Notes: generated by a model from the sequence alone, not told the origin. Shown: positions 1-64,000, counted from the stretch's first letter. The stretch: 64,000 bases of DNA from Deltaproteobacteria bacterium (GCA_016930875.1 JAFGFW010000047.1:65587-129586), one strand, 5' to 3'. Numbers and translations are program-made.

Positions 1-1
1 T

Positions 2-532
2 AATGAAAAAGGGGCAGTCCTGGTTGTTAGTCTCATTATTATGGGCCTGTTGATGGTGATCGGCACATCCATTACCATGACATCATCTATTGAGCTAAAC
101 GTTGCCCGGAATGAAAAGGTGGCAAAAACGGCCTTCTACCGGGCCGAAAACGGTCGAATTATGGCCTCCAAAGCCATCCTATCTGCTGACGCCGGAACGA
201 CCTGGACTGACGGCGCCAGTTTTGAGGGCAACGCCGATATTACGATGGCAGATGGGAGTTTTTTCACTGAAGGATTTGATGTGAGCAACACGGTGGATAA
301 TGTGTCGTCAAACCCGGACATGCAGTTGTCAGGTAACCTTGGGGCAGATCTGGATATTGATAAGATACAAGTAGGACCTATGCCAGGCGCTTCGGCAGAG
401 TTTGGAGCAGGATATGAAGGCGTGGGGCACGAGGGCATGGTCCAGGCTATTTATCGAATAGACAGCATTGGACGAGAGCCAAGCGGTTCTGAGGCCAGGG
501 TGCAGCTTCAATACAGATTGCTGCCTTATTGA
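2..532 (+). CDS. PilX-like type IV pilus minor pilin/assembly protein (5' end outside the window)
   Basis: The frame is open from nt 2 (NEKGAVLVVSLIIMGLLMVIGTS...). This gives a pilin-type hydrophobic N-terminal helix followed by SIELNVARNEKVAKTAFYRAENG, the PilX N-terminal pattern. It ends 19 nt upstream of pilY1. The ORF-track start at 41 is an internal Met. Confidence 0.55.
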   Translation, partial: NEKGAVLVVSLIIMGLLMVIGTSITMTSSIELNVARNEKVAKTAFYRAENGRIMASKAILSADAGTTWTDGASFEGNADITMADGSFFTEGFDVSNTVDNVSSNPDMQLSGNLGADLDIDKIQVGPMPGASAEFGAGYEGVGHEGMVQAIYRIDSIGREPSGSEARVQLQYRLLPY

Positions 533-551
533 GTAGAAAAGGAGACAGATT

Positions 552-3500
552 ATGTTTAAAAAATTTATATATATCATGTCCATGCTTTTGTTTGCAATGT
601 ATTTTGCCGCAAGCATTCCCTCCATGGTAGTGACTAATACTGCCAGGGCAGCGACCAATAGCGAGTTTGCAGCGCAGCCCCCGTTTCTTCCGGGAAATGT
701 TCCGCCCCTTGTGATGCTTGCCATGTCCAAGGACCACAAGCTTTTCTACAAGGCCTACACAGATTACTCCGACTTGGACGGCGACGACTCACTGGATACG
801 AGCTATGAACACTCTATCGATTATTACGGATATTTTGATTGCTACAAATGCTACAAATATCTGAGTAATCGATTTGAACCTGTGAGAGTTTCAGATGGTA
901 ATGACAAGATTTGCGATGAAGTAAACGAGTGGAGCGGAAACTTCCTCAACTGGTCTACCATGGCCAGGATTGACACTTTGAGAAAGGTCTTGTACGGAGG
1001 ATACCGCTCCACAGATGACAATACGGAAACTGTACTGGAAAGGACGTTTATCCCGCAAGATGCTCACAGCTGGGTGAAGATATATACACCCGGCGCTGGT
1101 GACCCCTCGATCAGCGATCTGACCCCCTTCAGTGAAACCACCATCTCCATTTGTAACACGACCAAAGACAGTTATGGCAATGCGCCTTTGATGCGAGTGG
1201 CAAACGGCAACCAGAGTGGTGAGGCCGGTTGGCCGAGGTGGTCTTCCAACGAGAGGTGGCAGTGTGCATGTGATGGGGAAGGTAAAAGCGGCACCAATAG
1301 CCTGAGGCCCCATCAGACCAATGACTTGCTTGGGGATTACAATGTAAGGGTCCAGGTCTGTGTTTCCGGTCTTATCGGTTCAGAAAAATGCAAGACATAT
1401 CCAAACGGAAACATCAAGCCCTACGGGTTGTTGCAGACCTATGGTGAAGCAGACAAGATGTATTTCGGCCTTATGACAGGTTCTTATACCAAGAACAAGT
1501 CAGGCGGTGTGTTAAGAAAAAACACCAGTTCCTTTACCGACGAGATTACGGCAGATACCGGTATTTTTACTGGGTCTGCCGGCATCATAGATACCTTGAA
1601 CAAGATAGAGATCGTTAGATACAACTATGGTGATGGCACTTATAACAGTACGGACAGTTGCAACTGGGGGTTGTCAAGTTTCAGCGACGGCCAGTGCACG
1701 AACTGGGGAAACCCCATCGGAGAGATATATTATGAGGCCCTTAGGTATTTCTCAGGCAAAACCAGCGCCACGTCTGCGTTTTCGACTGATGACAGCAGCA
1801 TTATTTCCGGTCTTTCTCCGGTGACCTGGAGCGATCCATACGGTTATCCCTATCCCTATTGTTCCAAGCCTTTTGTCATGGTGATAAGTGATGTGAACCC
1901 CAGTTTTGACTCCAACCAGATCCCTGGGAGTTACTTTAACAGCTTTACCGGCGACCTTTCATTAGACGTAGAGACGGAGACCGATACCATTGGGTCAAAC
2001 GAGAGTCTAAGTGGTGACTATTTCATAGGCCAGAGCGGGGCAACGAGCGATGACACCTGCACGGCGAAGACCGTGTCCTCCAATCTGGGCGATTGCAGGG
2101 GGCTGTGTCCGGAAGAGCCGGGAAGGCAAGGAAGCTACTATCTGGCTGGTTTGAGTTACTGGGGAAAAACGAACGACCTGAGAACGGACCTGACAGACTA
2201 CAACTTTGAACAATCGGTGAGCACATACTCGATCGCCTTGAGTTCTCCACTGCCTGAGATCGAGCTGTCTGTGAGCGGCAACACCGTAAAAGTGATGCCT
2301 GCATGTTACAACAACGACACGGGTCGGAACTGCGCCCTGGTACACTTTCAGGTCCTGACCCAGACTGCCACGTCCGGGAGCTTTTATGTAAACTGGGAAG
2401 ACTCGGAGCAGGGCGGTGACTATGACATGGATGCTGACTGCATCGTGTATTACGAGATAAGCGGCAACCAGGTGACCTTTAAGGTTGAAACAACAAATTC
2501 CTCAACAGGCTATGACCTGGATCTTGGCTACGTAGTGAGTGGAACGACTGATGACGGCGTTCATTATATTGGCAGCAACGACGGGCATTGGTTTTCGAAC
2601 CGAACCTGCAGCGACTCGGAAACTTGTAATGATGGGGACGGTGTCGGACGCTACGAGAGCGCTTGCACCCAAGACTATTGGTGCGGTCAAAAGACCCACA
2701 CTGCAGGCACTGCCGCTGCCTCTCATCTAAAAAACCCTCTGTGGTACGCGGCCAAATGGGGCGGGTTTGACGATAAGAATGATAATGACCTCCCGGATCA
2801 AACTGCCGAGTGGGATGAAGACGGCGATAACACGCCTGATACGTATTTCTATGTGACCAACCCCTTAGAGCTTGAGGAGCAGCTCGGAGAGGCCTTTGCC
2901 AGGATCTTGGAACGAATGTCTTCAGGTACGGCCGCTGCGGTGGTGGCCGACTCACAGTCCGGCGTCGGGGCCTTGTATCAGGCCATATTCTTCCCTCAAC
3001 TTACCGATGCAAACGGCAAGGAGGTCTCCTGGATTGGTGATGTGAAAGCCTTGTGGCTCGATGAATACGGCAATATCCGTGAAGACACGGACAGCAATGC
3101 TGTAATGAGCCTGACTTCAGACAGGATCATTACGTTCTATTTTGACGAAAGCAATTCCCGGACCCGTGTTAAGAGATATACCGATACAGATGGCAATGGT
3201 GAAGCTGATTCAGGATCAGAAGCGATTGTGGAGGTGGATGACATTAGCCCTATTTGGTCGGCCGGAAAATCATTGGCCCAAAGAGATTTGAGCTCCAGTC
3301 CCCGTGACATCAAGACCTGGGTTGATGATCTAAGTAGCGGCACCGTGGGTTCGGTCGACAGCGGCGAGGTCGTATCGTTTAACGCGAGCAACGCAAGTGA
3401 CTTGCGACCTTATCTGGCAGTTGAAACAAGCGGCACCACGGAGACGACCAAGCTGATCAATTACATCTGCGGCGAAGAGCAGACAGGATATCGGAGCCGC

Positions 3501-5225
3501 ACCATTGCTGTGGATGGCACGGACAGGGTTTGGAGGCTTGGAGATATTGTCTATTCCACGCCCACGGTCGTGGGCGCGCCCAAGGAACGATATGAGGTCA
3601 TTTACGGCGATACCAGCTATGCCAGCTTCAAGAGCGCACACAAGGACAGGCGGCAGGTTGTCTACGCTGGCGCCAATGACGGAATGCTCCACGCTTTTAA
3701 CGCCGGATTTTACAATGAATCGACATACACATTCTCAGACGGGACGGGTTATACCCTCGGGCAGGAGCTGTGGGCCTACATTCCGTACAATCTTTTACCT
3801 CACGTTCAATGGCTGGCCTTGGAAGATTACAGCCATGTCTTTTATGTAGATCTCAAACCGAAAGTAATTGACGCAAAGATTTTTACGCCAGATTCAACAA
3901 CACATATTGGTGGCTGGGGTACTGTTTTGGTGGGCGGTATGCGTTTAGGAGGAGGGACTTTCGAGCTGAGTGAGTCAGAGGTCAACTATGACTGGGACGG
4001 CGACTCAACGATAGAGGCGGGTGTGAAAAAGACCTTCCGGTCTGCCTATTTTGCCTTTGACATCACAGACCCGCTGAATCCGGAGCTGCTGTGGGAGTTC
4101 ACAGATGCCGATCTTGGGTTTACAACTTCTTATCCAGCCATAGTTGGTGTGGATGGAAGTGCGTGGTTGCTGGCCTTTGGCAACGGACCGACAGACTACA
4201 ACGGAACCAGCAGTAATACAGGAAGAACCTATGTGGTTAAGCTCAGTACCGCTGAGCAGAGGAACAATTCTCCCATTACTACCGGCGGGAACACTACATT
4301 CATGGGAGATCCAACCTCCGTGGATACCGATATTTCTACCTCACAATGCAGCGGGGGGACCTGTTCATACTCACCTGACATCTTTTACATAGGAAATTCG
4401 GCAGGCCAGTTGTACCGAATAACAGGCACGGGCCTTTCGTGGGCAGGGACCCCGTCGCTTTTCCTGGATTTGGGCGGGGGCACAAAGCCGATTACTTCAG
4501 GCCCTGCAGTTGCCCAAGACGACAATGATCGGCTGTGGGTCTATTTCGGTACAGGCAAACTGCTCACCGACAGCGATCAGTTGAACACAGCTACCCAGGC
4601 ATTGGTAGGCGTGAAAGAGCCAACAGATTTTAGCAGCCCCAGACCAAATTTCACATATGCCACGGTTTCTAATCTTTTGGACACCACTGATTATACTGTC
4701 TTTGAAGGGGGTTCTGTGGATACGGACGACGATCTGTCGAACGGAACGGAGACGACATTTATTGGCCTTGAGAATGAGATCGAACAAGGTTCGGGCGATT
4801 CAGATTATGACGGATGGATTATCGATCTCACAGGAGGAGAGCGGTGCATTACGAAACCTACGGTTCTCGGCGGTCTAGCTACTTTTTCTTCCTATCTGCC
4901 CGATGTTGCCGATATATGCAGGCATGAAGGGGAAAGCTATTTGAATGCCATATATTATAAGACAGGAACTGCCAGTTGGGAAAGTGTTATCGGCACGGAT
5001 GACAGCACGACCATAACTGAAGGTGGGGAAACCAAGGCGAAAGTAAAGAGACGAATATCCCTGGGCTATGGTGTGGCATCCTCCCCAAGCCTTCACATTG
5101 GCACAACAGAAGGCGCCAAGGTCATCATTCAAACCAGTACAGGAGAGATCGTTGAGATAAGGGAGGAAAACCTCCCTGCGGCATACAAGAGCAGGCCTCT
5201 TAACTGGGTTCAAGTGGGGAACTAG
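552..5225 (+). CDS. pilY1: PilY1-family type IV pilus tip adhesin/biogenesis factor (1557 aa)
   Basis: It has a signal peptide and the N-terminal block LVMLAMSKDHKLFYKAYTDYSDLDGD. C-terminal beta-propeller hallmarks are VVYAGANDGMLHAFNAGF, ELWAYIPYNLLPH, WGTVLVGGMRLGG and YFAFDITDP. An acidic loop VDTDDDLSNGTE may bind Ca. It follows the pilX-like gene. Confidence 0.85.
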   Translation: MFKKFIYIMSMLLFAMYFAASIPSMVVTNTARAATNSEFAAQPPFLPGNVPPLVMLAMSKDHKLFYKAYTDYSDLDGDDSLDTSYEHSIDYYGYFDCYKCYKYLSNRFEPVRVSDGNDKICDEVNEWSGNFLNWSTMARIDTLRKVLYGGYRSTDDNTETVLERTFIPQDAHSWVKIYTPGAGDPSISDLTPFSETTISICNTTKDSYGNAPLMRVANGNQSGEAGWPRWSSNERWQCACDGEGKSGTNSLRPHQTNDLLGDYNVRVQVCVSGLIGSEKCKTYPNGNIKPYGLLQTYGEADKMYFGLMTGSYTKNKSGGVLRKNTSSFTDEITADTGIFTGSAGIIDTLNKIEIVRYNYGDGTYNSTDSCNWGLSSFSDGQCTNWGNPIGEIYYEALRYFSGKTSATSAFSTDDSSIISGLSPVTWSDPYGYPYPYCSKPFVMVISDVNPSFDSNQIPGSYFNSFTGDLSLDVETETDTIGSNESLSGDYFIGQSGATSDDTCTAKTVSSNLGDCRGLCPEEPGRQGSYYLAGLSYWGKTNDLRTDLTDYNFEQSVSTYSIALSSPLPEIELSVSGNTVKVMPACYNNDTGRNCALVHFQVLTQTATSGSFYVNWEDSEQGGDYDMDADCIVYYEISGNQVTFKVETTNSSTGYDLDLGYVVSGTTDDGVHYIGSNDGHWFSNRTCSDSETCNDGDGVGRYESACTQDYWCGQKTHTAGTAAASHLKNPLWYAAKWGGFDDKNDNDLPDQTAEWDEDGDNTPDTYFYVTNPLELEEQLGEAFARILERMSSGTAAAVVADSQSGVGALYQAIFFPQLTDANGKEVSWIGDVKALWLDEYGNIREDTDSNAVMSLTSDRIITFYFDESNSRTRVKRYTDTDGNGEADSGSEAIVEVDDISPIWSAGKSLAQRDLSSSPRDIKTWVDDLSSGTVGSVDSGEVVSFNASNASDLRPYLAVETSGTTETTKLINYICGEEQTGYRSRTIAVDGTDRVWRLGDIVYSTPTVVGAPKERYEVIYGDTSYASFKSAHKDRRQVVYAGANDGMLHAFNAGFYNESTYTFSDGTGYTLGQELWAYIPYNLLPHVQWLALEDYSHVFYVDLKPKVIDAKIFTPDSTTHIGGWGTVLVGGMRLGGGTFELSESEVNYDWDGDSTIEAGVKKTFRSAYFAFDITDPLNPELLWEFTDADLGFTTSYPAIVGVDGSAWLLAFGNGPTDYNGTSSNTGRTYVVKLSTAEQRNNSPITTGGNTTFMGDPTSVDTDISTSQCSGGTCSYSPDIFYIGNSAGQLYRITGTGLSWAGTPSLFLDLGGGTKPITSGPAVAQDDNDRLWVYFGTGKLLTDSDQLNTATQALVGVKEPTDFSSPRPNFTYATVSNLLDTTDYTVFEGGSVDTDDDLSNGTETTFIGLENEIEQGSGDSDYDGWIIDLTGGERCITKPTVLGGLATFSSYLPDVADICRHEGESYLNAIYYKTGTASWESVIGTDDSTTITEGGETKAKVKRRISLGYGVASSPSLHIGTTEGAKVIIQTSTGEIVEIREENLPAAYKSRPLNWVQVGN

Positions 5226-5349
5226 CTTGCATCAGAAAATGGGCAAAAGCTTCTTTTGTTCTGAGACAGGACTAGGGTGAAGAGGCGGAAAATTGGGGAT
5301 TGATTCATATAGAAAGGCGAGATGTTTTGCCAATGGAAAGGAGAATGTC

Positions 5350-5706
5350 ATGATGTTCACGAGGTTTCTTCGCCTTTTTGGGGTATGTTTAGTTGTTGTG
5401 ACTTTTTGCGTTGAATGGGCGAGCGCTCAAGATGTGTCGTACGGTCAAGTTGCACGGCAAGACTTGAAAAACGCTTATGCCATTGCTCAGACTTACTTCA
5501 CCGATGATCCTGGCGGTGCACTCGAGATGGCAGATCTCTATGGCTATGGATTTCGGAGGACTGACAGTGAAACAATCAAGATTGTGAATGGTCGCAGGGA
5601 TCATTTAGTAATAACTGGCGGCAAATACATAGTAGATAAAGATGGCCGGATAAGTATTCGAGGTGTGAAAGGACAAAAAGTAATAGGTTCAAAGTCTGGG
5701 AGGTGA
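5350..5706 (+). CDS. Small secreted hypothetical protein (118 aa from the second ATG cluster)
   Basis: A GGAAAGGAG RBS precedes ATGATG at 5350. The Sec-type signal peptide is MMFTRFLRLFGVCLVVVTFCVEWASA-QD. I recognise no catalytic motif. The mature N-terminus QVARQDLKNAYAIAQTYFTDDPGG resembles the start of pilin head domains. Confidence 0.45.
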   Translation: MMFTRFLRLFGVCLVVVTFCVEWASAQDVSYGQVARQDLKNAYAIAQTYFTDDPGGALEMADLYGYGFRRTDSETIKIVNGRRDHLVITGGKYIVDKDGRISIRGVKGQKVIGSKSGR

Positions 5707-6095
5707 TAGCTGTTTTTGGCCCGGCGCCAACGGGAGGTTGTCTTGTCTAAGGGGGCCTCTTTCTTGCGCATTTAAAACTGTTGGTTTCGCCAAGAGTCTC
5801 AACTACGCCGATGGCGTGGTCATTTTGAACCAAGCGAGAGATCCTTCCGACGTAGCATGCTGAAAATATAAAATTTCTCCCTGCCAATAGCGGGATCGAA
5901 ATTCTGCCGCGGACGGAACCGAACCCGACTTTTTGCGAGATCGTCAAACTCGTGATTCGAAATCAGGAAAAATCTCACCTTCCAGCCCACTCCTTTTTTC
6001 TTCCCTTACACGATTTCTTGTGTTAAAAAGTGTCACAGACAAGGTGCTTAGAAGAATAGCGTTCTTCCCACAAGTGACTTCCACTAAGACAACCC

Positions 6096-8321
6096 ATGAA
6101 ATCTTCGACCACCGGGTTCATTCTTATCATTATACTGTTTTTTTTGTCCGCCGCTCCGGCGTTGGGAGCAAAGCCGTACAAGATTTATGTTATCAACAGG
6201 TACGGGGCGTGGGATGTTGTATGCGATTCTTATACGGTTCAAAAGGATGACCACGTCTGGGATATCCTCCGTCGAAAGGGACGCATTGCAGAAGATGATT
6301 TCCCGAGGTTTGTTTCGATCCTGAAAGACCTTAACCCCCACATCAAAGATGTGAACAAGATCTATCCCGACCAGAATATTTTGGTCCCTCTAAAGCAGAT
6401 ACAGGCCAAGGAAGGCCACGCAGAAGCGGGGCCGCGCTATATCACTATTCCCATCATACCGGATGTGCTTTACAAAAGCCGCAAGGTGGACGCAGGCGAG
6501 TGTCTGTCCAAGATAGTGACAGCTTACCTCGGGGTGCGGTGGGATCGGCTTTCCAAGGCCTACTTCCAGACCTTCAGGCGTCTCAACCCACGTATCAAGA
6601 ATTTGGATCTTATTTACCCCGGCCAGAAAATACGCATTCCCGAGTTGTCTTTTCAGGAACATCCTGCTGCAACACCTGGTTCTGGAGTTGCCAAGGAAGA
6701 TCTGCCTGTTCAGATAACGGCCCGGGCTGAGGTTGAAGCGAGAACAGCACGTCCGAAATCTGCTTTTGCATTGCCTGCCGAGACGCAGCCAGTTGAAGAC
6801 GAGATAATGGAGTCAGATGCCGAAGACGCATCCGTCACAGAGCCTGAGCCGCCAGCCAGCGAAGAAGAAATGGCTGCTAAGACGAAGACCGGTGACGAGG
6901 TTGCTCAGGCTGTAGCCCTGCCCCCGAAGCCTGCCGCTCCTTTGCCAGTTGAGGCAGCGCCGGCAGAGGAGAAGATTTCCAAGCTGGTTACCCATGAGCC
7001 ATCTGCCCCGGAGTCCAGACCGGTTACACCCGAGGAAGACGTTCCTGATCAGCCAATTTCAGAGGAAGAGGTTCAAGCAGATGCTACGTTCCCGATCTCG
7101 AAGCCCTTGGCTCCGTCAACGGTTGAGACACCTGCGGCAGAAAAGGAAATGGCTAAGGATGAGACAGCGGCAGCTAGCGTGAATGTTTCGAGGTCTCAGG
7201 GAATTTCATCAAAAAAGGATGTCAGTTTAGTTGGTCCTGGCAAGACGACACACGTACCTGGGTGGCAGGAAGTTGTTTCCGGAATAGCAGACGAACTTGG
7301 CGGCAAGCTGTTGGCGTCTGGTAGATGTTACTTCCCGGGAAAGGACCGGAGCGATATCGCACTGGACCTTGCGGCCTTTCCGGTCATCGAACTAAAGAAC
7401 GGACAGCATCTTCTGTTTGAAACGGGAGCCAGGCTTACACACGACGTAGAGGAAGCCATACGCGCTTCCTGGGAAGGGCTGTTGATTATTCACGCAGATG
7501 CCCAAGAGGCAGATGCCGTGGTGCTGGATAAGGTGTTCCGTGCCGTGTTGGGCGAAAGAGTTCAAAAGGTTCTCGACCTTCCGGCGCTGGATGATGGTGT
7601 TCTGGTCACCTTGCGAGGTGATTGGGTTTTTCCTCAAGAGGCTGAAAAGGGGATGCGAACCAAATATCATTGCATAACATTGATTGAGACTCCTGAGGAG
7701 TACTCTTCCAGTTCGGTTGTTGAATATTTTGCGGAAGAAAATATCCGGGTTATTGACATACTGACAACAGCAATCGTGGAGAACAAGCCCCCCTCTTTGC
7801 AGGATAAGAAATCGGAAGAGTCCTCCGTCTCTACCATAGATGGATCAGGCCGGGAGGCCTTTGTGTCAGGGCTTGTCAGGGCAATAGGATATTCCTATGA
7901 GCCCGGAGTCCCCTTGTCGTTTGATTATGCCGGCTTTCAGGTTCAGACAACTGCGAATCTTATATACGGGGGAGACGGTCTGGATATCGTGGTCGATTTC
8001 GGGACCTTTTACGGTGACGCAAAATCCGCCATTCAAGCAGGAGGGTTGAACGTGCTATCGATTCGGCCTGATGATGACTTGCTGACTATTGCAAAAAATG
8101 TTCTTGAGGCGCTGGGGTCTTCCTATACCGAGGCCCCGGTTTTCTTTGCCGCAAACCGAAAGCTCGCCAAGACTACTTCTCTTGCTATTCCGGGCTTTCT
8201 GATTTCACATGGGAAGGAGAAGAGATCTCTGCTGGCACGTGGGCAACTCCACCCGAACCTGCTTGATTTCTTGAGTGAACAACAGATAAGGATCTTGAAG
8301 ATAAGAGAATGGCCCCGCTAG
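6096..8321 (+). CDS. Secreted double-LysM protein with a long acidic Pro/Glu/Ala-rich linker (741 aa)
   Basis: The signal peptide is MKSSTTGFILIIILFFLSAAPALGA. Two LysM-like repeats are present (YTVQKDDHVWDILRR...IYPDQNILVP and RKVDAGECLSKIV...IYPGQKIRIP). A roughly 200-aa P/E/A-rich low-complexity region follows, then a C-terminal domain of about 350 aa with unknown function. Confidence 0.7.
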   Translation: MKSSTTGFILIIILFFLSAAPALGAKPYKIYVINRYGAWDVVCDSYTVQKDDHVWDILRRKGRIAEDDFPRFVSILKDLNPHIKDVNKIYPDQNILVPLKQIQAKEGHAEAGPRYITIPIIPDVLYKSRKVDAGECLSKIVTAYLGVRWDRLSKAYFQTFRRLNPRIKNLDLIYPGQKIRIPELSFQEHPAATPGSGVAKEDLPVQITARAEVEARTARPKSAFALPAETQPVEDEIMESDAEDASVTEPEPPASEEEMAAKTKTGDEVAQAVALPPKPAAPLPVEAAPAEEKISKLVTHEPSAPESRPVTPEEDVPDQPISEEEVQADATFPISKPLAPSTVETPAAEKEMAKDETAAASVNVSRSQGISSKKDVSLVGPGKTTHVPGWQEVVSGIADELGGKLLASGRCYFPGKDRSDIALDLAAFPVIELKNGQHLLFETGARLTHDVEEAIRASWEGLLIIHADAQEADAVVLDKVFRAVLGERVQKVLDLPALDDGVLVTLRGDWVFPQEAEKGMRTKYHCITLIETPEEYSSSSVVEYFAEENIRVIDILTTAIVENKPPSLQDKKSEESSVSTIDGSGREAFVSGLVRAIGYSYEPGVPLSFDYAGFQVQTTANLIYGGDGLDIVVDFGTFYGDAKSAIQAGGLNVLSIRPDDDLLTIAKNVLEALGSSYTEAPVFFAANRKLAKTTSLAIPGFLISHGKEKRSLLARGQLHPNLLDFLSEQQIRILKIREWPR

Positions 8322-8373
8322 GATCGTTCCAATATCTTTTTTGCACAACCATTATCATTCAATGTTGACGGCT

Positions 8374-8594
8374 TCGGAAAAAGTCGAAAAACATGTCATT
8401 GCGAGCGGAGCGAAGCAATCTCTCTGCTATAACTACTTGTATTTATGAGATTGCAGAGCCTGTTCCGAGCCAAGTATTTTTGGGAAAAGGCAATCCGTTA
8501 AACAACGAGATTGCTTCGGCTTCCTTCGTCAGCCTCGCAATGACAGGCGAGGGAGTTCACTCCTCGCAATGACCGGATTCATAATTTTTTACGA
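8374..8594. repeat. Composite structured intergenic repeat (MITE-like) with GTCATTGCGAG/CTCGCAATGAC inverted modules
   Basis: The ends TCGGAAAAAGTCG (8374) and TTTTTTACGAATGCATCA (8585) resemble the termini of the elements at 9397 and 18026. Internally, gtcattgcgagcggagcgaagcaatctc (8395-8422) is mirrored by gagattgcttcggc...ctcgcaatgac (8507-8544) and by a second ctcgcaatgac (8563-8573). Confidence 0.6.
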
Positions 8595-8629
8595 ATGCAT
8601 CACAGATGACCACCACAAGGAGCTAGGAT

Positions 8630-9391
8630 ATGAATAGACGGTTCGTATTGTTCTTGGCGTTTCTGACTATTTGCTTGGCATCAGTCTCATGCGCGTCAAA
8701 TCTGGCCCTACGCAAGGACAAGGCTGCAGTCTCCAGGACAATTGGCGAGGGATACCTGGCAGAGGGCAATGTCAGCGCAGCCCTGGGAGAATTGCTAAAG
8801 GCAGAAAAGCTCTACGACAAGGATCCCCATATTCATCATGATCTGGGCCTGGCTTATTTTGCAAAAGAAGAATTCGAGCTGGCTATTAGCCATTTTGACA
8901 AGGCCGTGGATCTCAAGCCTGACTATTCGGAAGCCTTCAATAGCATGGGTACTGTCTATTTGAGATTGAAGGAGTGGGACAAGGCCATATCATGTTTCAA
9001 CAAGGCCCGGGCCAATCTGCTCTATGCCACGCCATATTTTGCCCTGAACAACCTGGGTGACGCATACCGGGGGGGAAAAAGCTACGAACTGGCCATAGAC
9101 TTTTACAAGAAGGCCCTTGAAGACAACCCGCATTTTGCAAACGCGCACCGGGGCTTGGGGTTGACTTATCTGGACTTGGGCGACTATGAGGCTGCTGTTC
9201 GTTCCTTGGAAAAGGCTGTTAAGTATGCCCCCGGCTTTGCCCCCGCCCAGTATGATCTGGGTCGGGCCTATGGTGGAAAATACGACACGGAAAAGGCCAT
9301 GGCAGCCTTCAAAAAAGTTGTTGTGCTTGTGCCGGACTCCTCACTCGCTGACAGAGCCCGGGCAGAGATCAGGAAATTGCAGGAATATTGA
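8630..9391 (+). CDS. pilF: TPR-repeat lipoprotein, PilF/PilW-like type IV pilus biogenesis/stability protein (253 aa)
   Basis: An AAGGAG RBS precedes the start. The signal peptide ends ...CLASVSC, a possible lipobox. The rest is TPR repeats throughout (AL..L..A..LDP....A...LG..Y). The size matches PilF-type pilotins, and the gene lies in a type IV pilus neighbourhood. Confidence 0.6.
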   Translation: MNRRFVLFLAFLTICLASVSCASNLALRKDKAAVSRTIGEGYLAEGNVSAALGELLKAEKLYDKDPHIHHDLGLAYFAKEEFELAISHFDKAVDLKPDYSEAFNSMGTVYLRLKEWDKAISCFNKARANLLYATPYFALNNLGDAYRGGKSYELAIDFYKKALEDNPHFANAHRGLGLTYLDLGDYEAAVRSLEKAVKYAPGFAPAQYDLGRAYGGKYDTEKAMAAFKKVVVLVPDSSLADRARAEIRKLQEY

Positions 9392-9396
9392 TGCAC

Positions 9397-9503
9397 TCGT
9401 AAAAAGTCGTCACCCCGGCGAAAGCCGGGGTCCAGGTCAGTCATAAGTTGCTGATCCGCCTCCGCCGGAATGACAAAAAAGGACGTTTTTTGACTTTTTA
9501 CGA
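9397..9503. repeat. MITE-like element with 12-bp perfect terminal inverted repeats TCGTAAAAAGTC / GACTTTTTACGA
   Basis: The terminal repeats are at 9397-9408 and 9492-9503. The internal hairpin is CCCCGG-CGAAAG-CCGGGG and a CGGAATGACA box is present. A second copy lies at 18026-18148. The element sits between the convergent pilF-like and LysM genes. Confidence 0.65.
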
Positions 9504-9530
9504 AACCATCAATATTGAGGGATTGAAAAA

Positions 9531-10568
9531 TTATGGAGATGGTGTGCGGAGTTTTGCCCCGGGTTCTATGTCCTTTTCAGCCATGGTTACCAGGGCCGTA
9601 GCAGTTGTATCCTCGGTATGAAGGATCAGAACCCTGCCAAAATCGACAGGTGACAGCAGCACCTCCTCTTTTCCCTTTGTGTCGAGGTATTCCTTGTCCT
9701 GATAGTATATGCTGTATGATTGTCCCACCTTGATGCCGTCTTTGCGCCCCTTGTCAACAAAAACAACGGCCTGGTCACCGAACATGGTCTGGTTTTCCTC
9801 AGAGACCAAGACCTTGCCGTTAATTCCCTTCTTGCTCTCAGTGAGAATAATCTTTGGCGATCGTGCATTGTAGGGCATCAGCAGGTCATTGATTTCAATA
9901 TGCCGGAAGGATTCAACGACCCTGGCCGTGGAATATTTTGCCTGCACGCCGGCAATTTCAATCACGCCCACTATATAGTGCTGGATTCCAACAAGGGTCT
10001 TGGTTTCCTGGTCCTTTACGGCGTCCAGTGTACGAAACACGGTGAAGCGATTCCCAGACCTAAAAGCAGTCTTTTCCGTGGGTCGGACATAGATCAGGTC
10101 ACCCTCACTGATCATGACCTTGTCTTCCTTGACCCTGAAGATGGCGCCCGACGGGGGATAAGGCTCTTTTCTTACGAAACCTATGCTGTCAATGGGGGGA
10201 TAGAGGTAGCATGATGGCTCTTTTTTCTTTTCAACCTCAGGCGTTGGTTCAAGGCTGGGACTTGCCTCGGAAACCATCTCCATCGCCTCGCGGTTGAAAA
10301 TACGAATCCGGTTTCCCGGATAGATCCAGTGGGGGTTGGGAATCTCTTTGTTTTTTTGCCAGAGATCAGGCCAGACCCAGGGGGAGTCAAAAAAATGTTC
10401 GGAGAGATCCCAAAGGGTGTCTCCCTTTTGGATCGTATAGTACAGCCCGGAATCGAGCTTGTGGGTCTTGAGTTGGTCCTGCGCGTGAGAACCCACAGGG
10501 AACAGCCACAGGGCAATGAAGACCACAAGAAAAAAAGAAACGGTTTTTGAAACGTATCTAGCGTTCAT
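9531..10568 (-). CDS. LysM peptidoglycan-binding protein (345 aa), last gene of the pilMNOPQ operon
   Basis: It has a signal peptide and the LysM motif YTIQKGDTLWDLSEHFF...IYPGNRIRI. Its start abuts the pilQ stop codon (10568/10569). Confidence 0.7.
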   Translation of the reverse strand: MNARYVSKTVSFFLVVFIALWLFPVGSHAQDQLKTHKLDSGLYYTIQKGDTLWDLSEHFFDSPWVWPDLWQKNKEIPNPHWIYPGNRIRIFNREAMEMVSEASPSLEPTPEVEKKKEPSCYLYPPIDSIGFVRKEPYPPSGAIFRVKEDKVMISEGDLIYVRPTEKTAFRSGNRFTVFRTLDAVKDQETKTLVGIQHYIVGVIEIAGVQAKYSTARVVESFRHIEINDLLMPYNARSPKIILTESKKGINGKVLVSEENQTMFGDQAVVFVDKGRKDGIKVGQSYSIYYQDKEYLDTKGKEEVLLSPVDFGRVLILHTEDTTATALVTMAEKDIEPGAKLRTPSP

Positions 10569-12905
10569 CTAGGACCCCGGCCCTGATGTCTCCTCAAGCC
10601 TGATGATTTTCGGCGTAATAAAAACCAAAAGCTCTTCTTTGGTCTTGACGGTTTTCCTCTCCTTAAATAGCCATCCGAAAAAGGGAATCTTTGAAAGCCA
10701 GGGGACCCGCGCTTCAGAAACGGAGTCAGTCGTGACCAGAATTCCTCCGATCACTATCGTCTGTCCGTCGTTAACAAAGAGCTCTGTTTCTGCCGTGTTC
10801 GTATCAATAGCCGGGTTGCCCGCAACGGTGTTGGACCAATCAGGCGCGCCCTTCTCAGCGTAGATTTCCATACGGATGCGGTTGTCTCTCGTGATTTGAG
10901 GCGTTACGCTCAGTTCGATCCCCGCCTCTTCGGTCTTGATGCTGGTTGTGTTATCTTCTATGACCTGAAAAGGGATTTTGGTCACCTGCTTTATGGTTGC
11001 TTTCTTATTATCCAGTGTGAGAATCTTCGGAGCAGATACGGTCCTGCCTTTTCCCTGCTCTTCCATGGCCAGCAGTCTGATATCAAGGTTAAGAACGGTT
11101 CCTCCTATTCTGCCGAATGTAAAGCCCAGGCCGCTTGTGATACTCGCCGGGGGGAGATTGACCGCGTAATTCTGAGTGGCGGATGAATAAGTCTGGCCTC
11201 CAAAAAGCCTTCCCGATGTCGTGGCATTACCGTCGGTGCCGGTAGCGTAATAATCTCCACCCCACTGAACCCCGAGATCCCGTGTAAAATTGGTGTCTGC
11301 CTCAACGATCCGGGCCTCTATCAACACCTGGCGGGTGGCGATTTCCTGGTTGGCGTCGTCCAACTCTGTAATCAGCTTTTTGGCATTATCCAAGGCCTCA
11401 CGTTCATCCTTAATAATAATCATGTTGGTGCCGTCATCAACAGTGACCTTTCCGCGATCACTCTTGACTTCATCTAAGTGCGTTTTCAAGGAAGAGGCAT
11501 CCGCATAGTCGAGCTTAATATATTCCGTAACCAAAGGCTCGAGCTCTTTGGCATCCTGTTCGGCCTTGGTTTTTGCCTCAAGGGCTTTGAGCTCTTTTGC
11601 CAGAGTGTCAAGTTTTGCGATGCGAACGACATTGCCTTCAACAACTGTTCCGAGGTTGTTCATTTTGAGAATTAGATCCAGAACCTGATCCCAAGGGACA
11701 TTGACGAGTTTTAGGGTGACCCTTCCTTTGACGTCCTGGCCGATGACGAAGTTCTTTCCGCTGACCTCATGAAGGATTCGAAAAATATTGTGAATATCCG
11801 CATCCTGGAAATCAAGAGATATTTTTTCCCCCGCGAAGGTCTTGCCCTCTTCGGTCACAACGGGTTTTTCAGGGGGCCTTGTAACTTCTTTTATGACCGC
11901 TGCCTCCGTCTCTTTCATCGCCTGGATCCATCCGGGTTTTTCCGCTTCCGGCATGGGCCTTGGGGGGACTGAGGAGGCTTCAAAGTCAACAACGCACACA
12001 TTTTTTTTCTGATGAACTCTAAAGGGAACCGCTTCCCTGAGTTCAATGGCGATGACGGCCGTGTCTCCTATTTTTGTGCTCTGTATGGGAAAAATACGGT
12101 CTACGGCGCTCTTGAATCGCGTTGTAATAAGGGGGCGTCTTCGAAAGTCAGGAATCCTGGTATTAAAGAGCTTTAACAGGAGCCTTTTGTCCGAGGACTT
12201 CTGTGTTTCATATCGGATCTGACTCGTTGTTCCCACAGTGACACGGGATTTGCCGTCTTCAAGCATTTGGAAGTCGATTTGGTTGACCCAGGCTGCTGCC
12301 TTTTTGATTTTTTCGGATGTGACTTGAGCTTCAACCGGGGTTTCAGACCTTGCCATTTTCCGTGTTTCGGGTTGGACCTTTTTGGCGATTTGAGGGGCCT
12401 TTTCCGGTTCCGGCTTCTTCGCCTCCCTGGGCTCCACAACCGATTTCCGCCTCAGGCGGACAAGCACCTGATTTTCAGCCCGTGTCACTTCGTAGGAAAC
12501 GTCTCTGTTTAAGCGGATCTCGATCCGCGAAGAAGGCCTTTTCCTCCTCAACTCCGAGGCCTGAATAGCCTTGATCAGTGTGCTGTCCGGCGGCGAATAG
12601 CTATCTTGAATCCCCTCTAACGCCGTGTCCGGGAAATAGAGGACGACGCCAAGCGGGAACTGATGCTTCACTGCCGTGTAAGTGAGAGGTTGATTGGCAT
12701 ACATGATCACTTGGGATGTTTCTACGTCCTCAGAAACAGCGATTCTGTGAATTATTTTCTCCCCGGGAGTTGGCTCAGGCGCAACCGCTGCCGGTTTTGC
12801 AGGGGGCCCGGAAGCGCAACCCGCAAAGACAAAGAGAACTCCAAGCATAAACAACGGCCATTTCCTTTTCCAAATCGTTTTCTTGTTGCCAGTCATTTCA
12901 TACAT
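10569..12905 (-). CDS. pilQ: Type IV pilus secretin PilQ (778 aa)
   Basis: The lipobox-like N-terminus is LFVFAGC. AMIN-like N-terminal repeats and a Lys/Glu/Pro linker follow. The secretin C-terminus contains RVPWLSKIPFFGWLFK. Confidence 0.9.
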   Translation of the reverse strand: MYEMTGNKKTIWKRKWPLFMLGVLFVFAGCASGPPAKPAAVAPEPTPGEKIIHRIAVSEDVETSQVIMYANQPLTYTAVKHQFPLGVVLYFPDTALEGIQDSYSPPDSTLIKAIQASELRRKRPSSRIEIRLNRDVSYEVTRAENQVLVRLRRKSVVEPREAKKPEPEKAPQIAKKVQPETRKMARSETPVEAQVTSEKIKKAAAWVNQIDFQMLEDGKSRVTVGTTSQIRYETQKSSDKRLLLKLFNTRIPDFRRRPLITTRFKSAVDRIFPIQSTKIGDTAVIAIELREAVPFRVHQKKNVCVVDFEASSVPPRPMPEAEKPGWIQAMKETEAAVIKEVTRPPEKPVVTEEGKTFAGEKISLDFQDADIHNIFRILHEVSGKNFVIGQDVKGRVTLKLVNVPWDQVLDLILKMNNLGTVVEGNVVRIAKLDTLAKELKALEAKTKAEQDAKELEPLVTEYIKLDYADASSLKTHLDEVKSDRGKVTVDDGTNMIIIKDEREALDNAKKLITELDDANQEIATRQVLIEARIVEADTNFTRDLGVQWGGDYYATGTDGNATTSGRLFGGQTYSSATQNYAVNLPPASITSGLGFTFGRIGGTVLNLDIRLLAMEEQGKGRTVSAPKILTLDNKKATIKQVTKIPFQVIEDNTTSIKTEEAGIELSVTPQITRDNRIRMEIYAEKGAPDWSNTVAGNPAIDTNTAETELFVNDGQTIVIGGILVTTDSVSEARVPWLSKIPFFGWLFKERKTVKTKEELLVFITPKIIRLEETSGPGS

Positions 12906-13626
12906 CTCCGACGTTTTTTGGAAACGTTAATTCCGTGGTTTGAAGCTCCATTTTACCCGAGAGGAAATCCTTGGTCTCCTCTTCAACGACGACCCTGTCC
13001 TTTAGCACTCGTTTCACTCGTCCAAAATTTGTGCCAACATATGTGCCTTTAGATATTATGTAGCCTTTGCCAGAAGGTTCCTCGACCAAGGCCTTATTTC
13101 CCGTAGGCGCCAGTATTACAGCAACGAGCTTGAGTTGGCCCAGGTCCACCCTCTGAAGTGGCGTGAGGGGCAGCCTCTTTTTCTTGGCCTCTCTCCTGGA
13201 TGGGACGATACGTTCGGTTTCTGTTTCAAAAGGAGACTCAAAAGGATCGTGTTTTCCCCTGGGATCGTAAAAATAGTCGGGTCTCTTTCCGATCCCTTCG
13301 GCAAGCATTAGGCTGTCTGATTTTTTCGGCCGGATCAGGCCTTTTTTCTCAGGCAATGATGGCTCCACGGCCCTTTCGGAACCAGTCTGCGCAAGCCTGG
13401 TTCCATGTTCAGCCACGCGAGGTTCTAAGGGTATTTTTTCTGGCTGAGCAATCGGTTCTCTGGGCATGGCAATCTTCTTGCGCAATTCCGGTGGCTGTTG
13501 CGGAGTCTCGGAATCAGACCGATCTCCGCACCCGGCTGCAGCTACTATCATGAGCGTGACCGCAAGAAGCAACTTGCGAGCGCTGGCCGCGATAGTCATA
13601 TCAGCCCTTTTTTTTCTTCTTTCCAT
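12898..13626 (-). CDS. pilP: Pilus assembly lipoprotein PilP (242 aa; the start may be Met at 13599)
   Basis: The lipobox is VAAAGC. The C-terminal PilP beta-domain reads LKLVAVILAPTGNKALVEEPSGKGYIISKGTYVGTNFGRVKRVLKDRVVVEE. It overlaps pilQ by 8 nt. Confidence 0.8.
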   Translation of the reverse strand: MERRKKRADMTIAASARKLLLAVTLMIVAAAGCGDRSDSETPQQPPELRKKIAMPREPIAQPEKIPLEPRVAEHGTRLAQTGSERAVEPSLPEKKGLIRPKKSDSLMLAEGIGKRPDYFYDPRGKHDPFESPFETETERIVPSRREAKKKRLPLTPLQRVDLGQLKLVAVILAPTGNKALVEEPSGKGYIISKGTYVGTNFGRVKRVLKDRVVVEEETKDFLSGKMELQTTELTFPKNVGDV

Positions 13627-14233
13627 TTGCGGGTTTCTTTTTTGCGTTTTCTATAAATCTATATGTGGTGGCTACACAAGATGTGTTCAGGTATCCTTCG
13701 GCTTTCTTAGAACCTTTTGCCTTCTTGATATTGATGTCAGAGACGTTGACGATTCTGGAGAGCCTTGACACTTTGTCAAAAAACATTGCCAGGTTGTGAT
13801 ATCCGCCGACGACCTCTATCTTTACAGGAATCTCGGCATAGAAACCCTTTGAAACCTCCTTCGCCGGTTTGAACAACAGAAACTCCAGGCCCGAATGCCT
13901 TCCCGATTTTGATATGCTCTCCAGGAGGCTCGGGATTTCCTTCTTGTCTGGCAGAAGGCGAAGAACAAGCCTGAACTTTCCCTGGGCATCGTTGTATTGT
14001 TTCTGGTATTTTTTGAGGTTCTTTGCACCAGCCTTTGCTTTTGTCAACTTGATTTCGATATCCTCGAATTCTTGCTTCAGCTCACTGACCCGGCTGGATT
14101 GCGGCATGTAGATGAGATAATAAAACAGTCCGCCAAAAAGCAGAAATGTTCCGATACAGATCGCAGCTCTCTGTGCACGGGTCAGCGCCGCAATCTTATC
14201 AAAAGGTAAACTTGGGAGGGACTTTCCAGCCAT
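13601..14233 (-). CDS. pilO: Type IV pilus biogenesis protein PilO
   Basis: It has a single TM helix and a coiled coil. The PilO core is LPDKKEIPSLLESISKSG...FYAEIPVKIEVVGGYHNLAMFFDKVSRLSRIV. Confidence 0.85.
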   Translation of the reverse strand: MAGKSLPSLPFDKIAALTRAQRAAICIGTFLLFGGLFYYLIYMPQSSRVSELKQEFEDIEIKLTKAKAGAKNLKKYQKQYNDAQGKFRLVLRLLPDKKEIPSLLESISKSGRHSGLEFLLFKPAKEVSKGFYAEIPVKIEVVGGYHNLAMFFDKVSRLSRIVNVSDINIKKAKGSKKAEGYLNTSCVATTYRFIENAKKKPANGKKKKKG

Positions 14234-14239
14234 TTATCC

Positions 14240-14812
14240 TCAAGGGGTTGTCGGTTTCTTCTGGGGTTGTCGGCTCAGCATACAGGTCAATATGAACTCT
14301 TTAAACTTTTTGTCCTGCTTCAGTTTGACTTGCTTTGAAGATATGAGGTCAACACCACCAAAAACGGGCGATTCTTCAAGCCGAGTCATGAAATCTGCAA
14401 CAGTCTTGTTGTCGCTAGCCACACCTGCAAGCTTAATGGTTCCGTTCTTTTCCGTCAGGCTCTTAAGCCACATCTTGTCTGCCACCACGTAGTTGGTGAG
14501 GGCATCCATGAAACGGACCGGACCGGTTCGATTCGCTTCAAGCTTGACTATAACATCCATCTTTGCTTCGAGTTTCCGAAGCTCTTTTGTAATCTTATTC
14601 ACCTGCTTGGCTATCGCCTCATATTTTTTCAGGTCTGACTGGGCCAATTCGATGTCTTGGTTGAGCTTGGATATCTTGCGGTTCGTCGAAATTGCAAGGT
14701 AAGCCATTACACAAAAGGCAAAAACAAGACACAGGCAGAAGACGGAGACCTGACGACGAATGTTTTCCTTCTTGCGTGCGGCTCGAATTGGTAAAAGGTT
14801 AATCCTGATCAT
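14240..14812 (-). CDS. pilN: Type IV pilus assembly protein PilN
   Basis: The N-terminus MIRINLLPIRAARKKENIRRQ is followed by a TM helix, the canonical PilN/fimbrial-assembly pattern. The gene lies between pilM and pilO. Confidence 0.85.
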   Translation of the reverse strand: MIRINLLPIRAARKKENIRRQVSVFCLCLVFAFCVMAYLAISTNRKISKLNQDIELAQSDLKKYEAIAKQVNKITKELRKLEAKMDVIVKLEANRTGPVRFMDALTNYVVADKMWLKSLTEKNGTIKLAGVASDNKTVADFMTRLEESPVFGGVDLISSKQVKLKQDKKFKEFILTCMLSRQPQKKPTTP

Positions 14813-15864
14813 TTGTCGCCCACCTTCCTGGATGCCAGGCCGATGCAGATAGTAGCTTGAGGGGCTATGCTCTTAAGATAATTCGTGTCATGATCCTTTT
14901 CATTGATGTCCAGAGACCTGAAGGGATCGAACATCTCCACCTTACAAGAAGTCTCTGTCGCCAGGTGCTGGACAAACCCCGGGGTCTGAGTTGCGCCTCC
15001 GCTCAAGAGAATTTGCTTAATATTCTCGTCAGGATATGTGGAATAGTAGAAGTCTGTCACCCGCCTGATTTCACTGCACCAGTTTGAGACAAAGGACAAG
15101 ATGATCTCATCGAGGTCTTCCTTGGGCACCTTGCCGGAATCCTTGCCCAGCTTTATGTCCTCTGCCTCGTCAAAGGAACAAGAAAACTGTGTGGCAATCT
15201 CTCTAGTGATTTCTTCTCCGCCGATAGCCACGTCTCGGGTAAATGCGGACACATTATTCTTAACAATATTGACATTGAGTTTATTGGCTCCAACATCTAC
15301 GAGCGCAACACTCTTTTCTTCCCGCAGGTAATTGTCTTCAAATACCTTCTCCAACACAAAAACGTCGACATCGAGCACACATGGGTTGAGATCGGCCATT
15401 TCTAGAAGGTCTATGTGTTCATTAACGACCTCCTGCTTGGCAGCAACAAGCATAACATTCATTTGATTCGGATTCGCTTCATGGTCGCCAAGTATATGAA
15501 AATCAATGTTCACGTCTTGGACATCAAATGGAATGTACTGTTCGGCCTCATATTGGATATTGTCGTGGAGTTCCTCCTCCGCCATCTTCGCCACTACAAT
15601 TTTCTTGATAATTACGGAATAGCCGGAGATCGATGTTGCAACATTTTGCTCTTTTACGTTCAAGTTCCTTGCCAGGCTTTTGATAGTATCGGCAACTACT
15701 TCGGGTTTCTTAATACGTCCCTCAACGATGGCGCCTTGCGGCAAGTTGGCCATGCCGAACTTTTTTAGGATCCGTTGTTCCCCTTTTTCCACGACCTCGC
15801 CCAGCTTGACAGTCCGGGAACCGATATCCAGGCCGATGAGGTGTTCTTTCTTTGCAAAAAGCAT
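14809..15864 (-). CDS. pilM: Type IV pilus assembly ATPase-fold protein PilM
   Basis: The actin-like N-terminus is LIGLDIGSRTVKLGEV. The length is typical at 351 aa. It overlaps pilN by 4 nt (ATGA). Confidence 0.9.
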   Translation of the reverse strand: MLFAKKEHLIGLDIGSRTVKLGEVVEKGEQRILKKFGMANLPQGAIVEGRIKKPEVVADTIKSLARNLNVKEQNVATSISGYSVIIKKIVVAKMAEEELHDNIQYEAEQYIPFDVQDVNIDFHILGDHEANPNQMNVMLVAAKQEVVNEHIDLLEMADLNPCVLDVDVFVLEKVFEDNYLREEKSVALVDVGANKLNVNIVKNNVSAFTRDVAIGGEEITREIATQFSCSFDEAEDIKLGKDSGKVPKEDLDEIILSFVSNWCSEIRRVTDFYYSTYPDENIKQILLSGGATQTPGFVQHLATETSCKVEMFDPFRSLDINEKDHDTNYLKSIAPQATICIGLASRKVGDK

Positions 15865-15873
15865 ATGGCTCCT

Positions 15874-16227
15874 TTAGTCAGCGAATATCTTGTTCTTGTC
15901 GGTAAGTCTGTAGCCGAGAGCCAAGAGGAGCTTTCTTTTTGTCTCCAAGCGGCAATTTTTCCCCTTTTCGATTCTATCAATGGTTATGGGTGAGACTCGG
16001 GCCTTTCTCGCAAGTTCGGCCTTGCTTATCAAAAGCGATTCCCGTATTTCTTTTAGCGCATTCCTGCCCATGCCAGCTCGTCTCCTGCTGGGTTCTGGTT
16101 CTGACTGTGTGCCATCCCCAAAGCCATGTTCATCCATGCAAAAAGAATTCTCACAACTTCTGAAACTGCCATATTGCTTGACGGGAAGATGCATGATTTG
16201 GGCCAACTTGTCAAGAAAATTACGCAA
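15874..16227 (-). CDS. XRE-family helix-turn-helix transcriptional regulator (true start possibly Met at 16071)
   Basis: The HTH core is LKEIRESLLISKAELARKARVSPITIDRIEKGKNCRLETKRKLLLALG. Its stop codon is only 9 nt upstream of the pilM start. Confidence 0.6.
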   Translation of the reverse strand: MRNFLDKLAQIMHLPVKQYGSFRSCENSFCMDEHGFGDGTQSEPEPSRRRAGMGRNALKEIRESLLISKAELARKARVSPITIDRIEKGKNCRLETKRKLLLALGYRLTDKNKIFAD

Positions 16228-16282
16228 AATTATAGATAATTATTATCAAATGATGTCATTTGTATGTTGATAAAGTAAGCGT

Positions 16283-17959
16283 TTACAGGACCGTATATCC
16301 TGGTCCGTCGCCTCCTTCCGGACAGGTCCATGTGATATTGCCGTAGGGATCCTTAACCTCACACGTCTTGCAATGAAGACAATTTGAAGGGTTCAGCCGC
16401 AGCTTCTTTTCATGCGTGTCCTCGCTAATTTCCATTTCGTATACATTGCCCGGACAAAACCTTGTGCATGGAGACTGATAAGTGTCAAAACACTGATTAA
16501 CACATAGATTAAGATCATGGACAATCAAGTGACATGGCTGATCCTCCCGGTGCTGCGTTTTGGATAGATATACACCGGTCAGTTTGTCCACAAAGAGCGC
16601 TTCATCATATTCATGTATTCCGTATCGTTGTTCTGAGGTCTCCAAGTCGTCATCCTTCAAGGATCGCAAGGAGCCTGAGTCTTTCTGGATGGACATCCTG
16701 TCAATGACACCTCTGCCACCTGTCAGATATTGGATACCCAAGTGGACAAGTTTTATCGGCATCTTCTTGGCTACGGCCTGGGCAAAATTCCTTCCCACAT
16801 GGAGTTCCTGTTTCAACCAACTGTTTTCAATCATGTCACGGTAGCAAGACAACGCCTCTTGCGTGAAACCGCCTTTTGAGAAGGCCTCCAGAATTGCCTC
16901 CGCCGCAAGCATGCCCGATTTCATGGAGGTGTGGATTCCTTTAAGCGCCGGTGGATTCTGCATGGATGCTGTGGCGCCCACAAAAACCGCACCATCAACA
17001 GCCAGCTTCGGCACGGTGTAATATCCTCCGTTACCAATTACCCTGGCCCCTTGCTCAATCACCCGCCCGCCGGTTATGATCTCACGCACAAACGGATGCC
17101 CTTTGAATCTCAAGAATTCTTCATAGAGATCGAGCATGGGATCTTCATATCCCAATCCCACGACAAGGCCCAGGGTTACCTTGTTGTCCTTCATCTCATA
17201 AACAAAGCCGCCACTGTGGATGTCTAGCTTTAATGGATAGCCCAAGGTATGAATATCATTGGCAGAGCTGTCTGCAAAATAGTTCTTTTCAGGCAGCTCG
17301 ATAACTTCTTTTATGCCGGTTTCAAAGGTTTGAGGCACCTTTCCGGAAAAGATGTTCAACTTCTTGGAAAGCTCTCTGAGAAGCGATCCTTTGGCGCCCT
17401 CTCCAAGTACTGTTACCTTTGCAATTATGTCCACGCCAGGCTCAAAGTTTGCCCTGGGTTGTCCATCCTTATCCAGGCCCTTATCTCCTGTGCGGACCCC
17501 GACGACGGTCTTGCCATCCTGGTCGTAAAGCACCTCTTTGCCCGCAAAGCCTGGGAAGATGTTCACGCCCAAATCCTCAGCAATGGCAGCAAGCCAGCGG
17601 ACAAACCTGGAGAGGCTTATGACGTGGAATCCGTTGTTTTTCATGTACCGTGGCACGAAAGGTATGGAATATTGGGACCTCTCGGTCAAAAAATAGAATT
17701 CGTCTCCCCGAACGTCTTTCTCAATAGGGCAGCCTGCTTCCCTGTAGTTTGCCACAAGCTCCTTGAGGGCTATAGGGTTTAGGACCGCGCCGCTTAAGGC
17801 ATGAGAACCCACGTTAGCGCCCTTTTCAATTAACGCTACCTCAAGGTCAAGATTCTTATTTCTGGCCAGTTGCATCAGATGAACGGCGCCAGCAAGGTTT
17901 GCAGGGCCACCCCCAACAAACAGGACATCAAATTCGATTTGTTCTCTTGCACTAGTCAT
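16283..17959 (-). CDS. Electron-transfer flavoprotein:quinone oxidoreductase (ETF-QO/FixC-like with C-terminal 4Fe-4S domain)
   Basis: The FAD-binding motif is FDVLFVGGGPANLAGA. The C-terminal ferredoxin-like Cys cluster is CPGNVYEM...CLHCKTCEVKDP. The preferred start is ATG 17959, preceded by GAGGAAAACC. The ORF track extends to 18013. Confidence 0.8.
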   Translation of the reverse strand: MTSAREQIEFDVLFVGGGPANLAGAVHLMQLARNKNLDLEVALIEKGANVGSHALSGAVLNPIALKELVANYREAGCPIEKDVRGDEFYFLTERSQYSIPFVPRYMKNNGFHVISLSRFVRWLAAIAEDLGVNIFPGFAGKEVLYDQDGKTVVGVRTGDKGLDKDGQPRANFEPGVDIIAKVTVLGEGAKGSLLRELSKKLNIFSGKVPQTFETGIKEVIELPEKNYFADSSANDIHTLGYPLKLDIHSGGFVYEMKDNKVTLGLVVGLGYEDPMLDLYEEFLRFKGHPFVREIITGGRVIEQGARVIGNGGYYTVPKLAVDGAVFVGATASMQNPPALKGIHTSMKSGMLAAEAILEAFSKGGFTQEALSCYRDMIENSWLKQELHVGRNFAQAVAKKMPIKLVHLGIQYLTGGRGVIDRMSIQKDSGSLRSLKDDDLETSEQRYGIHEYDEALFVDKLTGVYLSKTQHREDQPCHLIVHDLNLCVNQCFDTYQSPCTRFCPGNVYEMEISEDTHEKKLRLNPSNCLHCKTCEVKDPYGNITWTCPEGGDGPGYTVL

Positions 17960-18025
17960 GGTTTTCCTCACGTGTGTTTTAGGTTGAGCCCGTTGAGCCG
18001 GTTTGCCGGCCAAGTGTTGATAATC

Positions 18026-18148
18026 TCGTAAAAAGTCGTCACTCCGGTGAAAACCGGAGTCCAGAGCCTTTGTAACTAGCTGAATAAACTGAATTCCGGC
18101 TTTCGGCGGAATGACAGTCCGCCGGAGGCGGATTTCGACTTTTTACGA
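18026..18148. repeat. Second copy of the MITE-like element with TCGTAAAAAGTC / GACTTTTTACGA termini
   Basis: The terminal repeats are at 18026-18037 and 18137-18148. The internal hairpin is CTCCGG-TGAAAA-CCGGAG, with paired substitutions relative to the 9397 copy. A CGGAATGACA box is present. The sequence CAAGTGTTGA is repeated on both flanks (18011-18020 and 18155-18164). Confidence 0.65.
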
Positions 18149-18261
18149 GACCCTCAAGTGTTGACCGATCAAAAAAACTCTACCCATAGCTCACAACGTT
18201 TTCGACTCATCGCATATCACATAAAGCCGAAAGCTTAAAGTGGCGTCCCTACGAAAAATGT

Positions 18262-18290
18262 TTGACAACGGGAAAAGATGGGTATAAATT
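18262..18290 (+). promoter_or_regulatory. Sigma70-type promoter for tRNA-Gly (and possibly the rimP operon)
   Basis: A perfect -35 TTGACA lies at 18262-18267. The -10 is either TATAAA (15-nt spacer) or TAAATT (17-nt spacer), at 18283-18290. It ends about 14 nt before the tRNA 5' end. Confidence 0.55.
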
Positions 18291-18303
18291 ATCAGACGAT
18301 AAA

Positions 18304-18380
18304 GCGGGCATAGCTCAGATTGGTAGAGTACAAGCTTCCCAAGCTTGGTGTCGCGGGTTCGAGCCCCGTTGCCCGCTCCA
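18304..18380 (+). tRNA. tRNA-Gly (anticodon CCC), with encoded CCA end
   Basis: A cloverleaf can be folded by hand. The acceptor stem is GCGGGCA/TGCCCGC, the D arm GCTC-AGATTGGTA-GAGT. The anticodon stem is CAAGC/GCTTG with loop TTCCCAA. The T arm is GCGGG-TTCGAGC-CCCGT, the discriminator is U, and CCA follows. Confidence 0.9.
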
Positions 18381-18552
18381 GTTTTGTCGTGCCTGAAAGT
18401 GAGCCCTATTCCCTTTTTGAGGCGATGCCTTGTGCGGCTAGGCAGCAAGGCATATATGCTTCGATGAGTGGAGTTGCTGATAATTTGTGCCTGTGGTTTT
18501 CTGTGTAAAGACTCAATAAAAAGGTTTATTGAGACGTAGATGTGATGCGGGA

Positions 18553-18576
18553 AACGGGCAATAGCCCGTTTTTTTT
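18553..18576 (+). terminator. Intrinsic terminator/attenuator hairpin between tRNA-Gly and rimP
   Basis: The stem is AACGGGC-AATA-GCCCGTT, running into a T8 tract (18569-18576). The tract ends 4 nt before the rimP ATG. Confidence 0.6.
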
Positions 18577-18580
18577 GTAG

Positions 18581-19060
18581 ATGGATGAATGGACTGAAAG
18601 GTTTATCGCTGATGTGGAGGTCTTGGCGCAACCTCTCCTCAAGTCTGAAGGTATCACACTGATCGATGTGGAGTACCGAAGGGAGCATAGCGGGTGGACC
18701 CTCCGGTTGATTGTTGACAAGGACGGGGGCGTCACTCTAGGTGATTGCGCCGATGTGAGCAAGCAACTTGGAGACATCCTGGACGCAAAGATGGATGTGC
18801 GGAGACCGTATCACATGGAGGTTTCCTCTCCAGGTCTTGAGAGGCCGTTGACAAAACCAAAGCACTTTGTCCACTTTGAAGGCCGGCAAGTATTCATTAT
18901 GACTGACAGTCCAATAGAAGGGAAAAGGAATTTCAGAGGAGTGTTGAAAGGGTTTTCCGATGGCGTGGTTAAAGTCGCTGTTGAGAAGCGGACTTTGGCA
19001 ATTTCCTATGAGAATATCGTAAAGGCTCGACTCGATTATCATGATAGACCTGCTTCGTAG
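18581..19060 (+). CDS. rimP: Ribosome maturation factor RimP
   Basis: The pattern ...LAQPLLKSEGITLIDVEYRREHSGWTLRLIVDKDGGVTLGDCADVSKQL..ILD... is typical of RimP. It is positioned directly upstream of nusA. Confidence 0.85.
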   Translation: MDEWTERFIADVEVLAQPLLKSEGITLIDVEYRREHSGWTLRLIVDKDGGVTLGDCADVSKQLGDILDAKMDVRRPYHMEVSSPGLERPLTKPKHFVHFEGRQVFIMTDSPIEGKRNFRGVLKGFSDGVVKVAVEKRTLAISYENIVKARLDYHDRPAS

Positions 19061-19122
19061 GACGGGTGCAGGGTGATCAATCGTACGATGTTGTAATCGG
19101 AATTACAATTAAGGTATGGAAT

Positions 19123-20490
19123 ATGTTAGAATCGGATGTCAAAAGGGTTATTGAGCAAGTTAGCCGTGATCGGGGTATTGACCGGGGAGTACTGATCAAG
19201 ACCGTGGAAGAGGCCCTTAGGTCTGCGGCTAGAAAGAAATTCGGGACTACGGTGGACATCGAAGTCCATTTTGATGAGGAACTGGGTGAAATGGAAGTAT
19301 TTCAGTTCAAAGATGTTGTTGTCCAGGTCACAGAGCCTGACCTCGAAATAAGTCTCGAAGAGGGCCGTAAGCTAGATCCTGAGTGTGAAGAGGGAGATAG
19401 TCTCGGTGTCAAGATGGATACCACCACCTTTGGGAGAATCGCTGCCCAGTCGGCAAAACAAGTCATAATCCAGAAGATGAAGGATGCTGAGCGAGACGTC
19501 GTATATGAGGGCTTTGTCGACAGAAAGGGAGAGATCATAAACGGCATCGTCCAGAGGATCGACAGGGGTGACATTATCGTTAACCTTGGTCGAACCGAGG
19601 CAGTTCTTCCGGCGCAGGAACAGGTTCCGAGGGAGGCTTATCGGAGAGGGGACAGGATTCGGGCTTATGTGCTGGATGTGCTTCGTGAAACCCGCGGCCC
19701 TCAGATAATACTGTCTAGGACCCACCCACAATTCCTTGTGACACTATTCAAGACCGAGGTGCCCGAAGTCACGGAAGGCATCGTGGACATCATGGGGGCG
19801 GCCCGCGAACCTGGTAGTCGAGCAAAGATTTCCGTTGCCTCCAATGATAGGGATATCGACCCGGTGGGGGCGTGTGTCGGCATGAAAGGAAGTCGGGTTC
19901 AAAGCGTAGTTCAGGAACTGAAAGGAGAGAAAATCGACATCATTCCCTGGCACAGCGACCCAGCAAGGTTCGTCTGCAATGCCCTGTCGCCAGCCGAAAT
20001 CTCCCGTGTCGTGGTGGACGAAACCACCAGGTCTATGGAGGTGATTGTTCAGGATGAACATCTGGCAGTTGCCATTGGCAAACGGGGGCAAAACGTGCGT
20101 CTTGCTGGTAAGCTGACGGGCTGGAATATAGATGTTAGGAGCGAAAGCCAGTATAGTCATGACATGCGGGCTGGTTATGAATCCCTGATGGAGCTTCCCG
20201 GAATGGGAGCCGGCACGGCCGATGCCCTCTATGAACACGGTTTGTATTCAGTTGAAGAACTTGCCAGCGCCACGATTGATGAGCTCATTCAGATAAAGGG
20301 AATCGGTGAGACAAAGGCGCTAGCCCTATTGGAATCGGCTCAGCAGGTCCTTGAGAGGAGGCAGGAGTACGGGGATATTGTGGAAGATGAAGAAGTCTCG
20401 CATGTGTCTGGAGGGCAGGAGGACCCAAAGGGGGAGGCAGAGGAGACGGAGTCTTCAGATGAACCCACAACAGCGCCTTCTGAAAATTGA
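19123..20490 (+). CDS. nusA: Transcription termination/antitermination factor NusA
   Basis: The N-terminal region, S1 and KH domains are present (IINGIVQRIDRGDIIVNLG; DPVGACVGMKGSRVQSVVQELKGEKIDII). An acidic C-terminal HhH region follows. The preferred start is ATG 19123 (MLESDVKRVIEQV); the ORF track starts at 19066. Confidence 0.9.
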   Translation: MLESDVKRVIEQVSRDRGIDRGVLIKTVEEALRSAARKKFGTTVDIEVHFDEELGEMEVFQFKDVVVQVTEPDLEISLEEGRKLDPECEEGDSLGVKMDTTTFGRIAAQSAKQVIIQKMKDAERDVVYEGFVDRKGEIINGIVQRIDRGDIIVNLGRTEAVLPAQEQVPREAYRRGDRIRAYVLDVLRETRGPQIILSRTHPQFLVTLFKTEVPEVTEGIVDIMGAAREPGSRAKISVASNDRDIDPVGACVGMKGSRVQSVVQELKGEKIDIIPWHSDPARFVCNALSPAEISRVVVDETTRSMEVIVQDEHLAVAIGKRGQNVRLAGKLTGWNIDVRSESQYSHDMRAGYESLMELPGMGAGTADALYEHGLYSVEELASATIDELIQIKGIGETKALALLESAQQVLERRQEYGDIVEDEEVSHVSGGQEDPKGEAEETESSDEPTTAPSEN

Positions 20491-20531
20491 TGAGTCAATA
20501 ATGGGGTCCATCTTAGACTTGGAGGCAATGA

Positions 20532-23192
20532 ATGGCGAAAATCCGAGTGTATGATCTTTCCAAACAGCTCAATACAACTAACAAAGACCTCTTGGACAGG
20601 TTAAGGGAGATGAATATTTCTGTGAAGAGTCACATGAGTGCAGTAGATGAAGAGACGGTAGCTCTCATCAAAGAGGTTATGTTTGGAGGAAAACCAGAGG
20701 TTGTCGTCGAAAAGCGGATCAAGGACACCGTCATCAGAAGACGTAAAAGACCCGGGAAGAGGCCGGCAGAAACGAAAGAAGTTTCCCTCCAGGCCGAGCC
20801 GGGAAGTGATACTGTCTCAGAAGTCAAACAAGTTGATGTATCAGTAGAAGCTGAAGTCGAACCGGATCAGGTCTCGCCTGCTGTGCCTGAAGAGCCATCA
20901 AAGGAAAAGGTTATCAAGTTGGTTGAGCCTAAAGAGGCAGAGACTGAGATTGAAGAGAAAAAGCCTGCAGAGCTTCCCGTTGAATCAAAGGATGCAGGAG
21001 CGGAGCCTGAGAAGGCAGAGCCGGCGAAGAAGGTTAGGGCCAAGAAAAGGCCCAGAATCAAGAGGGAGAAGCCTGCCAAGATCATCAAGTTGCCTTCTGT
21101 TGCTGCTCCTTCTGTCAAACCGATTTCTGAAACGGAATTGGCGGTGCCTGCCGAAGAAGGATTAAAACTTAAAAAACATCAGAAAGTTGCTCGAAGACAT
21201 GAAGAGCCTCAGCCCGTTGCCAGAGGCAGAGAAAAGAAAAGGGAGATGCCGCCGGAACAAGATGTCGAAGGAGACAGGCGCTTTCTTAAGAAGAAGATTA
21301 CTTTTCGGAAAAAGGAGGTTTTGGACAGGCAAGACCTTTATGACGGAAAAGCCCTCAGGGGTCGCAAGGGCCGAAGAGGCCGTAAGGGAAAGGTAGCCAT
21401 CAAGGGCGAAAAACCCATTCTTACCACGCCAAAAGCCATTAAGCGTCGCATCAAGATCGACGATGCCATCATGATATCAGATCTGGCCAAGAGGATGGGG
21501 ATTAAGGCCGGCGAAGTGATCAGGCAGTTGATGTCCTTGGGAGTCATGGCTTCACTGAATCAAGCCATCGATTTTGACACAGCAGTTGTAGTTGCCAGCG
21601 AGTTCAACTACGAGATCGAAAGGGCCGCTTTTGAGGAGGATAGTATCATACATATCGAGGAAGATAGTCCAGACCAATTGAGACCCAGGCCACCCGTTGT
21701 GACTATTATGGGGCACGTTGACCACGGGAAGACGTCTCTCCTGGATGCCATTCGTGAAACAAAAGTGATTGACGGTGAAGCTGGAGGCATCACACAGCAT
21801 ATCGGGGCATATTATGTCACTGTGGGAGACAGGCAGATCGTATTTCTTGACACACCCGGTCATGAGGCATTCACCTCCATGCGTGCAAGGGGCGCTGAAG
21901 TAACCGATTTGGTTGTGCTCGTGGTAGCTGCCGACGATGGCGCCATGCCTCAAACCATAGAAGCTATTAATCATGCCAAGGCAGCCGGCGTGCCTATCCT
22001 TGCGGCAATAAACAAGATTGACAAACCAGAAGCAGATCCTGATCGGGTGAAGCGCGAACTGGCCGAACAGGGCCTTGCCCCGGAAGACTGGGGTGGCGAT
22101 ACAGTCTTTGTGAACGTGTCAGCCAAGGAAAAGACAGGCCTTGAAGAGCTTCTTGAGATGATACTTCTTCAGGCCGACGTTCTGGAGCTGAAGGCAAATT
22201 CTGACAAACTCGCAACAGGGCGTGTTATTGAGGCAAGGCTAGATGTTGGCAGAGGTTCAGTAGCCACTGTGCTGGTTCAGGGGGGGACATTGCACACAGG
22301 CGATGCCGTGGTTTGTGGCCTTCATCACGGAAAAATTCGAGCCATGGCAGATGATAGGGGGCAACGTTTGGACAGCGCCGGGCCTTCCATGCCGGTTGAA
22401 ATTCAGGGGCTTTCAGGGGTTCCGATGGCTGGCGACGAGTTTATTGCCGTGGCTGATGAAAAAATGGCAAAGCAGATTAGTCTGCATCGTGCGCAGAAGC
22501 AGCGCGTGCGAGAACTTGCAAAGACCAGCACGTTGACCCTGGAGAAGTATTATGAGCAGATGCAAGACGGTGTTGTCAAAGATCTGAACCTTATTATTCG
22601 GGCAGATGTTCAGGGATCTATCGAAGCTTTGTCTGAAGCCTTGCAGAATATCCCATCGAGCGAGGTCAAGGTAAACATCGTGCATTCCGCCACTGGATCC
22701 ATGGCAGAATCAGACATCATGCTGGCCGCGGTCTCCAACGCCATTGTCGTTGGCTTCAATGTTCGGCCCAACCCTAAAGTGCGGGATCTTGCAAATGAAC
22801 ACAATGTGGACATTCGATTCTACGACGTGATCTACAATGTGATCAATGACATCAAGAAGGCCATTGTGGGTCTGATGGAGCCGACCTACAAAGAACATTT
22901 TATCGGACGGGCAGAGGTCAGGGAGGTATTTAGCATCACAAAGGTGGGAAACGTTGCGGGTTGTTACGTAACGGAAGGGAAGATCGAACGCGGCAGGCCG
23001 GTCCGGCTGATTCGTGATGGCGTTGTCATATATGACGGCAAGATGAAGTCTTTGCGCCGGTTCAAGGATGACGCCAAGGAAGTCCAAAGCGGATATGAAT
23101 GTGGAATCGGGATTGAAAACTACAATGATGTGAAAGTCAACGACGTTATTGAGTGTTACCAGGTAGAGGAAGTGGCGCCTGTGCTTGAGTAG
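20532..23192 (+). CDS. infB: Translation initiation factor IF-2
   Basis: The GTPase motifs are [19 protein letters not shown] and NKID. A Lys/Glu/Pro-rich N-terminal region is present. The gene follows nusA. Confidence 0.95.
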
Positions 23193-23373
23193 GGGGAAAG
23201 TGCCTGAAGTGAAGTAAAGTGATCTGAAGCGTCTACGGTTGCGTCTAGCGTTTTCAGGTTGCGCTGCTGGTATCGTGTATCGTTGTTTGGTTGCGGTCCC
23301 CAGCCGTCCCACGAAACGAGTGCCGCAACTACAACCACATGTATCTTATAACTTTAGGCATTTTACACACACA

Positions 23374-23661
23374 ATGGTTATCGGAATAGGCACAATCGTC
23401 CTCAGGCTCCCTGGCAATACTTCCCTGAAGGGAAAGCGCAAGGTTGTGAAGAGTATCGTGAGCAGGCTTCGAAACACCTTTAACGCCTCAGTAGCCGAGG
23501 TGGGAGCCAACAACATTCACCAGCGCGCGGAGATAGGACTGGCTTTTGTGGGCAATGATCGGCGGGTCGTCAATTCAAAGCTGGATAAGGCCCTTAATCT
23601 TGTTGAGGCTATGCAGTTGGCCGAAATCATCGACACAGACATGGAGATTCTGAATCTGTGA
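23374..23661 (+). CDS. DUF503 (YlxP-like) protein
   Basis: MVIGIGTIVLRLPGNTSLKGKRKVVKSIVSRLRNTFNASVAEVG... matches the DUF503 pattern commonly found between infB and rbfA. The start is at ATG 23374; the N-terminal 45 codons in the ORF track read through intergenic repeats. Confidence 0.7.
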   Translation: MVIGIGTIVLRLPGNTSLKGKRKVVKSIVSRLRNTFNASVAEVGANNIHQRAEIGLAFVGNDRRVVNSKLDKALNLVEAMQLAEIIDTDMEILNL

Positions 23662-24026
23662 TCCGTGTTAAGCGAGCCGGCAGAGTGGGAAGCCTGATTC
23701 AAAAGGAATTATCTTATCTCCTGTCAACAAAAATCAAAGATCCCCGTTTGGATCTGGTGACAATCAGCCGGGTAAGTATGACTGACGACCTTCGTTCGGC
23801 TCGCATCTATTTCAGTGTTGCTGAAGGCCAGAGTCGAAACCAGGGTGTCCTGGCGGGCTTTGTGAGCGCTGAAGGTTATCTCAAACACGAATTGGGCAAG
23901 CGTTTGAAACTCAAATATGTGCCGGAACTCAAATTCGTCTATGATGAATCATTTGATCGGGCTGCTGCGTTAAACAGGATCTTTAAGACCATACATGATG
24001 AAACCGGTTCAGATGTCGACAAATAG
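23658..24026 (+). CDS. rbfA: Ribosome-binding factor A
   Basis: RAGRVGSLIQKELSYLL...DPRL..VTISRV.MT.DL..A.IYFSV is the RbfA signature. The start is GTG and overlaps the DUF503 stop by 4 nt. Confidence 0.85.
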   Translation: MIRVKRAGRVGSLIQKELSYLLSTKIKDPRLDLVTISRVSMTDDLRSARIYFSVAEGQSRNQGVLAGFVSAEGYLKHELGKRLKLKYVPELKFVYDESFDRAAALNRIFKTIHDETGSDVDK

Positions 24027-24077
24027 TTTGAGGTTTGGGTAACTGTTCACGGTATGCGATCGGATGGAGAAGATCGG

Positions 24078-25121
24078 ATGAACGGAATTGTGGTCGTGGA
24101 TAAAGCCGCAGGCATGACATCTGCGCAAGTGGTGGCCAAGGTAAAGAGAATCCTGAGGGCAAAGAAGGTGGGTCATTGCGGTACTCTCGATCCATTTGCC
24201 ACTGGCGTGTTGGTCTGCTGTATCAATCAGGCCACCCGGCTTGCCCAGTTTTTTTCACATGGGAAAAAGGGCTATGAAGCAGTTATGCGTCTTGGAATTC
24301 GAACCGACACCCAAGATCTGACCGGACGCATTGTTTCGAGAGAACCGACTCTGGCCGTAGCTGACCATGAGATAGGCCCGGTTTTTCGGCGCTTTTTGAA
24401 CGTCAGAGAGCAGGCTCCCCCCGCCTTTTCGGCCCTTAAACACCATGGCGTGCCCCTCTACAAACTGGCGCGCAGGGGGACGTTTGTACAAAAACCCTCA
24501 AGACGAATTTCGATCTATGATCTAGCAGTGCTTGACGTCGACCTTCCCTATGTCCGCTTCAGGGTAAGTTGCAGTCAGGGAACCTATATTAGAACATTGT
24601 GTGCTGATATGGGAGATGCCCTGGGATGCGGCGCCCATTTAGTCCAGTTGCGTCGAACTGAAAGTAGCGGCTTTACGTTGGAAGAGACCATATCTTTACA
24701 AGGCATGGAGAGACTCGCGGCAACGGGCGAAGTCTCAAACTGCGTCATACCCATGAGCAACGCTCTAAAGGGAATTCCGGAGATCCAGGCCAGTCAGGGG
24801 CTGGCACGGAGGATACGACATGGCGAGCCGGTGACGGAGGAAAAGCTCGGACCAGTTGACGCCACAGGCGCTCTGTGGGTCAAGGTCACCGATGCCGATA
24901 GAAACCTGATTGCAGTGCTGGGGTCAAGGGAGAGAAAGGGCGTTTTGCCGTACGTGTGTGTATTTCCTGATCCGGATAAACCGGAAGCAGAACATAGAGA
25001 ATTACCACGTAATGTTCTCAAGGCGAACGCCGCAAAACACGAAACAACGAAGACACGAAAAGGTATTTTTGCACAAATTCCGTGCCTTGAGCTTTTCGTG
25101 CTTTCGTGGTTGTTTCTGTAG
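24078..25121 (+). CDS. truB: tRNA pseudouridine(55) synthase TruB, with an unusual C-terminal extension of about 45 aa
   Basis: MNGIVVVDKAAGMTSAQVV...GHCGTLDPFATGVLVCCI carries the catalytic Asp motif. The last roughly 28 codons are encoded by an inverted-repeat element (25038-25118). Confidence 0.85.
   Translation: MNGIVVVDKAAGMTSAQVVAKVKRILRAKKVGHCGTLDPFATGVLVCCINQATRLAQFFSHGKKGYEAVMRLGIRTDTQDLTGRIVSREPTLAVADHEIGPVFRRFLNVREQAPPAFSALKHHGVPLYKLARRGTFVQKPSRRISIYDLAVLDVDLPYVRFRVSCSQGTYIRTLCADMGDALGCGAHLVQLRRTESSGFTLEETISLQGMERLAATGEVSNCVIPMSNALKGIPEIQASQGLARRIRHGEPVTEEKLGPVDATGALWVKVTDADRNLIAVLGSRERKGVLPYVCVFPDPDKPEAEHRELPRNVLKANAAKHETTKTRKGIFAQIPCLELFVLSWLFL
25038..25118. repeat. Imperfect inverted repeat of about 25 bp (CACGAAACAACGAAGACACGAAAAGG ... 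CTTTTCGTGCTTTCGTGGTTGTTTCTG)
   Basis: The arms are at 25038-25063 and 25092-25118, separated by about 28 nt. The element lies inside the 3' end of the truB reading frame, and the stop codon TAG (25119-25121) follows immediately. Confidence 0.6.
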
Positions 25122-25196
25122 ATTCTTTGCCACTACAACGATGTTTGGAAATTCATACTGAAGAAACGCGAACAACGAGAAGAGGAGGTTTTCAAA

Positions 25197-25466
25197 GTGG
25201 TTTTCGCAGTGAAAGAAAAGAAGGATTTAATTGACCGGTTCAAACTGCATGAGGCGGACACGGGGTCTCCTGAGGTCCAAATTGCCCTGCTGACCCACCG
25301 TATCAGCTATCTGAACGAGCATTTTAAGGTCCACAAGAAAGATCACCATTCCAGACGAGGGTTGTTAAAACTGGTGGGCCAGCGAAGAAGGCTGTTGAAC
25401 TATCTTAAGGCCAAGGACATTAATCGCTACCGCACCCTTATCCAGGTTCTGGGGCTCAGAAAATAG
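25197..25466 (+). CDS. rpsO: 30S ribosomal protein S15
   Basis: The start is GTG, preceded by [48 protein letters not shown] is the S15 signature. Confidence 0.95.
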
Positions 25467-25607
25467 TCCCGTGAATCGTGTGAGTATGCACGTTTCAAGC
25501 CCTTAGGCTTGTGTCCGCCTGCGGTGGGTCACGCCTTGGAAGGCACAGCATGCCATATCGTAAATCAGACGACAATTTTAGAACAACAAATATTGAGGAG
25601 AACATAA

Positions 25608-27704
25608 ATGGAAATATCTTTTGAAGGAGAGGTGGGTGGCAAGACACTCGCAGTAGAGACAGGAAAGATCGCCAGGCAGGCCGACGGGGCTGTTTTGGTG
25701 CGCTACGGTGAAACTCTTGTGTTAGTGACGGTTGTCGCTTCCAATGAGATCAGGCAAGGAATCGATTTTGTGCCACTGACCGTCGAATATCAGGAAAGAG
25801 GATACGCTGCCGGCAAGATTCCGGGTAACTATTTTCGCAGGGAGATTGGGAGGCCGGGCGAGAAGGCGACACTGACGTCTCGGATCATAGATCGGCCTAT
25901 CAGACCTTTGTTTCCGAAGAACTACAGAAATGAGACACAGCTCATTGCGGCGGTGCTCTCGGCTGACAATGAAAACGATCCCGATGTTCTGGCCGTTATA
26001 GGCGCCTCGGCCGCCTTGGAGATATCAGACATTCCCTTTGCGGGGCCAATCGCATGTGTGCGTGTGGGCCGCATAGATGGGCATTTCAAGGCCAATCCCA
26101 CACGGCTGGAACTGGAAGAAAGCGACATTGATCTGATTGTGGCAGGGAGCAGGGATGCCGTGGTGATGGTGGAGGGTGGCGGCTACTTCGTAAAAGAGGA
26201 GGACATGCTGGAGGCAATCTTTTTTGGCCATCAATCCTTGCAGCCGATTATAGATTTGCAAGTCAAACTCAAAGACGCCGTTGGTTTGCCAAAGCGGCCT
26301 GTCTCTGAAGACGAAGTGGATCAATACCTGGTTGACCAGATTGAAGCTATGGCGGCCGAGCGCATAAGAGAGTCTGTCAATATCCCGAAAAAGCTCGAAC
26401 GCCAAAAGGCGGTGGAAGCGATAAGAGCTGATGTCCTTGAAACTCTTGGAGAAGACTATGCAAATCGCCGTGGCGAGGTCTATGACATTTTTTATGCCGT
26501 TGAGCGCCGCGTCATACGCAACATGGCTACCTCTGAGGGACGTCGGGTTGACGGCCGCGGATTTGATGAAATCCGTCCCATTCACTGCGAGGTTGGCATA
26601 CTACCCCGCACGCATGGTTCAGCCCTTTTCACGCGGGGTGAAACACAGGCCCTTGGCGTTGTGACCCTTGGTTCGACGGGCGATGAACAGCGAGTTGAAA
26701 CCCTGGATGGCGATGTGTTCAAACCCTTTATGCTTCATTACAACTTTCCGCCATTCTGCGTGGGAGAAGTAAAACGACTGGCAGGGCCTAGCCGTCGGGA
26801 CATCGGGCACGGGGGGCTTTCAACGCGGGCTGTTGAGAAGGTTATGCCAGACAAAGAGAAATTTGACTACACCACCCGTATAGTGTCGGAGATTCTGGAA
26901 TCGAACGGTTCTTCTTCTATGGCCACCGTGTGTGCGAGTAGCCTTGCTCTTATGGATGCGGGTGTTCCTATCAGCTCGCCAGTGGCCGGGATTGCCATGG
27001 GCCTTGTAAAAGAGGGGGATACGGTTCTCATACTCTCGGATATCCTGGGTGACGAGGACCACGTGGGAGACATGGACTTCAAAGTGGCCGGCACACGGGA
27101 AGGTATTACTTCAGTTCAGATGGATATCAAGATGCAGGGCCTGACTGAGCCGGTGCTGCAACAGGCACTTGAGCAAGCACGCAAAGGCCGCCTGTTTATC
27201 CTGGACAAGATGGATGAGGCTATGAAAGAACCAAGGGCGGAAATATCCCCCTACGCCCCCAAGATCCTCACCATGCAGATCAATCCGGACAAGATCCGAG
27301 ATATTATCGGACCGGGTGGAAAAGTAATCAAGGCTATCCAGGCGGAGACTAATACACGCGTTGAAGTCGAAGAGAGCGGTCTTGTTAAAATCGTGGCCGG
27401 TAACGAGGAAGAAGGAGACAAGGCTTTGAAGATGATAGAAGCCATTGTTCAGGAAGCCAAGGTTGGAGCCGTCTACGAGGGGACTGTCCGCAAGATAATG
27501 GATTTCGGGGCCTTTGTGGAGATTTTTCCTGGAACGGACGGATTGGTGCATATTTCCCAACTCGATTCAAAGCGCGTCGCCAAGGTAACCGATGTTTTGA
27601 AACAGGGGGATAAGGTCCGGGTGAAGGTTCTGGAAGTAGACCGTGATGGCAAGATCCGGCTGAGCCGAAAGGCTGCCTTGGAGGAGCAAAAGGGTGCAAG
27701 ATAA
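25608..27704 (+). CDS. pnp: Polyribonucleotide nucleotidyltransferase (PNPase)
   Basis: Two RNase PH domains, a KH domain and an S1 domain are present ([33 protein letters not shown]). The gene follows rpsO. Confidence 0.95.
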
Positions 27705-28959
27705 TTTCAACAAGACCGCCCTGGACAACGGGATCAGAATCGTCAGCAAGAGGGTACCTCATGCTCGTTCGGTGGCCATGGGCGTTTGGGTGAATGTGGG
27801 CGCCCGAGACGAGAGGCCGGAGGAGAGCGGCCTTTCTCACTTTATCGAACATATGATCTTCAAGGGCACTGAAAAGCGAACGGCAGTTCAAATCGCCAAG
27901 GAGTTTGACGCCATCGGCGGCCAATCCAACGCCTTTACCAGCAAAGAGAATACGTGCTATCACGCAAAGGTCATGGATGCCTATTTGAATACGATGGTGG
28001 ACCTCTTGACTGACATTTTTCTCAACTCCGTATTTGATGCTCAGGAGGTTGAAAGAGAGCGCCAGGTTGTTCTTCAGGAAATCCGGATGCTGGAGGACTC
28101 GCCTGATGAATACGTCCATGTGCTTTTGGCCCAGTCCGTGTGGGGGAACCACCCCTTGGGCCGGCCCATTCTGGGAAGCCCTAAAACTGTGGCCAGGTTT
28201 AATTCTGCAACCGCCAAGGAATATTTTAGCCGACTCTACCAGCCGGAGCGTATAGTGATTGCCGCAGCCGGAAACTTGGAGCATGACTCCTTTGCGGAAT
28301 TGGTTGCTCAATCGTTTGAAGTAGTTGGGAAGGCAGATGGTTTTCCGGAGCGTATTGTGCCGGACATGAATCGAGTCATTAGTGTCCATCCCAAGGATTT
28401 GGAACAGGTCCATGTCTGTATCGGCGCCAAGGGGGTCCACGCCACGGATCCAAGGCGCTATGCTTGCGCTGTCTTGAATACGATTCTGGGAGGAAACATG
28501 AGTTCACGGCTATTTCAGGAGATTCGAGAACGTCGTGGTCTGGCCTATGCCGTGTATTCCTTTCTTTCGCTGTACTCTGACACAGGAACGTGGGGCGCCT
28601 ATGTGGGAGTCGACAACTCAAATACGGAGCAAGTTGTAGAAGTCATTGCCAGAGAGATGAAGCGAGCCAAAGACGAACCTGTCGATAGTTCCGAACTTAC
28701 AAATGCAAAGCAATACTTGAAAGGCGGTCTATATCTTGGCGCGGAAAGCACTGATAATCAGATGACTCGTATTGCCCAAAATGAGATCACTTTTGGCCGT
28801 TTCGTGCCTTTGAAAGAGGTGGAAGACAAAGTCGAAGAGGTTACTGCGGAACAGATACTGGAAGTTGCCCGGGAGATTTTTCAAAATGACCGTGTCTCTT
28901 TGACTCTTCTCGGACCGGTTGATAGAGACGCGTCCTACGAGGAGGCGCTCAGTCTGTAG
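27694..28959 (+). CDS. M16-family zinc peptidase (insulinase-like)
   Basis: The inverted zinc motif [11 protein letters not shown] (HxxEH) is present. The start is GTG after GGAGGAG. It overlaps the pnp stop by 11 nt. Confidence 0.85.
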
Positions 28960-28983
28960 TTGATGTCAGCCGGTAATTGACCA

Positions 28984-29442
28984 ATGACTAATAATCCTGT
29001 CATTCGAGTCCGCCGTCTCCGCCCGGAAGACGATTCCGATATTTCCCTGCCTGGCTATATGACCCCGAAGTGTTCCGGGATGGATCTTTGTGCAGCCATT
29101 AAGACCGAACAGGTCCTAGATGTGGGCGCCATTAAAGCGATTCCGACCGGCATCGCGATGGCTATTCCGGAGGGATTTGAAGGGCAGGTTCGCCCCCGAA
29201 GCGGGTTGGCATTCAAGCACGGGATCAGTATCATAAACAGCCCCGGCACCATAGACGCTGACTACAGAGGTGAAATAATGGTCGCCCTTATCAATCTGGG
29301 AGGAGAGCCTTATACCGTGCGCCGGGGCGATAGAATAGCCCAGCTTGTTATTCAAAAGGTGTATCAAGCATCATTAGAAGTTGTGGGGGCCCTTGACGAA
29401 ACCGAGCGTAACGAAGGCGGGTTTGGGCATACTGGGCATTAG
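28984..29442 (+). CDS. dut: dUTP diphosphatase
   Basis: The dUTPase motifs are PRSGLAFKHGI, GTIDADYRGEI, RGDRIAQLV and GGFGHTG. Confidence 0.9.
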   Translation: MTNNPVIRVRRLRPEDDSDISLPGYMTPKCSGMDLCAAIKTEQVLDVGAIKAIPTGIAMAIPEGFEGQVRPRSGLAFKHGISIINSPGTIDADYRGEIMVALINLGGEPYTVRRGDRIAQLVIQKVYQASLEVVGALDETERNEGGFGHTGH

Positions 29443-29448
29443 TGACTA

Positions 29449-30231
29449 ATGACCAAGATCTGTGTGCTGGCCAGCGGGAGCAAGGGAAACGCTATTTTTG
29501 TTTCCAATGATAAAACCGCCATTCTAATTGATGCCGGCCTGTCAGGGACCGAGATAGATCGACGCCTGCGCTCGCGCAACATCAGCCCGGACGCACTTGA
29601 TGCCGTAGTGGTCTCCCATGAACACGGAGATCACATTCACGGTGTGGGCGTCATGTCGCGCCGATTTCACCTTCCGGTTTACATCAATGAGCCAACGCTT
29701 GCGGTATCAAGAACCCGGCTTGGCGCCCTTCATGAGGTTAGACATTTCCAACGCGGCGCTTCCTTTTGCATTGGCAGCCTCAGTATTCATCCCTTTTCCG
29801 TCTCACACGATGCTGCAGATCCCGTGGGTTTTACGATTCGAGATGGTGGCGCCAAAATAGGCATTGCCACCGATCTCGGTGTGGCAACGAAGTTGGTATG
29901 CCATCATCTTGAGGGGTGCAGCCTAATGATCCTCGAAGCGAATCACGATCTCAAGATGCTGGAAGAAGGCCCTTATCCGTGGCATGTCAAACAGCGGATT
30001 TCAAGCCGCTTGGGTCACCTTTCAAATGAGGCCTCGCGTGATCTTCTGGGCGCTGTTGCAGGCAGCAAACTCAAACATGTGATCGTATCCCACATGAGCG
30101 AGACAAACAACGAGCCTGGCAAGGCTTTGTCTGTCGTGGGCGAGGCCGTGAGCCATCAAGCCGCTCGGCTCAGCCTGGCCCCCCAGCACGAGGCAGGAGA
30201 CATGATCATCCTGGATCACACTTGGGGATGA
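29449..30231 (+). CDS. MBL-fold metallo-hydrolase
   Basis: The HxHxDH motif VVSHEHGDHIHG is present with downstream His/Asp ligands. The length is 260 aa. Confidence 0.8.
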   Translation: MTKICVLASGSKGNAIFVSNDKTAILIDAGLSGTEIDRRLRSRNISPDALDAVVVSHEHGDHIHGVGVMSRRFHLPVYINEPTLAVSRTRLGALHEVRHFQRGASFCIGSLSIHPFSVSHDAADPVGFTIRDGGAKIGIATDLGVATKLVCHHLEGCSLMILEANHDLKMLEEGPYPWHVKQRISSRLGHLSNEASRDLLGAVAGSKLKHVIVSHMSETNNEPGKALSVVGEAVSHQAARLSLAPQHEAGDMIILDHTWG

Positions 30232-30254
30232 TTGCGCCGTGTCGTATAATCCGC

Positions 30255-30280
30255 GGCCCGGCTGGGCCTGGCTTTGTTTG
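30255..30280 (+). terminator. Weak terminator-like hairpin after the MBL-hydrolase gene
   Basis: The stem GGCCC-GGCT-GGGCC is followed by the T-rich TGGCTTTGTTTG. It lies between convergent genes. The T tract is poor. Confidence 0.3.
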
Positions 30281-30320
30281 CTGCACATTTTGGCAGGACA
30301 AATTGCCCTTGATCGCACGA

Positions 30321-31211
30321 TCAGTTAAAGAGCTTCATTACATTGTCCGCCTCTGCGAGCGCAAACTCCTGAATGTCACTTATGAGGTTTTTGATTGTCT
30401 CGTAATCGAGGTCAAATCCTTTTTTGATAATGAAATCGAGTTCTGACGAGTTTGCGAATTCATGGAGATCGATCTGTTGCTCATCCGGATGGCACGGGTA
30501 ACCAGCCAGTTTTGTGAGAACGTTTGCAAGGTATATCATGCTGGAATTTGGCCCGGGATTTTCATCACGCCACGGCGCATGATGATATAGGATTTGCGTG
30601 ACAACCTCGTCAGGGAATCTCCACTGCTTGAGGAGTTTTGCTCCGATTTGATAGTGGGTTGTCCCAAGGATCTTCTTTTCCGCTTTACTGAAGGTAGTCT
30701 TGGTCAAGGAGACATGTCCGATGATTTTCAGGAAGTCTTCATGAAAATATTGATCAAGGACGACCTTTCCAATATCGTGAATAAGCCCACCAAGAAAGAA
30801 AGAGCCGTTATTGCGGATATTAAAATGTGTGCCCAATAACCTGGCAACCTGGCTGCATATGATGGCATGTTTCCAGAATCCTGTGCGCTCAAAGGCGTCA
30901 CTTTCACTCTGAGAAAAGAAATTGTATACGGAACAGCCCAGCACAATGGACCTTACCTCATCAATACCCAAAATGACCAAAGCATGCTCAAGAGAACTGA
31001 TCCGGCTCAGAAAGCCGTAAAAAGCAGAGTTTGCAACTCTTAGTATCCTTGCGGCCAATGCCTGGTCTTTTTCGATAATCTCTACGAAATCCTCAAAACG
31101 GGCTTCTTCGTCTCCGGAAAGTTCCATGACCTTCTGGGAAACGACCGGAATGGTCGGTATCTCTTCGATCTTTTCGATCAACCCGTCCAAATTTCTCTTG
31201 GTCTCGCTCAT
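30321..31211 (-). CDS. Stand-alone HDOD-domain signalling protein (296 aa)
   Basis: The HDOD pattern is IPTIPVVSQKVMELSGDEEA.FEDFVEIIEKDQALAARILRVANSAFYGF..RISSLEHALVILG plus the HD-like GGLIHDIGK. It begins 27 nt downstream of the tubulin-like gene. Confidence 0.8.
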   Translation of the reverse strand: MSETKRNLDGLIEKIEEIPTIPVVSQKVMELSGDEEARFEDFVEIIEKDQALAARILRVANSAFYGFLSRISSLEHALVILGIDEVRSIVLGCSVYNFFSQSESDAFERTGFWKHAIICSQVARLLGTHFNIRNNGSFFLGGLIHDIGKVVLDQYFHEDFLKIIGHVSLTKTTFSKAEKKILGTTHYQIGAKLLKQWRFPDEVVTQILYHHAPWRDENPGPNSSMIYLANVLTKLAGYPCHPDEQQIDLHEFANSSELDFIIKKGFDLDYETIKNLISDIQEFALAEADNVMKLFN

Positions 31212-31238
31212 TGTCCTGCCCCAACGACAACTCCTGTT

Positions 31239-33611
31239 TTAGGCGTCAAGGAGTGGAAGTTTTTCGTCCAGGTTGCCCATAATATGCCCGGCGGCTGACT
31301 CACCACGACCACGGAGTTCCTTGAACTCTTCATTAATCCGGTGTAAATAGCTCATTGCAATGAATGGAAACCCCTCCTCATGCTTTGTCACAATAACGTT
31401 GAAGGGGTTTTCCGTCTCTATATGGGAATACCCCACGAACAAATCATCCTTGTACTTCTCGTAGAAGTTTCTTGTGCATATCACGAAACAGGATTGACTG
31501 GTTTCCAGAGTGGGGAACCTGTCACGATCCAATTTCAGGGTCATGAAGAATTGACCAAGCATTGATTCAACATAATCATACACCTTTTTGTCCATACAAA
31601 ATAGCTCATCCACAACCCCGCTGAACTGATTCAAGTCAGGCTTCATGATTTCCAAGACTCTTTCAAGATATTCTCTCTCCTTGAAGTTCCCATTTTGCGG
31701 TATCTGAGCACCCAGTTTTGCTATAACCTCCTGAGTAGGCATTACGTCAAGTCTTGAATAGATTTGTTCCATCAGGTGTTCAGTGACTTCGTCAAATTGC
31801 GCTTTGTTATAAGTAAAAGCGCTCCGGCCTATACGTTTTATCTTATCCACCTCGCGGTCAATTTCTGAAATTAGTCCGTTGTATTTGAAAACGCTGTTCT
31901 TTAACATGCCCTGTTTGTTCCGAACAGATTTCAACAACGAATCGTAAATATGCTTCAACAAAAGATAATCATATTTTCCCTTTTTCTGCTCTTGTATCTT
32001 TGAAGCAACATCCAGGATTTGATTCACGAGGGAGATGGTGGGTGACTGGCCTCCGAGTTTTACCACAAGTTCTCCAATCCCGCTTTTCTTCCTCGATACA
32101 GTTGCCAGCCTCTCCAGCAGACTGTTCAAAGCCTTCTGGTTTGCGCCTTGAAAAAGGTCCTCTTCGAGTTTTGAGATACCTTCAGCTACATCTGTTATCT
32201 TTTCGTCAAGAAGCGATGACAACCTTTCATAGAAGAGAAAGGCAGCTTTCAAAGAATTGGCGGAAGTCAGGATTATCTCGTCGCCTGCTTGCGAGAAGAT
32301 GTTAACGGCTTTCTCAACAAACCATGAGACGTCATCGAGTTTCTTTTTCTTCTCAAACCGCTCAGCGGCAGTCTCATGCATTTCGGCAATTTTATCCATT
32401 AAGAACTCGTAGATCTTTTCCTCCGATACACCTGCTTGATTTATGGTTTCCGCGGTCAGACTGGGAATGTCGATTTTAAACAGGTCAAGTATGTCGTCTT
32501 CATTAAGATTGCTCTCAAAAAAAGAAGACATGGCTCTGCCTTTTATCTTTTCCGCATCCTGGTGGTTGACCGGTTTGACTAGTTCCTCAAAAAGGCGCCT
32601 TGCCATATGGAGATGAAATACTTGCGGAAGGCAATCGGCTTTAAGACCGGCAACATTCATGGTCATGAGAGCTGTGGGATGGGCGTTTCCATTTTTGCCT
32701 TTCCATTCGCGCTCCAGTATGTGAGCAGAATAGTTGACTCTATCACCGTCCAGATAGCTTCCAAGTTTTGTTGTTTCCAGTGTTGAAATGCACTGCGCAA
32801 TAGTTGCTGCAATGGCCTGGTATTTCAGTGATGTCTCTGCGCACCCTCCGGAAAAGGCATACACCCTATGAGCTATTCTGCCATCAAACATCCTTTGGTC
32901 TCTCACCCCATTCTTGCCGGGATATCTCAACCCATTCCTGCCGGCCATGGCATATTCCCATAACATGGCAGATGCCACGCAGTTTCTTTCCACACTGTCT
33001 TCCTGCACATTCTGCAAGCCGAGATAACCTTCTGAAGTGGCAAGGAACACCTCCACTCGTATTTTCTTTTCCCTTAACCTGTTTCTTATTCTGTACAAAA
33101 AGGGTATGGTCATTCCATTGCTAACGGAGCCACCCATTCCGGAAATGACTATCAGTTTGAGTTTTTTTCCGGGATTCTTTGCCCTGACATCATCGATTAG
33201 GCGAAGAGCTTCTCTTGTAATGAGAAGATCGTCGTATTTGTGAAAGGCAACAAAACCAACGGCAGGAACCCCTTTGCAGCCACCTTCGATGTCACATAAT
33301 AGATTAGTAGGTATGTGAGCTACCTGCTCCATAAGCTGCTCGTTCTCTTCGTTTTCTATGTAAACGTCGCCATCAAATTCATCCAGATGGATAAAGTAAT
33401 CTGACTCACGCTCCAGGTCTAAACGATCTCTGTGTGGTTTTTCAGTATCAAATGCCAGGAAACTCACCTTGTCTTCGGGGATACCGAGTCTCGTGAATTC
33501 AGCATGCAAGAGAGATAGTACATATCTTCCAAACCCACCAAAGGTCAAAAAGATTAGCGCCTGGTCCTCGTAGAACTTGTTACTGGCTGATATAAGATGT
33601 CTTAACATCAT
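31239..33611 (-). CDS. Large divergent tubulin/FtsZ-superfamily-like protein (Tubulin_2-like N-domain plus a helical region of about 500 aa), 790 aa
   Basis: The N-terminal domain has the order of blocks I associate with bacterial 'tubulin-like' proteins. These are LIFLTFGGFGRYVL..(G-box-like)..VSFLAFDTE..GGCKGVPAVGFVAFHKY..LKLIVISGMGGSVSNGMTIPFLYRIR (T4-loop-like). The remainder looks long, helical and coiled-coil-like. No signal peptide is present. The assignment is by eye only. Confidence 0.45.
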   Translation of the reverse strand: MMLRHLISASNKFYEDQALIFLTFGGFGRYVLSLLHAEFTRLGIPEDKVSFLAFDTEKPHRDRLDLERESDYFIHLDEFDGDVYIENEENEQLMEQVAHIPTNLLCDIEGGCKGVPAVGFVAFHKYDDLLITREALRLIDDVRAKNPGKKLKLIVISGMGGSVSNGMTIPFLYRIRNRLREKKIRVEVFLATSEGYLGLQNVQEDSVERNCVASAMLWEYAMAGRNGLRYPGKNGVRDQRMFDGRIAHRVYAFSGGCAETSLKYQAIAATIAQCISTLETTKLGSYLDGDRVNYSAHILEREWKGKNGNAHPTALMTMNVAGLKADCLPQVFHLHMARRLFEELVKPVNHQDAEKIKGRAMSSFFESNLNEDDILDLFKIDIPSLTAETINQAGVSEEKIYEFLMDKIAEMHETAAERFEKKKKLDDVSWFVEKAVNIFSQAGDEIILTSANSLKAAFLFYERLSSLLDEKITDVAEGISKLEEDLFQGANQKALNSLLERLATVSRKKSGIGELVVKLGGQSPTISLVNQILDVASKIQEQKKGKYDYLLLKHIYDSLLKSVRNKQGMLKNSVFKYNGLISEIDREVDKIKRIGRSAFTYNKAQFDEVTEHLMEQIYSRLDVMPTQEVIAKLGAQIPQNGNFKEREYLERVLEIMKPDLNQFSGVVDELFCMDKKVYDYVESMLGQFFMTLKLDRDRFPTLETSQSCFVICTRNFYEKYKDDLFVGYSHIETENPFNVIVTKHEEGFPFIAMSYLHRINEEFKELRGRGESAAGHIMGNLDEKLPLLDA

Positions 33612-33645
33612 GAATGTCTCCTTTCTGTCAGTTTTTTTGTTGAGG

Positions 33646-34839
33646 TTACACCTTGATGGGCATCTTCCTTCTGATTTTGCTTATTAGGTAAAAGGAAATG
33701 AAAAGGGTAGCGACAAGCGCAGCCAGCCCTCTCCAAACATAAAACGATAAATAGCCTGCTTTTTTGAATTTCACATGAAACTGTGATGGTTTGATTACAA
33801 GAGTGCCGAAGTGCTTTTGAGATGGGAAGAGGTCAAGCTTCCCTTTGTACGTACCAGGTTTGAGTTCGTTGGATTGTGCTAGTTGAAAGTTAAACAGCAT
33901 TTTGTCTTTCGTAGTTCTTATCTCTAAAGGATAGTCCTGTGGAATTTCAGAAGGGTTGTTCGGATCAAAACTGATGCGTCCGGTTATCGGAGGCGGCTCG
34001 TTGATTTTGTCCCCCCGTACGTTGAAAGAGACATGTTTTTGGTATTGCCCCACACGGTCATAAGGGATTGTGCCGAAATTTATTGCTCTCAAATCCGGCA
34101 GTTCAAGGCTGGATCTCACTGTTTCAGCAAAATTGGTCAAGGCTTTCTCTAATGACAGGCGATTAAAATCTGTCAGATCGACAAGATGTGCCCCCTTGCC
34201 CAACTTCGCTACAAGAGACTTCGCATCATTGAATGCTTCCCATTTCAAGACACCAAGCCAGGCATTCAATTCATGCTCCCTCCCAAGTAGTGAGATCTTC
34301 TTAAAGTTCTCCATATCTTTTTTCTTCCTTGCCTCTTTTTTCTCTTTTGACCATTTGTTGGAATATGGTTCAGACTTTCCGTCTGTGAATACGTACAGTG
34401 CGTTGGTGTGAAAAAATTTACTATATTGTCCTGCGAAATCCGTAGCCTGGACGATAGCTTCAGAAATGAATGTCAAGCTGCCACTCTTCTTGTTCAGCCT
34501 GACCAGTCTATCTTTGATCGGAAGGATATCATTTTCGGTCTGGTACAGGGCTGTTGCTTCCAGTTTCACTCCTTCATCAAACGAAAAAATAGTTATCCTG
34601 TCTCCGGCCTTAATGATATTCTTGCTGCCGTCGAGAAATTCGGCGCCAATTTTGTCTGTAATTACTCTTAGCAGGTCTATATGACCTTTCCTTTTCATAC
34701 TTCCACTTGTATCGATACAAAATATCCAGTGAACGTTAGGTGAGTAGCTTTTTCCGCAGCAATCGGGTTTTATGACGCTGAACAAACACGTGAATATGAC
34801 AAATGTGCAGATCGATATCATGTATTTTTTTCGGTGCAT
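33646..34839 (-). CDS. Membrane-anchored von Willebrand factor A (vWA) domain protein, 397 aa
   Basis: The N-terminal signal/anchor is ISICTFVIFTCLFSV. The MIDAS residues appear intact: DTSGS in IFCIDTSGSMKR, a Thr in GSLTFISEAI and an Asp in YVFTDG. The C-terminal TM helix is GLAALVATLFISFYLI, followed by a basic tail KIRRKMPIKV. Confidence 0.7.
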   Translation of the reverse strand: MHRKKYMISICTFVIFTCLFSVIKPDCCGKSYSPNVHWIFCIDTSGSMKRKGHIDLLRVITDKIGAEFLDGSKNIIKAGDRITIFSFDEGVKLEATALYQTENDILPIKDRLVRLNKKSGSLTFISEAIVQATDFAGQYSKFFHTNALYVFTDGKSEPYSNKWSKEKKEARKKKDMENFKKISLLGREHELNAWLGVLKWEAFNDAKSLVAKLGKGAHLVDLTDFNRLSLEKALTNFAETVRSSLELPDLRAINFGTIPYDRVGQYQKHVSFNVRGDKINEPPPITGRISFDPNNPSEIPQDYPLEIRTTKDKMLFNFQLAQSNELKPGTYKGKLDLFPSQKHFGTLVIKPSQFHVKFKKAGYLSFYVWRGLAALVATLFISFYLISKIRRKMPIKV

Positions 34840-35409
34840 TTTACTCCTCCTGTAAGTACGTGAAGGAACCTGACTTCAATGAGGTGTTTTGGTAGAAATA
34901 TTTGGCTCCTCTCAGTCAAAAAGTGGGCGACTCATCCAATGGCCGCGGATAACGTTTCCGGATGAACCGCAACGTTTTGTCGGAGCGTTACGCAACTTGC
35001 ATGCCATTGCCTATAAGTACTTCAGACGGAGACTTCTTCAATGGATTCTTTTTTCGACTGAGCGAACTAGATATGAAGAAGATTATTGAATACGCGAGTC
35101 TATGAAATTCGTGCCTGGAGTGTTGATTGAAAAGGCTTTAAGGCAGGTGGGGAGACCCCATGAATGTAGTAAAAAGGGCCGTGTGAAAAGCCAGTCGGAC
35201 TTTGTTGCGCCTTTTTCTGGAAAGGAGGGGTCGAGACGGGTTTTAGTGATTTGCGGGGGATATGTTTCTTCATCGCAATTACAATATTGAAACCTAACTT
35301 TCGGGCTGGCGGACTAAGGTGCTATTATCGCATTTCAAGATTCTTTTCTGTCCTGCACTGGTCAAATAGCCCATTGTCAAACTAAACCCATTCTGGTAGG
35401 TTTTTTGCC

Positions 35410-37098
35410 ATGAAAAATCGCGAAAAAGCAAAGCTGCTCAAGAGGATTCTGGACAGTCAGGGCCTTCGCTCGTTATCGCCTCTTGCCATCAAGTTGGTTG
35501 AACTCGCTGCGGACGACCGGAGCTCTGCACGGGATTTGGCCGCAATCATTGAACAGGACCCTGGTCTGGCTACGCGGCTTCTGAGATTAGTTGGCAGCGC
35601 TTTTTTTGCTCGGCCACAGCCGGTCGCCTCTATCTCCCAGGCAGTTGTCCTGGTAGGTTTCAAGAGGGTGCGCATCATGGGTTTAACCCTTTCTCTGCGG
35701 GACACATTTCCCATGGGCGGGACAGAGGGCATGGACTACAATCATTTCTGGAAGACCTCTTTGTATCGAGCGCTCATTGCACATGATTTTGCCCAGTGCG
35801 CGCAGCCACGCAGCCTCGATCCGGGAGAAGCCTTTGTGGCGGGCTTGATCCTGGAAATCGGCATGCTCATGCTTTACCATGCGGCTTGTCCCGAGGAGAT
35901 GAGGAAGAGCTTTCCTGGCGGGAATCTGCCCCTGGAAAAGGCCGTTTCCTGGGAGGAGAAAAATCTGGGTGTCAACCACAGGGAGGTAGGGAGCCTCATT
36001 CTGCGACGCTGGCGGTTTTCAGCCGATCTGGTGGATAGCCAGAGTTATTTCGGGACGGGGGCCATTGAGGCAGACAAGCCGATTCTGTGCAGGGTGGTGG
36101 AGCTGGCAAGGAGAGCAACGGAAATCGTATTCGGTCAAACCGCGGATTTGCATGAGCTGCAAAGGCTGGCTCAAGACCTCCTGAAGTTGGAACCGCAGGG
36201 GGTGAACGTCATTCTGTCAGAGGCATTTGATAAGGTTGAAGACTTGGCCGAGCAACTCCTTATCGAGGTTGATTCACAGACCGACATAGTAAGGGTAATG
36301 GAAAACGCAAATCAGGCCCTCGGTCGGATAAACGCCTCCATGGACACCTCCCTTCAGGGGCTTTTGGACCAGGTGGGTCGGTATGACCGATCACTGAACC
36401 GGATATCTGAGGAGATGAGCCAAAGCCGCAGAGATATCCTTCAAAACACTCTGGACGCGGTGGCCCACGAGATTCGCAACCCACTGCTTGCCATCGGGGG
36501 CTTTGCCAGGAGGCTCGCACACCAGGCCGGCGCAGAAGATCATGGCAGGCAATATGCCAAAATCATTGCCGAAGAGTCTATACGGCTGGAGCGCATCTTA
36601 AAGGAGATCCTGGAATATACACGAGCTTACGAGCCCACTTTTGCCGAGAAAGACCTTGTTAGAGTAACAGACAAGATCCTTGATGAATTTCGAGATCTCT
36701 TCCACGAAAAAGGCATCGACGTGGTCAGGCATTTTCCTGAAGAACCGGTCCGGGTCCCTGTGGACACGGACGGAATTTCCAGGGTGTTGCGACAGCTTGT
36801 GAAGAACGCCATTGGCATGATTGGTCAAGACGGTGGCGCTGTAGCCGTGACCGTTCAACCCTTCCGGCAAACCAGACAAGTATGCATCGGCATTTCTGAC
36901 AACGGGCGCCCCATGCCGGATGACATACGAGATGCCTTAGAGGAGTCGAATCCTTCCACCAAGACCTTTAGCGTCGGCCTGGGTCTTCCCATGGCACGAA
37001 AAATCATAGAAGCTCACAATGGCAGAATTGAGTTGGAAATCCAGGATGGCGTGGGAAATAGCGTGAGGTTTTTCCTTCCGATGTTGCAGTCTCATTGA
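35410..37098 (+). CDS. HDOD-domain sensor histidine kinase (562 aa)
   Basis: The N-terminal HDOD reads LAIKLVELAADDRSSARDLAAIIEQDPGLATRLLRLVGSAFF...QAVVLVGF. The H-box is LDAVAHEIRNPL. The HATPase_c G-boxes are ISDNGRPMP and GLGLPMARKIIEAHNG. Confidence 0.85.
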   Translation: MKNREKAKLLKRILDSQGLRSLSPLAIKLVELAADDRSSARDLAAIIEQDPGLATRLLRLVGSAFFARPQPVASISQAVVLVGFKRVRIMGLTLSLRDTFPMGGTEGMDYNHFWKTSLYRALIAHDFAQCAQPRSLDPGEAFVAGLILEIGMLMLYHAACPEEMRKSFPGGNLPLEKAVSWEEKNLGVNHREVGSLILRRWRFSADLVDSQSYFGTGAIEADKPILCRVVELARRATEIVFGQTADLHELQRLAQDLLKLEPQGVNVILSEAFDKVEDLAEQLLIEVDSQTDIVRVMENANQALGRINASMDTSLQGLLDQVGRYDRSLNRISEEMSQSRRDILQNTLDAVAHEIRNPLLAIGGFARRLAHQAGAEDHGRQYAKIIAEESIRLERILKEILEYTRAYEPTFAEKDLVRVTDKILDEFRDLFHEKGIDVVRHFPEEPVRVPVDTDGISRVLRQLVKNAIGMIGQDGGAVAVTVQPFRQTRQVCIGISDNGRPMPDDIRDALEESNPSTKTFSVGLGLPMARKIIEAHNGRIELEIQDGVGNSVRFFLPMLQSH

Positions 37099-37194
37099 TT
37101 TTCTGATTCAGAAATACCCCGGCTGTTGATGTCCTTGCTTTCAAGTTTTTCAGCTCAGATGCCGATAATACCTGAAAGGAAGGAGACCGCTGAA

Positions 37195-37761
37195 ATGTTT
37201 AAATTTAAGACCATTACCCGTTCAACGTACCTTGTTATCTGCCTTGGGGTTTTTGTTGGATGCATGAGCACTGATCATTATGTCAAACAAGATGCAAAAT
37301 TTTCTCGATTCAAACGGGCGGCTGTCCTGCCATTTGCTCCTCCACCTGAAGTGCCGAAGGAACAAGCATCCGGCATCTGTGAAGGCGTGGCTGATATTGT
37401 TGCCACGCAGCTCCTGAAAAAAGGATGGGACGTGGTAGAGCGTGCCCGCGTGCAAGCGATCTTTGAGGAGCGCAATCTTGAAATAAGCGAGTTCCCGGTA
37501 GGAACCAATCTCGACAAAGTGCGTCAGCTGTTGGCGGTCGATTGTTTTGTGACCGGGTCCATAACGGAGTGGCGTGAATTCATAGCCTTTCGTAATGACG
37601 GTGGTGTCGGGATTACCATAAAAATCTATGACGGCTACACAGGTCAATTAGTGTGGTCAGGCTCCGGCAATAGCACTGTAACTTTGCTTGATGATAAACG
37701 ACAGAGCTATCATGCCCAGAGAATCATAAAAGACCTTTGCAACAACATTCCTGCTGGCTAG
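37195..37761 (+). CDS. Putative lipoprotein (CsgG/LpoB-like alpha/beta fold suspected)
   Basis: An AAGGAG RBS precedes ATG 37195. The lipobox is GVFVGC. RAAVLPFA.....GICEGVADIVATQLLKKGWDVVERARVQAIFEERNL resembles small periplasmic lipoproteins of the CsgG/LpoB type. The function call is tentative. Confidence 0.5.
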   Translation: MFKFKTITRSTYLVICLGVFVGCMSTDHYVKQDAKFSRFKRAAVLPFAPPPEVPKEQASGICEGVADIVATQLLKKGWDVVERARVQAIFEERNLEISEFPVGTNLDKVRQLLAVDCFVTGSITEWREFIAFRNDGGVGITIKIYDGYTGQLVWSGSGNSTVTLLDDKRQSYHAQRIIKDLCNNIPAG

Positions 37762-37777
37762 AAAACGGTTTAATGAT

Positions 37778-37954
37778 ATGAAAGAACACAACCACACTGA
37801 TCATGACTATGAGATGCGTCAACGTTTCGCCGAGCAAACTGCAAAGCTCTGGGAAGAATGTAAGAAAAAGGAGGAGCGTGACTGGCTGCGCGTAGGGGAG
37901 GCCCTCACGGATATGCACCTCCAAGATGATCGGTCTAAGGCAACTTCCCAATAG
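37778..37954 (+). CDS. Possible small ORF (58 aa, below the ORF-track cutoff)
   Basis: It reads ATG...TAG and encodes MKEHNHTDHDYEMRQRFAEQTAKLWEECKKKEERDWLRVGEALTDMHLQDDRSKATSQ. The sequence is charged and helical-looking. There is no convincing Shine-Dalgarno. Confidence 0.2.
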   Translation: MKEHNHTDHDYEMRQRFAEQTAKLWEECKKKEERDWLRVGEALTDMHLQDDRSKATSQ

Positions 37955-38001
37955 CTTGGTTTCCCCCCACGGAGAACGAACTACCCGGGTTCTTTGATGA
38001 G

Positions 38002-38799
38002 CTACGAAAAAAGGAGCGGATGCGTTTCCAGAAAATAGATCTCCAAACGTTTTTGATAGCCCTCTTGTAACACCTTGATCATTTCAGGAAACCCGTAATC
38101 CGTAGCGCCTATCCTGCGCACTGGCAGGGCCTCAATGACCGAGTTGGTGACAAAGGCCCCGTCAAATCGGTTCAGATCTGCCGGCGTCACCTTCGATTCG
38201 GTCAAGGAGACGCCAATCCTCCTGGCAACCTTTATGATCTGCTTGCGTGTTATACCTGGAAGGAGGCCTGCATCTACCGGCGGTGTATTGATCCTCCCTT
38301 TGTTCAAGAAGAACACGTTAGTGACACTCCCCTCAGTAATCTCGCCACGTTCGTTCGTAAAGAGGGCATCAAACAACCCCTCCTCTCTGGCCCAGTTGAA
38401 AACAAAGATGTTTTCCAGGTAGGAAGTTGTCTTGAACCTTACCAAAGGAGACTGAGAAAATCTCTGAAAAGGGGCCAAGGCCAGCTTGACCCCTGAATCC
38501 TGCCAGGCCCGGATCCCGTGCAATGGCTCCCAGGTTGTCTGGAAAGCTGTTTTTTCCACACTGTGATCTCCATAGGAGATCAGGTTGAGCCGAAGGCGGG
38601 CCTCTGTGCCGGCTGGAATTTCCTTTAGGGCCAGTATCAATGCATCCATAGCTTTTTTTCTAGAGAAGGGGAGGGCGAAAAAGCGGCACCCGTCGGTCAT
38701 GCGGTCCAAATGATCCTCTACAAAGGCGACCTTTCTGCCTGCATAGACGCGAAACGTCTCAAAGAGGCCTTCACCAAAAAAGAGAGTTCGGTTTTTCAT
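38002..38799 (-). CDS. pabC: Class IV aminotransferase-fold protein, probable aminodeoxychorismate lyase
   Basis: It has the class IV fold pattern (FGEGLFETFR..., ITEGSVTNVFF, LPGITR). Its start abuts the pabB stop codon (38799/38800). Confidence 0.65.
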   Translation of the reverse strand: MKNRTLFFGEGLFETFRVYAGRKVAFVEDHLDRMTDGCRFFALPFSRKKAMDALILALKEIPAGTEARLRLNLISYGDHSVEKTAFQTTWEPLHGIRAWQDSGVKLALAPFQRFSQSPLVRFKTTSYLENIFVFNWAREEGLFDALFTNERGEITEGSVTNVFFLNKGRINTPPVDAGLLPGITRKQIIKVARRIGVSLTESKVTPADLNRFDGAFVTNSVIEALPVRRIGATDYGFPEMIKVLQEGYQKRLEIYFLETHPLLFS

Positions 38800-40092
38800 C
38801 TATAATTCGATTCCAATTGCCATCATGGAAGCTTTTGCCTTGAGGATACTCTCCTCATATTCTCCTTCAGGGTCTGAATCAGCCACGATACCCCCTCCCA
38901 CCCCGAGGACACCCTGTCCGTCCCATAGTTCAAGAGTTCGAATCGCTACGTTCAGGGTCATTTTATCCTGAAAAAAATATCCAATCGTTCCACAATACAC
39001 GCCTCGTTGATGGGGTTCCAGTTTATAAATGATCTCCATGGTCCTTTTTTTAGGGGCGCCCGTAATAGAGCCTGGCGGAAAGGTGGCGCGGATGATGTCG
39101 GACATCGAAGTGTCATTTCTAACCCTGCCAGTCACGTAAGAAACCATTTGATAGACGGTGTCGTAGGCCTCCACGACATACAGTCTGGGCACCTCCACAG
39201 AACCGAATTCGGAGAACCTTCCCAAATCGTTTCTCATGAGATCCACGATCATGGTGTTTTCAGCTCTATCTTTCTCGCTTTTTTTGAGTTCCTGCCGCAA
39301 TCTCCTGTCTGTAGAGGCATTACTCGATCTTCTTCTCGTTCCCTTCATCGGCTTGCTCAAGATCTTATTTTTTTTGAGGCGCAAAAAAAGTTCCGGGCTT
39401 CCGGAAATAACCAGACCATCTCCCAAGTTGATGAAGGCCGCATAGGCGACCGGCTGGATCTCCCTCAAGTGCAAGTACAGATCAAAGATGTCTCCCCGGC
39501 AGGTGAAATAGACCCTCTGGGTGTAGTTGATCTGATAAACATCTCCTTTCCTTATATGATCGAGTACGTGGCGGACATTTTCAAGATAGGTGGCTTTGCT
39601 TTGATTGAATCCTATTATTTTGCCCGTACAGGGCCTGCTGTTTTCATAACGAGAGGCAGGTAGGGCAGGGCGTTCGTCTCTGTGCCAGCAGGACCAGCTC
39701 TTTTGGAAATGATCAAATACGAGGACTTGAGGGTAGGCCCCAAGGTAGATGTCAGGAAGTGCTCTGTCCTTGCCGCCAGGCCTTGGCAGGTTTTCTATCC
39801 ACTGACAGGCTTCGTACCCTATGTAACCGGCTACAAAGTAGACTTGTGCATTGGATGATATGAAACCAAAGAAATCATCCTTCTTAAGGCCCGTGATATC
39901 TCCGCTAAGCACCTTTTCCGGCTTCCAGGCAATAAAGGAATATCGGTTGGTAAAGGAAGGCTTCTGAGTTTCTAAAAAGATGGCGCCCGGTTTATGACAG
40001 ACGGATCTGAAGACCTGACAGGGACCGGCTTTGATTGTCAAGCGCGTTTTTTCCATAGATAGATATACAATTTGGGATTGCGGATTGTGCAA
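38800..40092 (-). CDS. pabB: Aminodeoxychorismate synthase component I (anthranilate synthase component I family)
   Basis: The chorismate-binding C-terminus reads SGSPELFLR, MKGTRRR, DRAENTMIVDLMRNDL, PPGSITGAPK and RGVYCGTIGY. The PabB-versus-TrpE call rests on the adjacent class IV lyase gene. Confidence 0.7.
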   Translation of the reverse strand: MHNPQSQIVYLSMEKTRLTIKAGPCQVFRSVCHKPGAIFLETQKPSFTNRYSFIAWKPEKVLSGDITGLKKDDFFGFISSNAQVYFVAGYIGYEACQWIENLPRPGGKDRALPDIYLGAYPQVLVFDHFQKSWSCWHRDERPALPASRYENSRPCTGKIIGFNQSKATYLENVRHVLDHIRKGDVYQINYTQRVYFTCRGDIFDLYLHLREIQPVAYAAFINLGDGLVISGSPELFLRLKKNKILSKPMKGTRRRSSNASTDRRLRQELKKSEKDRAENTMIVDLMRNDLGRFSEFGSVEVPRLYVVEAYDTVYQMVSYVTGRVRNDTSMSDIIRATFPPGSITGAPKKRTMEIIYKLEPHQRGVYCGTIGYFFQDKMTLNVAIRTLELWDGQGVLGVGGGIVADSDPEGEYEESILKAKASMMAIGIEL

Positions 40093-40134
40093 TTAAGATC
40101 CCAAATCCAAAATTGTCAATAGAGCACCGGGGCG

Positions 40135-43100
40135 CTATCGCGAAAAATTCTTGACCGCCCCAATCCCTGTCTCTGGTTCGACTTTAACCGCGCAAACCTT
40201 GTATTCGGGTATCTTCGAAACCGCATCAAGGGTATCAATGGTCAGAAGATTTGCGGCGGCCTCTTTGAAGTGAAAAGGGATAAAGACAAGCCCTTGTGGG
40301 CAACTTGTAGTCAGATGGGCCCTGACAACCAGTTGCCCGCGGCGAGAGGAAACTCTTACCATCCAGCCTTCTTCAATATTGCACGTCTCAGCATCTTTAG
40401 GATGGATTTTCAATAACGGCTCTGAACATAGCAAATTCAGGTCCCGTACCCTCCGGGTCATTGTGCCGCTGTTATAGTGTTGCAGTACACGTCCTGTGGA
40501 GAAAAAAAATGGATAGGTGTCATTCGGCAGTTCGCCGGGCGGAATGAATTCTGTCGGATGAAATAGCCCCATGCCCCTGGTAAACGTGTCCTTGTGAAGG
40601 TATGGTGTGCCTGGATGATCTCTCGTCGGGCAAGGCCACTGAAGCCCCTGTTTTTCCAGGCGATCATAATAAATCCCACCATAATTCGGAGTGAGGCCGG
40701 CGATTTCTTCCATGATTTCTCCGGGGGATAGATAGTTCATCCGGTAGCCCATCGTCCGGGCAAGTTCGCAAATGATCTGCCAGTCCGACTTGGCCTGGCC
40801 CACCGGAGTAAATGCCTGTCTTACCCTCTGGATACGCCTTTCTGTGTTGGTAAAGGTACCTTCCTTTTCGGCAAAACTCGCTGCGGGAAGTACTACGTTG
40901 GCAAGCTTGGCCGTCTCGGTCATGAATATGTCTTGCACGACCAAAAACTCCAGACTATCTAAGGCAGCCTTCACTTCGTTGGAGTTAGGGTCGCTTATGA
41001 CCGGGTTTTCCCCAACAACATATAGACCCTTGATCTTCCCCTTGAGTGCGGCAGGCCACATCTCTGTAACGGCTAACCCTGGCTCAGGAGAGATTTTTAC
41101 CTCCCAATCCTGCTCAAACTTCTCAATTACCCGTTGGTCAGAGAGGCTCTGGTACCCTGGCAACACATTTGGAAGCGCTCCCATATCACAGGCTCCCTGG
41201 ACATTATTCTGCCCACGGAGGGGGTTTACCCCTCCTCCCTCGATCCCCACATTCCCGCACAGCATGGCCAGATTGGCAATGGACTTCACATTATCAGTCC
41301 CTGCCGCATGCTGGGTAATCCCCATTGCATACACGATAGAAGCAATCTCGGCCTCGGCATAGAGGCGGGCAGCCTTCTTGAGATCCCGGGCAGGGATGCC
41401 TGTGATCTTTTCCACAAACTCGGGATCGTATTTTGTGACGCTTTCTTTCAAGGCATCAAAGTTTTCTGTCCTCTTCTCCACATAGGACCTGTCCCACAAC
41501 TGTTCCTGAATAATGACGTGCATCAGGCCGTTAAGCCAGGCCACATCTGTGCCTGGTCTGGGCCGAAGCCAGACATCGGCGTATTTCATAAGTTCTAGCT
41601 CACGAGGGTCTACCACGATAAGTCTTGCTCCGTTCCGGGAGACTGCGCGCCTGATGTGGAGGTCCACTATGGGATGGTTCTCTGTCGGGTTGCTGCCGGT
41701 AAGTAGAATAACACACGCCTTTTCTATTTCCATCATAGAATTGGTCATCGCTCCACTACCAAAGGCGGCGGCCAGACCGGCCACGGTCGAGGCATGTCAG
41801 AGTCGCGCGCAATGATCCACATTGTTCGTCCCGATCACAGCTCGCATGAACTTTTGCATGAGGTAGTTTTCCTCATTAGTGCACTTAGCAGAACTCAAGC
41901 AGGCCAAAACCTGTGGGCCGCATCTTTCCTTCAATTCCAAAAACTTTTGGGAGACCAATGACAGCGCTTCCTCCCAGGTTGCTTCAACGAAATACTCACC
42001 TTTTCGCACAAGAGGATGCGTGAGACGGTCTTTATGATGGAGAAAATCGTATCCGAATCGCCCCTTGACACACGTGTTTCCAAAATTCGGGGCATGGGAA
42101 GGATCTGATGTCACCTCCACCAGGGATTCCCCGTTCACGTTCAGTGTCAGATTGCAGCCGCACCCGCAATATGCGCAAACGGTCCTTGTCTGCTTCAATC
42201 GATCAGAAGGAACAGGAAGCGTGACGCACTTTTTTACCAGGGCGCCTGTGGGGCAACTGTCCACACATTTTCCGCAAGACGTACAGCTTTCGTTTATCCT
42301 GATCGTAATGTCCAAAGGGAGGTCATTGTCATCGAATTGAGATGCATTCACTTCCATTGCCTGAAATTCACAATTACTTCTGCAGCGCTGGCAAAAGATA
42401 CACTTGTTGGGATCAATCGTGATAAGAGGATGGCTATCGTCTATCGCATACTTGAGACGTTTTTCCGTTCCCAAGACAGAGAGATCCGCACCATATTCCA
42501 TGGCAAGCCTTCTGAGTTCACATTTGGGAAGAGCCACACAGCCGCAACCCAGACATCGTCCCGCCTCTCGAAGGGCCATATCCTCGGAAAAGCCAAGCGT
42601 ATATTCGATAAAACTCCGGATACGTATGTTGGGAGGACGCTCGGGGATCTGTTCACTCGGCTCGATTTGAATCCCAGCGAAATTCTTAAGATCTACCTCA
42701 TCAAGGTTCCCTCCCCTGGTAACGTTAAGCTCTGTTTGAGCAGGTCTTATCTCATTCCCGGTAAGGTAGAGATGGATCGAATCGGTAGCTCTCCGACCGG
42801 CAGCAACTGCCTTAACGACCGTTCTTGGACCGCTAACCACGTCCCCACCGGCAAAAACCCCTTTTACGCTAGTTTGAAAAGTGTCCGGGTCTACAATGAT
42901 CCTATCTTTTTGAGATATAGCGAGTTCACCAATTTTACCTTCAGTAGAAAACAATGAGACGTCAGGCCTCTGACCGATTACAGAAAAAACATTATCCACT
43001 TCAAAAATAGCCTCAGAACCAGAAATGGGAACAGGATAACGTCGTCGTCCGTCCTTTTCCGGTTCGCTGAGTCGGGTTCGAAGTACTTCAATTTTCAGGC

Positions 43101-44274
43101 GCCCATCCTCTGTCATAATCCTTGAAGGAGTTGCCACGAAAAAAAAGCGCACCCCCTCTGCTTCTGCTTTCCTGACCTCCTGCTCCCTGGCGGGCAGCTC
43201 CAGCCGGCTGCGCCGGTAGATGATGGTTACTTCTTCAGCCCCTATTCTCAGGCAGGTCCGCGCCACATCCATGGCCGAGTTTCCCCCTCCGATCACAGCC
43301 ACCCTTTTACCTATACTGACATCTTTGCCGGCAGCTACGTTTTTCAGGAACTCCAATCCGGAAACGACCCCTTCCAGATCTTCCCCCTCCACCCCCATAT
43401 TTATTTCGCGCCATGCTCCTATGCCGACAAAAATCGCACCAAAGCCTTCCTCACTCAGAGTTTCCAGAGTAAAGTCCTTTCCCAGCCGCTGTCCGGTCCT
43501 AACGCTAATACCGGTTTGAAGAATATTTCTTATTTCCAGATCCAGGATCTTCTTGGGGAGTCGGTACTCTGGTATGCCATAACGGAGCATCCCGCCTAGT
43601 TTGGGCATCGCCTCAAGGATTGTAACCGCATGACCCTTTCGGGCCAGATAGTAGGCTGCTGACAGTCCTGCAGGTCCACCGCCAATGACGGCCACACGAT
43701 GTCCGGTGGACGCCAAAGGACCAAGAATATCTCTTTGTTCAGCATGCAACGCATAGTCTGCAACAAATCGCTTGAGGTGATTTATAGTCACAGGCTCGTC
43801 AACCAGCATCCGGCGACACATGTCCTGACAAGGGTGGGGGCAGATTCTGCCTGTCGATAACGGAAGGGGATTCTTCTCCTTGATGAGCCTGAGCGCCTCA
43901 AGATATTGCCCACGGCCGATCAGGCTGACATACCCCTGGATATTTATGTTGGCCGGGCAGGAAAAGGAACAAGGGGAGATACAGTCTCCATAGTGCCGGG
44001 AGAGTTTTAGTTCCAAGATATGTTTGCGGTGTGCTCGAACAGGATCACTCTTGGTGCTTACAATCATGCCGTGTTCCACCGGCGTGGAACAGGCTCGCAC
44101 GAGGGCTTTTTCCCCCTCAATTTCAACAGCGCATATTTGACATGGATGATCCGCCTGATGCGAACATAAGGTGGGGATATTAATACCGGCATGCGAGGCG
44201 GCATCGAGAATGGTCGTGCCAGGTTCAACCCACACGGTTTGACCATCGATCCTGACTTGCACACTATTCGTCAC
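40135..44274 (-). CDS. fdhA: Selenocysteine-containing formate dehydrogenase catalytic subunit fused to 2Fe-2S and GltD-like NAD(P)H/FAD modules (1379 aa, U826)
   Basis: The track ORFs 41797..44274 and 40135..41784 are in the same frame, separated only by TGA at 41797-41799. Read-through gives ...[30 protein letters not shown], the canonical Mo/W-FDH Sec/Cys active-site motif. Upstream domains are a 2Fe-2S (Fer2-like), a GltD-like region (VAVIGGGPAGLSAAYYLA..., AVIGGGNSAMD), 4Fe-4S clusters and the MopB Fe4S4 motif CAYCGCGCN. Confidence 0.85.
41765..41796 (-). promoter_or_regulatory. Candidate bacterial SECIS hairpin for the FDH UGA
   Basis: The mRNA downstream of the UGA reads CAUGCCUCGACC-GUGGCC-GGUCU-GGCCGC. 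This forms a 6-bp stem with a GGUCU apical loop starting 12 nt after the UGA. It is reminiscent of the GGUCU-containing loop of the E. coli fdhF SECIS. Confidence 0.5.
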
Positions 44275-44320
44275 TTGGACTCCGAACAGTTAGCTAGTTT
44301 CCATCCATAAATGGCCCTTT

Positions 44321-44480
44321 TTTCTCTGAGCGGCGTTCTCCGCGGGTTGTGCGCCTGCGGCTTGAGAACAGTACGCCTGCGACGTACGAAAAGTACGTCT
44401 CGGCATAAACCCTTGTGCGGCCTTGCGGCTTCGCCAAGGCTACGCCGGCACAAGTGCTCAGAGAAATCCGCCTCAGGCGG
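44321..44480. repeat. Multi-hairpin structured intergenic element between fdhA and acsE
   Basis: The outer inverted repeat is TTTCTCTGAGC (44321-44331) / GCTCAGAGAAA (44456-44466). The inner perfect hairpin is GACGTAC-GAAAA-GTACGTC (44381-44399). Additional hairpins are CCTTG...CAAGG and CCGCC-TCA-GGCGG (44468-44480). Confidence 0.5.
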
Positions 44481-44581
44481 ACTGAATTGGAAACATACGC
44501 CACTGCCTTTTGATTTGAAAACCATTCGTCGATGGGCACTAGCTATTCAGCAAAGGAGTTCTTCACATCCCTGGCAACGAC

Positions 44582-45481
44582 TCATAACCCCAGCCATGAA
44601 TCGGTATAGAGGGAATGCCCCAAAAGCACCCTTGCGGTTTTCACATACTCCTTAGCTTCCTTGCTGAGGTTTTCCATGATCGGATCGTTCCCGTCAACCA
44701 CTTGATGAACCAAGGCTGTGATTTCTGGCAGCTTGCCCCGTGCGATCTTGTGCTGATCCTTGTCAAAGGCGTCCACGATACATGATTTCATCCCGAACTT
44801 TTCGAGCATGATCATATAAGTCCGATTCAGGATGGGCCGAAGATGGTCAGGTGCGCCATTTGAGACGTTAGACAGCCCACAAGTGGATTTGCACCCAGGA
44901 GCCAGCACTTCTGCTATCATAGCCAGCTCTGACATGAACTGATTACATTCCAGCAGTTGATTCTGCTGGACATTGACAGGCGTTATAATCGGATCGACCC
45001 ATATATCTTCTCCTGCCACACCAGCCTCCACAGCCCTCTGGAGTATATCGGCAGCCAGGACTCCGCGCTCTGCCGCGTCCCTGGGCATCCCTTCGGGCCC
45101 CCAAAGCAGTGCCACCATGCCCGCATCATATCTGGTAACCATCGGGATCTGTTGCTCCATCCTTTCAGGGCGACACATGATAGAATTTATCACTGCCTTT
45201 CCCAGTCTGTTCTCATAAACCTTGAGGCCAGCTTCAACAGCCTTCGCATTCGTGGTGTCGAGATATAGGGGCAGGTCAACGACTTCCTGGATGGTTTTCA
45301 CCATCCACTCCATCAATTCCTCCCCGCCCTTTCTGGCAGGGCCCAGATTGATATCTATGTAATCCACCCCAGCTTCTGCTTCAGCCACGGCCAGCCCTTG
45401 GATGGGCTTTGGGTCCCTCTCCTTGATGGCCTGCCCGATTCTCTTGACCATAACATTCAGATTTTCACCGATCAGAATCAT
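44582..45481 (-). CDS. acsE: Methyltetrahydrofolate:corrinoid/iron-sulfur protein Co-methyltransferase
   Basis: This is a pterin-binding TIM-barrel protein: MILIGENLNVM...IKERD...QGLAVAEAEAGVDYIDINLGP. It is about 300 aa long and adjacent to acsC. Confidence 0.8.
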   Translation of the reverse strand: MILIGENLNVMVKRIGQAIKERDPKPIQGLAVAEAEAGVDYIDINLGPARKGGEELMEWMVKTIQEVVDLPLYLDTTNAKAVEAGLKVYENRLGKAVINSIMCRPERMEQQIPMVTRYDAGMVALLWGPEGMPRDAAERGVLAADILQRAVEAGVAGEDIWVDPIITPVNVQQNQLLECNQFMSELAMIAEVLAPGCKSTCGLSNVSNGAPDHLRPILNRTYMIMLEKFGMKSCIVDAFDKDQHKIARGKLPEITALVHQVVDGNDPIMENLSKEAKEYVKTARVLLGHSLYTDSWLGL

Positions 45482-45503
45482 GAAACCCCCTAGCGATTGA
45501 ATA

Positions 45504-45524
45504 TTGATGATTGATGATTGATGA
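45504..45524. repeat. Three perfect tandem heptamers (TTGATGA)x3 in the acsC-acsE spacer
   Basis: TTGATGA occurs at 45504, 45511 and 45518, preceded by a degenerate copy TTGAATA. The palindrome GGAATC-AAGC-GATTCC follows at 45529-45544. Confidence 0.8.
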
Positions 45525-45582
45525 ATTAGGAATCAAGCGATTCCTTTCAAAATAGTCAATCTACAATCAAAAATCGTCAATT

Positions 45583-46929
45583 CTAAGCCTGCCACTCCCT
45601 GAGATAGGCGGGGATGTGGGCCGACTCTCTTGGCCCCACCATGACCTCCCAGTCGCCCAATTCTTCTTCCAGGTCCCCTGAGATGGCAGCTGCATAGCCT
45701 GGTATGATCACCTTTTTATGATTCACCTTGTCTGCTATGCCACACTTTTTTATGGACATGCCGACGGCATCTCCTACGAATTTTCCGGCAGCCCAGGCCG
45801 TAAGCACTGAAAGGCCTTCTGTGTCTACAACGACTAACCATGCAGGAATCCGGCTCGCTTCGATCTCGCCCGACACAATAAAATAGGTTAGCGAGAAATT
45901 GCAGGTCACCAGTACGGGCGAGTCCTCCTTTGGTCCTCCGATTTCGTAAATACCGGGAGATGTAGCCATGGGGCGCTGCGGGTCTGTATAGATGTTCATA
46001 CGGGCCACGAGGAGCGGGAAGAGGCTATGACCTTGAAGGTCTGAAAGCACAATGATTCCACCGTATTTTGCCACAAACATGCCGGCGATCAAGGTCTCTT
46101 GCATAAGATCATCGATCATCTCGCATGGCAATGTAATGGTGGGAAAACCGAGGGGACGATGTTTCTTGACAATGGCCCCACGGCGGATAGCTATCTGGTC
46201 TTCAAAGGCCTTCCTGGTAGTACGTGCTCCAGAATCGATAACCAGGTCTTTGAGTCCGTCTTCTGTCAACTTCGTGGTCAAATCCGAAACGTCGTCGATA
46301 CCGTCTCCCTTAACTGCCAAGGGACAGCCATATTCTTTGGCAAGGCCGGCCATGCTGTCCACGTTGTCCCTGGTCGCTGCATAGATGAGCGGCTTGCGAT
46401 CAGCGCATACCTTAAGCCCTGCTTCCATCACGCTGGCATTCGTGGCCATGAGGATAATGCCACCGTCTGTCTCATTTTTTACCCTCGCAGTCAGGGCCTC
46501 AAACTTTCCCGTATCGCTAGAGATGGACTTTGCAGCCACAAGGTTAGCCCTCAGGATCAGCCCCACACGTTCGTATTCCAGTGTCCTGAACCGTTCAAGC
46601 CGGCCAGCCACCTCCTCGTCAGCCATCTCATCCGTGACAAGGACAGCTAGCCCAGGCGAATTCAAGAACGTCTTCTCGTGACGAAAGAGCACGGTTTCAC
46701 CGCCTATCTTCAGCTTCCTGTCCCCGGTTCCAATCTCCACCACTCTGATGGGAGGTGCTGAGGCATCAGCGAGTTCTGCCTTGGTCTCTTCTGAAACATA
46801 GGGGCAAGCACCCAGCTCTGCCTTGCCCGCAGCCAGGTTCATGGCAAAGGCCAGGCAGGTTGGCACCCCGCACTCCCCGCAATTGGTCTTGGGCAAAAGT
46901 TTGTAAATCTGAATTCCTGTTAAAGCCAT
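45583..46929 (-). CDS. acsC: Corrinoid/iron-sulfur protein large subunit (AcsC/CdhE)
   Basis: The N-terminal [4Fe-4S] motif is KLLPKTNCGECGVPTCLAFAM. The length is about 448 aa. It lies between acsB and acsE. Confidence 0.85.
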   Translation of the reverse strand: MALTGIQIYKLLPKTNCGECGVPTCLAFAMNLAAGKAELGACPYVSEETKAELADASAPPIRVVEIGTGDRKLKIGGETVLFRHEKTFLNSPGLAVLVTDEMADEEVAGRLERFRTLEYERVGLILRANLVAAKSISSDTGKFEALTARVKNETDGGIILMATNASVMEAGLKVCADRKPLIYAATRDNVDSMAGLAKEYGCPLAVKGDGIDDVSDLTTKLTEDGLKDLVIDSGARTTRKAFEDQIAIRRGAIVKKHRPLGFPTITLPCEMIDDLMQETLIAGMFVAKYGGIIVLSDLQGHSLFPLLVARMNIYTDPQRPMATSPGIYEIGGPKEDSPVLVTCNFSLTYFIVSGEIEASRIPAWLVVVDTEGLSVLTAWAAGKFVGDAVGMSIKKCGIADKVNHKKVIIPGYAAAISGDLEEELGDWEVMVGPRESAHIPAYLREWQA

Positions 46930-46983
46930 ATTGTTCCTCCGTTGTTAGTCATCAGTGACTGGTCATTGGTTCGATGCAGGATG

Positions 46984-47029
46984 CCTGATGCCAGATGCCT
47001 GATAGAGGGGGCTGGCATCGGGCATCAGG
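46984..47029. repeat. 16-bp-arm inverted repeat (long hairpin) in the acsB-acsC spacer
   Basis: CCTGATGCCAGATGCC (46984-46999) and GGCATCGGGCATCAGG (47014-47029) are complementary at 15 of 16 positions, with a 14-nt loop. GGTCATTG-type low-complexity motifs flank it. Confidence 0.75.
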
Positions 47030-47082
47030 TATCGGTTATTATTGGGTATTGGTCATTGATAAGTGACGGATGATAAATGACT

Positions 47083-49290
47083 CTACTCAAGTAACGGGTC
47101 CATGGATAGAGCCGGATGGCCCTTTTCCTCCAGAAAAGGGAGGATTTCCTCTTCGGAAGTCCCTACGGTTTCATCGGCAATCATGTCTGGCAAATCAGGG
47201 ACACCAATCTCTTCCGCCAGTTTTTTCAGGCGCTCTGCAATCTCCTCCTTAAGGCGCTTTGGCATCCAAACCAGGCGCTTGATCCCGCCATCACCCACTA
47301 ACCATTTTTTCTGAGTGATGTTGTACTTACCATGCCCCACAAATCCGGGCACGCTCATCCCGCCCCCGATGGTTCCGGCAAGGGTAGTAAATTTCATGCC
47401 ACAGGGAGTCATCCCCACATAATCACGATCCACGGTCATGACGCCATTGCATATGGGAAGTATAGCAGCAATGCATTCGCAGCAACCGCAGGTCGTCATG
47501 GGGTCATGGACAATGCTGTAAAAATTGTAGTGATCCAGGGCCTGGCGTGAGGCCATGTACAGAAAGTCGTTACACCCTTTCCATTGTCCCAGCCTTGCAT
47601 CGAGAGTTTCCCCCTTCTCTACCGGCTGGTTAGGCCCAGTGGGATTGATCTCATAGGATGCCTTGCAGTCCATCCAGTTGTAAGCACCACAAAGGCCGGT
47701 CCTCTCAGGGCTGATAATGCAAACATGATTCGGCGCAAAGGATTGGCAAAGCGTGCAGGAGTAATACGTCTCAGTAGTCTCATCAGTCATCCCTTCGATC
47801 CGGGCATCTCGATGCTGGTACACCTGCCTTGCCTTTTCCAGAATTTCTTTTACCTTTTCTTCTTCTGTATAGAGTTTGACCTGGACCTTATCAAAGATAG
47901 CACCAAAATCCTGATGGAACTTGGCATGGAGGATATCTCCGATGTGCTTGATCTTGAGGCCCTTTGCGGCGCCAGCCTTGGCCATCCTAATCCATGTAAT
48001 GTCTCGCTGGCCAATGTGCATAAGACCCTGGGCGTAGTTTACAAAATGGTGAATCTGTCTTTCCAGGATCGGCTCAAAGTCTTCCTCCATTTTTCTTCCT
48101 GCAAACTCGACCACGATAGCCAGAGGAAGCCTACTCCCTTCCCGCACATCATCCACATCCGGGCCGAACAGCTCGATCTTGCCGTCTTCCACCTCGTCCA
48201 TATCCTTGGTCGTAGCCCATTCCACGGCTAGCGTCCTGCCGCCGCCGCACTCCAGATAGAGATCGTTTTTACGTACCCGTTCTCCTTCAAAGGCCGGCCC
48301 GTAGGACACCGGGACGGGAACCTTTGTCACGGCGACTTTCAGCCCCCTGACCTCAATCGCTCTGGCTACCAATTCGTCGTACGGGACATTGGAGACCACG
48401 TGCTCATACGTGCAGATACCTGTGGGGAGTACTTCCGGGATCGGCGTGTCAGCAATGGTCGGAAAACCCCAGTTTATTGCACCGGCGGCATTTGCATACC
48501 ATTCATCGGTTACTGTACCCAATGGCATGGCAAAGGCAAAGATACGGTCCTTGTTGTAAAAAAGAATGCCCCTAAAATCCCCTGGCTTTATTCCGCCAAA
48601 GGACATGGCCGCCCGGGTGGCAAAGCCAGCAGCAAATACGGTAGCCGTATACTCCGGCCCAAAGGAAACAAGCCGTGTGGGCCACCCGATCTGAACCCCT
48701 GCCTCGACCAACTGCTCGGACATAGTGCGGCCCTGATGATCGGCACTCATGAAGACATAGAGGTTCTTTTCCTGAAGTTCCTGGGCAAGCTGTACAGCAA
48801 TCTCTATGGTCGGCGGGGCGCCAAGGATAGCTGCAAAGCCAGGGGCGGTGCCGTCAACGAATTCCACGCCGCGTTTACGCAATATCACGTCATCGGCTGC
48901 GCCCAACCAGATGTTTCCGTTTGAAGGGTCTTCCGTCTTGGTATAGAACTCCGGGGCCTCAAGATAGCGTATGGCCTCAATGATCTCTTCTGCAAAGAGT
49001 GCAGCCATCCCAGCTTCCAAGGCGGGTGCCAGATACGGGAGCCACACATGTTCGTCAACCATGGGGGGCAGCAATGACCTGCACCGCTCAAGGACCTGTT
49101 TGACATCTCCAAGGTTTTTGACAGGTATGGCTGTAATGCCAAAGATAACGGGAAGGTAATAGGCCGTGTTGGGAAAGCCGATCTCTTGATCAGGCCCCCA
49201 TTTATCGATGGCTTCTTGATAGTTGCTTTGCGCCCTTTCTACGATCTTATGGGCACCCCGAATTGCTGCAGAACAAATGATTTTTGACAC
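47083..49290 (-). CDS. acsB: Acetyl-CoA synthase (A-cluster subunit, bacterial AcsB type, 735 aa)
   Basis: The motifs are FPNTAYYLPVI, ERTGLCGAYNWMDCKASYEINPTGPNQP and the Cys-Gly-Cys A-cluster motif TTCGCCEC. The start is GTG, preceded by GAGGTG. Confidence 0.9.
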   Translation of the reverse strand: MSKIICSAAIRGAHKIVERAQSNYQEAIDKWGPDQEIGFPNTAYYLPVIFGITAIPVKNLGDVKQVLERCRSLLPPMVDEHVWLPYLAPALEAGMAALFAEEIIEAIRYLEAPEFYTKTEDPSNGNIWLGAADDVILRKRGVEFVDGTAPGFAAILGAPPTIEIAVQLAQELQEKNLYVFMSADHQGRTMSEQLVEAGVQIGWPTRLVSFGPEYTATVFAAGFATRAAMSFGGIKPGDFRGILFYNKDRIFAFAMPLGTVTDEWYANAAGAINWGFPTIADTPIPEVLPTGICTYEHVVSNVPYDELVARAIEVRGLKVAVTKVPVPVSYGPAFEGERVRKNDLYLECGGGRTLAVEWATTKDMDEVEDGKIELFGPDVDDVREGSRLPLAIVVEFAGRKMEEDFEPILERQIHHFVNYAQGLMHIGQRDITWIRMAKAGAAKGLKIKHIGDILHAKFHQDFGAIFDKVQVKLYTEEEKVKEILEKARQVYQHRDARIEGMTDETTETYYSCTLCQSFAPNHVCIISPERTGLCGAYNWMDCKASYEINPTGPNQPVEKGETLDARLGQWKGCNDFLYMASRQALDHYNFYSIVHDPMTTCGCCECIAAILPICNGVMTVDRDYVGMTPCGMKFTTLAGTIGGGMSVPGFVGHGKYNITQKKWLVGDGGIKRLVWMPKRLKEEIAERLKKLAEEIGVPDLPDMIADETVGTSEEEILPFLEEKGHPALSMDPLLE

Positions 49291-49419
49291 TTTTCAAACA
49301 CCTCGTCTCTCAGATTTTGGGATTTGGAACTTCGATTTCGGATTTCTATCACCTATTTTGCATTCTGCAATCCGCATTCCGCAATTGTCTCATTCCCCAC
49401 TCCGCACTCCACATTCCAT

Positions 49420-50367
49420 TCAGTTTCCCATCAGGTCATTCATAAAACCCCTGACCAACTTAATGGCATGCGGGTGCCGCATGATCAGGATGTCGCCGCC
49501 GGCCAGAAGGAATAACATCGCTGTCATGGCCTCAAGCATAACACCCCTCTTTTCAGGATCTCCCAACAAGGGGGCCTCCTGTTGGCTCACTTTTGCCTCT
49601 TTGATCTTCCAGACCTCTTTGGACAGGTTACACACTATCGGAAACTGGAGCCTTTCATCTTTCTGTGTGAGAGCAGCCATGCGCACCCTCTCCATGACAG
49701 AATAACAGTATTCCAACCCGTAACCCACTGACGCCACTGTGGGGTCCACCACTATCCTTTCATCAGGAACCCCAAGGTTTCCCACCAGGATATTGAGCTG
49801 TTTGGCGAGGTTTATGTCGGTTGGTGATGAGGCGCCAATAGTGTGCTGAAAGGCAATGGCTGCCGCGCCGAGAACCTTGTAGCTTCCTTCTTCGACTGGG
49901 CCTAGAACAAGATCCTCTCCGGCACATGCCTCTGCAACCATTTTCAGAACCTCTGTATCCTTTTCCAGGTTGCTACTGCCCCATATGATGAGAGGGACAT
50001 CTATGGCAGCCGCCACTCTCTTGGTGGTTTCCACGGCTTGCTCTGCCGGTGCGTTCTGGGCATTGGGATCTGTGCTGACAAGCTGCAGGGCCACCATTTC
50101 TGCCCCGTACGATGCCACACATTTTTGGGCCCATGCGGCAGGGTCGTGGACAACATCAGCAAAGGGGGCCAACGCCGCCTCGGGCCACTCCTCAGGTGGT
50201 GCATCACATACCTCCATGGCTATCCTCGGCATATGAGTCATATTTCCCTCAAACAGGTAGAATGGATAGCAGGTCTCTCCGCCCACGGTCACGCGGCCTG
50301 GTTCTTTTCCCAGAGCAATTTCCCTGATGGCTCCGTTGTAAGATATCCTTGGTATCTCAAATGCCAT
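49420..50367 (-). CDS. acsD: Corrinoid/iron-sulfur protein small subunit (AcsD/CdhD)
   Basis: This is a protein of about 315 aa of the TIM-barrel type: MAFEIPRISYNGAIREIALGK...VTVGGETCYPF. An AAAGGAG RBS precedes it. It is adjacent to acsB. Confidence 0.8.
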   Translation of the reverse strand: MAFEIPRISYNGAIREIALGKEPGRVTVGGETCYPFYLFEGNMTHMPRIAMEVCDAPPEEWPEAALAPFADVVHDPAAWAQKCVASYGAEMVALQLVSTDPNAQNAPAEQAVETTKRVAAAIDVPLIIWGSSNLEKDTEVLKMVAEACAGEDLVLGPVEEGSYKVLGAAAIAFQHTIGASSPTDINLAKQLNILVGNLGVPDERIVVDPTVASVGYGLEYCYSVMERVRMAALTQKDERLQFPIVCNLSKEVWKIKEAKVSQQEAPLLGDPEKRGVMLEAMTAMLFLLAGGDILIMRHPHAIKLVRGFMNDLMGN

Positions 50368-50482
50368 GACAACTCCTTTCCATATATGATTTGTGATTGA
50401 TGATTGGCTGTTTAAGGATCAAGATCTCCCTCTTGCCCCTGGTGGATCAATCCTCAACTGTGAACTTTCAATCATCAATCCT

Positions 50483-51358
50483 CTACACTCCGGCTTCATC
50501 CAGAATAAGTGGTATCTTGCTCTCCCAGCCAAGGGCCATGATATGAGCACCATCGCAAAGATCCTTCATCCCCTTGATCAAGCCAACAGCTATCTCCATA
50601 CTGGCCTGGGCCTTGTCCTCAGCACCCTTTAGTTCCTTGATTAGGGATTCCGGAACGAATACGCCGGCTACGTTCTTGTTCATATAACGGGCCATACCGA
50701 CTGACTTGAGTAGAATAATACCCCCCAGCACCTTTGTATCAAATCCCTTAATGCGTTTCATGAATTTTTCAAAGGCGTCCAAGTCATAGACGCCCTGGGT
50801 CTGAAAAAACCTGGCGCCTGCCTCGATCTTTTTCTCCATTTTCATGATTTGAAGATCCATAGCAGCCTCGTTATCTGCACCAGGGTTTACCACTGCCCCG
50901 GCAAGAAAGTCGGGCTTTCCCTTCAATTCGTTACCGACCATGTCATATCCTGAATTAAGCCTTCCTATCACATCCAGAAGTGACACCGAGTCCAGGTCAA
51001 AAACAGGCTTTGCCCCAGGATGATCCCCCAGGGTCGGATAGTCCCCGGTGAGCGAAAGCACGTTTCTGATCCCAAGCACCCAGCCGCTCAGCAGGTCCGA
51101 CTGCAGAGCAAGCCTATTCCGGTCCCTGCAAGTGACTTGAAAAACAGGATCGACTCCCATATCTGTCAGCAGATGACAAAAGGCCATAGAGCCGAGACGC
51201 ATGACCGAACTCTGCAAGTCAGTGACATTAATGGCATCCATGCGATCCTTGATAATCGCAGCATTTTTCAACAGGTGCTCCACGTCGGTTCCTTTGCCAG
51301 GTCCGACCTCAGCGGTCACGAGAAACTTCCCTGATTCTAAGGCTTGTCTGAAATTCAT
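50483..51358 (-). CDS. metF: Methylenetetrahydrofolate reductase, acetogen/MetFV type (copy 1)
   Basis: The MetF barrel motifs are FLVTAEVGPGKG, INVTD, RDRNRLALQSDLL, GIRNVLSLTGD and FFQTQGVYD. Confidence 0.85.
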   Translation of the reverse strand: MNFRQALESGKFLVTAEVGPGKGTDVEHLLKNAAIIKDRMDAINVTDLQSSVMRLGSMAFCHLLTDMGVDPVFQVTCRDRNRLALQSDLLSGWVLGIRNVLSLTGDYPTLGDHPGAKPVFDLDSVSLLDVIGRLNSGYDMVGNELKGKPDFLAGAVVNPGADNEAAMDLQIMKMEKKIEAGARFFQTQGVYDLDAFEKFMKRIKGFDTKVLGGIILLKSVGMARYMNKNVAGVFVPESLIKELKGAEDKAQASMEIAVGLIKGMKDLCDGAHIMALGWESKIPLILDEAGV

Positions 51359-51371
51359 GGTAGCACCTCTT

Positions 51372-52028
51372 CTATGTGGCTTCGACCTCCCGTAAATCTT
51401 CTCTAATTACAATGCCAGGGCGAATGCGCCAGTCCTTGACCTGTGGCTTTTCCTTCAGATAATGCAACATGTTCAAACGCTTTAGAGCATGGTAGATCTG
51501 CTGCCAGGCACATGGACGATCCTTGGAGACTTCACATCTTCCCTCTGACGCGCCGCCGCAGGGCCCATTCAGGAGTCCCTTGGCGCAGCGGGTCACAGGG
51601 CAGATCCCACCGGTTCTCCACAGGATGCAGTCGCCGCATGCCGTGCACATCTCAGTCCAGACGCCCGGTTCTTCTTTGATGCCTATGAAACGGGTATTTA
51701 GCGCTGGCAAGACAGGCTTTTCCGGAAACCGACTGGCAACGGCCTGAACGCCATTGCCGCAGGCCATTGAAAGAATGGCCTCTGTGTCATGAATCTTTTT
51801 TTCCAGACGGTCGATAAACTTCATAGAGCACTGTCGAGGGATGTTGGTTTTTTCTATGAGCCTATCCTTGTTTTCAGAATAGAGTGCCTCAGCAAGCTTG
51901 TTGACCTCATCGGGTCCGCCGGCTGAGCAGAACGTCATGCACGTACCACACCCTACTAACAGGAGCTTGCCGTATGGGGCGATCATATCCTGTATTTCTG
52001 CAAACGGTTTCTGTTCAGCAATGATCAT
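51372..52028 (-). CDS. metV: MetV, Cys-rich Fe-S partner subunit of MetF (copy 1)
   Basis: MIIAEQKPFAEIQDMI..LLLVGCGTCMTFCSAGG... and the C-terminal CTACGDCIL...CPVTRCAKGLLNGPCGG are present. The start is ATG 52028 after GGAGG. The ORF-track start at 52157 would overlap the kinase gene. Confidence 0.8.
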   Translation of the reverse strand: MIIAEQKPFAEIQDMIAPYGKLLLVGCGTCMTFCSAGGPDEVNKLAEALYSENKDRLIEKTNIPRQCSMKFIDRLEKKIHDTEAILSMACGNGVQAVASRFPEKPVLPALNTRFIGIKEEPGVWTEMCTACGDCILWRTGGICPVTRCAKGLLNGPCGGASEGRCEVSKDRPCAWQQIYHALKRLNMLHYLKEKPQVKDWRIRPGIVIREDLREVEAT

Positions 52029-52044
52029 GAAATACCTCCAAACC

Positions 52045-53532
52045 CTATTCTTCCACCGGCAATGATACGATAAATGTCGTACCCTTTCCGACTTCACTTT
52101 CCATGTGGACTGAACCGTTGTGGGCATCCAGAATCCCTTTGACGATCGACAGCCCAAGGCCTGAGCCAGTTACACGCCTGGTTTGTTCCGTCTTGATGCG
52201 ATAGAATCTCTCAAAAACCCGGTCAATATCTTCTGGCGGAATTCCTATGCCGGTGTCAGCCACCTTGAATCGTATGTCTTTTCCCGCCTTGTTGAGGACC
52301 ACCTGCACATTCCCACCCTTTGGGGTGTATTTGATGGCATTGCTGATAAGGTTAACAAAGACCGCCTCTATGCCGCCCCTGTCGCCACTGAACGATGGGA
52401 TTTCTTCCTCAATTTCGGACTTCATGCTAATGCCTTTCTCTTCAGCAGACAGGCGCATAAGCTCAACGGTTCGCTGCAAGATCTCCGTCAGGTCCAGGCT
52501 TTCAATCTTCTGGATCGATTTGCCCTCCTGAATACGCCTATAGTCCAGGATGTCGTTGACCAAGGTAATCATTCCCTTGGTCTTTTCCTTGGCCTTCCCG
52601 AGCAGATCTGTCTGTTTAGAAGTAAGAGCCCCGGCCAGTCCGTCATGAATTACAGAAACCTGCATCAGCAGGGAGCTCAAAGGAGCCTTGAGTTCGTGGG
52701 AGACCATAGAGAGAAAATCGGCCCTCAGTTTATCCATTGCGCTAATCCCCGTGACGTCATGAAAGAGGCATACCGCACCAACTACCGTCCCTTCTCCATT
52801 CTTCACAGGGTCTACATGTACACGAAACGATTTTTCTTGCACCTTGACCACGGGTTCTTCGCCGGCCATCAAAGGAGCCAAGGAACTGTCCGATTGAATT
52901 GCACGCAATATAAACGATAACAACTCATCCGACTCAATGCACTCTGAAACGGGACGCCCCAGCGTCTTTGCCTCCTTCAAGCCAAACAGGCTTGCGGCTT
53001 TCTCATTAAACAGTACGATGTCCGTCTGCCAATCCGCCACTACGAGAGCGTCGGCAAGGCTGTTGAGGATCGCGAGAAGATTCTCTTCACGGCCCGGTTT
53101 ACTTAAGGTGGCCTGCCTTTGCCGTCTCAGCACCCTCAGTTGCCGCCTGAGCCTGAAGGCCTCTATGGCCCGATTCATCTTTGTCCAAAAGCGGTCCTTG
53201 GTAAAGCTCTTGCGGATGCAGTCGTAGGCCCCGGCATGCATTGCCTCGATGGCTTCCTCTCCACAGTTGTCAGACATGGTCATGATCAGGATTTCATGCC
53301 TGGCCTTTTGAACGATGTTGATGAGAGACATCCCGCCCCATCCGGCAAGCTCAAGGGAAAGTAGCATGATGTCCACATCTCCTGGATGTTTCTGGATGAT
53401 TTCCAGTGCTTCTTCAACAGACTCGGCTGTCCGGACCCTGTGGCCTTCGTCCAGGATGAGTTGCCGGCATCTTTGTATAATGGTGATATCGTTTTCTACC
53501 ACCAATACGTTTATGGTCGGCCTGATCAACAT
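52045..53532 (-). CDS. Hybrid sensor histidine kinase: N-terminal atypical receiver, PAS, HisKA and HATPase_c (495 aa)
   Basis: The receiver-like N-terminus is NVLVVENDITII...VDIMLLSLELAGWGG...DCIRKSF. The H-box is FLSMVSHELKAPL. The HATPase boxes are SNAIKYTP, VADTGIGIP and GSGLGLSIVK. Confidence 0.85.
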   Translation of the reverse strand: MLIRPTINVLVVENDITIIQRCRQLILDEGHRVRTAESVEEALEIIQKHPGDVDIMLLSLELAGWGGMSLINIVQKARHEILIMTMSDNCGEEAIEAMHAGAYDCIRKSFTKDRFWTKMNRAIEAFRLRRQLRVLRRQRQATLSKPGREENLLAILNSLADALVVADWQTDIVLFNEKAASLFGLKEAKTLGRPVSECIESDELLSFILRAIQSDSSLAPLMAGEEPVVKVQEKSFRVHVDPVKNGEGTVVGAVCLFHDVTGISAMDKLRADFLSMVSHELKAPLSSLLMQVSVIHDGLAGALTSKQTDLLGKAKEKTKGMITLVNDILDYRRIQEGKSIQKIESLDLTEILQRTVELMRLSAEEKGISMKSEIEEEIPSFSGDRGGIEAVFVNLISNAIKYTPKGGNVQVVLNKAGKDIRFKVADTGIGIPPEDIDRVFERFYRIKTEQTRRVTGSGLGLSIVKGILDAHNGSVHMESEVGKGTTFIVSLPVEE

Positions 53533-53539
53533 CGTCTGA

Positions 53540-53923
53540 CTAGTTCTCGCTCAGCCAGTCCCCTACTCGCTCTGCCAACTCTTGAGATTCGACTGGTTTG
53601 GCAATGTAATCATCGGCCTCGGTCATAAGGCCCATGTGCTGGGTGTAATGCGTTTTGAACATCTCCTGGTCCACGCCCGTGAGCAGAATGACCGGGATTT
53701 TCTTCAGTTCCGGGTCTGCCTTAAGGACCACGCACACATCGTATCCGTTCATTTCAGGCATCATTACATCCAGGATGACCAGATCGGGTTTCTCGGTCCG
53801 CACCTTCTCCAGCCCCTCCTTTCCGTCATAAGCCAGTATAACTTCGTAGCCGTTACTCTCCAAAAGGAGCTTTGTTGCGTCACAAAAATCAACGTCGTCG
53901 TCAACTAACAACACCTTTTTCAT
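53540..53923 (-). CDS. Single-domain response regulator (receiver only)
   Basis: The motifs are KKVLLVDDD, DLVILDVMMP, ILLTG and DDYIAKP. The preferred start is ATG 53923; the ORF track uses GTG 53929. It ends 7 nt upstream of the kinase gene. Confidence 0.85.
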   Translation of the reverse strand: MKKVLLVDDDVDFCDATKLLLESNGYEVILAYDGKEGLEKVRTEKPDLVILDVMMPEMNGYDVCVVLKADPELKKIPVILLTGVDQEMFKTHYTQHMGLMTEADDYIAKPVESQELAERVGDWLSEN

Positions 53924-54015
53924 GGCCACACCTATACAATTGCGGATTTTAGATTGCGGATTCTCAGAAACCCGATTCTGAGCATATTCCCGGTATTTGG
54001 TGAGTCTAACTCAAC

Positions 54016-54060
54016 GAACTCAATAAACTCAATAAACCCAATAAACCCGATAGACCCATT
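54016..54060. repeat. Five degenerate tandem 9-mers (GAACTCAAT AAACTCAAT AAACCCAAT AAACCCGAT AGACCCATT)
   Basis: Read directly at 54016-54060 in the spacer between the two receiver genes. Successive units differ by single substitutions. Confidence 0.75.
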
Positions 54061-54466
54061 ATTCCTTACCAATCCTTTTAAGGATCTTCCCGACCCTTTC
54101 GAGCAATGTGGCGCTTTCGATGGGCTTTTCCACATAATCATCAACATCGAGCTGGACACCGGTTTCCAGTTCATAGCGGCGCTGGCTCACGTCCTCTCGC
54201 ACTGAGCTAAGGATGATGATCGGCATACTGCCGTACTTGGCGTGCCGCGGATCTTTGAGGGCTTTGCATACTTCAAAGCCGTCCATTACGGGCATGAGGA
54301 GATCCAGGATGAGCAAATCCGGTTGCTCTTCTTTCAGCTTTACCAGGCACTTCTCGCCGTTCTCAGCCGTGACCACCGTGTAGCCGCCAGCCTCCAATAT
54401 CATCTGCAAGGTTTCCCGCATATCAGGATCGTCGTCAACGACCAGGATCTTGGCACTTGTTCCCAT
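54059..54466 (-). CDS. Single-domain response regulator (receiver only), paralogue of 53540..53923
   Basis: The motifs are AKILVVDDDPD, DLLILDLLMP, IIILSS and DDYVEKP. The start is ATG 54466. The upstream 15 codons of the ORF track (MTNDKWQMINDRGCT) translate a low-complexity spacer. Confidence 0.85.
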   Translation of the reverse strand: MGTSAKILVVDDDPDMRETLQMILEAGGYTVVTAENGEKCLVKLKEEQPDLLILDLLMPVMDGFEVCKALKDPRHAKYGSMPIIILSSVREDVSQRRYELETGVQLDVDDYVEKPIESATLLERVGKILKRIGKE

Positions 54467-54606
54467 GGTACACCCCCTATCATTTATCATTTGCCATTTA
54501 TCATTGGTCATTCCTCAATAGAATTGGATATTGTCGATTGAATATTAAAGATTGGAAGAATAAATCATCAACCATCACTGACGATTGATCACTTAATGAC
54601 CAATCA

Positions 54607-55524
54607 CTACACGACCGGCCTTGGCATTAAACCGGCCTCCTTCACGATGCGGGGGACGATATCTTCCCACGCCACGGCCATGATATGAATGCCGTGGACC
54701 CCCTCAACCTCTTTGAGTTGCTCGATGGTCTCTAGGCAAATCTTGACCCCCTCTTCCTTGGGATTTTTAGCATCGGCCATGCGATCAACGATCTCCAGTG
54801 GCACGCTCAAGCCGGCGACATTGTTTCGCATGTAGCGAGCCATACCAACAGACTTGACCGGAATCAGCCCTGCAAGGATATGGGTTTTTTCGTCCAAGCC
54901 TCTGTCTCTAACCATCTTCATCCATTCAATAAATTTGGCCATGTCGAAGATGCCCTGAGTCTGAATAAAATCCGCTCCCGCGTTCGCCTTTTTTGCCAGA
55001 CGGATGACCCGAAATTCAAAGGGGTCGGCAAAAGGATTGGCTGCCGCTCCAATGAAAAACGGCACATCTCCTGAGATCTCTTCACCATTTAAGAACTTGT
55101 GTTCATCCCGCATGGTCTTGACCATCTGAACAAACTGGATCGAATCAATGTCGTACACTCCCTTGGCCGTAGGATGATTGCCAAACTTCTGATGATCGCC
55201 GGAAAGGCAGAGCACATTGCGAATTCCCAATGCGGCTGCGGCCAGGATGTCGCTCTGCAGTGCGAGACGATTCCGATCTCTCACCACCATCTGCAGGACT
55301 GGCTCCACGCCCAGATCTTTTAATAGAAGGCAGCCGCCGAGGCTTGACATGCGCACAATGGCGGTCTGGTTGTCCGTTACGTTTAAGGCGTCGCAGCAAA
55401 ATTTGAGGAGTTCCCCTTTTCTCTGGATGACCTTCAGTGAACTCCCTTTGGGAGGCCCAGCCTCGGCAGTGACAGCAAACTGGCCGCTTTCCAATAATCT
55501 TTCCAAATTACTCCCTGACTTCAT
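54607..55524 (-). CDS. metF: Methylenetetrahydrofolate reductase, MetFV type (copy 2)
   Basis: The motifs are FAVTAEAGPPKG, LNVTD, RDRNRLALQSDIL, GIRNVLCLSGD and FIQTQGIFD. It is clearly paralogous to 50483..51358. Confidence 0.85.
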   Translation of the reverse strand: MKSGSNLERLLESGQFAVTAEAGPPKGSSLKVIQRKGELLKFCCDALNVTDNQTAIVRMSSLGGCLLLKDLGVEPVLQMVVRDRNRLALQSDILAAAALGIRNVLCLSGDHQKFGNHPTAKGVYDIDSIQFVQMVKTMRDEHKFLNGEEISGDVPFFIGAAANPFADPFEFRVIRLAKKANAGADFIQTQGIFDMAKFIEWMKMVRDRGLDEKTHILAGLIPVKSVGMARYMRNNVAGLSVPLEIVDRMADAKNPKEEGVKICLETIEQLKEVEGVHGIHIMAVAWEDIVPRIVKEAGLMPRPVV

Positions 55525-56189
55525 GACCTGAGATCCTCTCTGACCATCTTTCTAGGGCCGCCGTGTCCGGCTGGTGACCAGTTTTTCACGGGAAAAATCT
55601 CTTCCAACACCTCCAGCCGGTCAAGCCTGCCGAGCCGATCAATGATTAATTGCCATACGCAATCTACGTCTTTGCTGATCTCGCACTTCCCGTTCATAGA
55701 CCCACCGCACGGGCCATTTAGAAGCTGCTTGGAACATCTGGCAATCGGGCAAAGCCCGGCCGTCTTGTGTAAGATACAATCCCCGCAGCCAGCACACCGT
55801 TCTGACCACACGCCCAATTCCTCGGTCACGCCCAAGAACGTGGTATTACAGCCCGGCAAGACTACCTTATCAGGAAACCGTTCTGCCACCAACTGGACGC
55901 CAGCCCCACAGGCCAAAGAAAGCACGGCATCTGAGCCAGCCACCTTGTCTGCGATCATATCAACGAAATCAGGCTCACACTGCCGGTCGAGCGATCCTTC
56001 ATCTACAACAATGTCACGTCCCTCTTTTTTCCTGGCAATCCTTAGGAGAGAACCGAGTACTGAAACCTCCTTCGGACCGCCTGTACTACATACCGCGACA
56101 CAACCTTTGCAGCCAACTATCAAAATCCTTTGATAGTCCCTGACCATTTCAAGAATCTCCTCAATTGGCTTCATCTCTGCAATAATCAT
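55521..56189 (-). CDS. metV: MetV Fe-S subunit (copy 2)
   Basis: MIIAEMKPIEEILEMV..ILIVGCKGCVAVCSTGG... and CAGCGDCIL...CPIARCSKQLLNGPCGG are present. It overlaps metF by 4 nt. Confidence 0.8.
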   Translation of the reverse strand: MIIAEMKPIEEILEMVRDYQRILIVGCKGCVAVCSTGGPKEVSVLGSLLRIARKKEGRDIVVDEGSLDRQCEPDFVDMIADKVAGSDAVLSLACGAGVQLVAERFPDKVVLPGCNTTFLGVTEELGVWSERCAGCGDCILHKTAGLCPIARCSKQLLNGPCGGSMNGKCEISKDVDCVWQLIIDRLGRLDRLEVLEEIFPVKNWSPAGHGGPRKMVREDLRS

Positions 56190-56620
56190 ATATTCTCCTC
56201 TGTGCTATTCTTTCTTCGCAAAGGGCTGGGCCCCAGGGCCTTGATCCTCTCTGTCATCTCGTTGGCGATCTCCGCAAAACGCGGGCCCTCGGCAGAGGAC
56301 AGGTTAAACATTTCTACGCGTTCTTCCTCGATACCGAGCCTGCCCACCAGGTCCTTGGCCATCCGGACCCGCCTCTTTGCCTTAAAGTTTCCTTCAATAA
56401 AATGACATCCCCCTTCCAAGCATCCGGCCACCAAGACCCCGTCGGCGCCATCCTCTATGGCACGGAGAATGTGTATGACATCTATCGTGCCGCTACAAGG
56501 GACTAGAATAATCCGGATGTTGGGAGCATATCTTAAACGCATAGACCCTGCCAGGTCTGCTGCCGCATAGGCGCAATACTGGCAACAGAAGGCGATGATT
56601 TTTGGCTCAAACTTTTTCAT
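56186..56620 (-). CDS. mvhD: MvhD-like (methyl-viologen-reducing hydrogenase delta subunit family) [2Fe-2S] protein, Cys form
   Basis: The sequence is KIIAFCCQYCAYAAADLAG...IILVPCSGTIDV..ILRAIEDGADGVLVAGCLEGGCHF. It overlaps metV by 4 nt and shares 1 nt with the hdrL stop (TAATG). Confidence 0.85.
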   Translation of the reverse strand: MKKFEPKIIAFCCQYCAYAAADLAGSMRLRYAPNIRIILVPCSGTIDVIHILRAIEDGADGVLVAGCLEGGCHFIEGNFKAKRRVRMAKDLVGRLGIEEERVEMFNLSSAEGPRFAEIANEMTERIKALGPSPLRRKNSTEENI

Positions 56621-59600
56621 TAATTCCTTAGTCCCTCAATCAAACACGCATCAATCTTGGCCATGATCTGCTCTGTAGTAATGCTGGCAAGCGTAATGGC
56701 CTGGTAAGGGCACTCGGCCACACACATCCCGCAGCCGTGGCATGTGTCTGCGTCTATTTGAGCTACACGATCTTCATTGATAAACGGAACAGAATAGGGA
56801 CAGGTGCGCACACAGGTCAAACAGGTGCCGCACGAAGCGGGATCTACGACGGCCACAGCTCCACTTATTGTTCTTTCTTTACGGGCAAGGACGGTGCCCG
56901 CCCTTGAAGCCGCTGCCTTGGCCTGCGCGATGCTTTCATCAATCGGTTTGGGGTAATGGGCTATGCCAGCCAGGAAAATACCCTCATTAGCAAAATCGAC
57001 CGGCCTGAGTTTAGCGTGGGCCTCCATGAAAAATCCGTCTTTGTTGCGCGGCAACTTATAGATATCAGCCAGGGGTGTATTATCACGCGGCACAATGGCA
57101 GAGGCGAGCACTACAATGTCGGGACTGATAACCAAATCCCGGCCCAGGATGAGATCCCTGGCAGTCACAACAATCTCAGTACCCGTTTTTTCAACTTTAG
57201 GTTTCAGCTCCGGCGTGTATCGAATAAAAGTAACCCTTTTACGCCTCGCTTCTCTGTAAAGCTCCTCTCTCTGCCCATAGGTACGAATGTCCCGGTAAAG
57301 GACATATATATCCATCTCCGGATTGATTTCCTTCAATTTCAAAGCGGATTTCATCGTGTGCGTACAACAAACCTTTGAGCAATAAGGTCTATCCGGTTCC
57401 CTGGACCCTACGCACTGGATAAATACCACGGTCTTTGCCCGGGAAACTTTCTTGTCTCCTTTGCTCATAGCTGCATCGAGTTCCAGGTGAGTCAAAACCC
57501 TTTCATCCTGACCATAAAGGTATTCAGTGGGCTTGTATTCTTTTCCACCTGCGGCCACGATCACAACTCCGTGCTCCAAGACAAAATCGGTACTGTTTCG
57601 GGAGATGGTCGTTTGGAAATTCCCCACAAACCCCGAGGCTTCCTTGATAGTGGACACATTGTACACGTCAATCAAGGGATGACCTTCCACCTGGTGGACC
57701 ATTTCTTTCACCCTGGCTCCAATTTCTTCTCCCTGCCAAGTGCTTAGGAGCCGAAGGGCATTTCCTCCTAGTTCATTCGATTGCTCCACAAGGTACGTAC
57801 GGAACCCCTGATCGGCCAGGCCAAGGGCCGCTGTCATACCGGAGATACCCCCTCCGATCACGAGGGCCTTATCGTCCACCGGAACGGTCAGCTCAGATAA
57901 TGGTTGCGTCAGCTTGGCCCTGGCAACCGCCATGCGCACGAGATCCTTTGACTTCTCAGTGGCTGCCACCGGATCTTGGGAATGTACCCAGGAGCACTGA
58001 TTTCTGATGTTGGCCATCTCCAGGAGGTACTTATTCACGCCTGCATCCCTGAGGGTTTCCTGGAACAGCCCTTCGTGTGTTGTGGGTGAGCAGGACGCAA
58101 CTACAACGCGGTTTAATCTTTCCCGCTGGATGACCTCTTTCATATGTTCCTGCGTGTCCTGGGAACAGGTAAAGAGGTTCTCTTCTGCGTGAACGACTCC
58201 GGGCAGGGTGCGGGCGCACTCAACAACTTCCGGCACATCCACAATCCCCACGATATTGATACCGCAGTCACACACGAAGACTCCGACGCGGGGCTCTTCA
58301 GAAGATATTTGTCTCTCTTCAGGATAGGTCCTTTCCCTGACCAGTGTCCCCCGCACATCTGACAGGGCTTCCTCTGCCTTGCAGGCGGCCGCGCTCGCTT
58401 CCATGACCGAATACGGAATATCCTTTGGCGCCTGGAAGGCCCCGCAGACGTAAATGCCCTTTCGGGAGGTGTTAACAGGACTAAAGATTTCGGTTTGTAC
58501 AAAGTGGTCCTGGTCGAGATCAATTTCCAGGCGTTTGGCAAGTTCGATAAGCGACTTGGAGGTCTCCATGCCTACCGAGAGAACAACCAGATCGAATCTC
58601 TCGATCCGGATATCACCGTTTTTATCTACATATCGCAGGGTCAAATCGTGACTATCCGGGTCTTCTTCGATCGTATGAATCCTGGAGCGGATAAATCTGA
58701 CCCCGTAGTCTTTTCTGGCCCGGTCATAATAACTTTCGAAATCTTTTCCATAGGTCCTCATATCCATGAAGAAAATGGCCGTATCTACATCATGTTCAAC
58801 GTGTTCCCTGGCAATCACGGCCTCCTTAATGGCATACATGCAACAGACCGATGAGCAATAGGGGTGATCACATCGGTTGACGCCCCTCGAACCGATGCAT
58901 TGCAGCCATGCGATCTTTTGGGGTTCTTTCCGATCTGATGGCCGCTGGAGATGACCTCCATAGGGCCCGGTGGGGCTCAGAATGCGCTCAAACTCCATGC
59001 TGGTGACAACATTGGGGAATTGAGCATAGCCGTAAGTATCGAGCCCTGCCGGATCAAAAGTCTCACTTCCCAGGGCAAGTATCACAGAACCGACATTGAT
59101 ATCGAACGATCTGTCTGTCATATCATGGTTTATTGCCTGGGCCTTACAGGCATCCACACATTGAAAACACTCACAACATACGCCGCAGTCAAGACAACGG
59201 GCAGCTTCTCTCTTTGCTGTTTCTTCATGCATTGAGAGATTGGTCTCTTTAAAGTTTTTTGTCCTTTGGGTAACATCAAGGGTAGGGATTGCAGCACGGG
59301 GTATTTTTGGTTCTATTGTATCAATAGGCCTGTAGTCTGTTTCCGAATCCTTACCGGAATCTTCTTGAGAAGATGGTAAAATCTCTTTGCCCTGGAGATA
59401 GGCAGAAATGGAGGCAGCCGCCTTTTTCGCTTGAGCGATTGCCTCGATCACCGTCTTTGGGCCGGTAACCACATCACCACCTGCAAAGACACCCTTCTTT
59501 GTTGTTGCAAGGGTATCCGGGTCAACATTCAGCAGGCCATATTCTGAGAATCCAATATCGCTAACGCCTGTAGCAAATGATTTATCAGGTCTCTGGCCAA

Positions 59601-61137
59601 TAGCAGCTATGACATGCTCGCCCGGAATAAGAAACCCAGACCCATCAATAGGAACAGGTCTTTGCCTGCCAGAGCTATCCGGTTCGGCGAGCCTGTTTTT
59701 GAGGCATTCCAGCCCCTTCAGGATACCGTCATCGCCTATGACTTTTTTCGGTGTTACCAAAACATGGAGATGCACACCCTCCTCCAATGCCTCGTTGACC
59801 TCAAAGGGATCAGCAGGCATTTCATTACGGCTTCGCCTGTAGACGATATGAACCTCCTCGGCCCCTAAACGGACCGACACCCTGGCAGCATCAATCGCTG
59901 CATTACCTCCGCCAACAATGACGACCTTCCCGTTGATTTCCTTGACCTTCCCTAAATTTACCCCTCTTAACCACGAGGCGCATTGATGAAAGTTCTCAAA
60001 TCCGTCTTCTCCGGGAATATCTAACTTGATCCCTTTATGGGCTCCAGTCGAAACATAGACTGCCCCGTAACCTTCCGCAAATAGGTCGTCTAACGTCTTC
60101 TTTTTACCTATCGGGGTGTTTGTCTTTATCTCAACACCAAGCCGCTTTATGTTCTCGATCTCTCTATGTAAGACATCTCGGGGGAGACGGTATGCCGGGA
60201 TACCGAGTGCAAGCATTCCTCCGGGTATACTTGAGGCCTCAAATATGGTAGGCTTGAATCCATCCAGTGCCAGAAAATACGCTACGGAAAGGCCGCTCGG
60301 GCCTGAGCCGATAATGGCAACTCTCCCTTCTCGGGGTGTGATCTGTGGCACTGGCAGGGAAAGGATGTCAACCTGGTCAGCGGCAAACCGCTTTAGTTCC
60401 TTAATAGAGACGGCCTCATCCACCTGACAGCGGCGACACTCCTCTTCACAGAATCTTACACACACCCTCCCGAGAACCCCTGGAAGGGGCATGTCCCGCA
60501 TGATTATCTCAACGGCCTCCTCATACTTGCCGGCCTTTATCATGGCCACGTAGCCCTGGACATTGATATGGGCCGGGCAGGCAGAAATGCAAGGAGGCCT
60601 GTCTTTCTTGTCAATGGTATAGGCCCGCGGAACGCTTTGCGGATAGGGAAGGTACGTTGCTTTCCTCGTACATAGCCCTTGGTTATATTCATCCGGAACG
60701 CTTACCGGGCAGACTTGAGCACAATCTCCACATCCCGTACACTTATCAAGATCTATATAGCGTGCTTTTTGGTGTATCCAGGCATGGAAGTTACCCTCTG
60801 CACCGGTAATGCTCTCTATCTCGGAAAGGGTTAATATCTCGATATTCAGGTGCCGGCTACACTCCACCAGCTTTGGCCCCATGATACACATGGAGCAATC
60901 GTTTGTAGGGAATGTCTTATCCAACTGAGACATCTTGCCGCCAATAGTCGATGATTTTTCAACCAGGTACACAAAAAACCCTGAATCTGCCAGATCAAGG
61001 GCCGCCTGTATGCCGGTGATACCACCACCCACAACCATGACCGCCCCTACCTTGCCCTCTGGCATCTCTATCCTTTCTGTAAGTTTTTTCTTTGTTGAGC
61101 CCATAGATGGTCTGCCCTTTTTAGCATTCCGAAGCAA
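56620..61137 (-). CDS. hdrL: Giant HdrA-like flavoprotein: HdrA with an inserted GltD-like NAD(P)H module, plus a second HdrA unit (HdrL-type, about 1480-1505 aa)
   Basis: The first HdrA FAD motif is VMVVGGGITGIQAALDLADSG. The GltD-like insert spans about residues 181-585 (CPAHINVQGYV..., VAIIGSGPSGLSVAYFLA, VIVGGGNAAID). HdrA Cys motifs are LQCIGSRG..YCSSVCCMY and IQCVGSRE..YCSKVCCTH. The second FAD motif is ALVIGGGISGMTAALGLA. A C-terminal 2x[4Fe-4S] is present. The maximal ORF begins at TTG 61137. Alternative starts are ATG 61104 and ATG 61065; the latter has the best RBS (AAAGGA). Confidence 0.8.
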   Translation of the reverse strand: MLRNAKKGRPSMGSTKKKLTERIEMPEGKVGAVMVVGGGITGIQAALDLADSGFFVYLVEKSSTIGGKMSQLDKTFPTNDCSMCIMGPKLVECSRHLNIEILTLSEIESITGAEGNFHAWIHQKARYIDLDKCTGCGDCAQVCPVSVPDEYNQGLCTRKATYLPYPQSVPRAYTIDKKDRPPCISACPAHINVQGYVAMIKAGKYEEAVEIIMRDMPLPGVLGRVCVRFCEEECRRCQVDEAVSIKELKRFAADQVDILSLPVPQITPREGRVAIIGSGPSGLSVAYFLALDGFKPTIFEASSIPGGMLALGIPAYRLPRDVLHREIENIKRLGVEIKTNTPIGKKKTLDDLFAEGYGAVYVSTGAHKGIKLDIPGEDGFENFHQCASWLRGVNLGKVKEINGKVVIVGGGNAAIDAARVSVRLGAEEVHIVYRRSRNEMPADPFEVNEALEEGVHLHVLVTPKKVIGDDGILKGLECLKNRLAEPDSSGRQRPVPIDGSGFLIPGEHVIAAIGQRPDKSFATGVSDIGFSEYGLLNVDPDTLATTKKGVFAGGDVVTGPKTVIEAIAQAKKAAASISAYLQGKEILPSSQEDSGKDSETDYRPIDTIEPKIPRAAIPTLDVTQRTKNFKETNLSMHEETAKREAARCLDCGVCCECFQCVDACKAQAINHDMTDRSFDINVGSVILALGSETFDPAGLDTYGYAQFPNVVTSMEFERILSPTGPYGGHLQRPSDRKEPQKIAWLQCIGSRGVNRCDHPYCSSVCCMYAIKEAVIAREHVEHDVDTAIFFMDMRTYGKDFESYYDRARKDYGVRFIRSRIHTIEEDPDSHDLTLRYVDKNGDIRIERFDLVVLSVGMETSKSLIELAKRLEIDLDQDHFVQTEIFSPVNTSRKGIYVCGAFQAPKDIPYSVMEASAAACKAEEALSDVRGTLVRERTYPEERQISSEEPRVGVFVCDCGINIVGIVDVPEVVECARTLPGVVHAEENLFTCSQDTQEHMKEVIQRERLNRVVVASCSPTTHEGLFQETLRDAGVNKYLLEMANIRNQCSWVHSQDPVAATEKSKDLVRMAVARAKLTQPLSELTVPVDDKALVIGGGISGMTAALGLADQGFRTYLVEQSNELGGNALRLLSTWQGEEIGARVKEMVHQVEGHPLIDVYNVSTIKEASGFVGNFQTTISRNSTDFVLEHGVVIVAAGGKEYKPTEYLYGQDERVLTHLELDAAMSKGDKKVSRAKTVVFIQCVGSREPDRPYCSKVCCTHTMKSALKLKEINPEMDIYVLYRDIRTYGQREELYREARRKRVTFIRYTPELKPKVEKTGTEIVVTARDLILGRDLVISPDIVVLASAIVPRDNTPLADIYKLPRNKDGFFMEAHAKLRPVDFANEGIFLAGIAHYPKPIDESIAQAKAAASRAGTVLARKERTISGAVAVVDPASCGTCLTCVRTCPYSVPFINEDRVAQIDADTCHGCGMCVAECPYQAITLASITTEQIMAKIDACLIEGLRN

Positions 61138-61278
61138 TCAAAAAAACATAAGGGGATGATGCTGAACAGGTCACCCCGCTACTGAGGTCTTCGCAACTCC
61201 CTTCACCTCTGCGGCACAAAGTCTCAACTCGCCCTTGATGTCTGCTGTGATTTGAGGCATATTTCATCCATCCGTTTT

Positions 61279-62262
61279 TTACCGTCTTAAAGGGCTGGGT
61301 CCCAGCATCTTCACTCTTTTATTCATTTCTCGGGATACCTCCATGAACCTGTCAGGCTGATCACGGGGCACCATAAAAATCTCGATACGCTCAGGGGCTA
61401 TCTCTAATTTCGATAGGGCCTTTTTCACGTATTCGACCCGTTTTTTTGCCCTATGGCTTCCCGTCAAATTGTGACAGGCCTCTTCCTCACATCCGACAAC
61501 GCAGACACCGTCAGCCTGCTCTTCAAAAACGCCAAGGAGACGGGTAACTTTCAATTCGCCCGTGCAGGGCACAACCTCTAACCTGACATTCCTGGGAAAT
61601 GCTGACACATAGAGGCCTTCCAGATCACTGATCCAATTTCCGATTACATACTGACAACAAAACATTATTATCTTTGGCACGAAAACACGACCCAGGGGCT
61701 CCTCAAATGTCGAGGTTTGTTGCCGTGTGGCGGGTTTTTTAAGGACAATAGCCTCGCCTGGGCATTCGGCCACGCATATACCGCAGGCCCTGCACTTTAA
61801 TGGATTAAACTCAATAAAACCAAGCCCCTTCTCTTTGATAGAAGGCGCGTTGAAAGGGCAGATACGGAGGCATGTCAAACATCCCATACACTTGCCGGTA
61901 CTCAATGCGGGTAACTTCCCTATGGCTTCCAGTTTACCAATATCAACATATCCCTCCCTAACGGCCATTTCACGAAGCACATCCACAATGCCATTAAACC
62001 CCACATCCTGCGGACAGACAAATTTGCACGTATCACAATGGGAGCAATACCAGAGAGCTCCGGAACGGAGGAGTCGATCTTTAAGACCCAGTTTGATCAT
62101 GTGGAGAATTTTTCGGGGGTCAAAGGCGGGCTCAGCTTGGCTGACAGGACAGATACCCGTGCAGGCGCCACACTCAAAACACCGGTTGACCAGCTCGCCG
62201 CCAGGCATTGCAGTCACTTCAAACTTAAATTGATAGTGGAAATCATGCTTGGTTATGGTCAA
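61279..62262 (-). CDS. Fusion protein: HdrC-like/ferredoxin 4Fe-4S domains plus a C-terminal MvhD domain (327 aa)
   Basis: The N-terminal cluster motifs are CFECGACTGICPV...CSHCDTCKFVCPQ (HdrC-like). Then come CMGCLTCLRICPF and CRACGICVAECPG. The C-terminal MvhD part reads KIIMFCCQYV...VVPCTGELKV...ADGVCVVGCEEEACHN. The start is TTG after AGGGAG; the alternative is ATG 62211. Confidence 0.75.
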   Translation of the reverse strand: MTITKHDFHYQFKFEVTAMPGGELVNRCFECGACTGICPVSQAEPAFDPRKILHMIKLGLKDRLLRSGALWYCSHCDTCKFVCPQDVGFNGIVDVLREMAVREGYVDIGKLEAIGKLPALSTGKCMGCLTCLRICPFNAPSIKEKGLGFIEFNPLKCRACGICVAECPGEAIVLKKPATRQQTSTFEEPLGRVFVPKIIMFCCQYVIGNWISDLEGLYVSAFPRNVRLEVVPCTGELKVTRLLGVFEEQADGVCVVGCEEEACHNLTGSHRAKKRVEYVKKALSKLEIAPERIEIFMVPRDQPDRFMEVSREMNKRVKMLGPSPLRR

Positions 62263-62403
62263 CGTATACTCCCTATAAAATCGCTGCTCGATTTTATATA
62301 ACGCGGCGCCGACTTCGCCATAGTAGCCATGGCTACGACGGCTGAATGCGCCACCTAAAATTTGAACTTCCTATACTATCAAACGCTTTTTCTTATCTGT
62401 TCC

Positions 62404-63045
62404 TCACTGGTGCGCTCCTGATTCTGCGATCGTCCTCTCCTGCTTTGCCATCTCACGCATCATGGCCTCGTTGATTTTCTCGGCCATCTTTGCTTCAATC
62501 ACCTCAGGCGTATAGTCATTTTCCTTTCTCAGATTCAGGGCAAGCTTGCCCCAGCGCGTCCGCAGCTTGATATTCTCTACAGCGGATCTGGCCGCCGACA
62601 GCTTCAACTTGAGTTCATCTTCGGCCATGGCCTCGGTGTCCCCCAACGGACCCAGTTGCTTGATTGTGCCGGTAAAGCTCGTTATCAAGCGCACAAAGAG
62701 TGGGGCCTCGGCTGCCGAAGCCCAATTCAACTCCAGCCTCTTGGGCTCTATGCCCGCGATCTCGAGCACCTTGTGGGTAACGTGGGCAGTCACTATGGCA
62801 TCATAATTACCAACCTGGTAATGGCACTCTCCAAGCTGTCAGCCGCCCACAAAGACCCCGTCCGCTCCCTGGCGAAAAGCCTCAATGATGAAGAGCGGAT
62901 CAACTCTGCCCGTACACATAACCCTGATTACCCGGATATTGGGTGGGTATTGAAAACGTACTACCCCTGCCCCATCGGCTGCCGCATAGCAGCACCAGTT
63001 GCAGAGGAAACCAAGTATTTTTGGTTCAAATTTGTTATCTTTCAT
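62404..63045 (-). CDS. mvhD: Selenocysteine-containing MvhD-like protein (213 aa, U69)
   Basis: The track ORFs 62839..63069 and 62404..62793 share a frame, separated only by TGA at 62839-62841. Read-through gives ...[29 protein letters not shown].... The U aligns with the Cys of GVLVAGC-LEGGCHF and GVCVVGC-EEEACHN in the two paralogues in this window. The start is ATG 63045 ([20 protein letters not shown]). Confidence 0.8.
62806..62838 (-). promoter_or_regulatory. Candidate SECIS hairpin for the MvhD UGA
   Basis: The mRNA after the UGA reads CAGCUUGGAGAGUGCC-AUUACC-AGGUU-GGUAAU. This forms a 6-bp stem with a G/U-rich apical loop, beginning 16 nt downstream of the UGA. Confidence 0.45.
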
Positions 63046-63062
63046 TTCGCTTACTCCGTAGG

Positions 63063-64000
63063 CTAACAACCTTCACCAAACGCCCCTATCTGCGACAGGA
63101 TCTGCTTGTTGGTGAATCCATCCATGGATATGGACAACGTGGGACAATGGGAAGCGCATATGCCACATCCCTTACATGAGGCAGAGATTGTCTCGGCTTT
63201 TTTCTTTTTGCCGACTTTTATCATTCTAATGGAAGCATAAGGACACAGGCTCTCACATATTCCACATCCAATACAGGTTTCTATATCTACTGAAGAGACA
63301 ATGGGCTCTACCGTGACATATCCCCTGCCCAGCAAAATGGCTGCCTTTGCTGCAGCGGCCTTGGCCTGTGATATTGAATCACCAATCGATTTCGGCCAAT
63401 GGGCCAGCCCACAAATAAATACCCCCGCTACAGCAGACTCAACAGGGCGAAGTTTCACATGCGCCTCTAAGATGAAATTCTCCTCAGTTGTAGCAATCTT
63501 CAACATCTTCGACAGTCTTTCAATTTCATTAGGCACTATTGCCACGCTAAGCACTAGATAATCAGGCTCAATCTGAACAGTCTCCCCCAGGATCATATCC
63601 GTAAATTCCACACGAATAGATCCTGCGTGGTCAGTTACTCTTGGCTTGTCGTCCACCTCGTAGCGAATAAAGATAATCCCTTTATCCCTTGCCTCTGTGT
63701 AGTAATCCTCCACAAAACCACAGGTGCGCATCTGCCTGAACAAAACATAAATATTGGCATCCGGGTTTAACCGGCGAACCTTCAAAGCATTTTTTACTGC
63801 ATGACCGCAGCAGATTCTGCTACAATACCCAAGATCTTCACCCCTTGACCCAACGCACTGAATCATTACAATGTCTTCTATGGTTTTCGGGTCCGGAGAG
63901 CCTGCCAATATCTTTTCGAACTCAAGCTGCGTGACTACCTGTTCGGACTCGCCATATAGATACCTTTTACTCTGGTACTCACGGCCTCCGGTTGCAATAA
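63063..64000 (-). CDS. hdrA: HdrA-like flavoprotein, C-terminal part (5' end outside the window)
   Basis: The frame is open to the window edge: ...[37 protein letters not shown].... Then come the HdrA motif [21 protein letters not shown] and a C-terminal 2x[4Fe-4S] ([26 protein letters not shown]). The ORF-track start at 63908 is an internal TTG. Confidence 0.8.

Follow-up and report, generated by a model that had tools for sequence, protein, structure and literature searches.

The window, a 64-kb stretch of DNA from a sulfate-reducer-type bacterium of the Desulfobacterota, contains three closely spaced minus-strand genes that encode a membrane vWA protein, a 790-aa tubulin-like protein and a stand-alone HDOD protein (Table 1). 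A histidine kinase with an HDOD domain and a lipoprotein are encoded divergently on the plus strand. The vWA and tubulin-like genes are separated by 34 nt and the tubulin-like and HDOD genes by 27 nt; these gaps, the length of the divergent spacer and all ORF coordinates were an exact match with an earlier annotation made without database searches (the sequence-only reading). Homologue searches returned more than 100 conserved homologues each for the vWA, tubulin-like and HDOD proteins, and the three ORFs are therefore real genes. Promoters for both the vWA operon and the kinase gene presumably lie in the spacer; a scan of its 570 bp for consensus promoters and terminators performed no better than on shuffled sequence. 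As described earlier, the locus lies between housekeeping genes. To one side are PNPase, an M16 peptidase, dUTPase and an MBL-fold protein; to the other are PabC, PabB and formate dehydrogenase. The vWA/tubulin-like pair also differs in base composition from the rest of the window (43.5% compared to 50.5% GC).

Table 1. Genes and sequence features of the locus, numbered from the first nucleotide of the window.
Feature	Coordinates	Strand	Size or residues	Remarks
Stand-alone HDOD gene	30321-31211	-	296 aa	Accessory, lineage-specific
Tubulin-like gene	31239-33611	-	790 aa	Second gene of conserved pair; soluble protein
C-terminal peptide	31242-31262	-	E784-K-L-P-L-L-D-A790	End of 790-aa protein
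T4-loop equivalent	33111-33143	-	S157-G-M-G-G-S-V-S-N-G-M167	Replaces GGGTG(S/T)G
T1-loop equivalent	33525-33539	-	G25-G-F-G-R29	Canonical Tubulin_2: GLGGTG
vWA gene	33646-34839	-	397 aa	First gene of conserved pair; bitopic membrane protein
vWA protein basic tail	33649-33678	-	K-I-R-R-K-M-P-I-K-V	~10 residues; consensus NKIKRKMPIKV
MIDAS motif	34699-34713	-	D43-T-S-G-S47	MIDAS positions T96 and D153 lie elsewhere in the vWA gene
Divergent intergenic spacer	34840-35409		570 bp	Read directly from sequence
HDOD-histidine kinase gene	35410-37098	+	562 aa	Neighbour, relevance uncertain
Lipoprotein ORF	37126-37761	+		CsgG-like (Pfam)

The sequence-only reading had proposed a tubulin-like N-domain for the 790-aa protein and a cytoplasmic location, and the latter agrees with hydropathy analysis, which detected no TM segment. 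Residues 25-297 matched Pfam Tubulin_2 (PF13809) at 31.6 bits against a cutoff of 27, and 11 of 14 members of the protein's family also matched Tubulin_2. An AlphaFold model (mean pLDDT 75.5) was compared to the PDB using Foldseek. All 50 matches listed belonged to the tubulin superfamily (tubulins, gamma-tubulin among them, CetZ2 and TubZ), and 43 of them had E ≤ 0.001 and a probability of 1.00 over 290-363 aligned columns, with modest target-normalised TM-scores (0.3-0.47). Pfam and Foldseek thus agree that the protein belongs to the tubulin/FtsZ superfamily; a profile search against the PDB found no FtsZ or tubulin. The model comprises a tubulin/FtsZ-fold N-domain (~17-345), a region of long helices (350-700), one of which spans 72 residues (524-595), an alpha/beta C-domain (706-770) and a tail. 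In place of the ~500 aa of helical sequence originally claimed, the N-domain is therefore followed by long helices over ~350 aa and then by a small alpha/beta domain and a short tail. The family is small, with ~10 clusters among 1.84 billion representatives. In this set its nearest outgroups are canonical Tubulin_2 proteins, reached only at E 1e-8 to 1e-4 and only through the N-domain.

Conservation of the putative nucleotide-binding loops was compared within the family. The T1 equivalent was invariant in alignment A1, and xxGGFGRx was found in 99 of the 104 family sequences covering the region. The T4 equivalent lacks the conserved Thr and one Gly and carries one extra residue. GMGGSVSNGM was present in 83 of 113 aligned family sequences, the GMGGSVSNG loop being clade-fixed, while the sequence is GMGGGTSNGM in an intermediate clade, GD, GE or DD occurs in the most distant members, and canonical Tubulin_2 representatives have S[LI][AS]GGTGSG. 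A T6-like Asn, N210, is invariant, and no T7 catalytic motif was identifiable in the protein. The T6-H7 region is likewise unalignable in the FtsZ-like 1 (FtsZl1) family overall (PMC2875224). The protein had been described as a polymer-forming NTPase; the tubulin/FtsZ fold underlying this description is supported, but NTPase activity and polymer formation are doubtful because the T4 GTP-binding signature is non-canonical. Since the T1 GGFG and N210 are invariant and T4 is strictly conserved within the clade, the protein could still bind nucleotide. At the C-terminus, L785, P786, L788 and D789 are invariant in A1, also in members without a vWA neighbour, and KLPLLD[ADETS] is near-universal among the 113 sequences. 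The LPLLDA tail is equally conserved in a sister clade without a vWA neighbour and is therefore not a vWA-specific docking site.

The vWA protein matched Pfam VWA_2 at 32.4 bits (cutoff 27). It consists of a signal-anchor/TM segment (5-28), the vWA domain (36-241), a beta-sandwich (242-360), a C-terminal TM segment (363-392) and a short basic tail; hydropathy analysis likewise located hydrophobic segments at both ends (5-28 and 368-390), as the sequence-only reading had noted. Because both termini are basic, the positive-inside rule together with hydropathy predicts that the vWA domain is extracytoplasmic, in the periplasm. The MIDAS residues D43, T44, S45, G46, S47 and T96 and the T152-D153-G154 triplet were invariant in 22 vWA orthologues with identities as low as 53%, and the same was true of 33 locus-derived orthologues. 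The basic tail was at least 80% conserved across orthologues, with P394 invariant. The AlphaFold model (pLDDT 75) contained the vWA domain, beta-sandwich and TM segment, and its best Foldseek matches were ANTXR2, ITIH1 and integrin beta subunits (E 6e-8 to 1e-6). Integrin beta I-like proteins and ANTXR2/TEM8 share with it an extracytoplasmic MIDAS vWA domain, an Ig-like beta-sandwich, a single TM segment, a short cytoplasmic tail and a cytoskeleton-family partner on the cytoplasmic side. Sequence identity is 11-16% and homology is shown only for the vWA fold, so that the likeness is an architectural analogy, and the partner is of tubulin fold here and actin-linked there.

Gene neighbourhoods were surveyed in related loci. 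Of the informative loci with at least 55% identity, 50 of 50 had the vWA gene directly upstream of the tubulin-like gene on the same strand. The two genes were always adjacent and co-oriented, with 31-221 nt between them, the pair was found in unrelated genomic contexts, and the vWA-linked clade is monophyletic. The statement in the sequence-only reading that tubulin-like genes tend to occur with vWA genes is borne out by published work (PMC2875224; PMC7159879). By the same token the system is not undescribed, the FtsZl1-vWA pairing having been a published computational prediction since 2010 (PMC2875224). Of the three-gene module proposed earlier, the vWA and tubulin-like genes stand, whereas only 8 of 39 loci, which all belong to a single subclade, have the HDOD gene downstream, as does locus L078. 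An extension to five genes does not hold up, as the window's kinase recurs only in L023, a 97%-identical, strain-level relative from which the lipoprotein gene is cleanly deleted. The conserved unit is thus the vWA and tubulin-like genes; the HDOD gene is optional, and neither the kinase gene nor the lipoprotein gene is conserved with it.

FtsZl1 (Tubulin_2)-vWA operons were predicted to function in membrane remodelling (Makarova & Koonin 2010, Biol Direct 5:33, PMC2875224). FtsZl1 and the 790-aa protein have in common a divergent N-terminal FtsZ/tubulin domain, a long helical/coiled-coil region, a C-terminal globular domain, a T6-H7 region not recognisable by sequence, and an operon shared with the gene of a vWA protein in which the MIDAS is intact and signal/TM segments are present. 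In contrast to FtsZl1, the window version comprises two genes only, without GTPase, OmpA-family or Ser/Thr-kinase partners, and GMGGSVSNG replaces the family-defining GGGTG(S/T)G. The C-terminal domain of its tubulin-like protein is of the alpha/beta type instead of mostly helical and ends in the invariant LPLLDA, the subfamily is tiny and linked to canonical Tubulin_2 via the N-domain only, and FtsZl1 has no reported HDOD accessory gene. What sets the window version apart is the two-gene composition, the small family, the GMGGSVSNG T4 and the invariant LPLLDA tail; the vWA pairing itself was predicted in 2010. In the literature we found no experimental paper on the interaction or localisation of any FtsZl1-vWA pair.

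Somewhat better than evenly supported, in our judgement, is the view that the operon is a compact, lineage-restricted variant of the FtsZl1-vWA module that forms a transmembrane receptor-scaffold complex. The vWA domain and beta-sandwich, predicted to be periplasmic, would capture a ligand via the MIDAS metal, typically an acidic side chain on a protein of the envelope or of foreign origin, much as integrin I-domains and anthrax-toxin receptors do. The receptor would use its TM helix and basic tail to recruit or organise the tubulin-fold/coiled-coil protein, which would act as a scaffold beneath the inner membrane. As T4 is GMGGSVSNG and not GGGTGSG, canonical binding and hydrolysis of GTP probably do not drive assembly, and the scaffold may bind nucleotide weakly or function without it. 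In FtsZ, a conserved extreme C-terminal peptide docks membrane tethers, and by analogy the acidic C-terminal peptide of the 790-aa protein may be a docking element. A weak point of the receptor-scaffold view is that the two proteins would be in contact only via the ~10-residue tail, a thin interface.

An unlikely alternative is that the pair serves in biological conflict, as a sensor-effector module against phages or other invaders that has been stripped to two genes. In the scheme of Kaur, Burroughs, Iyer & Aravind, extracellular vWA domains detect the invader, and a thresholded complex is built by tubulin-coiled-coil proteins (Kaur et al. 2020, eLife 9:e52696, PMC7159879). The GAP1-N2 DO-GTPase systems described there indeed have a tubulin domain fused to a C-terminal coiled-coil/helical domain, encoded beside a membrane protein with extracellular vWA and beta-rich domains and predicted to act at the membrane, and inactive NTPase domains are common in such systems (PMC7159879). 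Also in favour are the patchy, restricted taxonomic distribution of the pair, its genomic context, which is unrelated and different in almost every lineage, the disruption of the tubulin-like gene in one genome, and the AT content of the pair, which exceeded that of the flanks in 21 of 21 loci (by 7.4 points on average). However, the low GC extends to all three codon positions and fits a Lys/Glu/Asn/Ile-rich composition as well as transfer. No DO-GTPase, GAP1, FNIII-repeat, effector or EAD gene was present in the window or any annotated related locus, no toxic effector domain was recognisable, and neither protein of the pair had a PADLOC match. The neighbours are housekeeping genes, not defence islands, and there is no hypervariable component, the vWA ectodomain being 53-96% identical among orthologues and tracking the tubulin-like protein. 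The known systems also occur in Firmicutes and Actinobacteria rather than in Desulfobacterota. We consider it very unlikely that the 790-aa protein forms GTP-driven cytomotive filaments in the manner of FtsZ, TubZ or CetZ, serving cell shape or the positioning of the division site or an organelle, with the vWA protein as its membrane anchor. It has their fold, with GTPase and activation-domain regions aligned over ~300-360 columns, an invariant T1 GGxG and N210, and a conserved C-terminal peptide as in FtsZ, and membrane remodelling was the original proposal for FtsZl1 (PMC2875224). These points are set against the altered T4, with Asp or Glu inside the loop in more distant family members, the lack of an identifiable T7, the unalignable T6-H7 of FtsZl1 overall, the lack of any sequence-level match to a solved tubulin or FtsZ, and a patchy, restricted distribution ill-suited to a core cell-biological role. 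The protein also differs from these filaments in its 440-residue helical and alpha/beta extension.

A quite unlikely possibility is that all five genes form one dedicated membrane-signalling system, in which HDOD-HDOD contacts couple a cytoskeletal element to a phosphorelay. The only two HDOD-domain ORFs in the window flank the vWA/tubulin-like locus, and over 619 kb of related loci the HDOD profile matched only genes adjoining the pair. A looser association of the pair with HDOD and histidine-kinase signalling is possible. HDOD has become a neighbour of the pair on at least two independent occasions, once downstream in a single subclade and once upstream in L012 as a CheD-HDOD fusion with a hybrid kinase, and in three lineages (window/L023, L012 and L078) a kinase gene is the immediate upstream neighbour. 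However, these kinases are non-orthologous and differ in architecture, and kinase density near the pair was not significantly above background (4 in 165 kb within 2.5 kb of the pair compared to 2 in 157 kb farther away). The window kinase does have the HDOD sensor assigned to it earlier (137.1 bits, with HisKA and HATPase_c) and is soluble, but this N-terminal HDOD is degenerate, with four of six metal ligands lost (H to T, HD to LE, HH to FG). The nearest receiver-domain ORF is at 52-54.5 kb in the window and none lies within 15 kb, consistent with the earlier remark that no cognate response regulator is nearby. The kinase is at most a species-level regulatory neighbour. The small lipoprotein gene is present as described (CsgG-like, 31.7 bits) and is unrelated to the module. 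Downstream of the pair, HDOD is absent in 31 of 39 loci, other subclades having an Lpp-like lipoprotein or nothing at this position.

The closest orthologues of the stand-alone HDOD protein outside its subclade (58-68% identity) are encoded in unrelated MshEN/T2SSE-ParA-HDOD operons, their normal setting, and not beside tubulin-like genes. The protein matched HDOD (201.5 bits), HD (33.9 bits) and HDIG (35.1 bits) and keeps the complete H...HD...H...HH ligands (H115, H145, D146, H186, H210 and H211). With this complete di-metal ligand pattern, it is most likely a regulator or sensor added in the window's subclade rather than a core component, and would act as a lineage-specific regulator of the receptor-scaffold complex. 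In contrast to SadB, whose HDOD lacks metal ligands and works as a proteolysis adaptor, it shares the ligand pattern with the Geobacter sulfurreducens HDOD protein 3HC1 (E 9e-34), all the listed ligand residues being identical; 3HC1 binds two Fe via five His and one Asp (PMC12075610).

The ORF map reproduced exactly the genes reported by the sequence-only reading of this locus, together with their intergenic gaps (27 nt between the HDOD and tubulin-like genes, 34 nt between the tubulin-like and vWA genes) and the 570-bp spacer before the kinase gene. Every domain call was confirmed by Pfam. By hydropathy, the vWA protein has two membrane segments, at residues 5-28 and 368-390, and the 790-aa tubulin-like protein lacks any, as had been described. 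The flanking genes are housekeeping ones, also as reported: one flank has PNPase, M16 peptidase, dUTPase and an MBL-fold protein, the other PabC, PabB and formate dehydrogenase. The observations of that reading were thus confirmed, and its interpretation was supported in part. NCBIfam held no model matching the vWA, tubulin-like or lipoprotein gene. Rfam and tRNA scans detected no RNA gene at the module locus, and no integration site or mobile-element hallmark was seen beside the module. A promoter and terminator scan at the locus performed no better than on shuffled sequence and therefore has no bearing on co-transcription.

Genes of the locus, with window positions and Pfam matches
Gene	Position	Strand	Product	Pfam match
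HDOD gene	30321-31211	-	296 aa	HDOD (PF08668), 201.5 bits
Tubulin-like gene	31239-33611	-	790 aa	Tubulin_2 (PF13809), 31.6 bits (gathering score 27)
vWA gene	33646-34839	-	397 aa	VWA_2, 32.4 bits (cutoff 27)
Divergent histidine kinase gene	35410-37098		562 aa	HDOD, HisKA, HATPase_c
Small lipoprotein ORF	37126-37761			CsgG-like, 31.7 bits

A set of 78 related loci, drawn from genomes, metagenomes and assemblies, was searched with the proteins of the window. At all 50 loci with a tubulin-like gene of at least 55% identity and enough upstream DNA, the vWA gene immediately preceded the tubulin-like gene in the same orientation, at a distance of 31-221 nt. The genes around the pair varied from locus to locus. 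Of the 39 loci whose downstream DNA extends for 1 kb or more, 8 had an HDOD gene after the pair, as did L078, a further related locus; most loci had nothing in its position. The HDOD-bearing loci formed one subclade on a neighbour-joining tree, with apparent losses in two loci (L022 and L006). Of the three-gene module that had been proposed, the vWA/tubulin-like synteny therefore stands, but the HDOD gene belongs to few of the loci. The kinase did not hold up as a member, its orthologue recurring only in L023, a 97%-identical relative, and neither did the small lipoprotein placed alongside the module. L023 is without 753 bp (window 37241-37993; L023 ~2371) that make up most of the CsgG-like lipoprotein gene. 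The deletion junction is at a TCT(T) microhomology, and the L023 sequence departs from that of the window immediately past the HDOD gene. We rejected the CsgG-like lipoprotein as a periplasmic partner since its gene is deleted in this closest relative. Because only the vWA and tubulin-like genes stay together across loci, the robust unit is the vWA-tubulin-like pair.

The TTG annotated as the start of the window's lipoprotein ORF (37126) probably lies upstream of the true start; translation from an ATG at ~37195 yields MFKFKTITRSTYLVICLGVFVGC, lipobox included. In a sister subclade (L001 12427-12795; L008, L027-L031), a 122-aa lipoprotein is encoded downstream of the tubulin-like gene. It has the lipobox LGC and an Ala-rich coiled coil and is Lpp-like, with a weak Alanine_zipper match. 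Through its envelope link, such an Lpp-like lipoprotein may have a bearing on the vWA domain, which is predicted to be periplasmic.

Tubulin-like relatives at 33-43% identity had no vWA neighbour (loci L013, L014, L018, L019, L059, L061, L069, L070 and L071). Their hosts are Latescibacterota, Krumholzibacteriia and others, and they share a conserved neighbourhood of their own. This comprises a TPR protein, a GT-C glycosyltransferase-like polytopic membrane protein of ~600 aa with a GLDDYTY motif and C-terminal TPR, and a divergently transcribed, soluble 222-aa protein with no Pfam match. At 9221-11826 of L072, a locus from a ~4 Mb genome, the tubulin-like gene is split into ORFs of 127 aa and 568 aa with a ~500-nt gap between them, adjoining an intact vWA gene; this is likely a pseudogene or an insertion.

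The N-domain of the 790-aa protein had been read as tubulin-like, and neither profile nor fold searches placed the protein in an unrelated, well-characterised family. Tubulin_2 matched above its gathering score at residues 25-297, over model positions 6-313 of 356, and was matched by 11/14 diverse family members (best E 2.6e-11). An AlphaFold model built on A1, the alignment of the 790-aa protein family, had a mean pLDDT of 75.5. A Foldseek search against the PDB returned the tubulin superfamily for 50/50 of the matches listed (43 at E <= 0.001), including tubulins such as gamma-tubulin, CetZ2 (4b45) and TubZ (3v3t), with no other fold among them. The best E was ~2e-4 with a probability of 1.00, 290-363 columns were aligned and the TM-scores were modest. 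For solved structures the fold search alone was informative, because a PDB sequence search with the family profile gave nothing meaningful (best match coiled-coil noise, E 0.04). An exhaustive profile search of 1.84 billion representative proteins gave just 55 matches, with about ten full-length clusters; canonical Tubulin_2 proteins came next after a wide gap, over the N-domain only (E 1e-8 to 1e-4). By its Tubulin_2 family matches, modelled fold and this profile search, the 790-aa protein is a predicted member of the tubulin/FtsZ superfamily. In the model, the tubulin-like domain (~17-345) is followed by long helices (350-700), one of them of 72 residues (524-595). The ~500 aa previously described as helical are modelled as ~350 residues of long helices, with the rest forming a small alpha/beta domain (706-770) and a short tail.

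We compared the GTP-binding loops by aligning the 790-aa family with canonical Tubulin_2 proteins, in which T1 is GLGGTG and T4 is S[LI][AS]GGTGSG. The T1 equivalent in the window's clade is an invariant GGFGR. T4 is fixed as GMGGSVSNGM in the vWA-linked clade (83/113 aligned family sequences) and is GMGGGTSNGM in an intermediate clade, and the most distant family members carry Asp or Glu within the loop (GD, GE, DD). A T6-like Asn, N210, is invariant. Makarova & Koonin (2010, PMC2875224) used the T4 signature GGGTG(S/T)G to define the FtsZ-like 1 (FtsZl1) family, and the window protein lacks it, since GMGGSVSNG stands in its place. On GTP binding, hydrolysis and polymerisation the sequence signals are mixed, with T1 GGFG and N210 invariant and T4 non-canonical. 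Given that T4 is conserved within the clade and N210 is invariant, the 790-aa protein may bind nucleotide; canonical GTP-driven dynamics seem unlikely. The extreme C-terminus, KLPLLD[A/D/E/T/S], is near-universal in the family. A role of the LPLLDA tail in docking specifically to the vWA protein was considered and rejected, because the tail is equally conserved in the clade that has no vWA neighbour.

The vWA family is compact, with 123 clusters that are all at least 53% identical and mirror the tubulin-like clade. In 22 orthologues of 53-96% identity, the MIDAS residues D43, S45, S47, T96 and D153 (DxSxS...T...D) do not vary. In an AlphaFold model (pLDDT 75), a TM helix precedes the vWA domain (36-241), which is followed by a beta-sandwich (242-360) and then by another TM helix (363-392). 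The proteins closest to the model in structure are anthrax toxin receptor 2, ITIH1 and integrin beta subunits. Both termini are basic, with the consensus MxxKKY... and ...NKIKRKMPIKV. From this we infer that the vWA domain and beta-sandwich are periplasmic, which would leave a conserved cytoplasmic tail of ~10 residues.

Residues H115, H145, D146, H186, H210 and H211 of the window's HDOD protein align with identical residues of the Geobacter HDOD structure 3HC1 (E 9e-34), which binds two iron ions via five His and one Asp (PMC12075610). The HD-motif pattern, H...HD...H...HH, suggests that these six residues are di-iron ligands; four of them are lost in the HDOD domain of the kinase. Across 619 kb of loci, the only matches to an HDOD profile were genes adjoining the pair. 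L012, one of the related loci, has an independent arrangement: the genes directly upstream of its vWA gene, at 1263-4249, encode a hybrid kinase (PAS-HisKA-HATPase-REC) and a fusion of CheD with HDOD. This 462-aa fusion overlaps the hybrid kinase stop codon and joins a CheD deamidase domain to HDOD, an unusual architecture. L078 has a REC-kinase upstream of the pair and HDOD downstream. The stand-alone HDOD family is large (940 matches at E <= 1e-30), and orthologues at 58-68% identity (L074-L077) are encoded by the last gene of conserved operons with an MshEN T2SSE/PilB-like ATPase and a ParA/MinD-like ATPase. This position suggests that the family usually serves a c-di-GMP-linked ATPase system for pili or secretion. 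In L075, GGDEF genes and another HDOD gene lie close by. We read HDOD as a recurrent but optional regulator. The kinase link is unproven. Histidine kinases were not significantly enriched near the pair (4 in 165 kb within 2.5 kb, vs 2 in 157 kb farther). As the sequence-only reading had stated, no response-regulator gene is adjacent to the window's kinase gene; the window's only receiver-domain ORFs, at 52-54.5 kb, are ~15 kb away and beside another kinase. That region, 52048-54514 (-), contains a hybrid histidine kinase (52048-53550) and two receiver ORFs (53543-54010 and 54062-54514).

The FtsZl1 group corresponds to Pfam Tubulin_2 (Santana-Molina et al., 2023). Its usual operon partner, as predicted by Makarova & Koonin (2010, PMC2875224), is a vWA protein with an intact MIDAS and signal or TM segments; GTPases, OmpA-family proteins and Ser/Thr kinases are frequent further partners, and a membrane-remodelling role was proposed. 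The window's 790-aa protein resembles this group in scoring above the Tubulin_2 gathering score, in its modelled tubulin/FtsZ fold and in having an extended helical region followed by a C-terminal globular domain, and its vWA operon partner likewise has an intact MIDAS. The pair differs in being a minimal two-gene form with no GTPase, kinase or OmpA partner, in the decayed T4 loop of its tubulin-like protein, in that protein's C-terminal domain, which is alpha/beta rather than mostly helical and has its own tail, and in the HDOD add-on. The pair thus fits the FtsZl1-vWA kind and is not a categorically new system, so the earlier proposal of an undescribed system was not sustained. The pairing of tubulin-like with vWA genes, which the sequence-only reading had mentioned, is published (Makarova & Koonin, 2010; Kaur et al., 2020). 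In the literature on FtsZl1, Tubulin_2 or tubulin-vWA, we found computational papers only and no experimental characterisation.

A serious rival reading is that the pair is a conflict system, since Kaur et al. (2020, PMC7159879) assigned genes for tubulin-coiled-coil proteins and for extracellular vWA proteins to the GAP1-N2 DO-GTPase conflict systems. The window's pair differs from these in being without their defining components, an absence call that for GAP1 has to be read with the fact that no Pfam model allowed a direct scan for its domains. No GTPase was present among the ORFs of window 25.6-44.3 kb, all of which are accounted for, and no GTPase or FNIII genes were listed in the pre-annotated loci L001, L021, L022, L073 and L078. 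PADLOC-DB v2 gave no match for the vWA, tubulin-like or lipoprotein genes and only weak generic HD-domain matches (Cas3/Cas10) for HDOD. The variable genomic contexts and patchy distribution of the pair favour the conflict reading, as does the disrupted tubulin-like gene of L072, but no effector, hypervariability or defence-island context was found. Base composition also counts in its favour. The contrast noted from sequence was confirmed (43.5% GC in the pair vs 50.5% in the rest of the window), and the pair was AT-richer than its flanking DNA in 21/21 loci across different hosts, the difference averaging 7.4 GC points. All three codon positions show the deficit in the window, and the dip persists across 55-97% protein divergence. 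Since codon positions 1 and 2 share the deficit and it persists over this range, amino-acid composition explains the dip at least as well as recent horizontal transfer does. Composition and repeated transfer are both candidate causes.

The mechanism we propose is that of a periplasmic MIDAS receptor, whose TM helix and basic tail would connect it to a scaffold of tubulin fold and coiled coil beneath the membrane. Assembly of the scaffold would probably not be driven by canonical GTP turnover, and HDOD would act as a metal-dependent regulator in one subclade. What the analysis establishes directly is the two gene products with their predicted folds, an intact MIDAS, membrane segments in the vWA protein and strict synteny of the two genes. 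The main weaknesses of the proposed mechanism are the thin cytoplasmic interface and the conservation of LPLLDA where no vWA gene is adjacent. We think it improbable that the pair is a bacterial integrin-like device, in which a periplasmic vWA-Ig-TM-tail MIDAS receptor would act across the inner membrane, by mechanical or allosteric coupling, on a tubulin-fold protein that no longer has canonical GTP-driven dynamics and serves as a nucleotide-independent scaffold under the membrane. In some lineages a di-iron HDOD protein, sensing redox state or a small molecule, would gate the assembly of this scaffold. If true, this reading would assign a function to the FtsZl1 branch of the tubulin superfamily for the first time and exemplify a pseudo-GTPase tubulin.

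FtsZl1/Tubulin_2 is the most divergent branch of the tubulin-FtsZ superfamily. To our knowledge, it has no experimentally known function fifteen years after its prediction. The present subfamily is the smallest FtsZl1 version seen so far, and it is tractable, having just two genes, a single receptor-like partner whose topology is clear, and none of the GTPase, kinase or OmpA partners. It could be asked whether the protein polymerises, whether a tubulin fold with a degraded T4 loop still binds nucleotide and how an extracytoplasmic vWA domain might communicate with a cytoplasmic cytoskeletal-type protein. The recurrent, optional recruitment of a metal-binding HDOD is a rare genomic handle on the targets of stand-alone HDOD regulation. 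Work on the pair would be heterologous because all carriers found are uncultured Desulfobacterota-type MAGs.

Two further features of the window were recorded. A tRNA-Gly(CCC) at 18304-18380 (+) is the only RNA gene that Rfam and ARAGORN detected in the window. At 40135-44274 (-), adjacent ORFs of 825 aa and 549 aa form one gene with an in-frame TGA at 41797-41799, in the context ...VDHCARL-TGA-HAST.... From this sequence context we take the codon to be a putative selenocysteine site of the classic kind in formate dehydrogenase alpha subunits. At its N-terminal end, the product of this formate dehydrogenase gene carries fused 2Fe-2S, Fer4 and pyridine-nucleotide-disulphide oxidoreductase domains.
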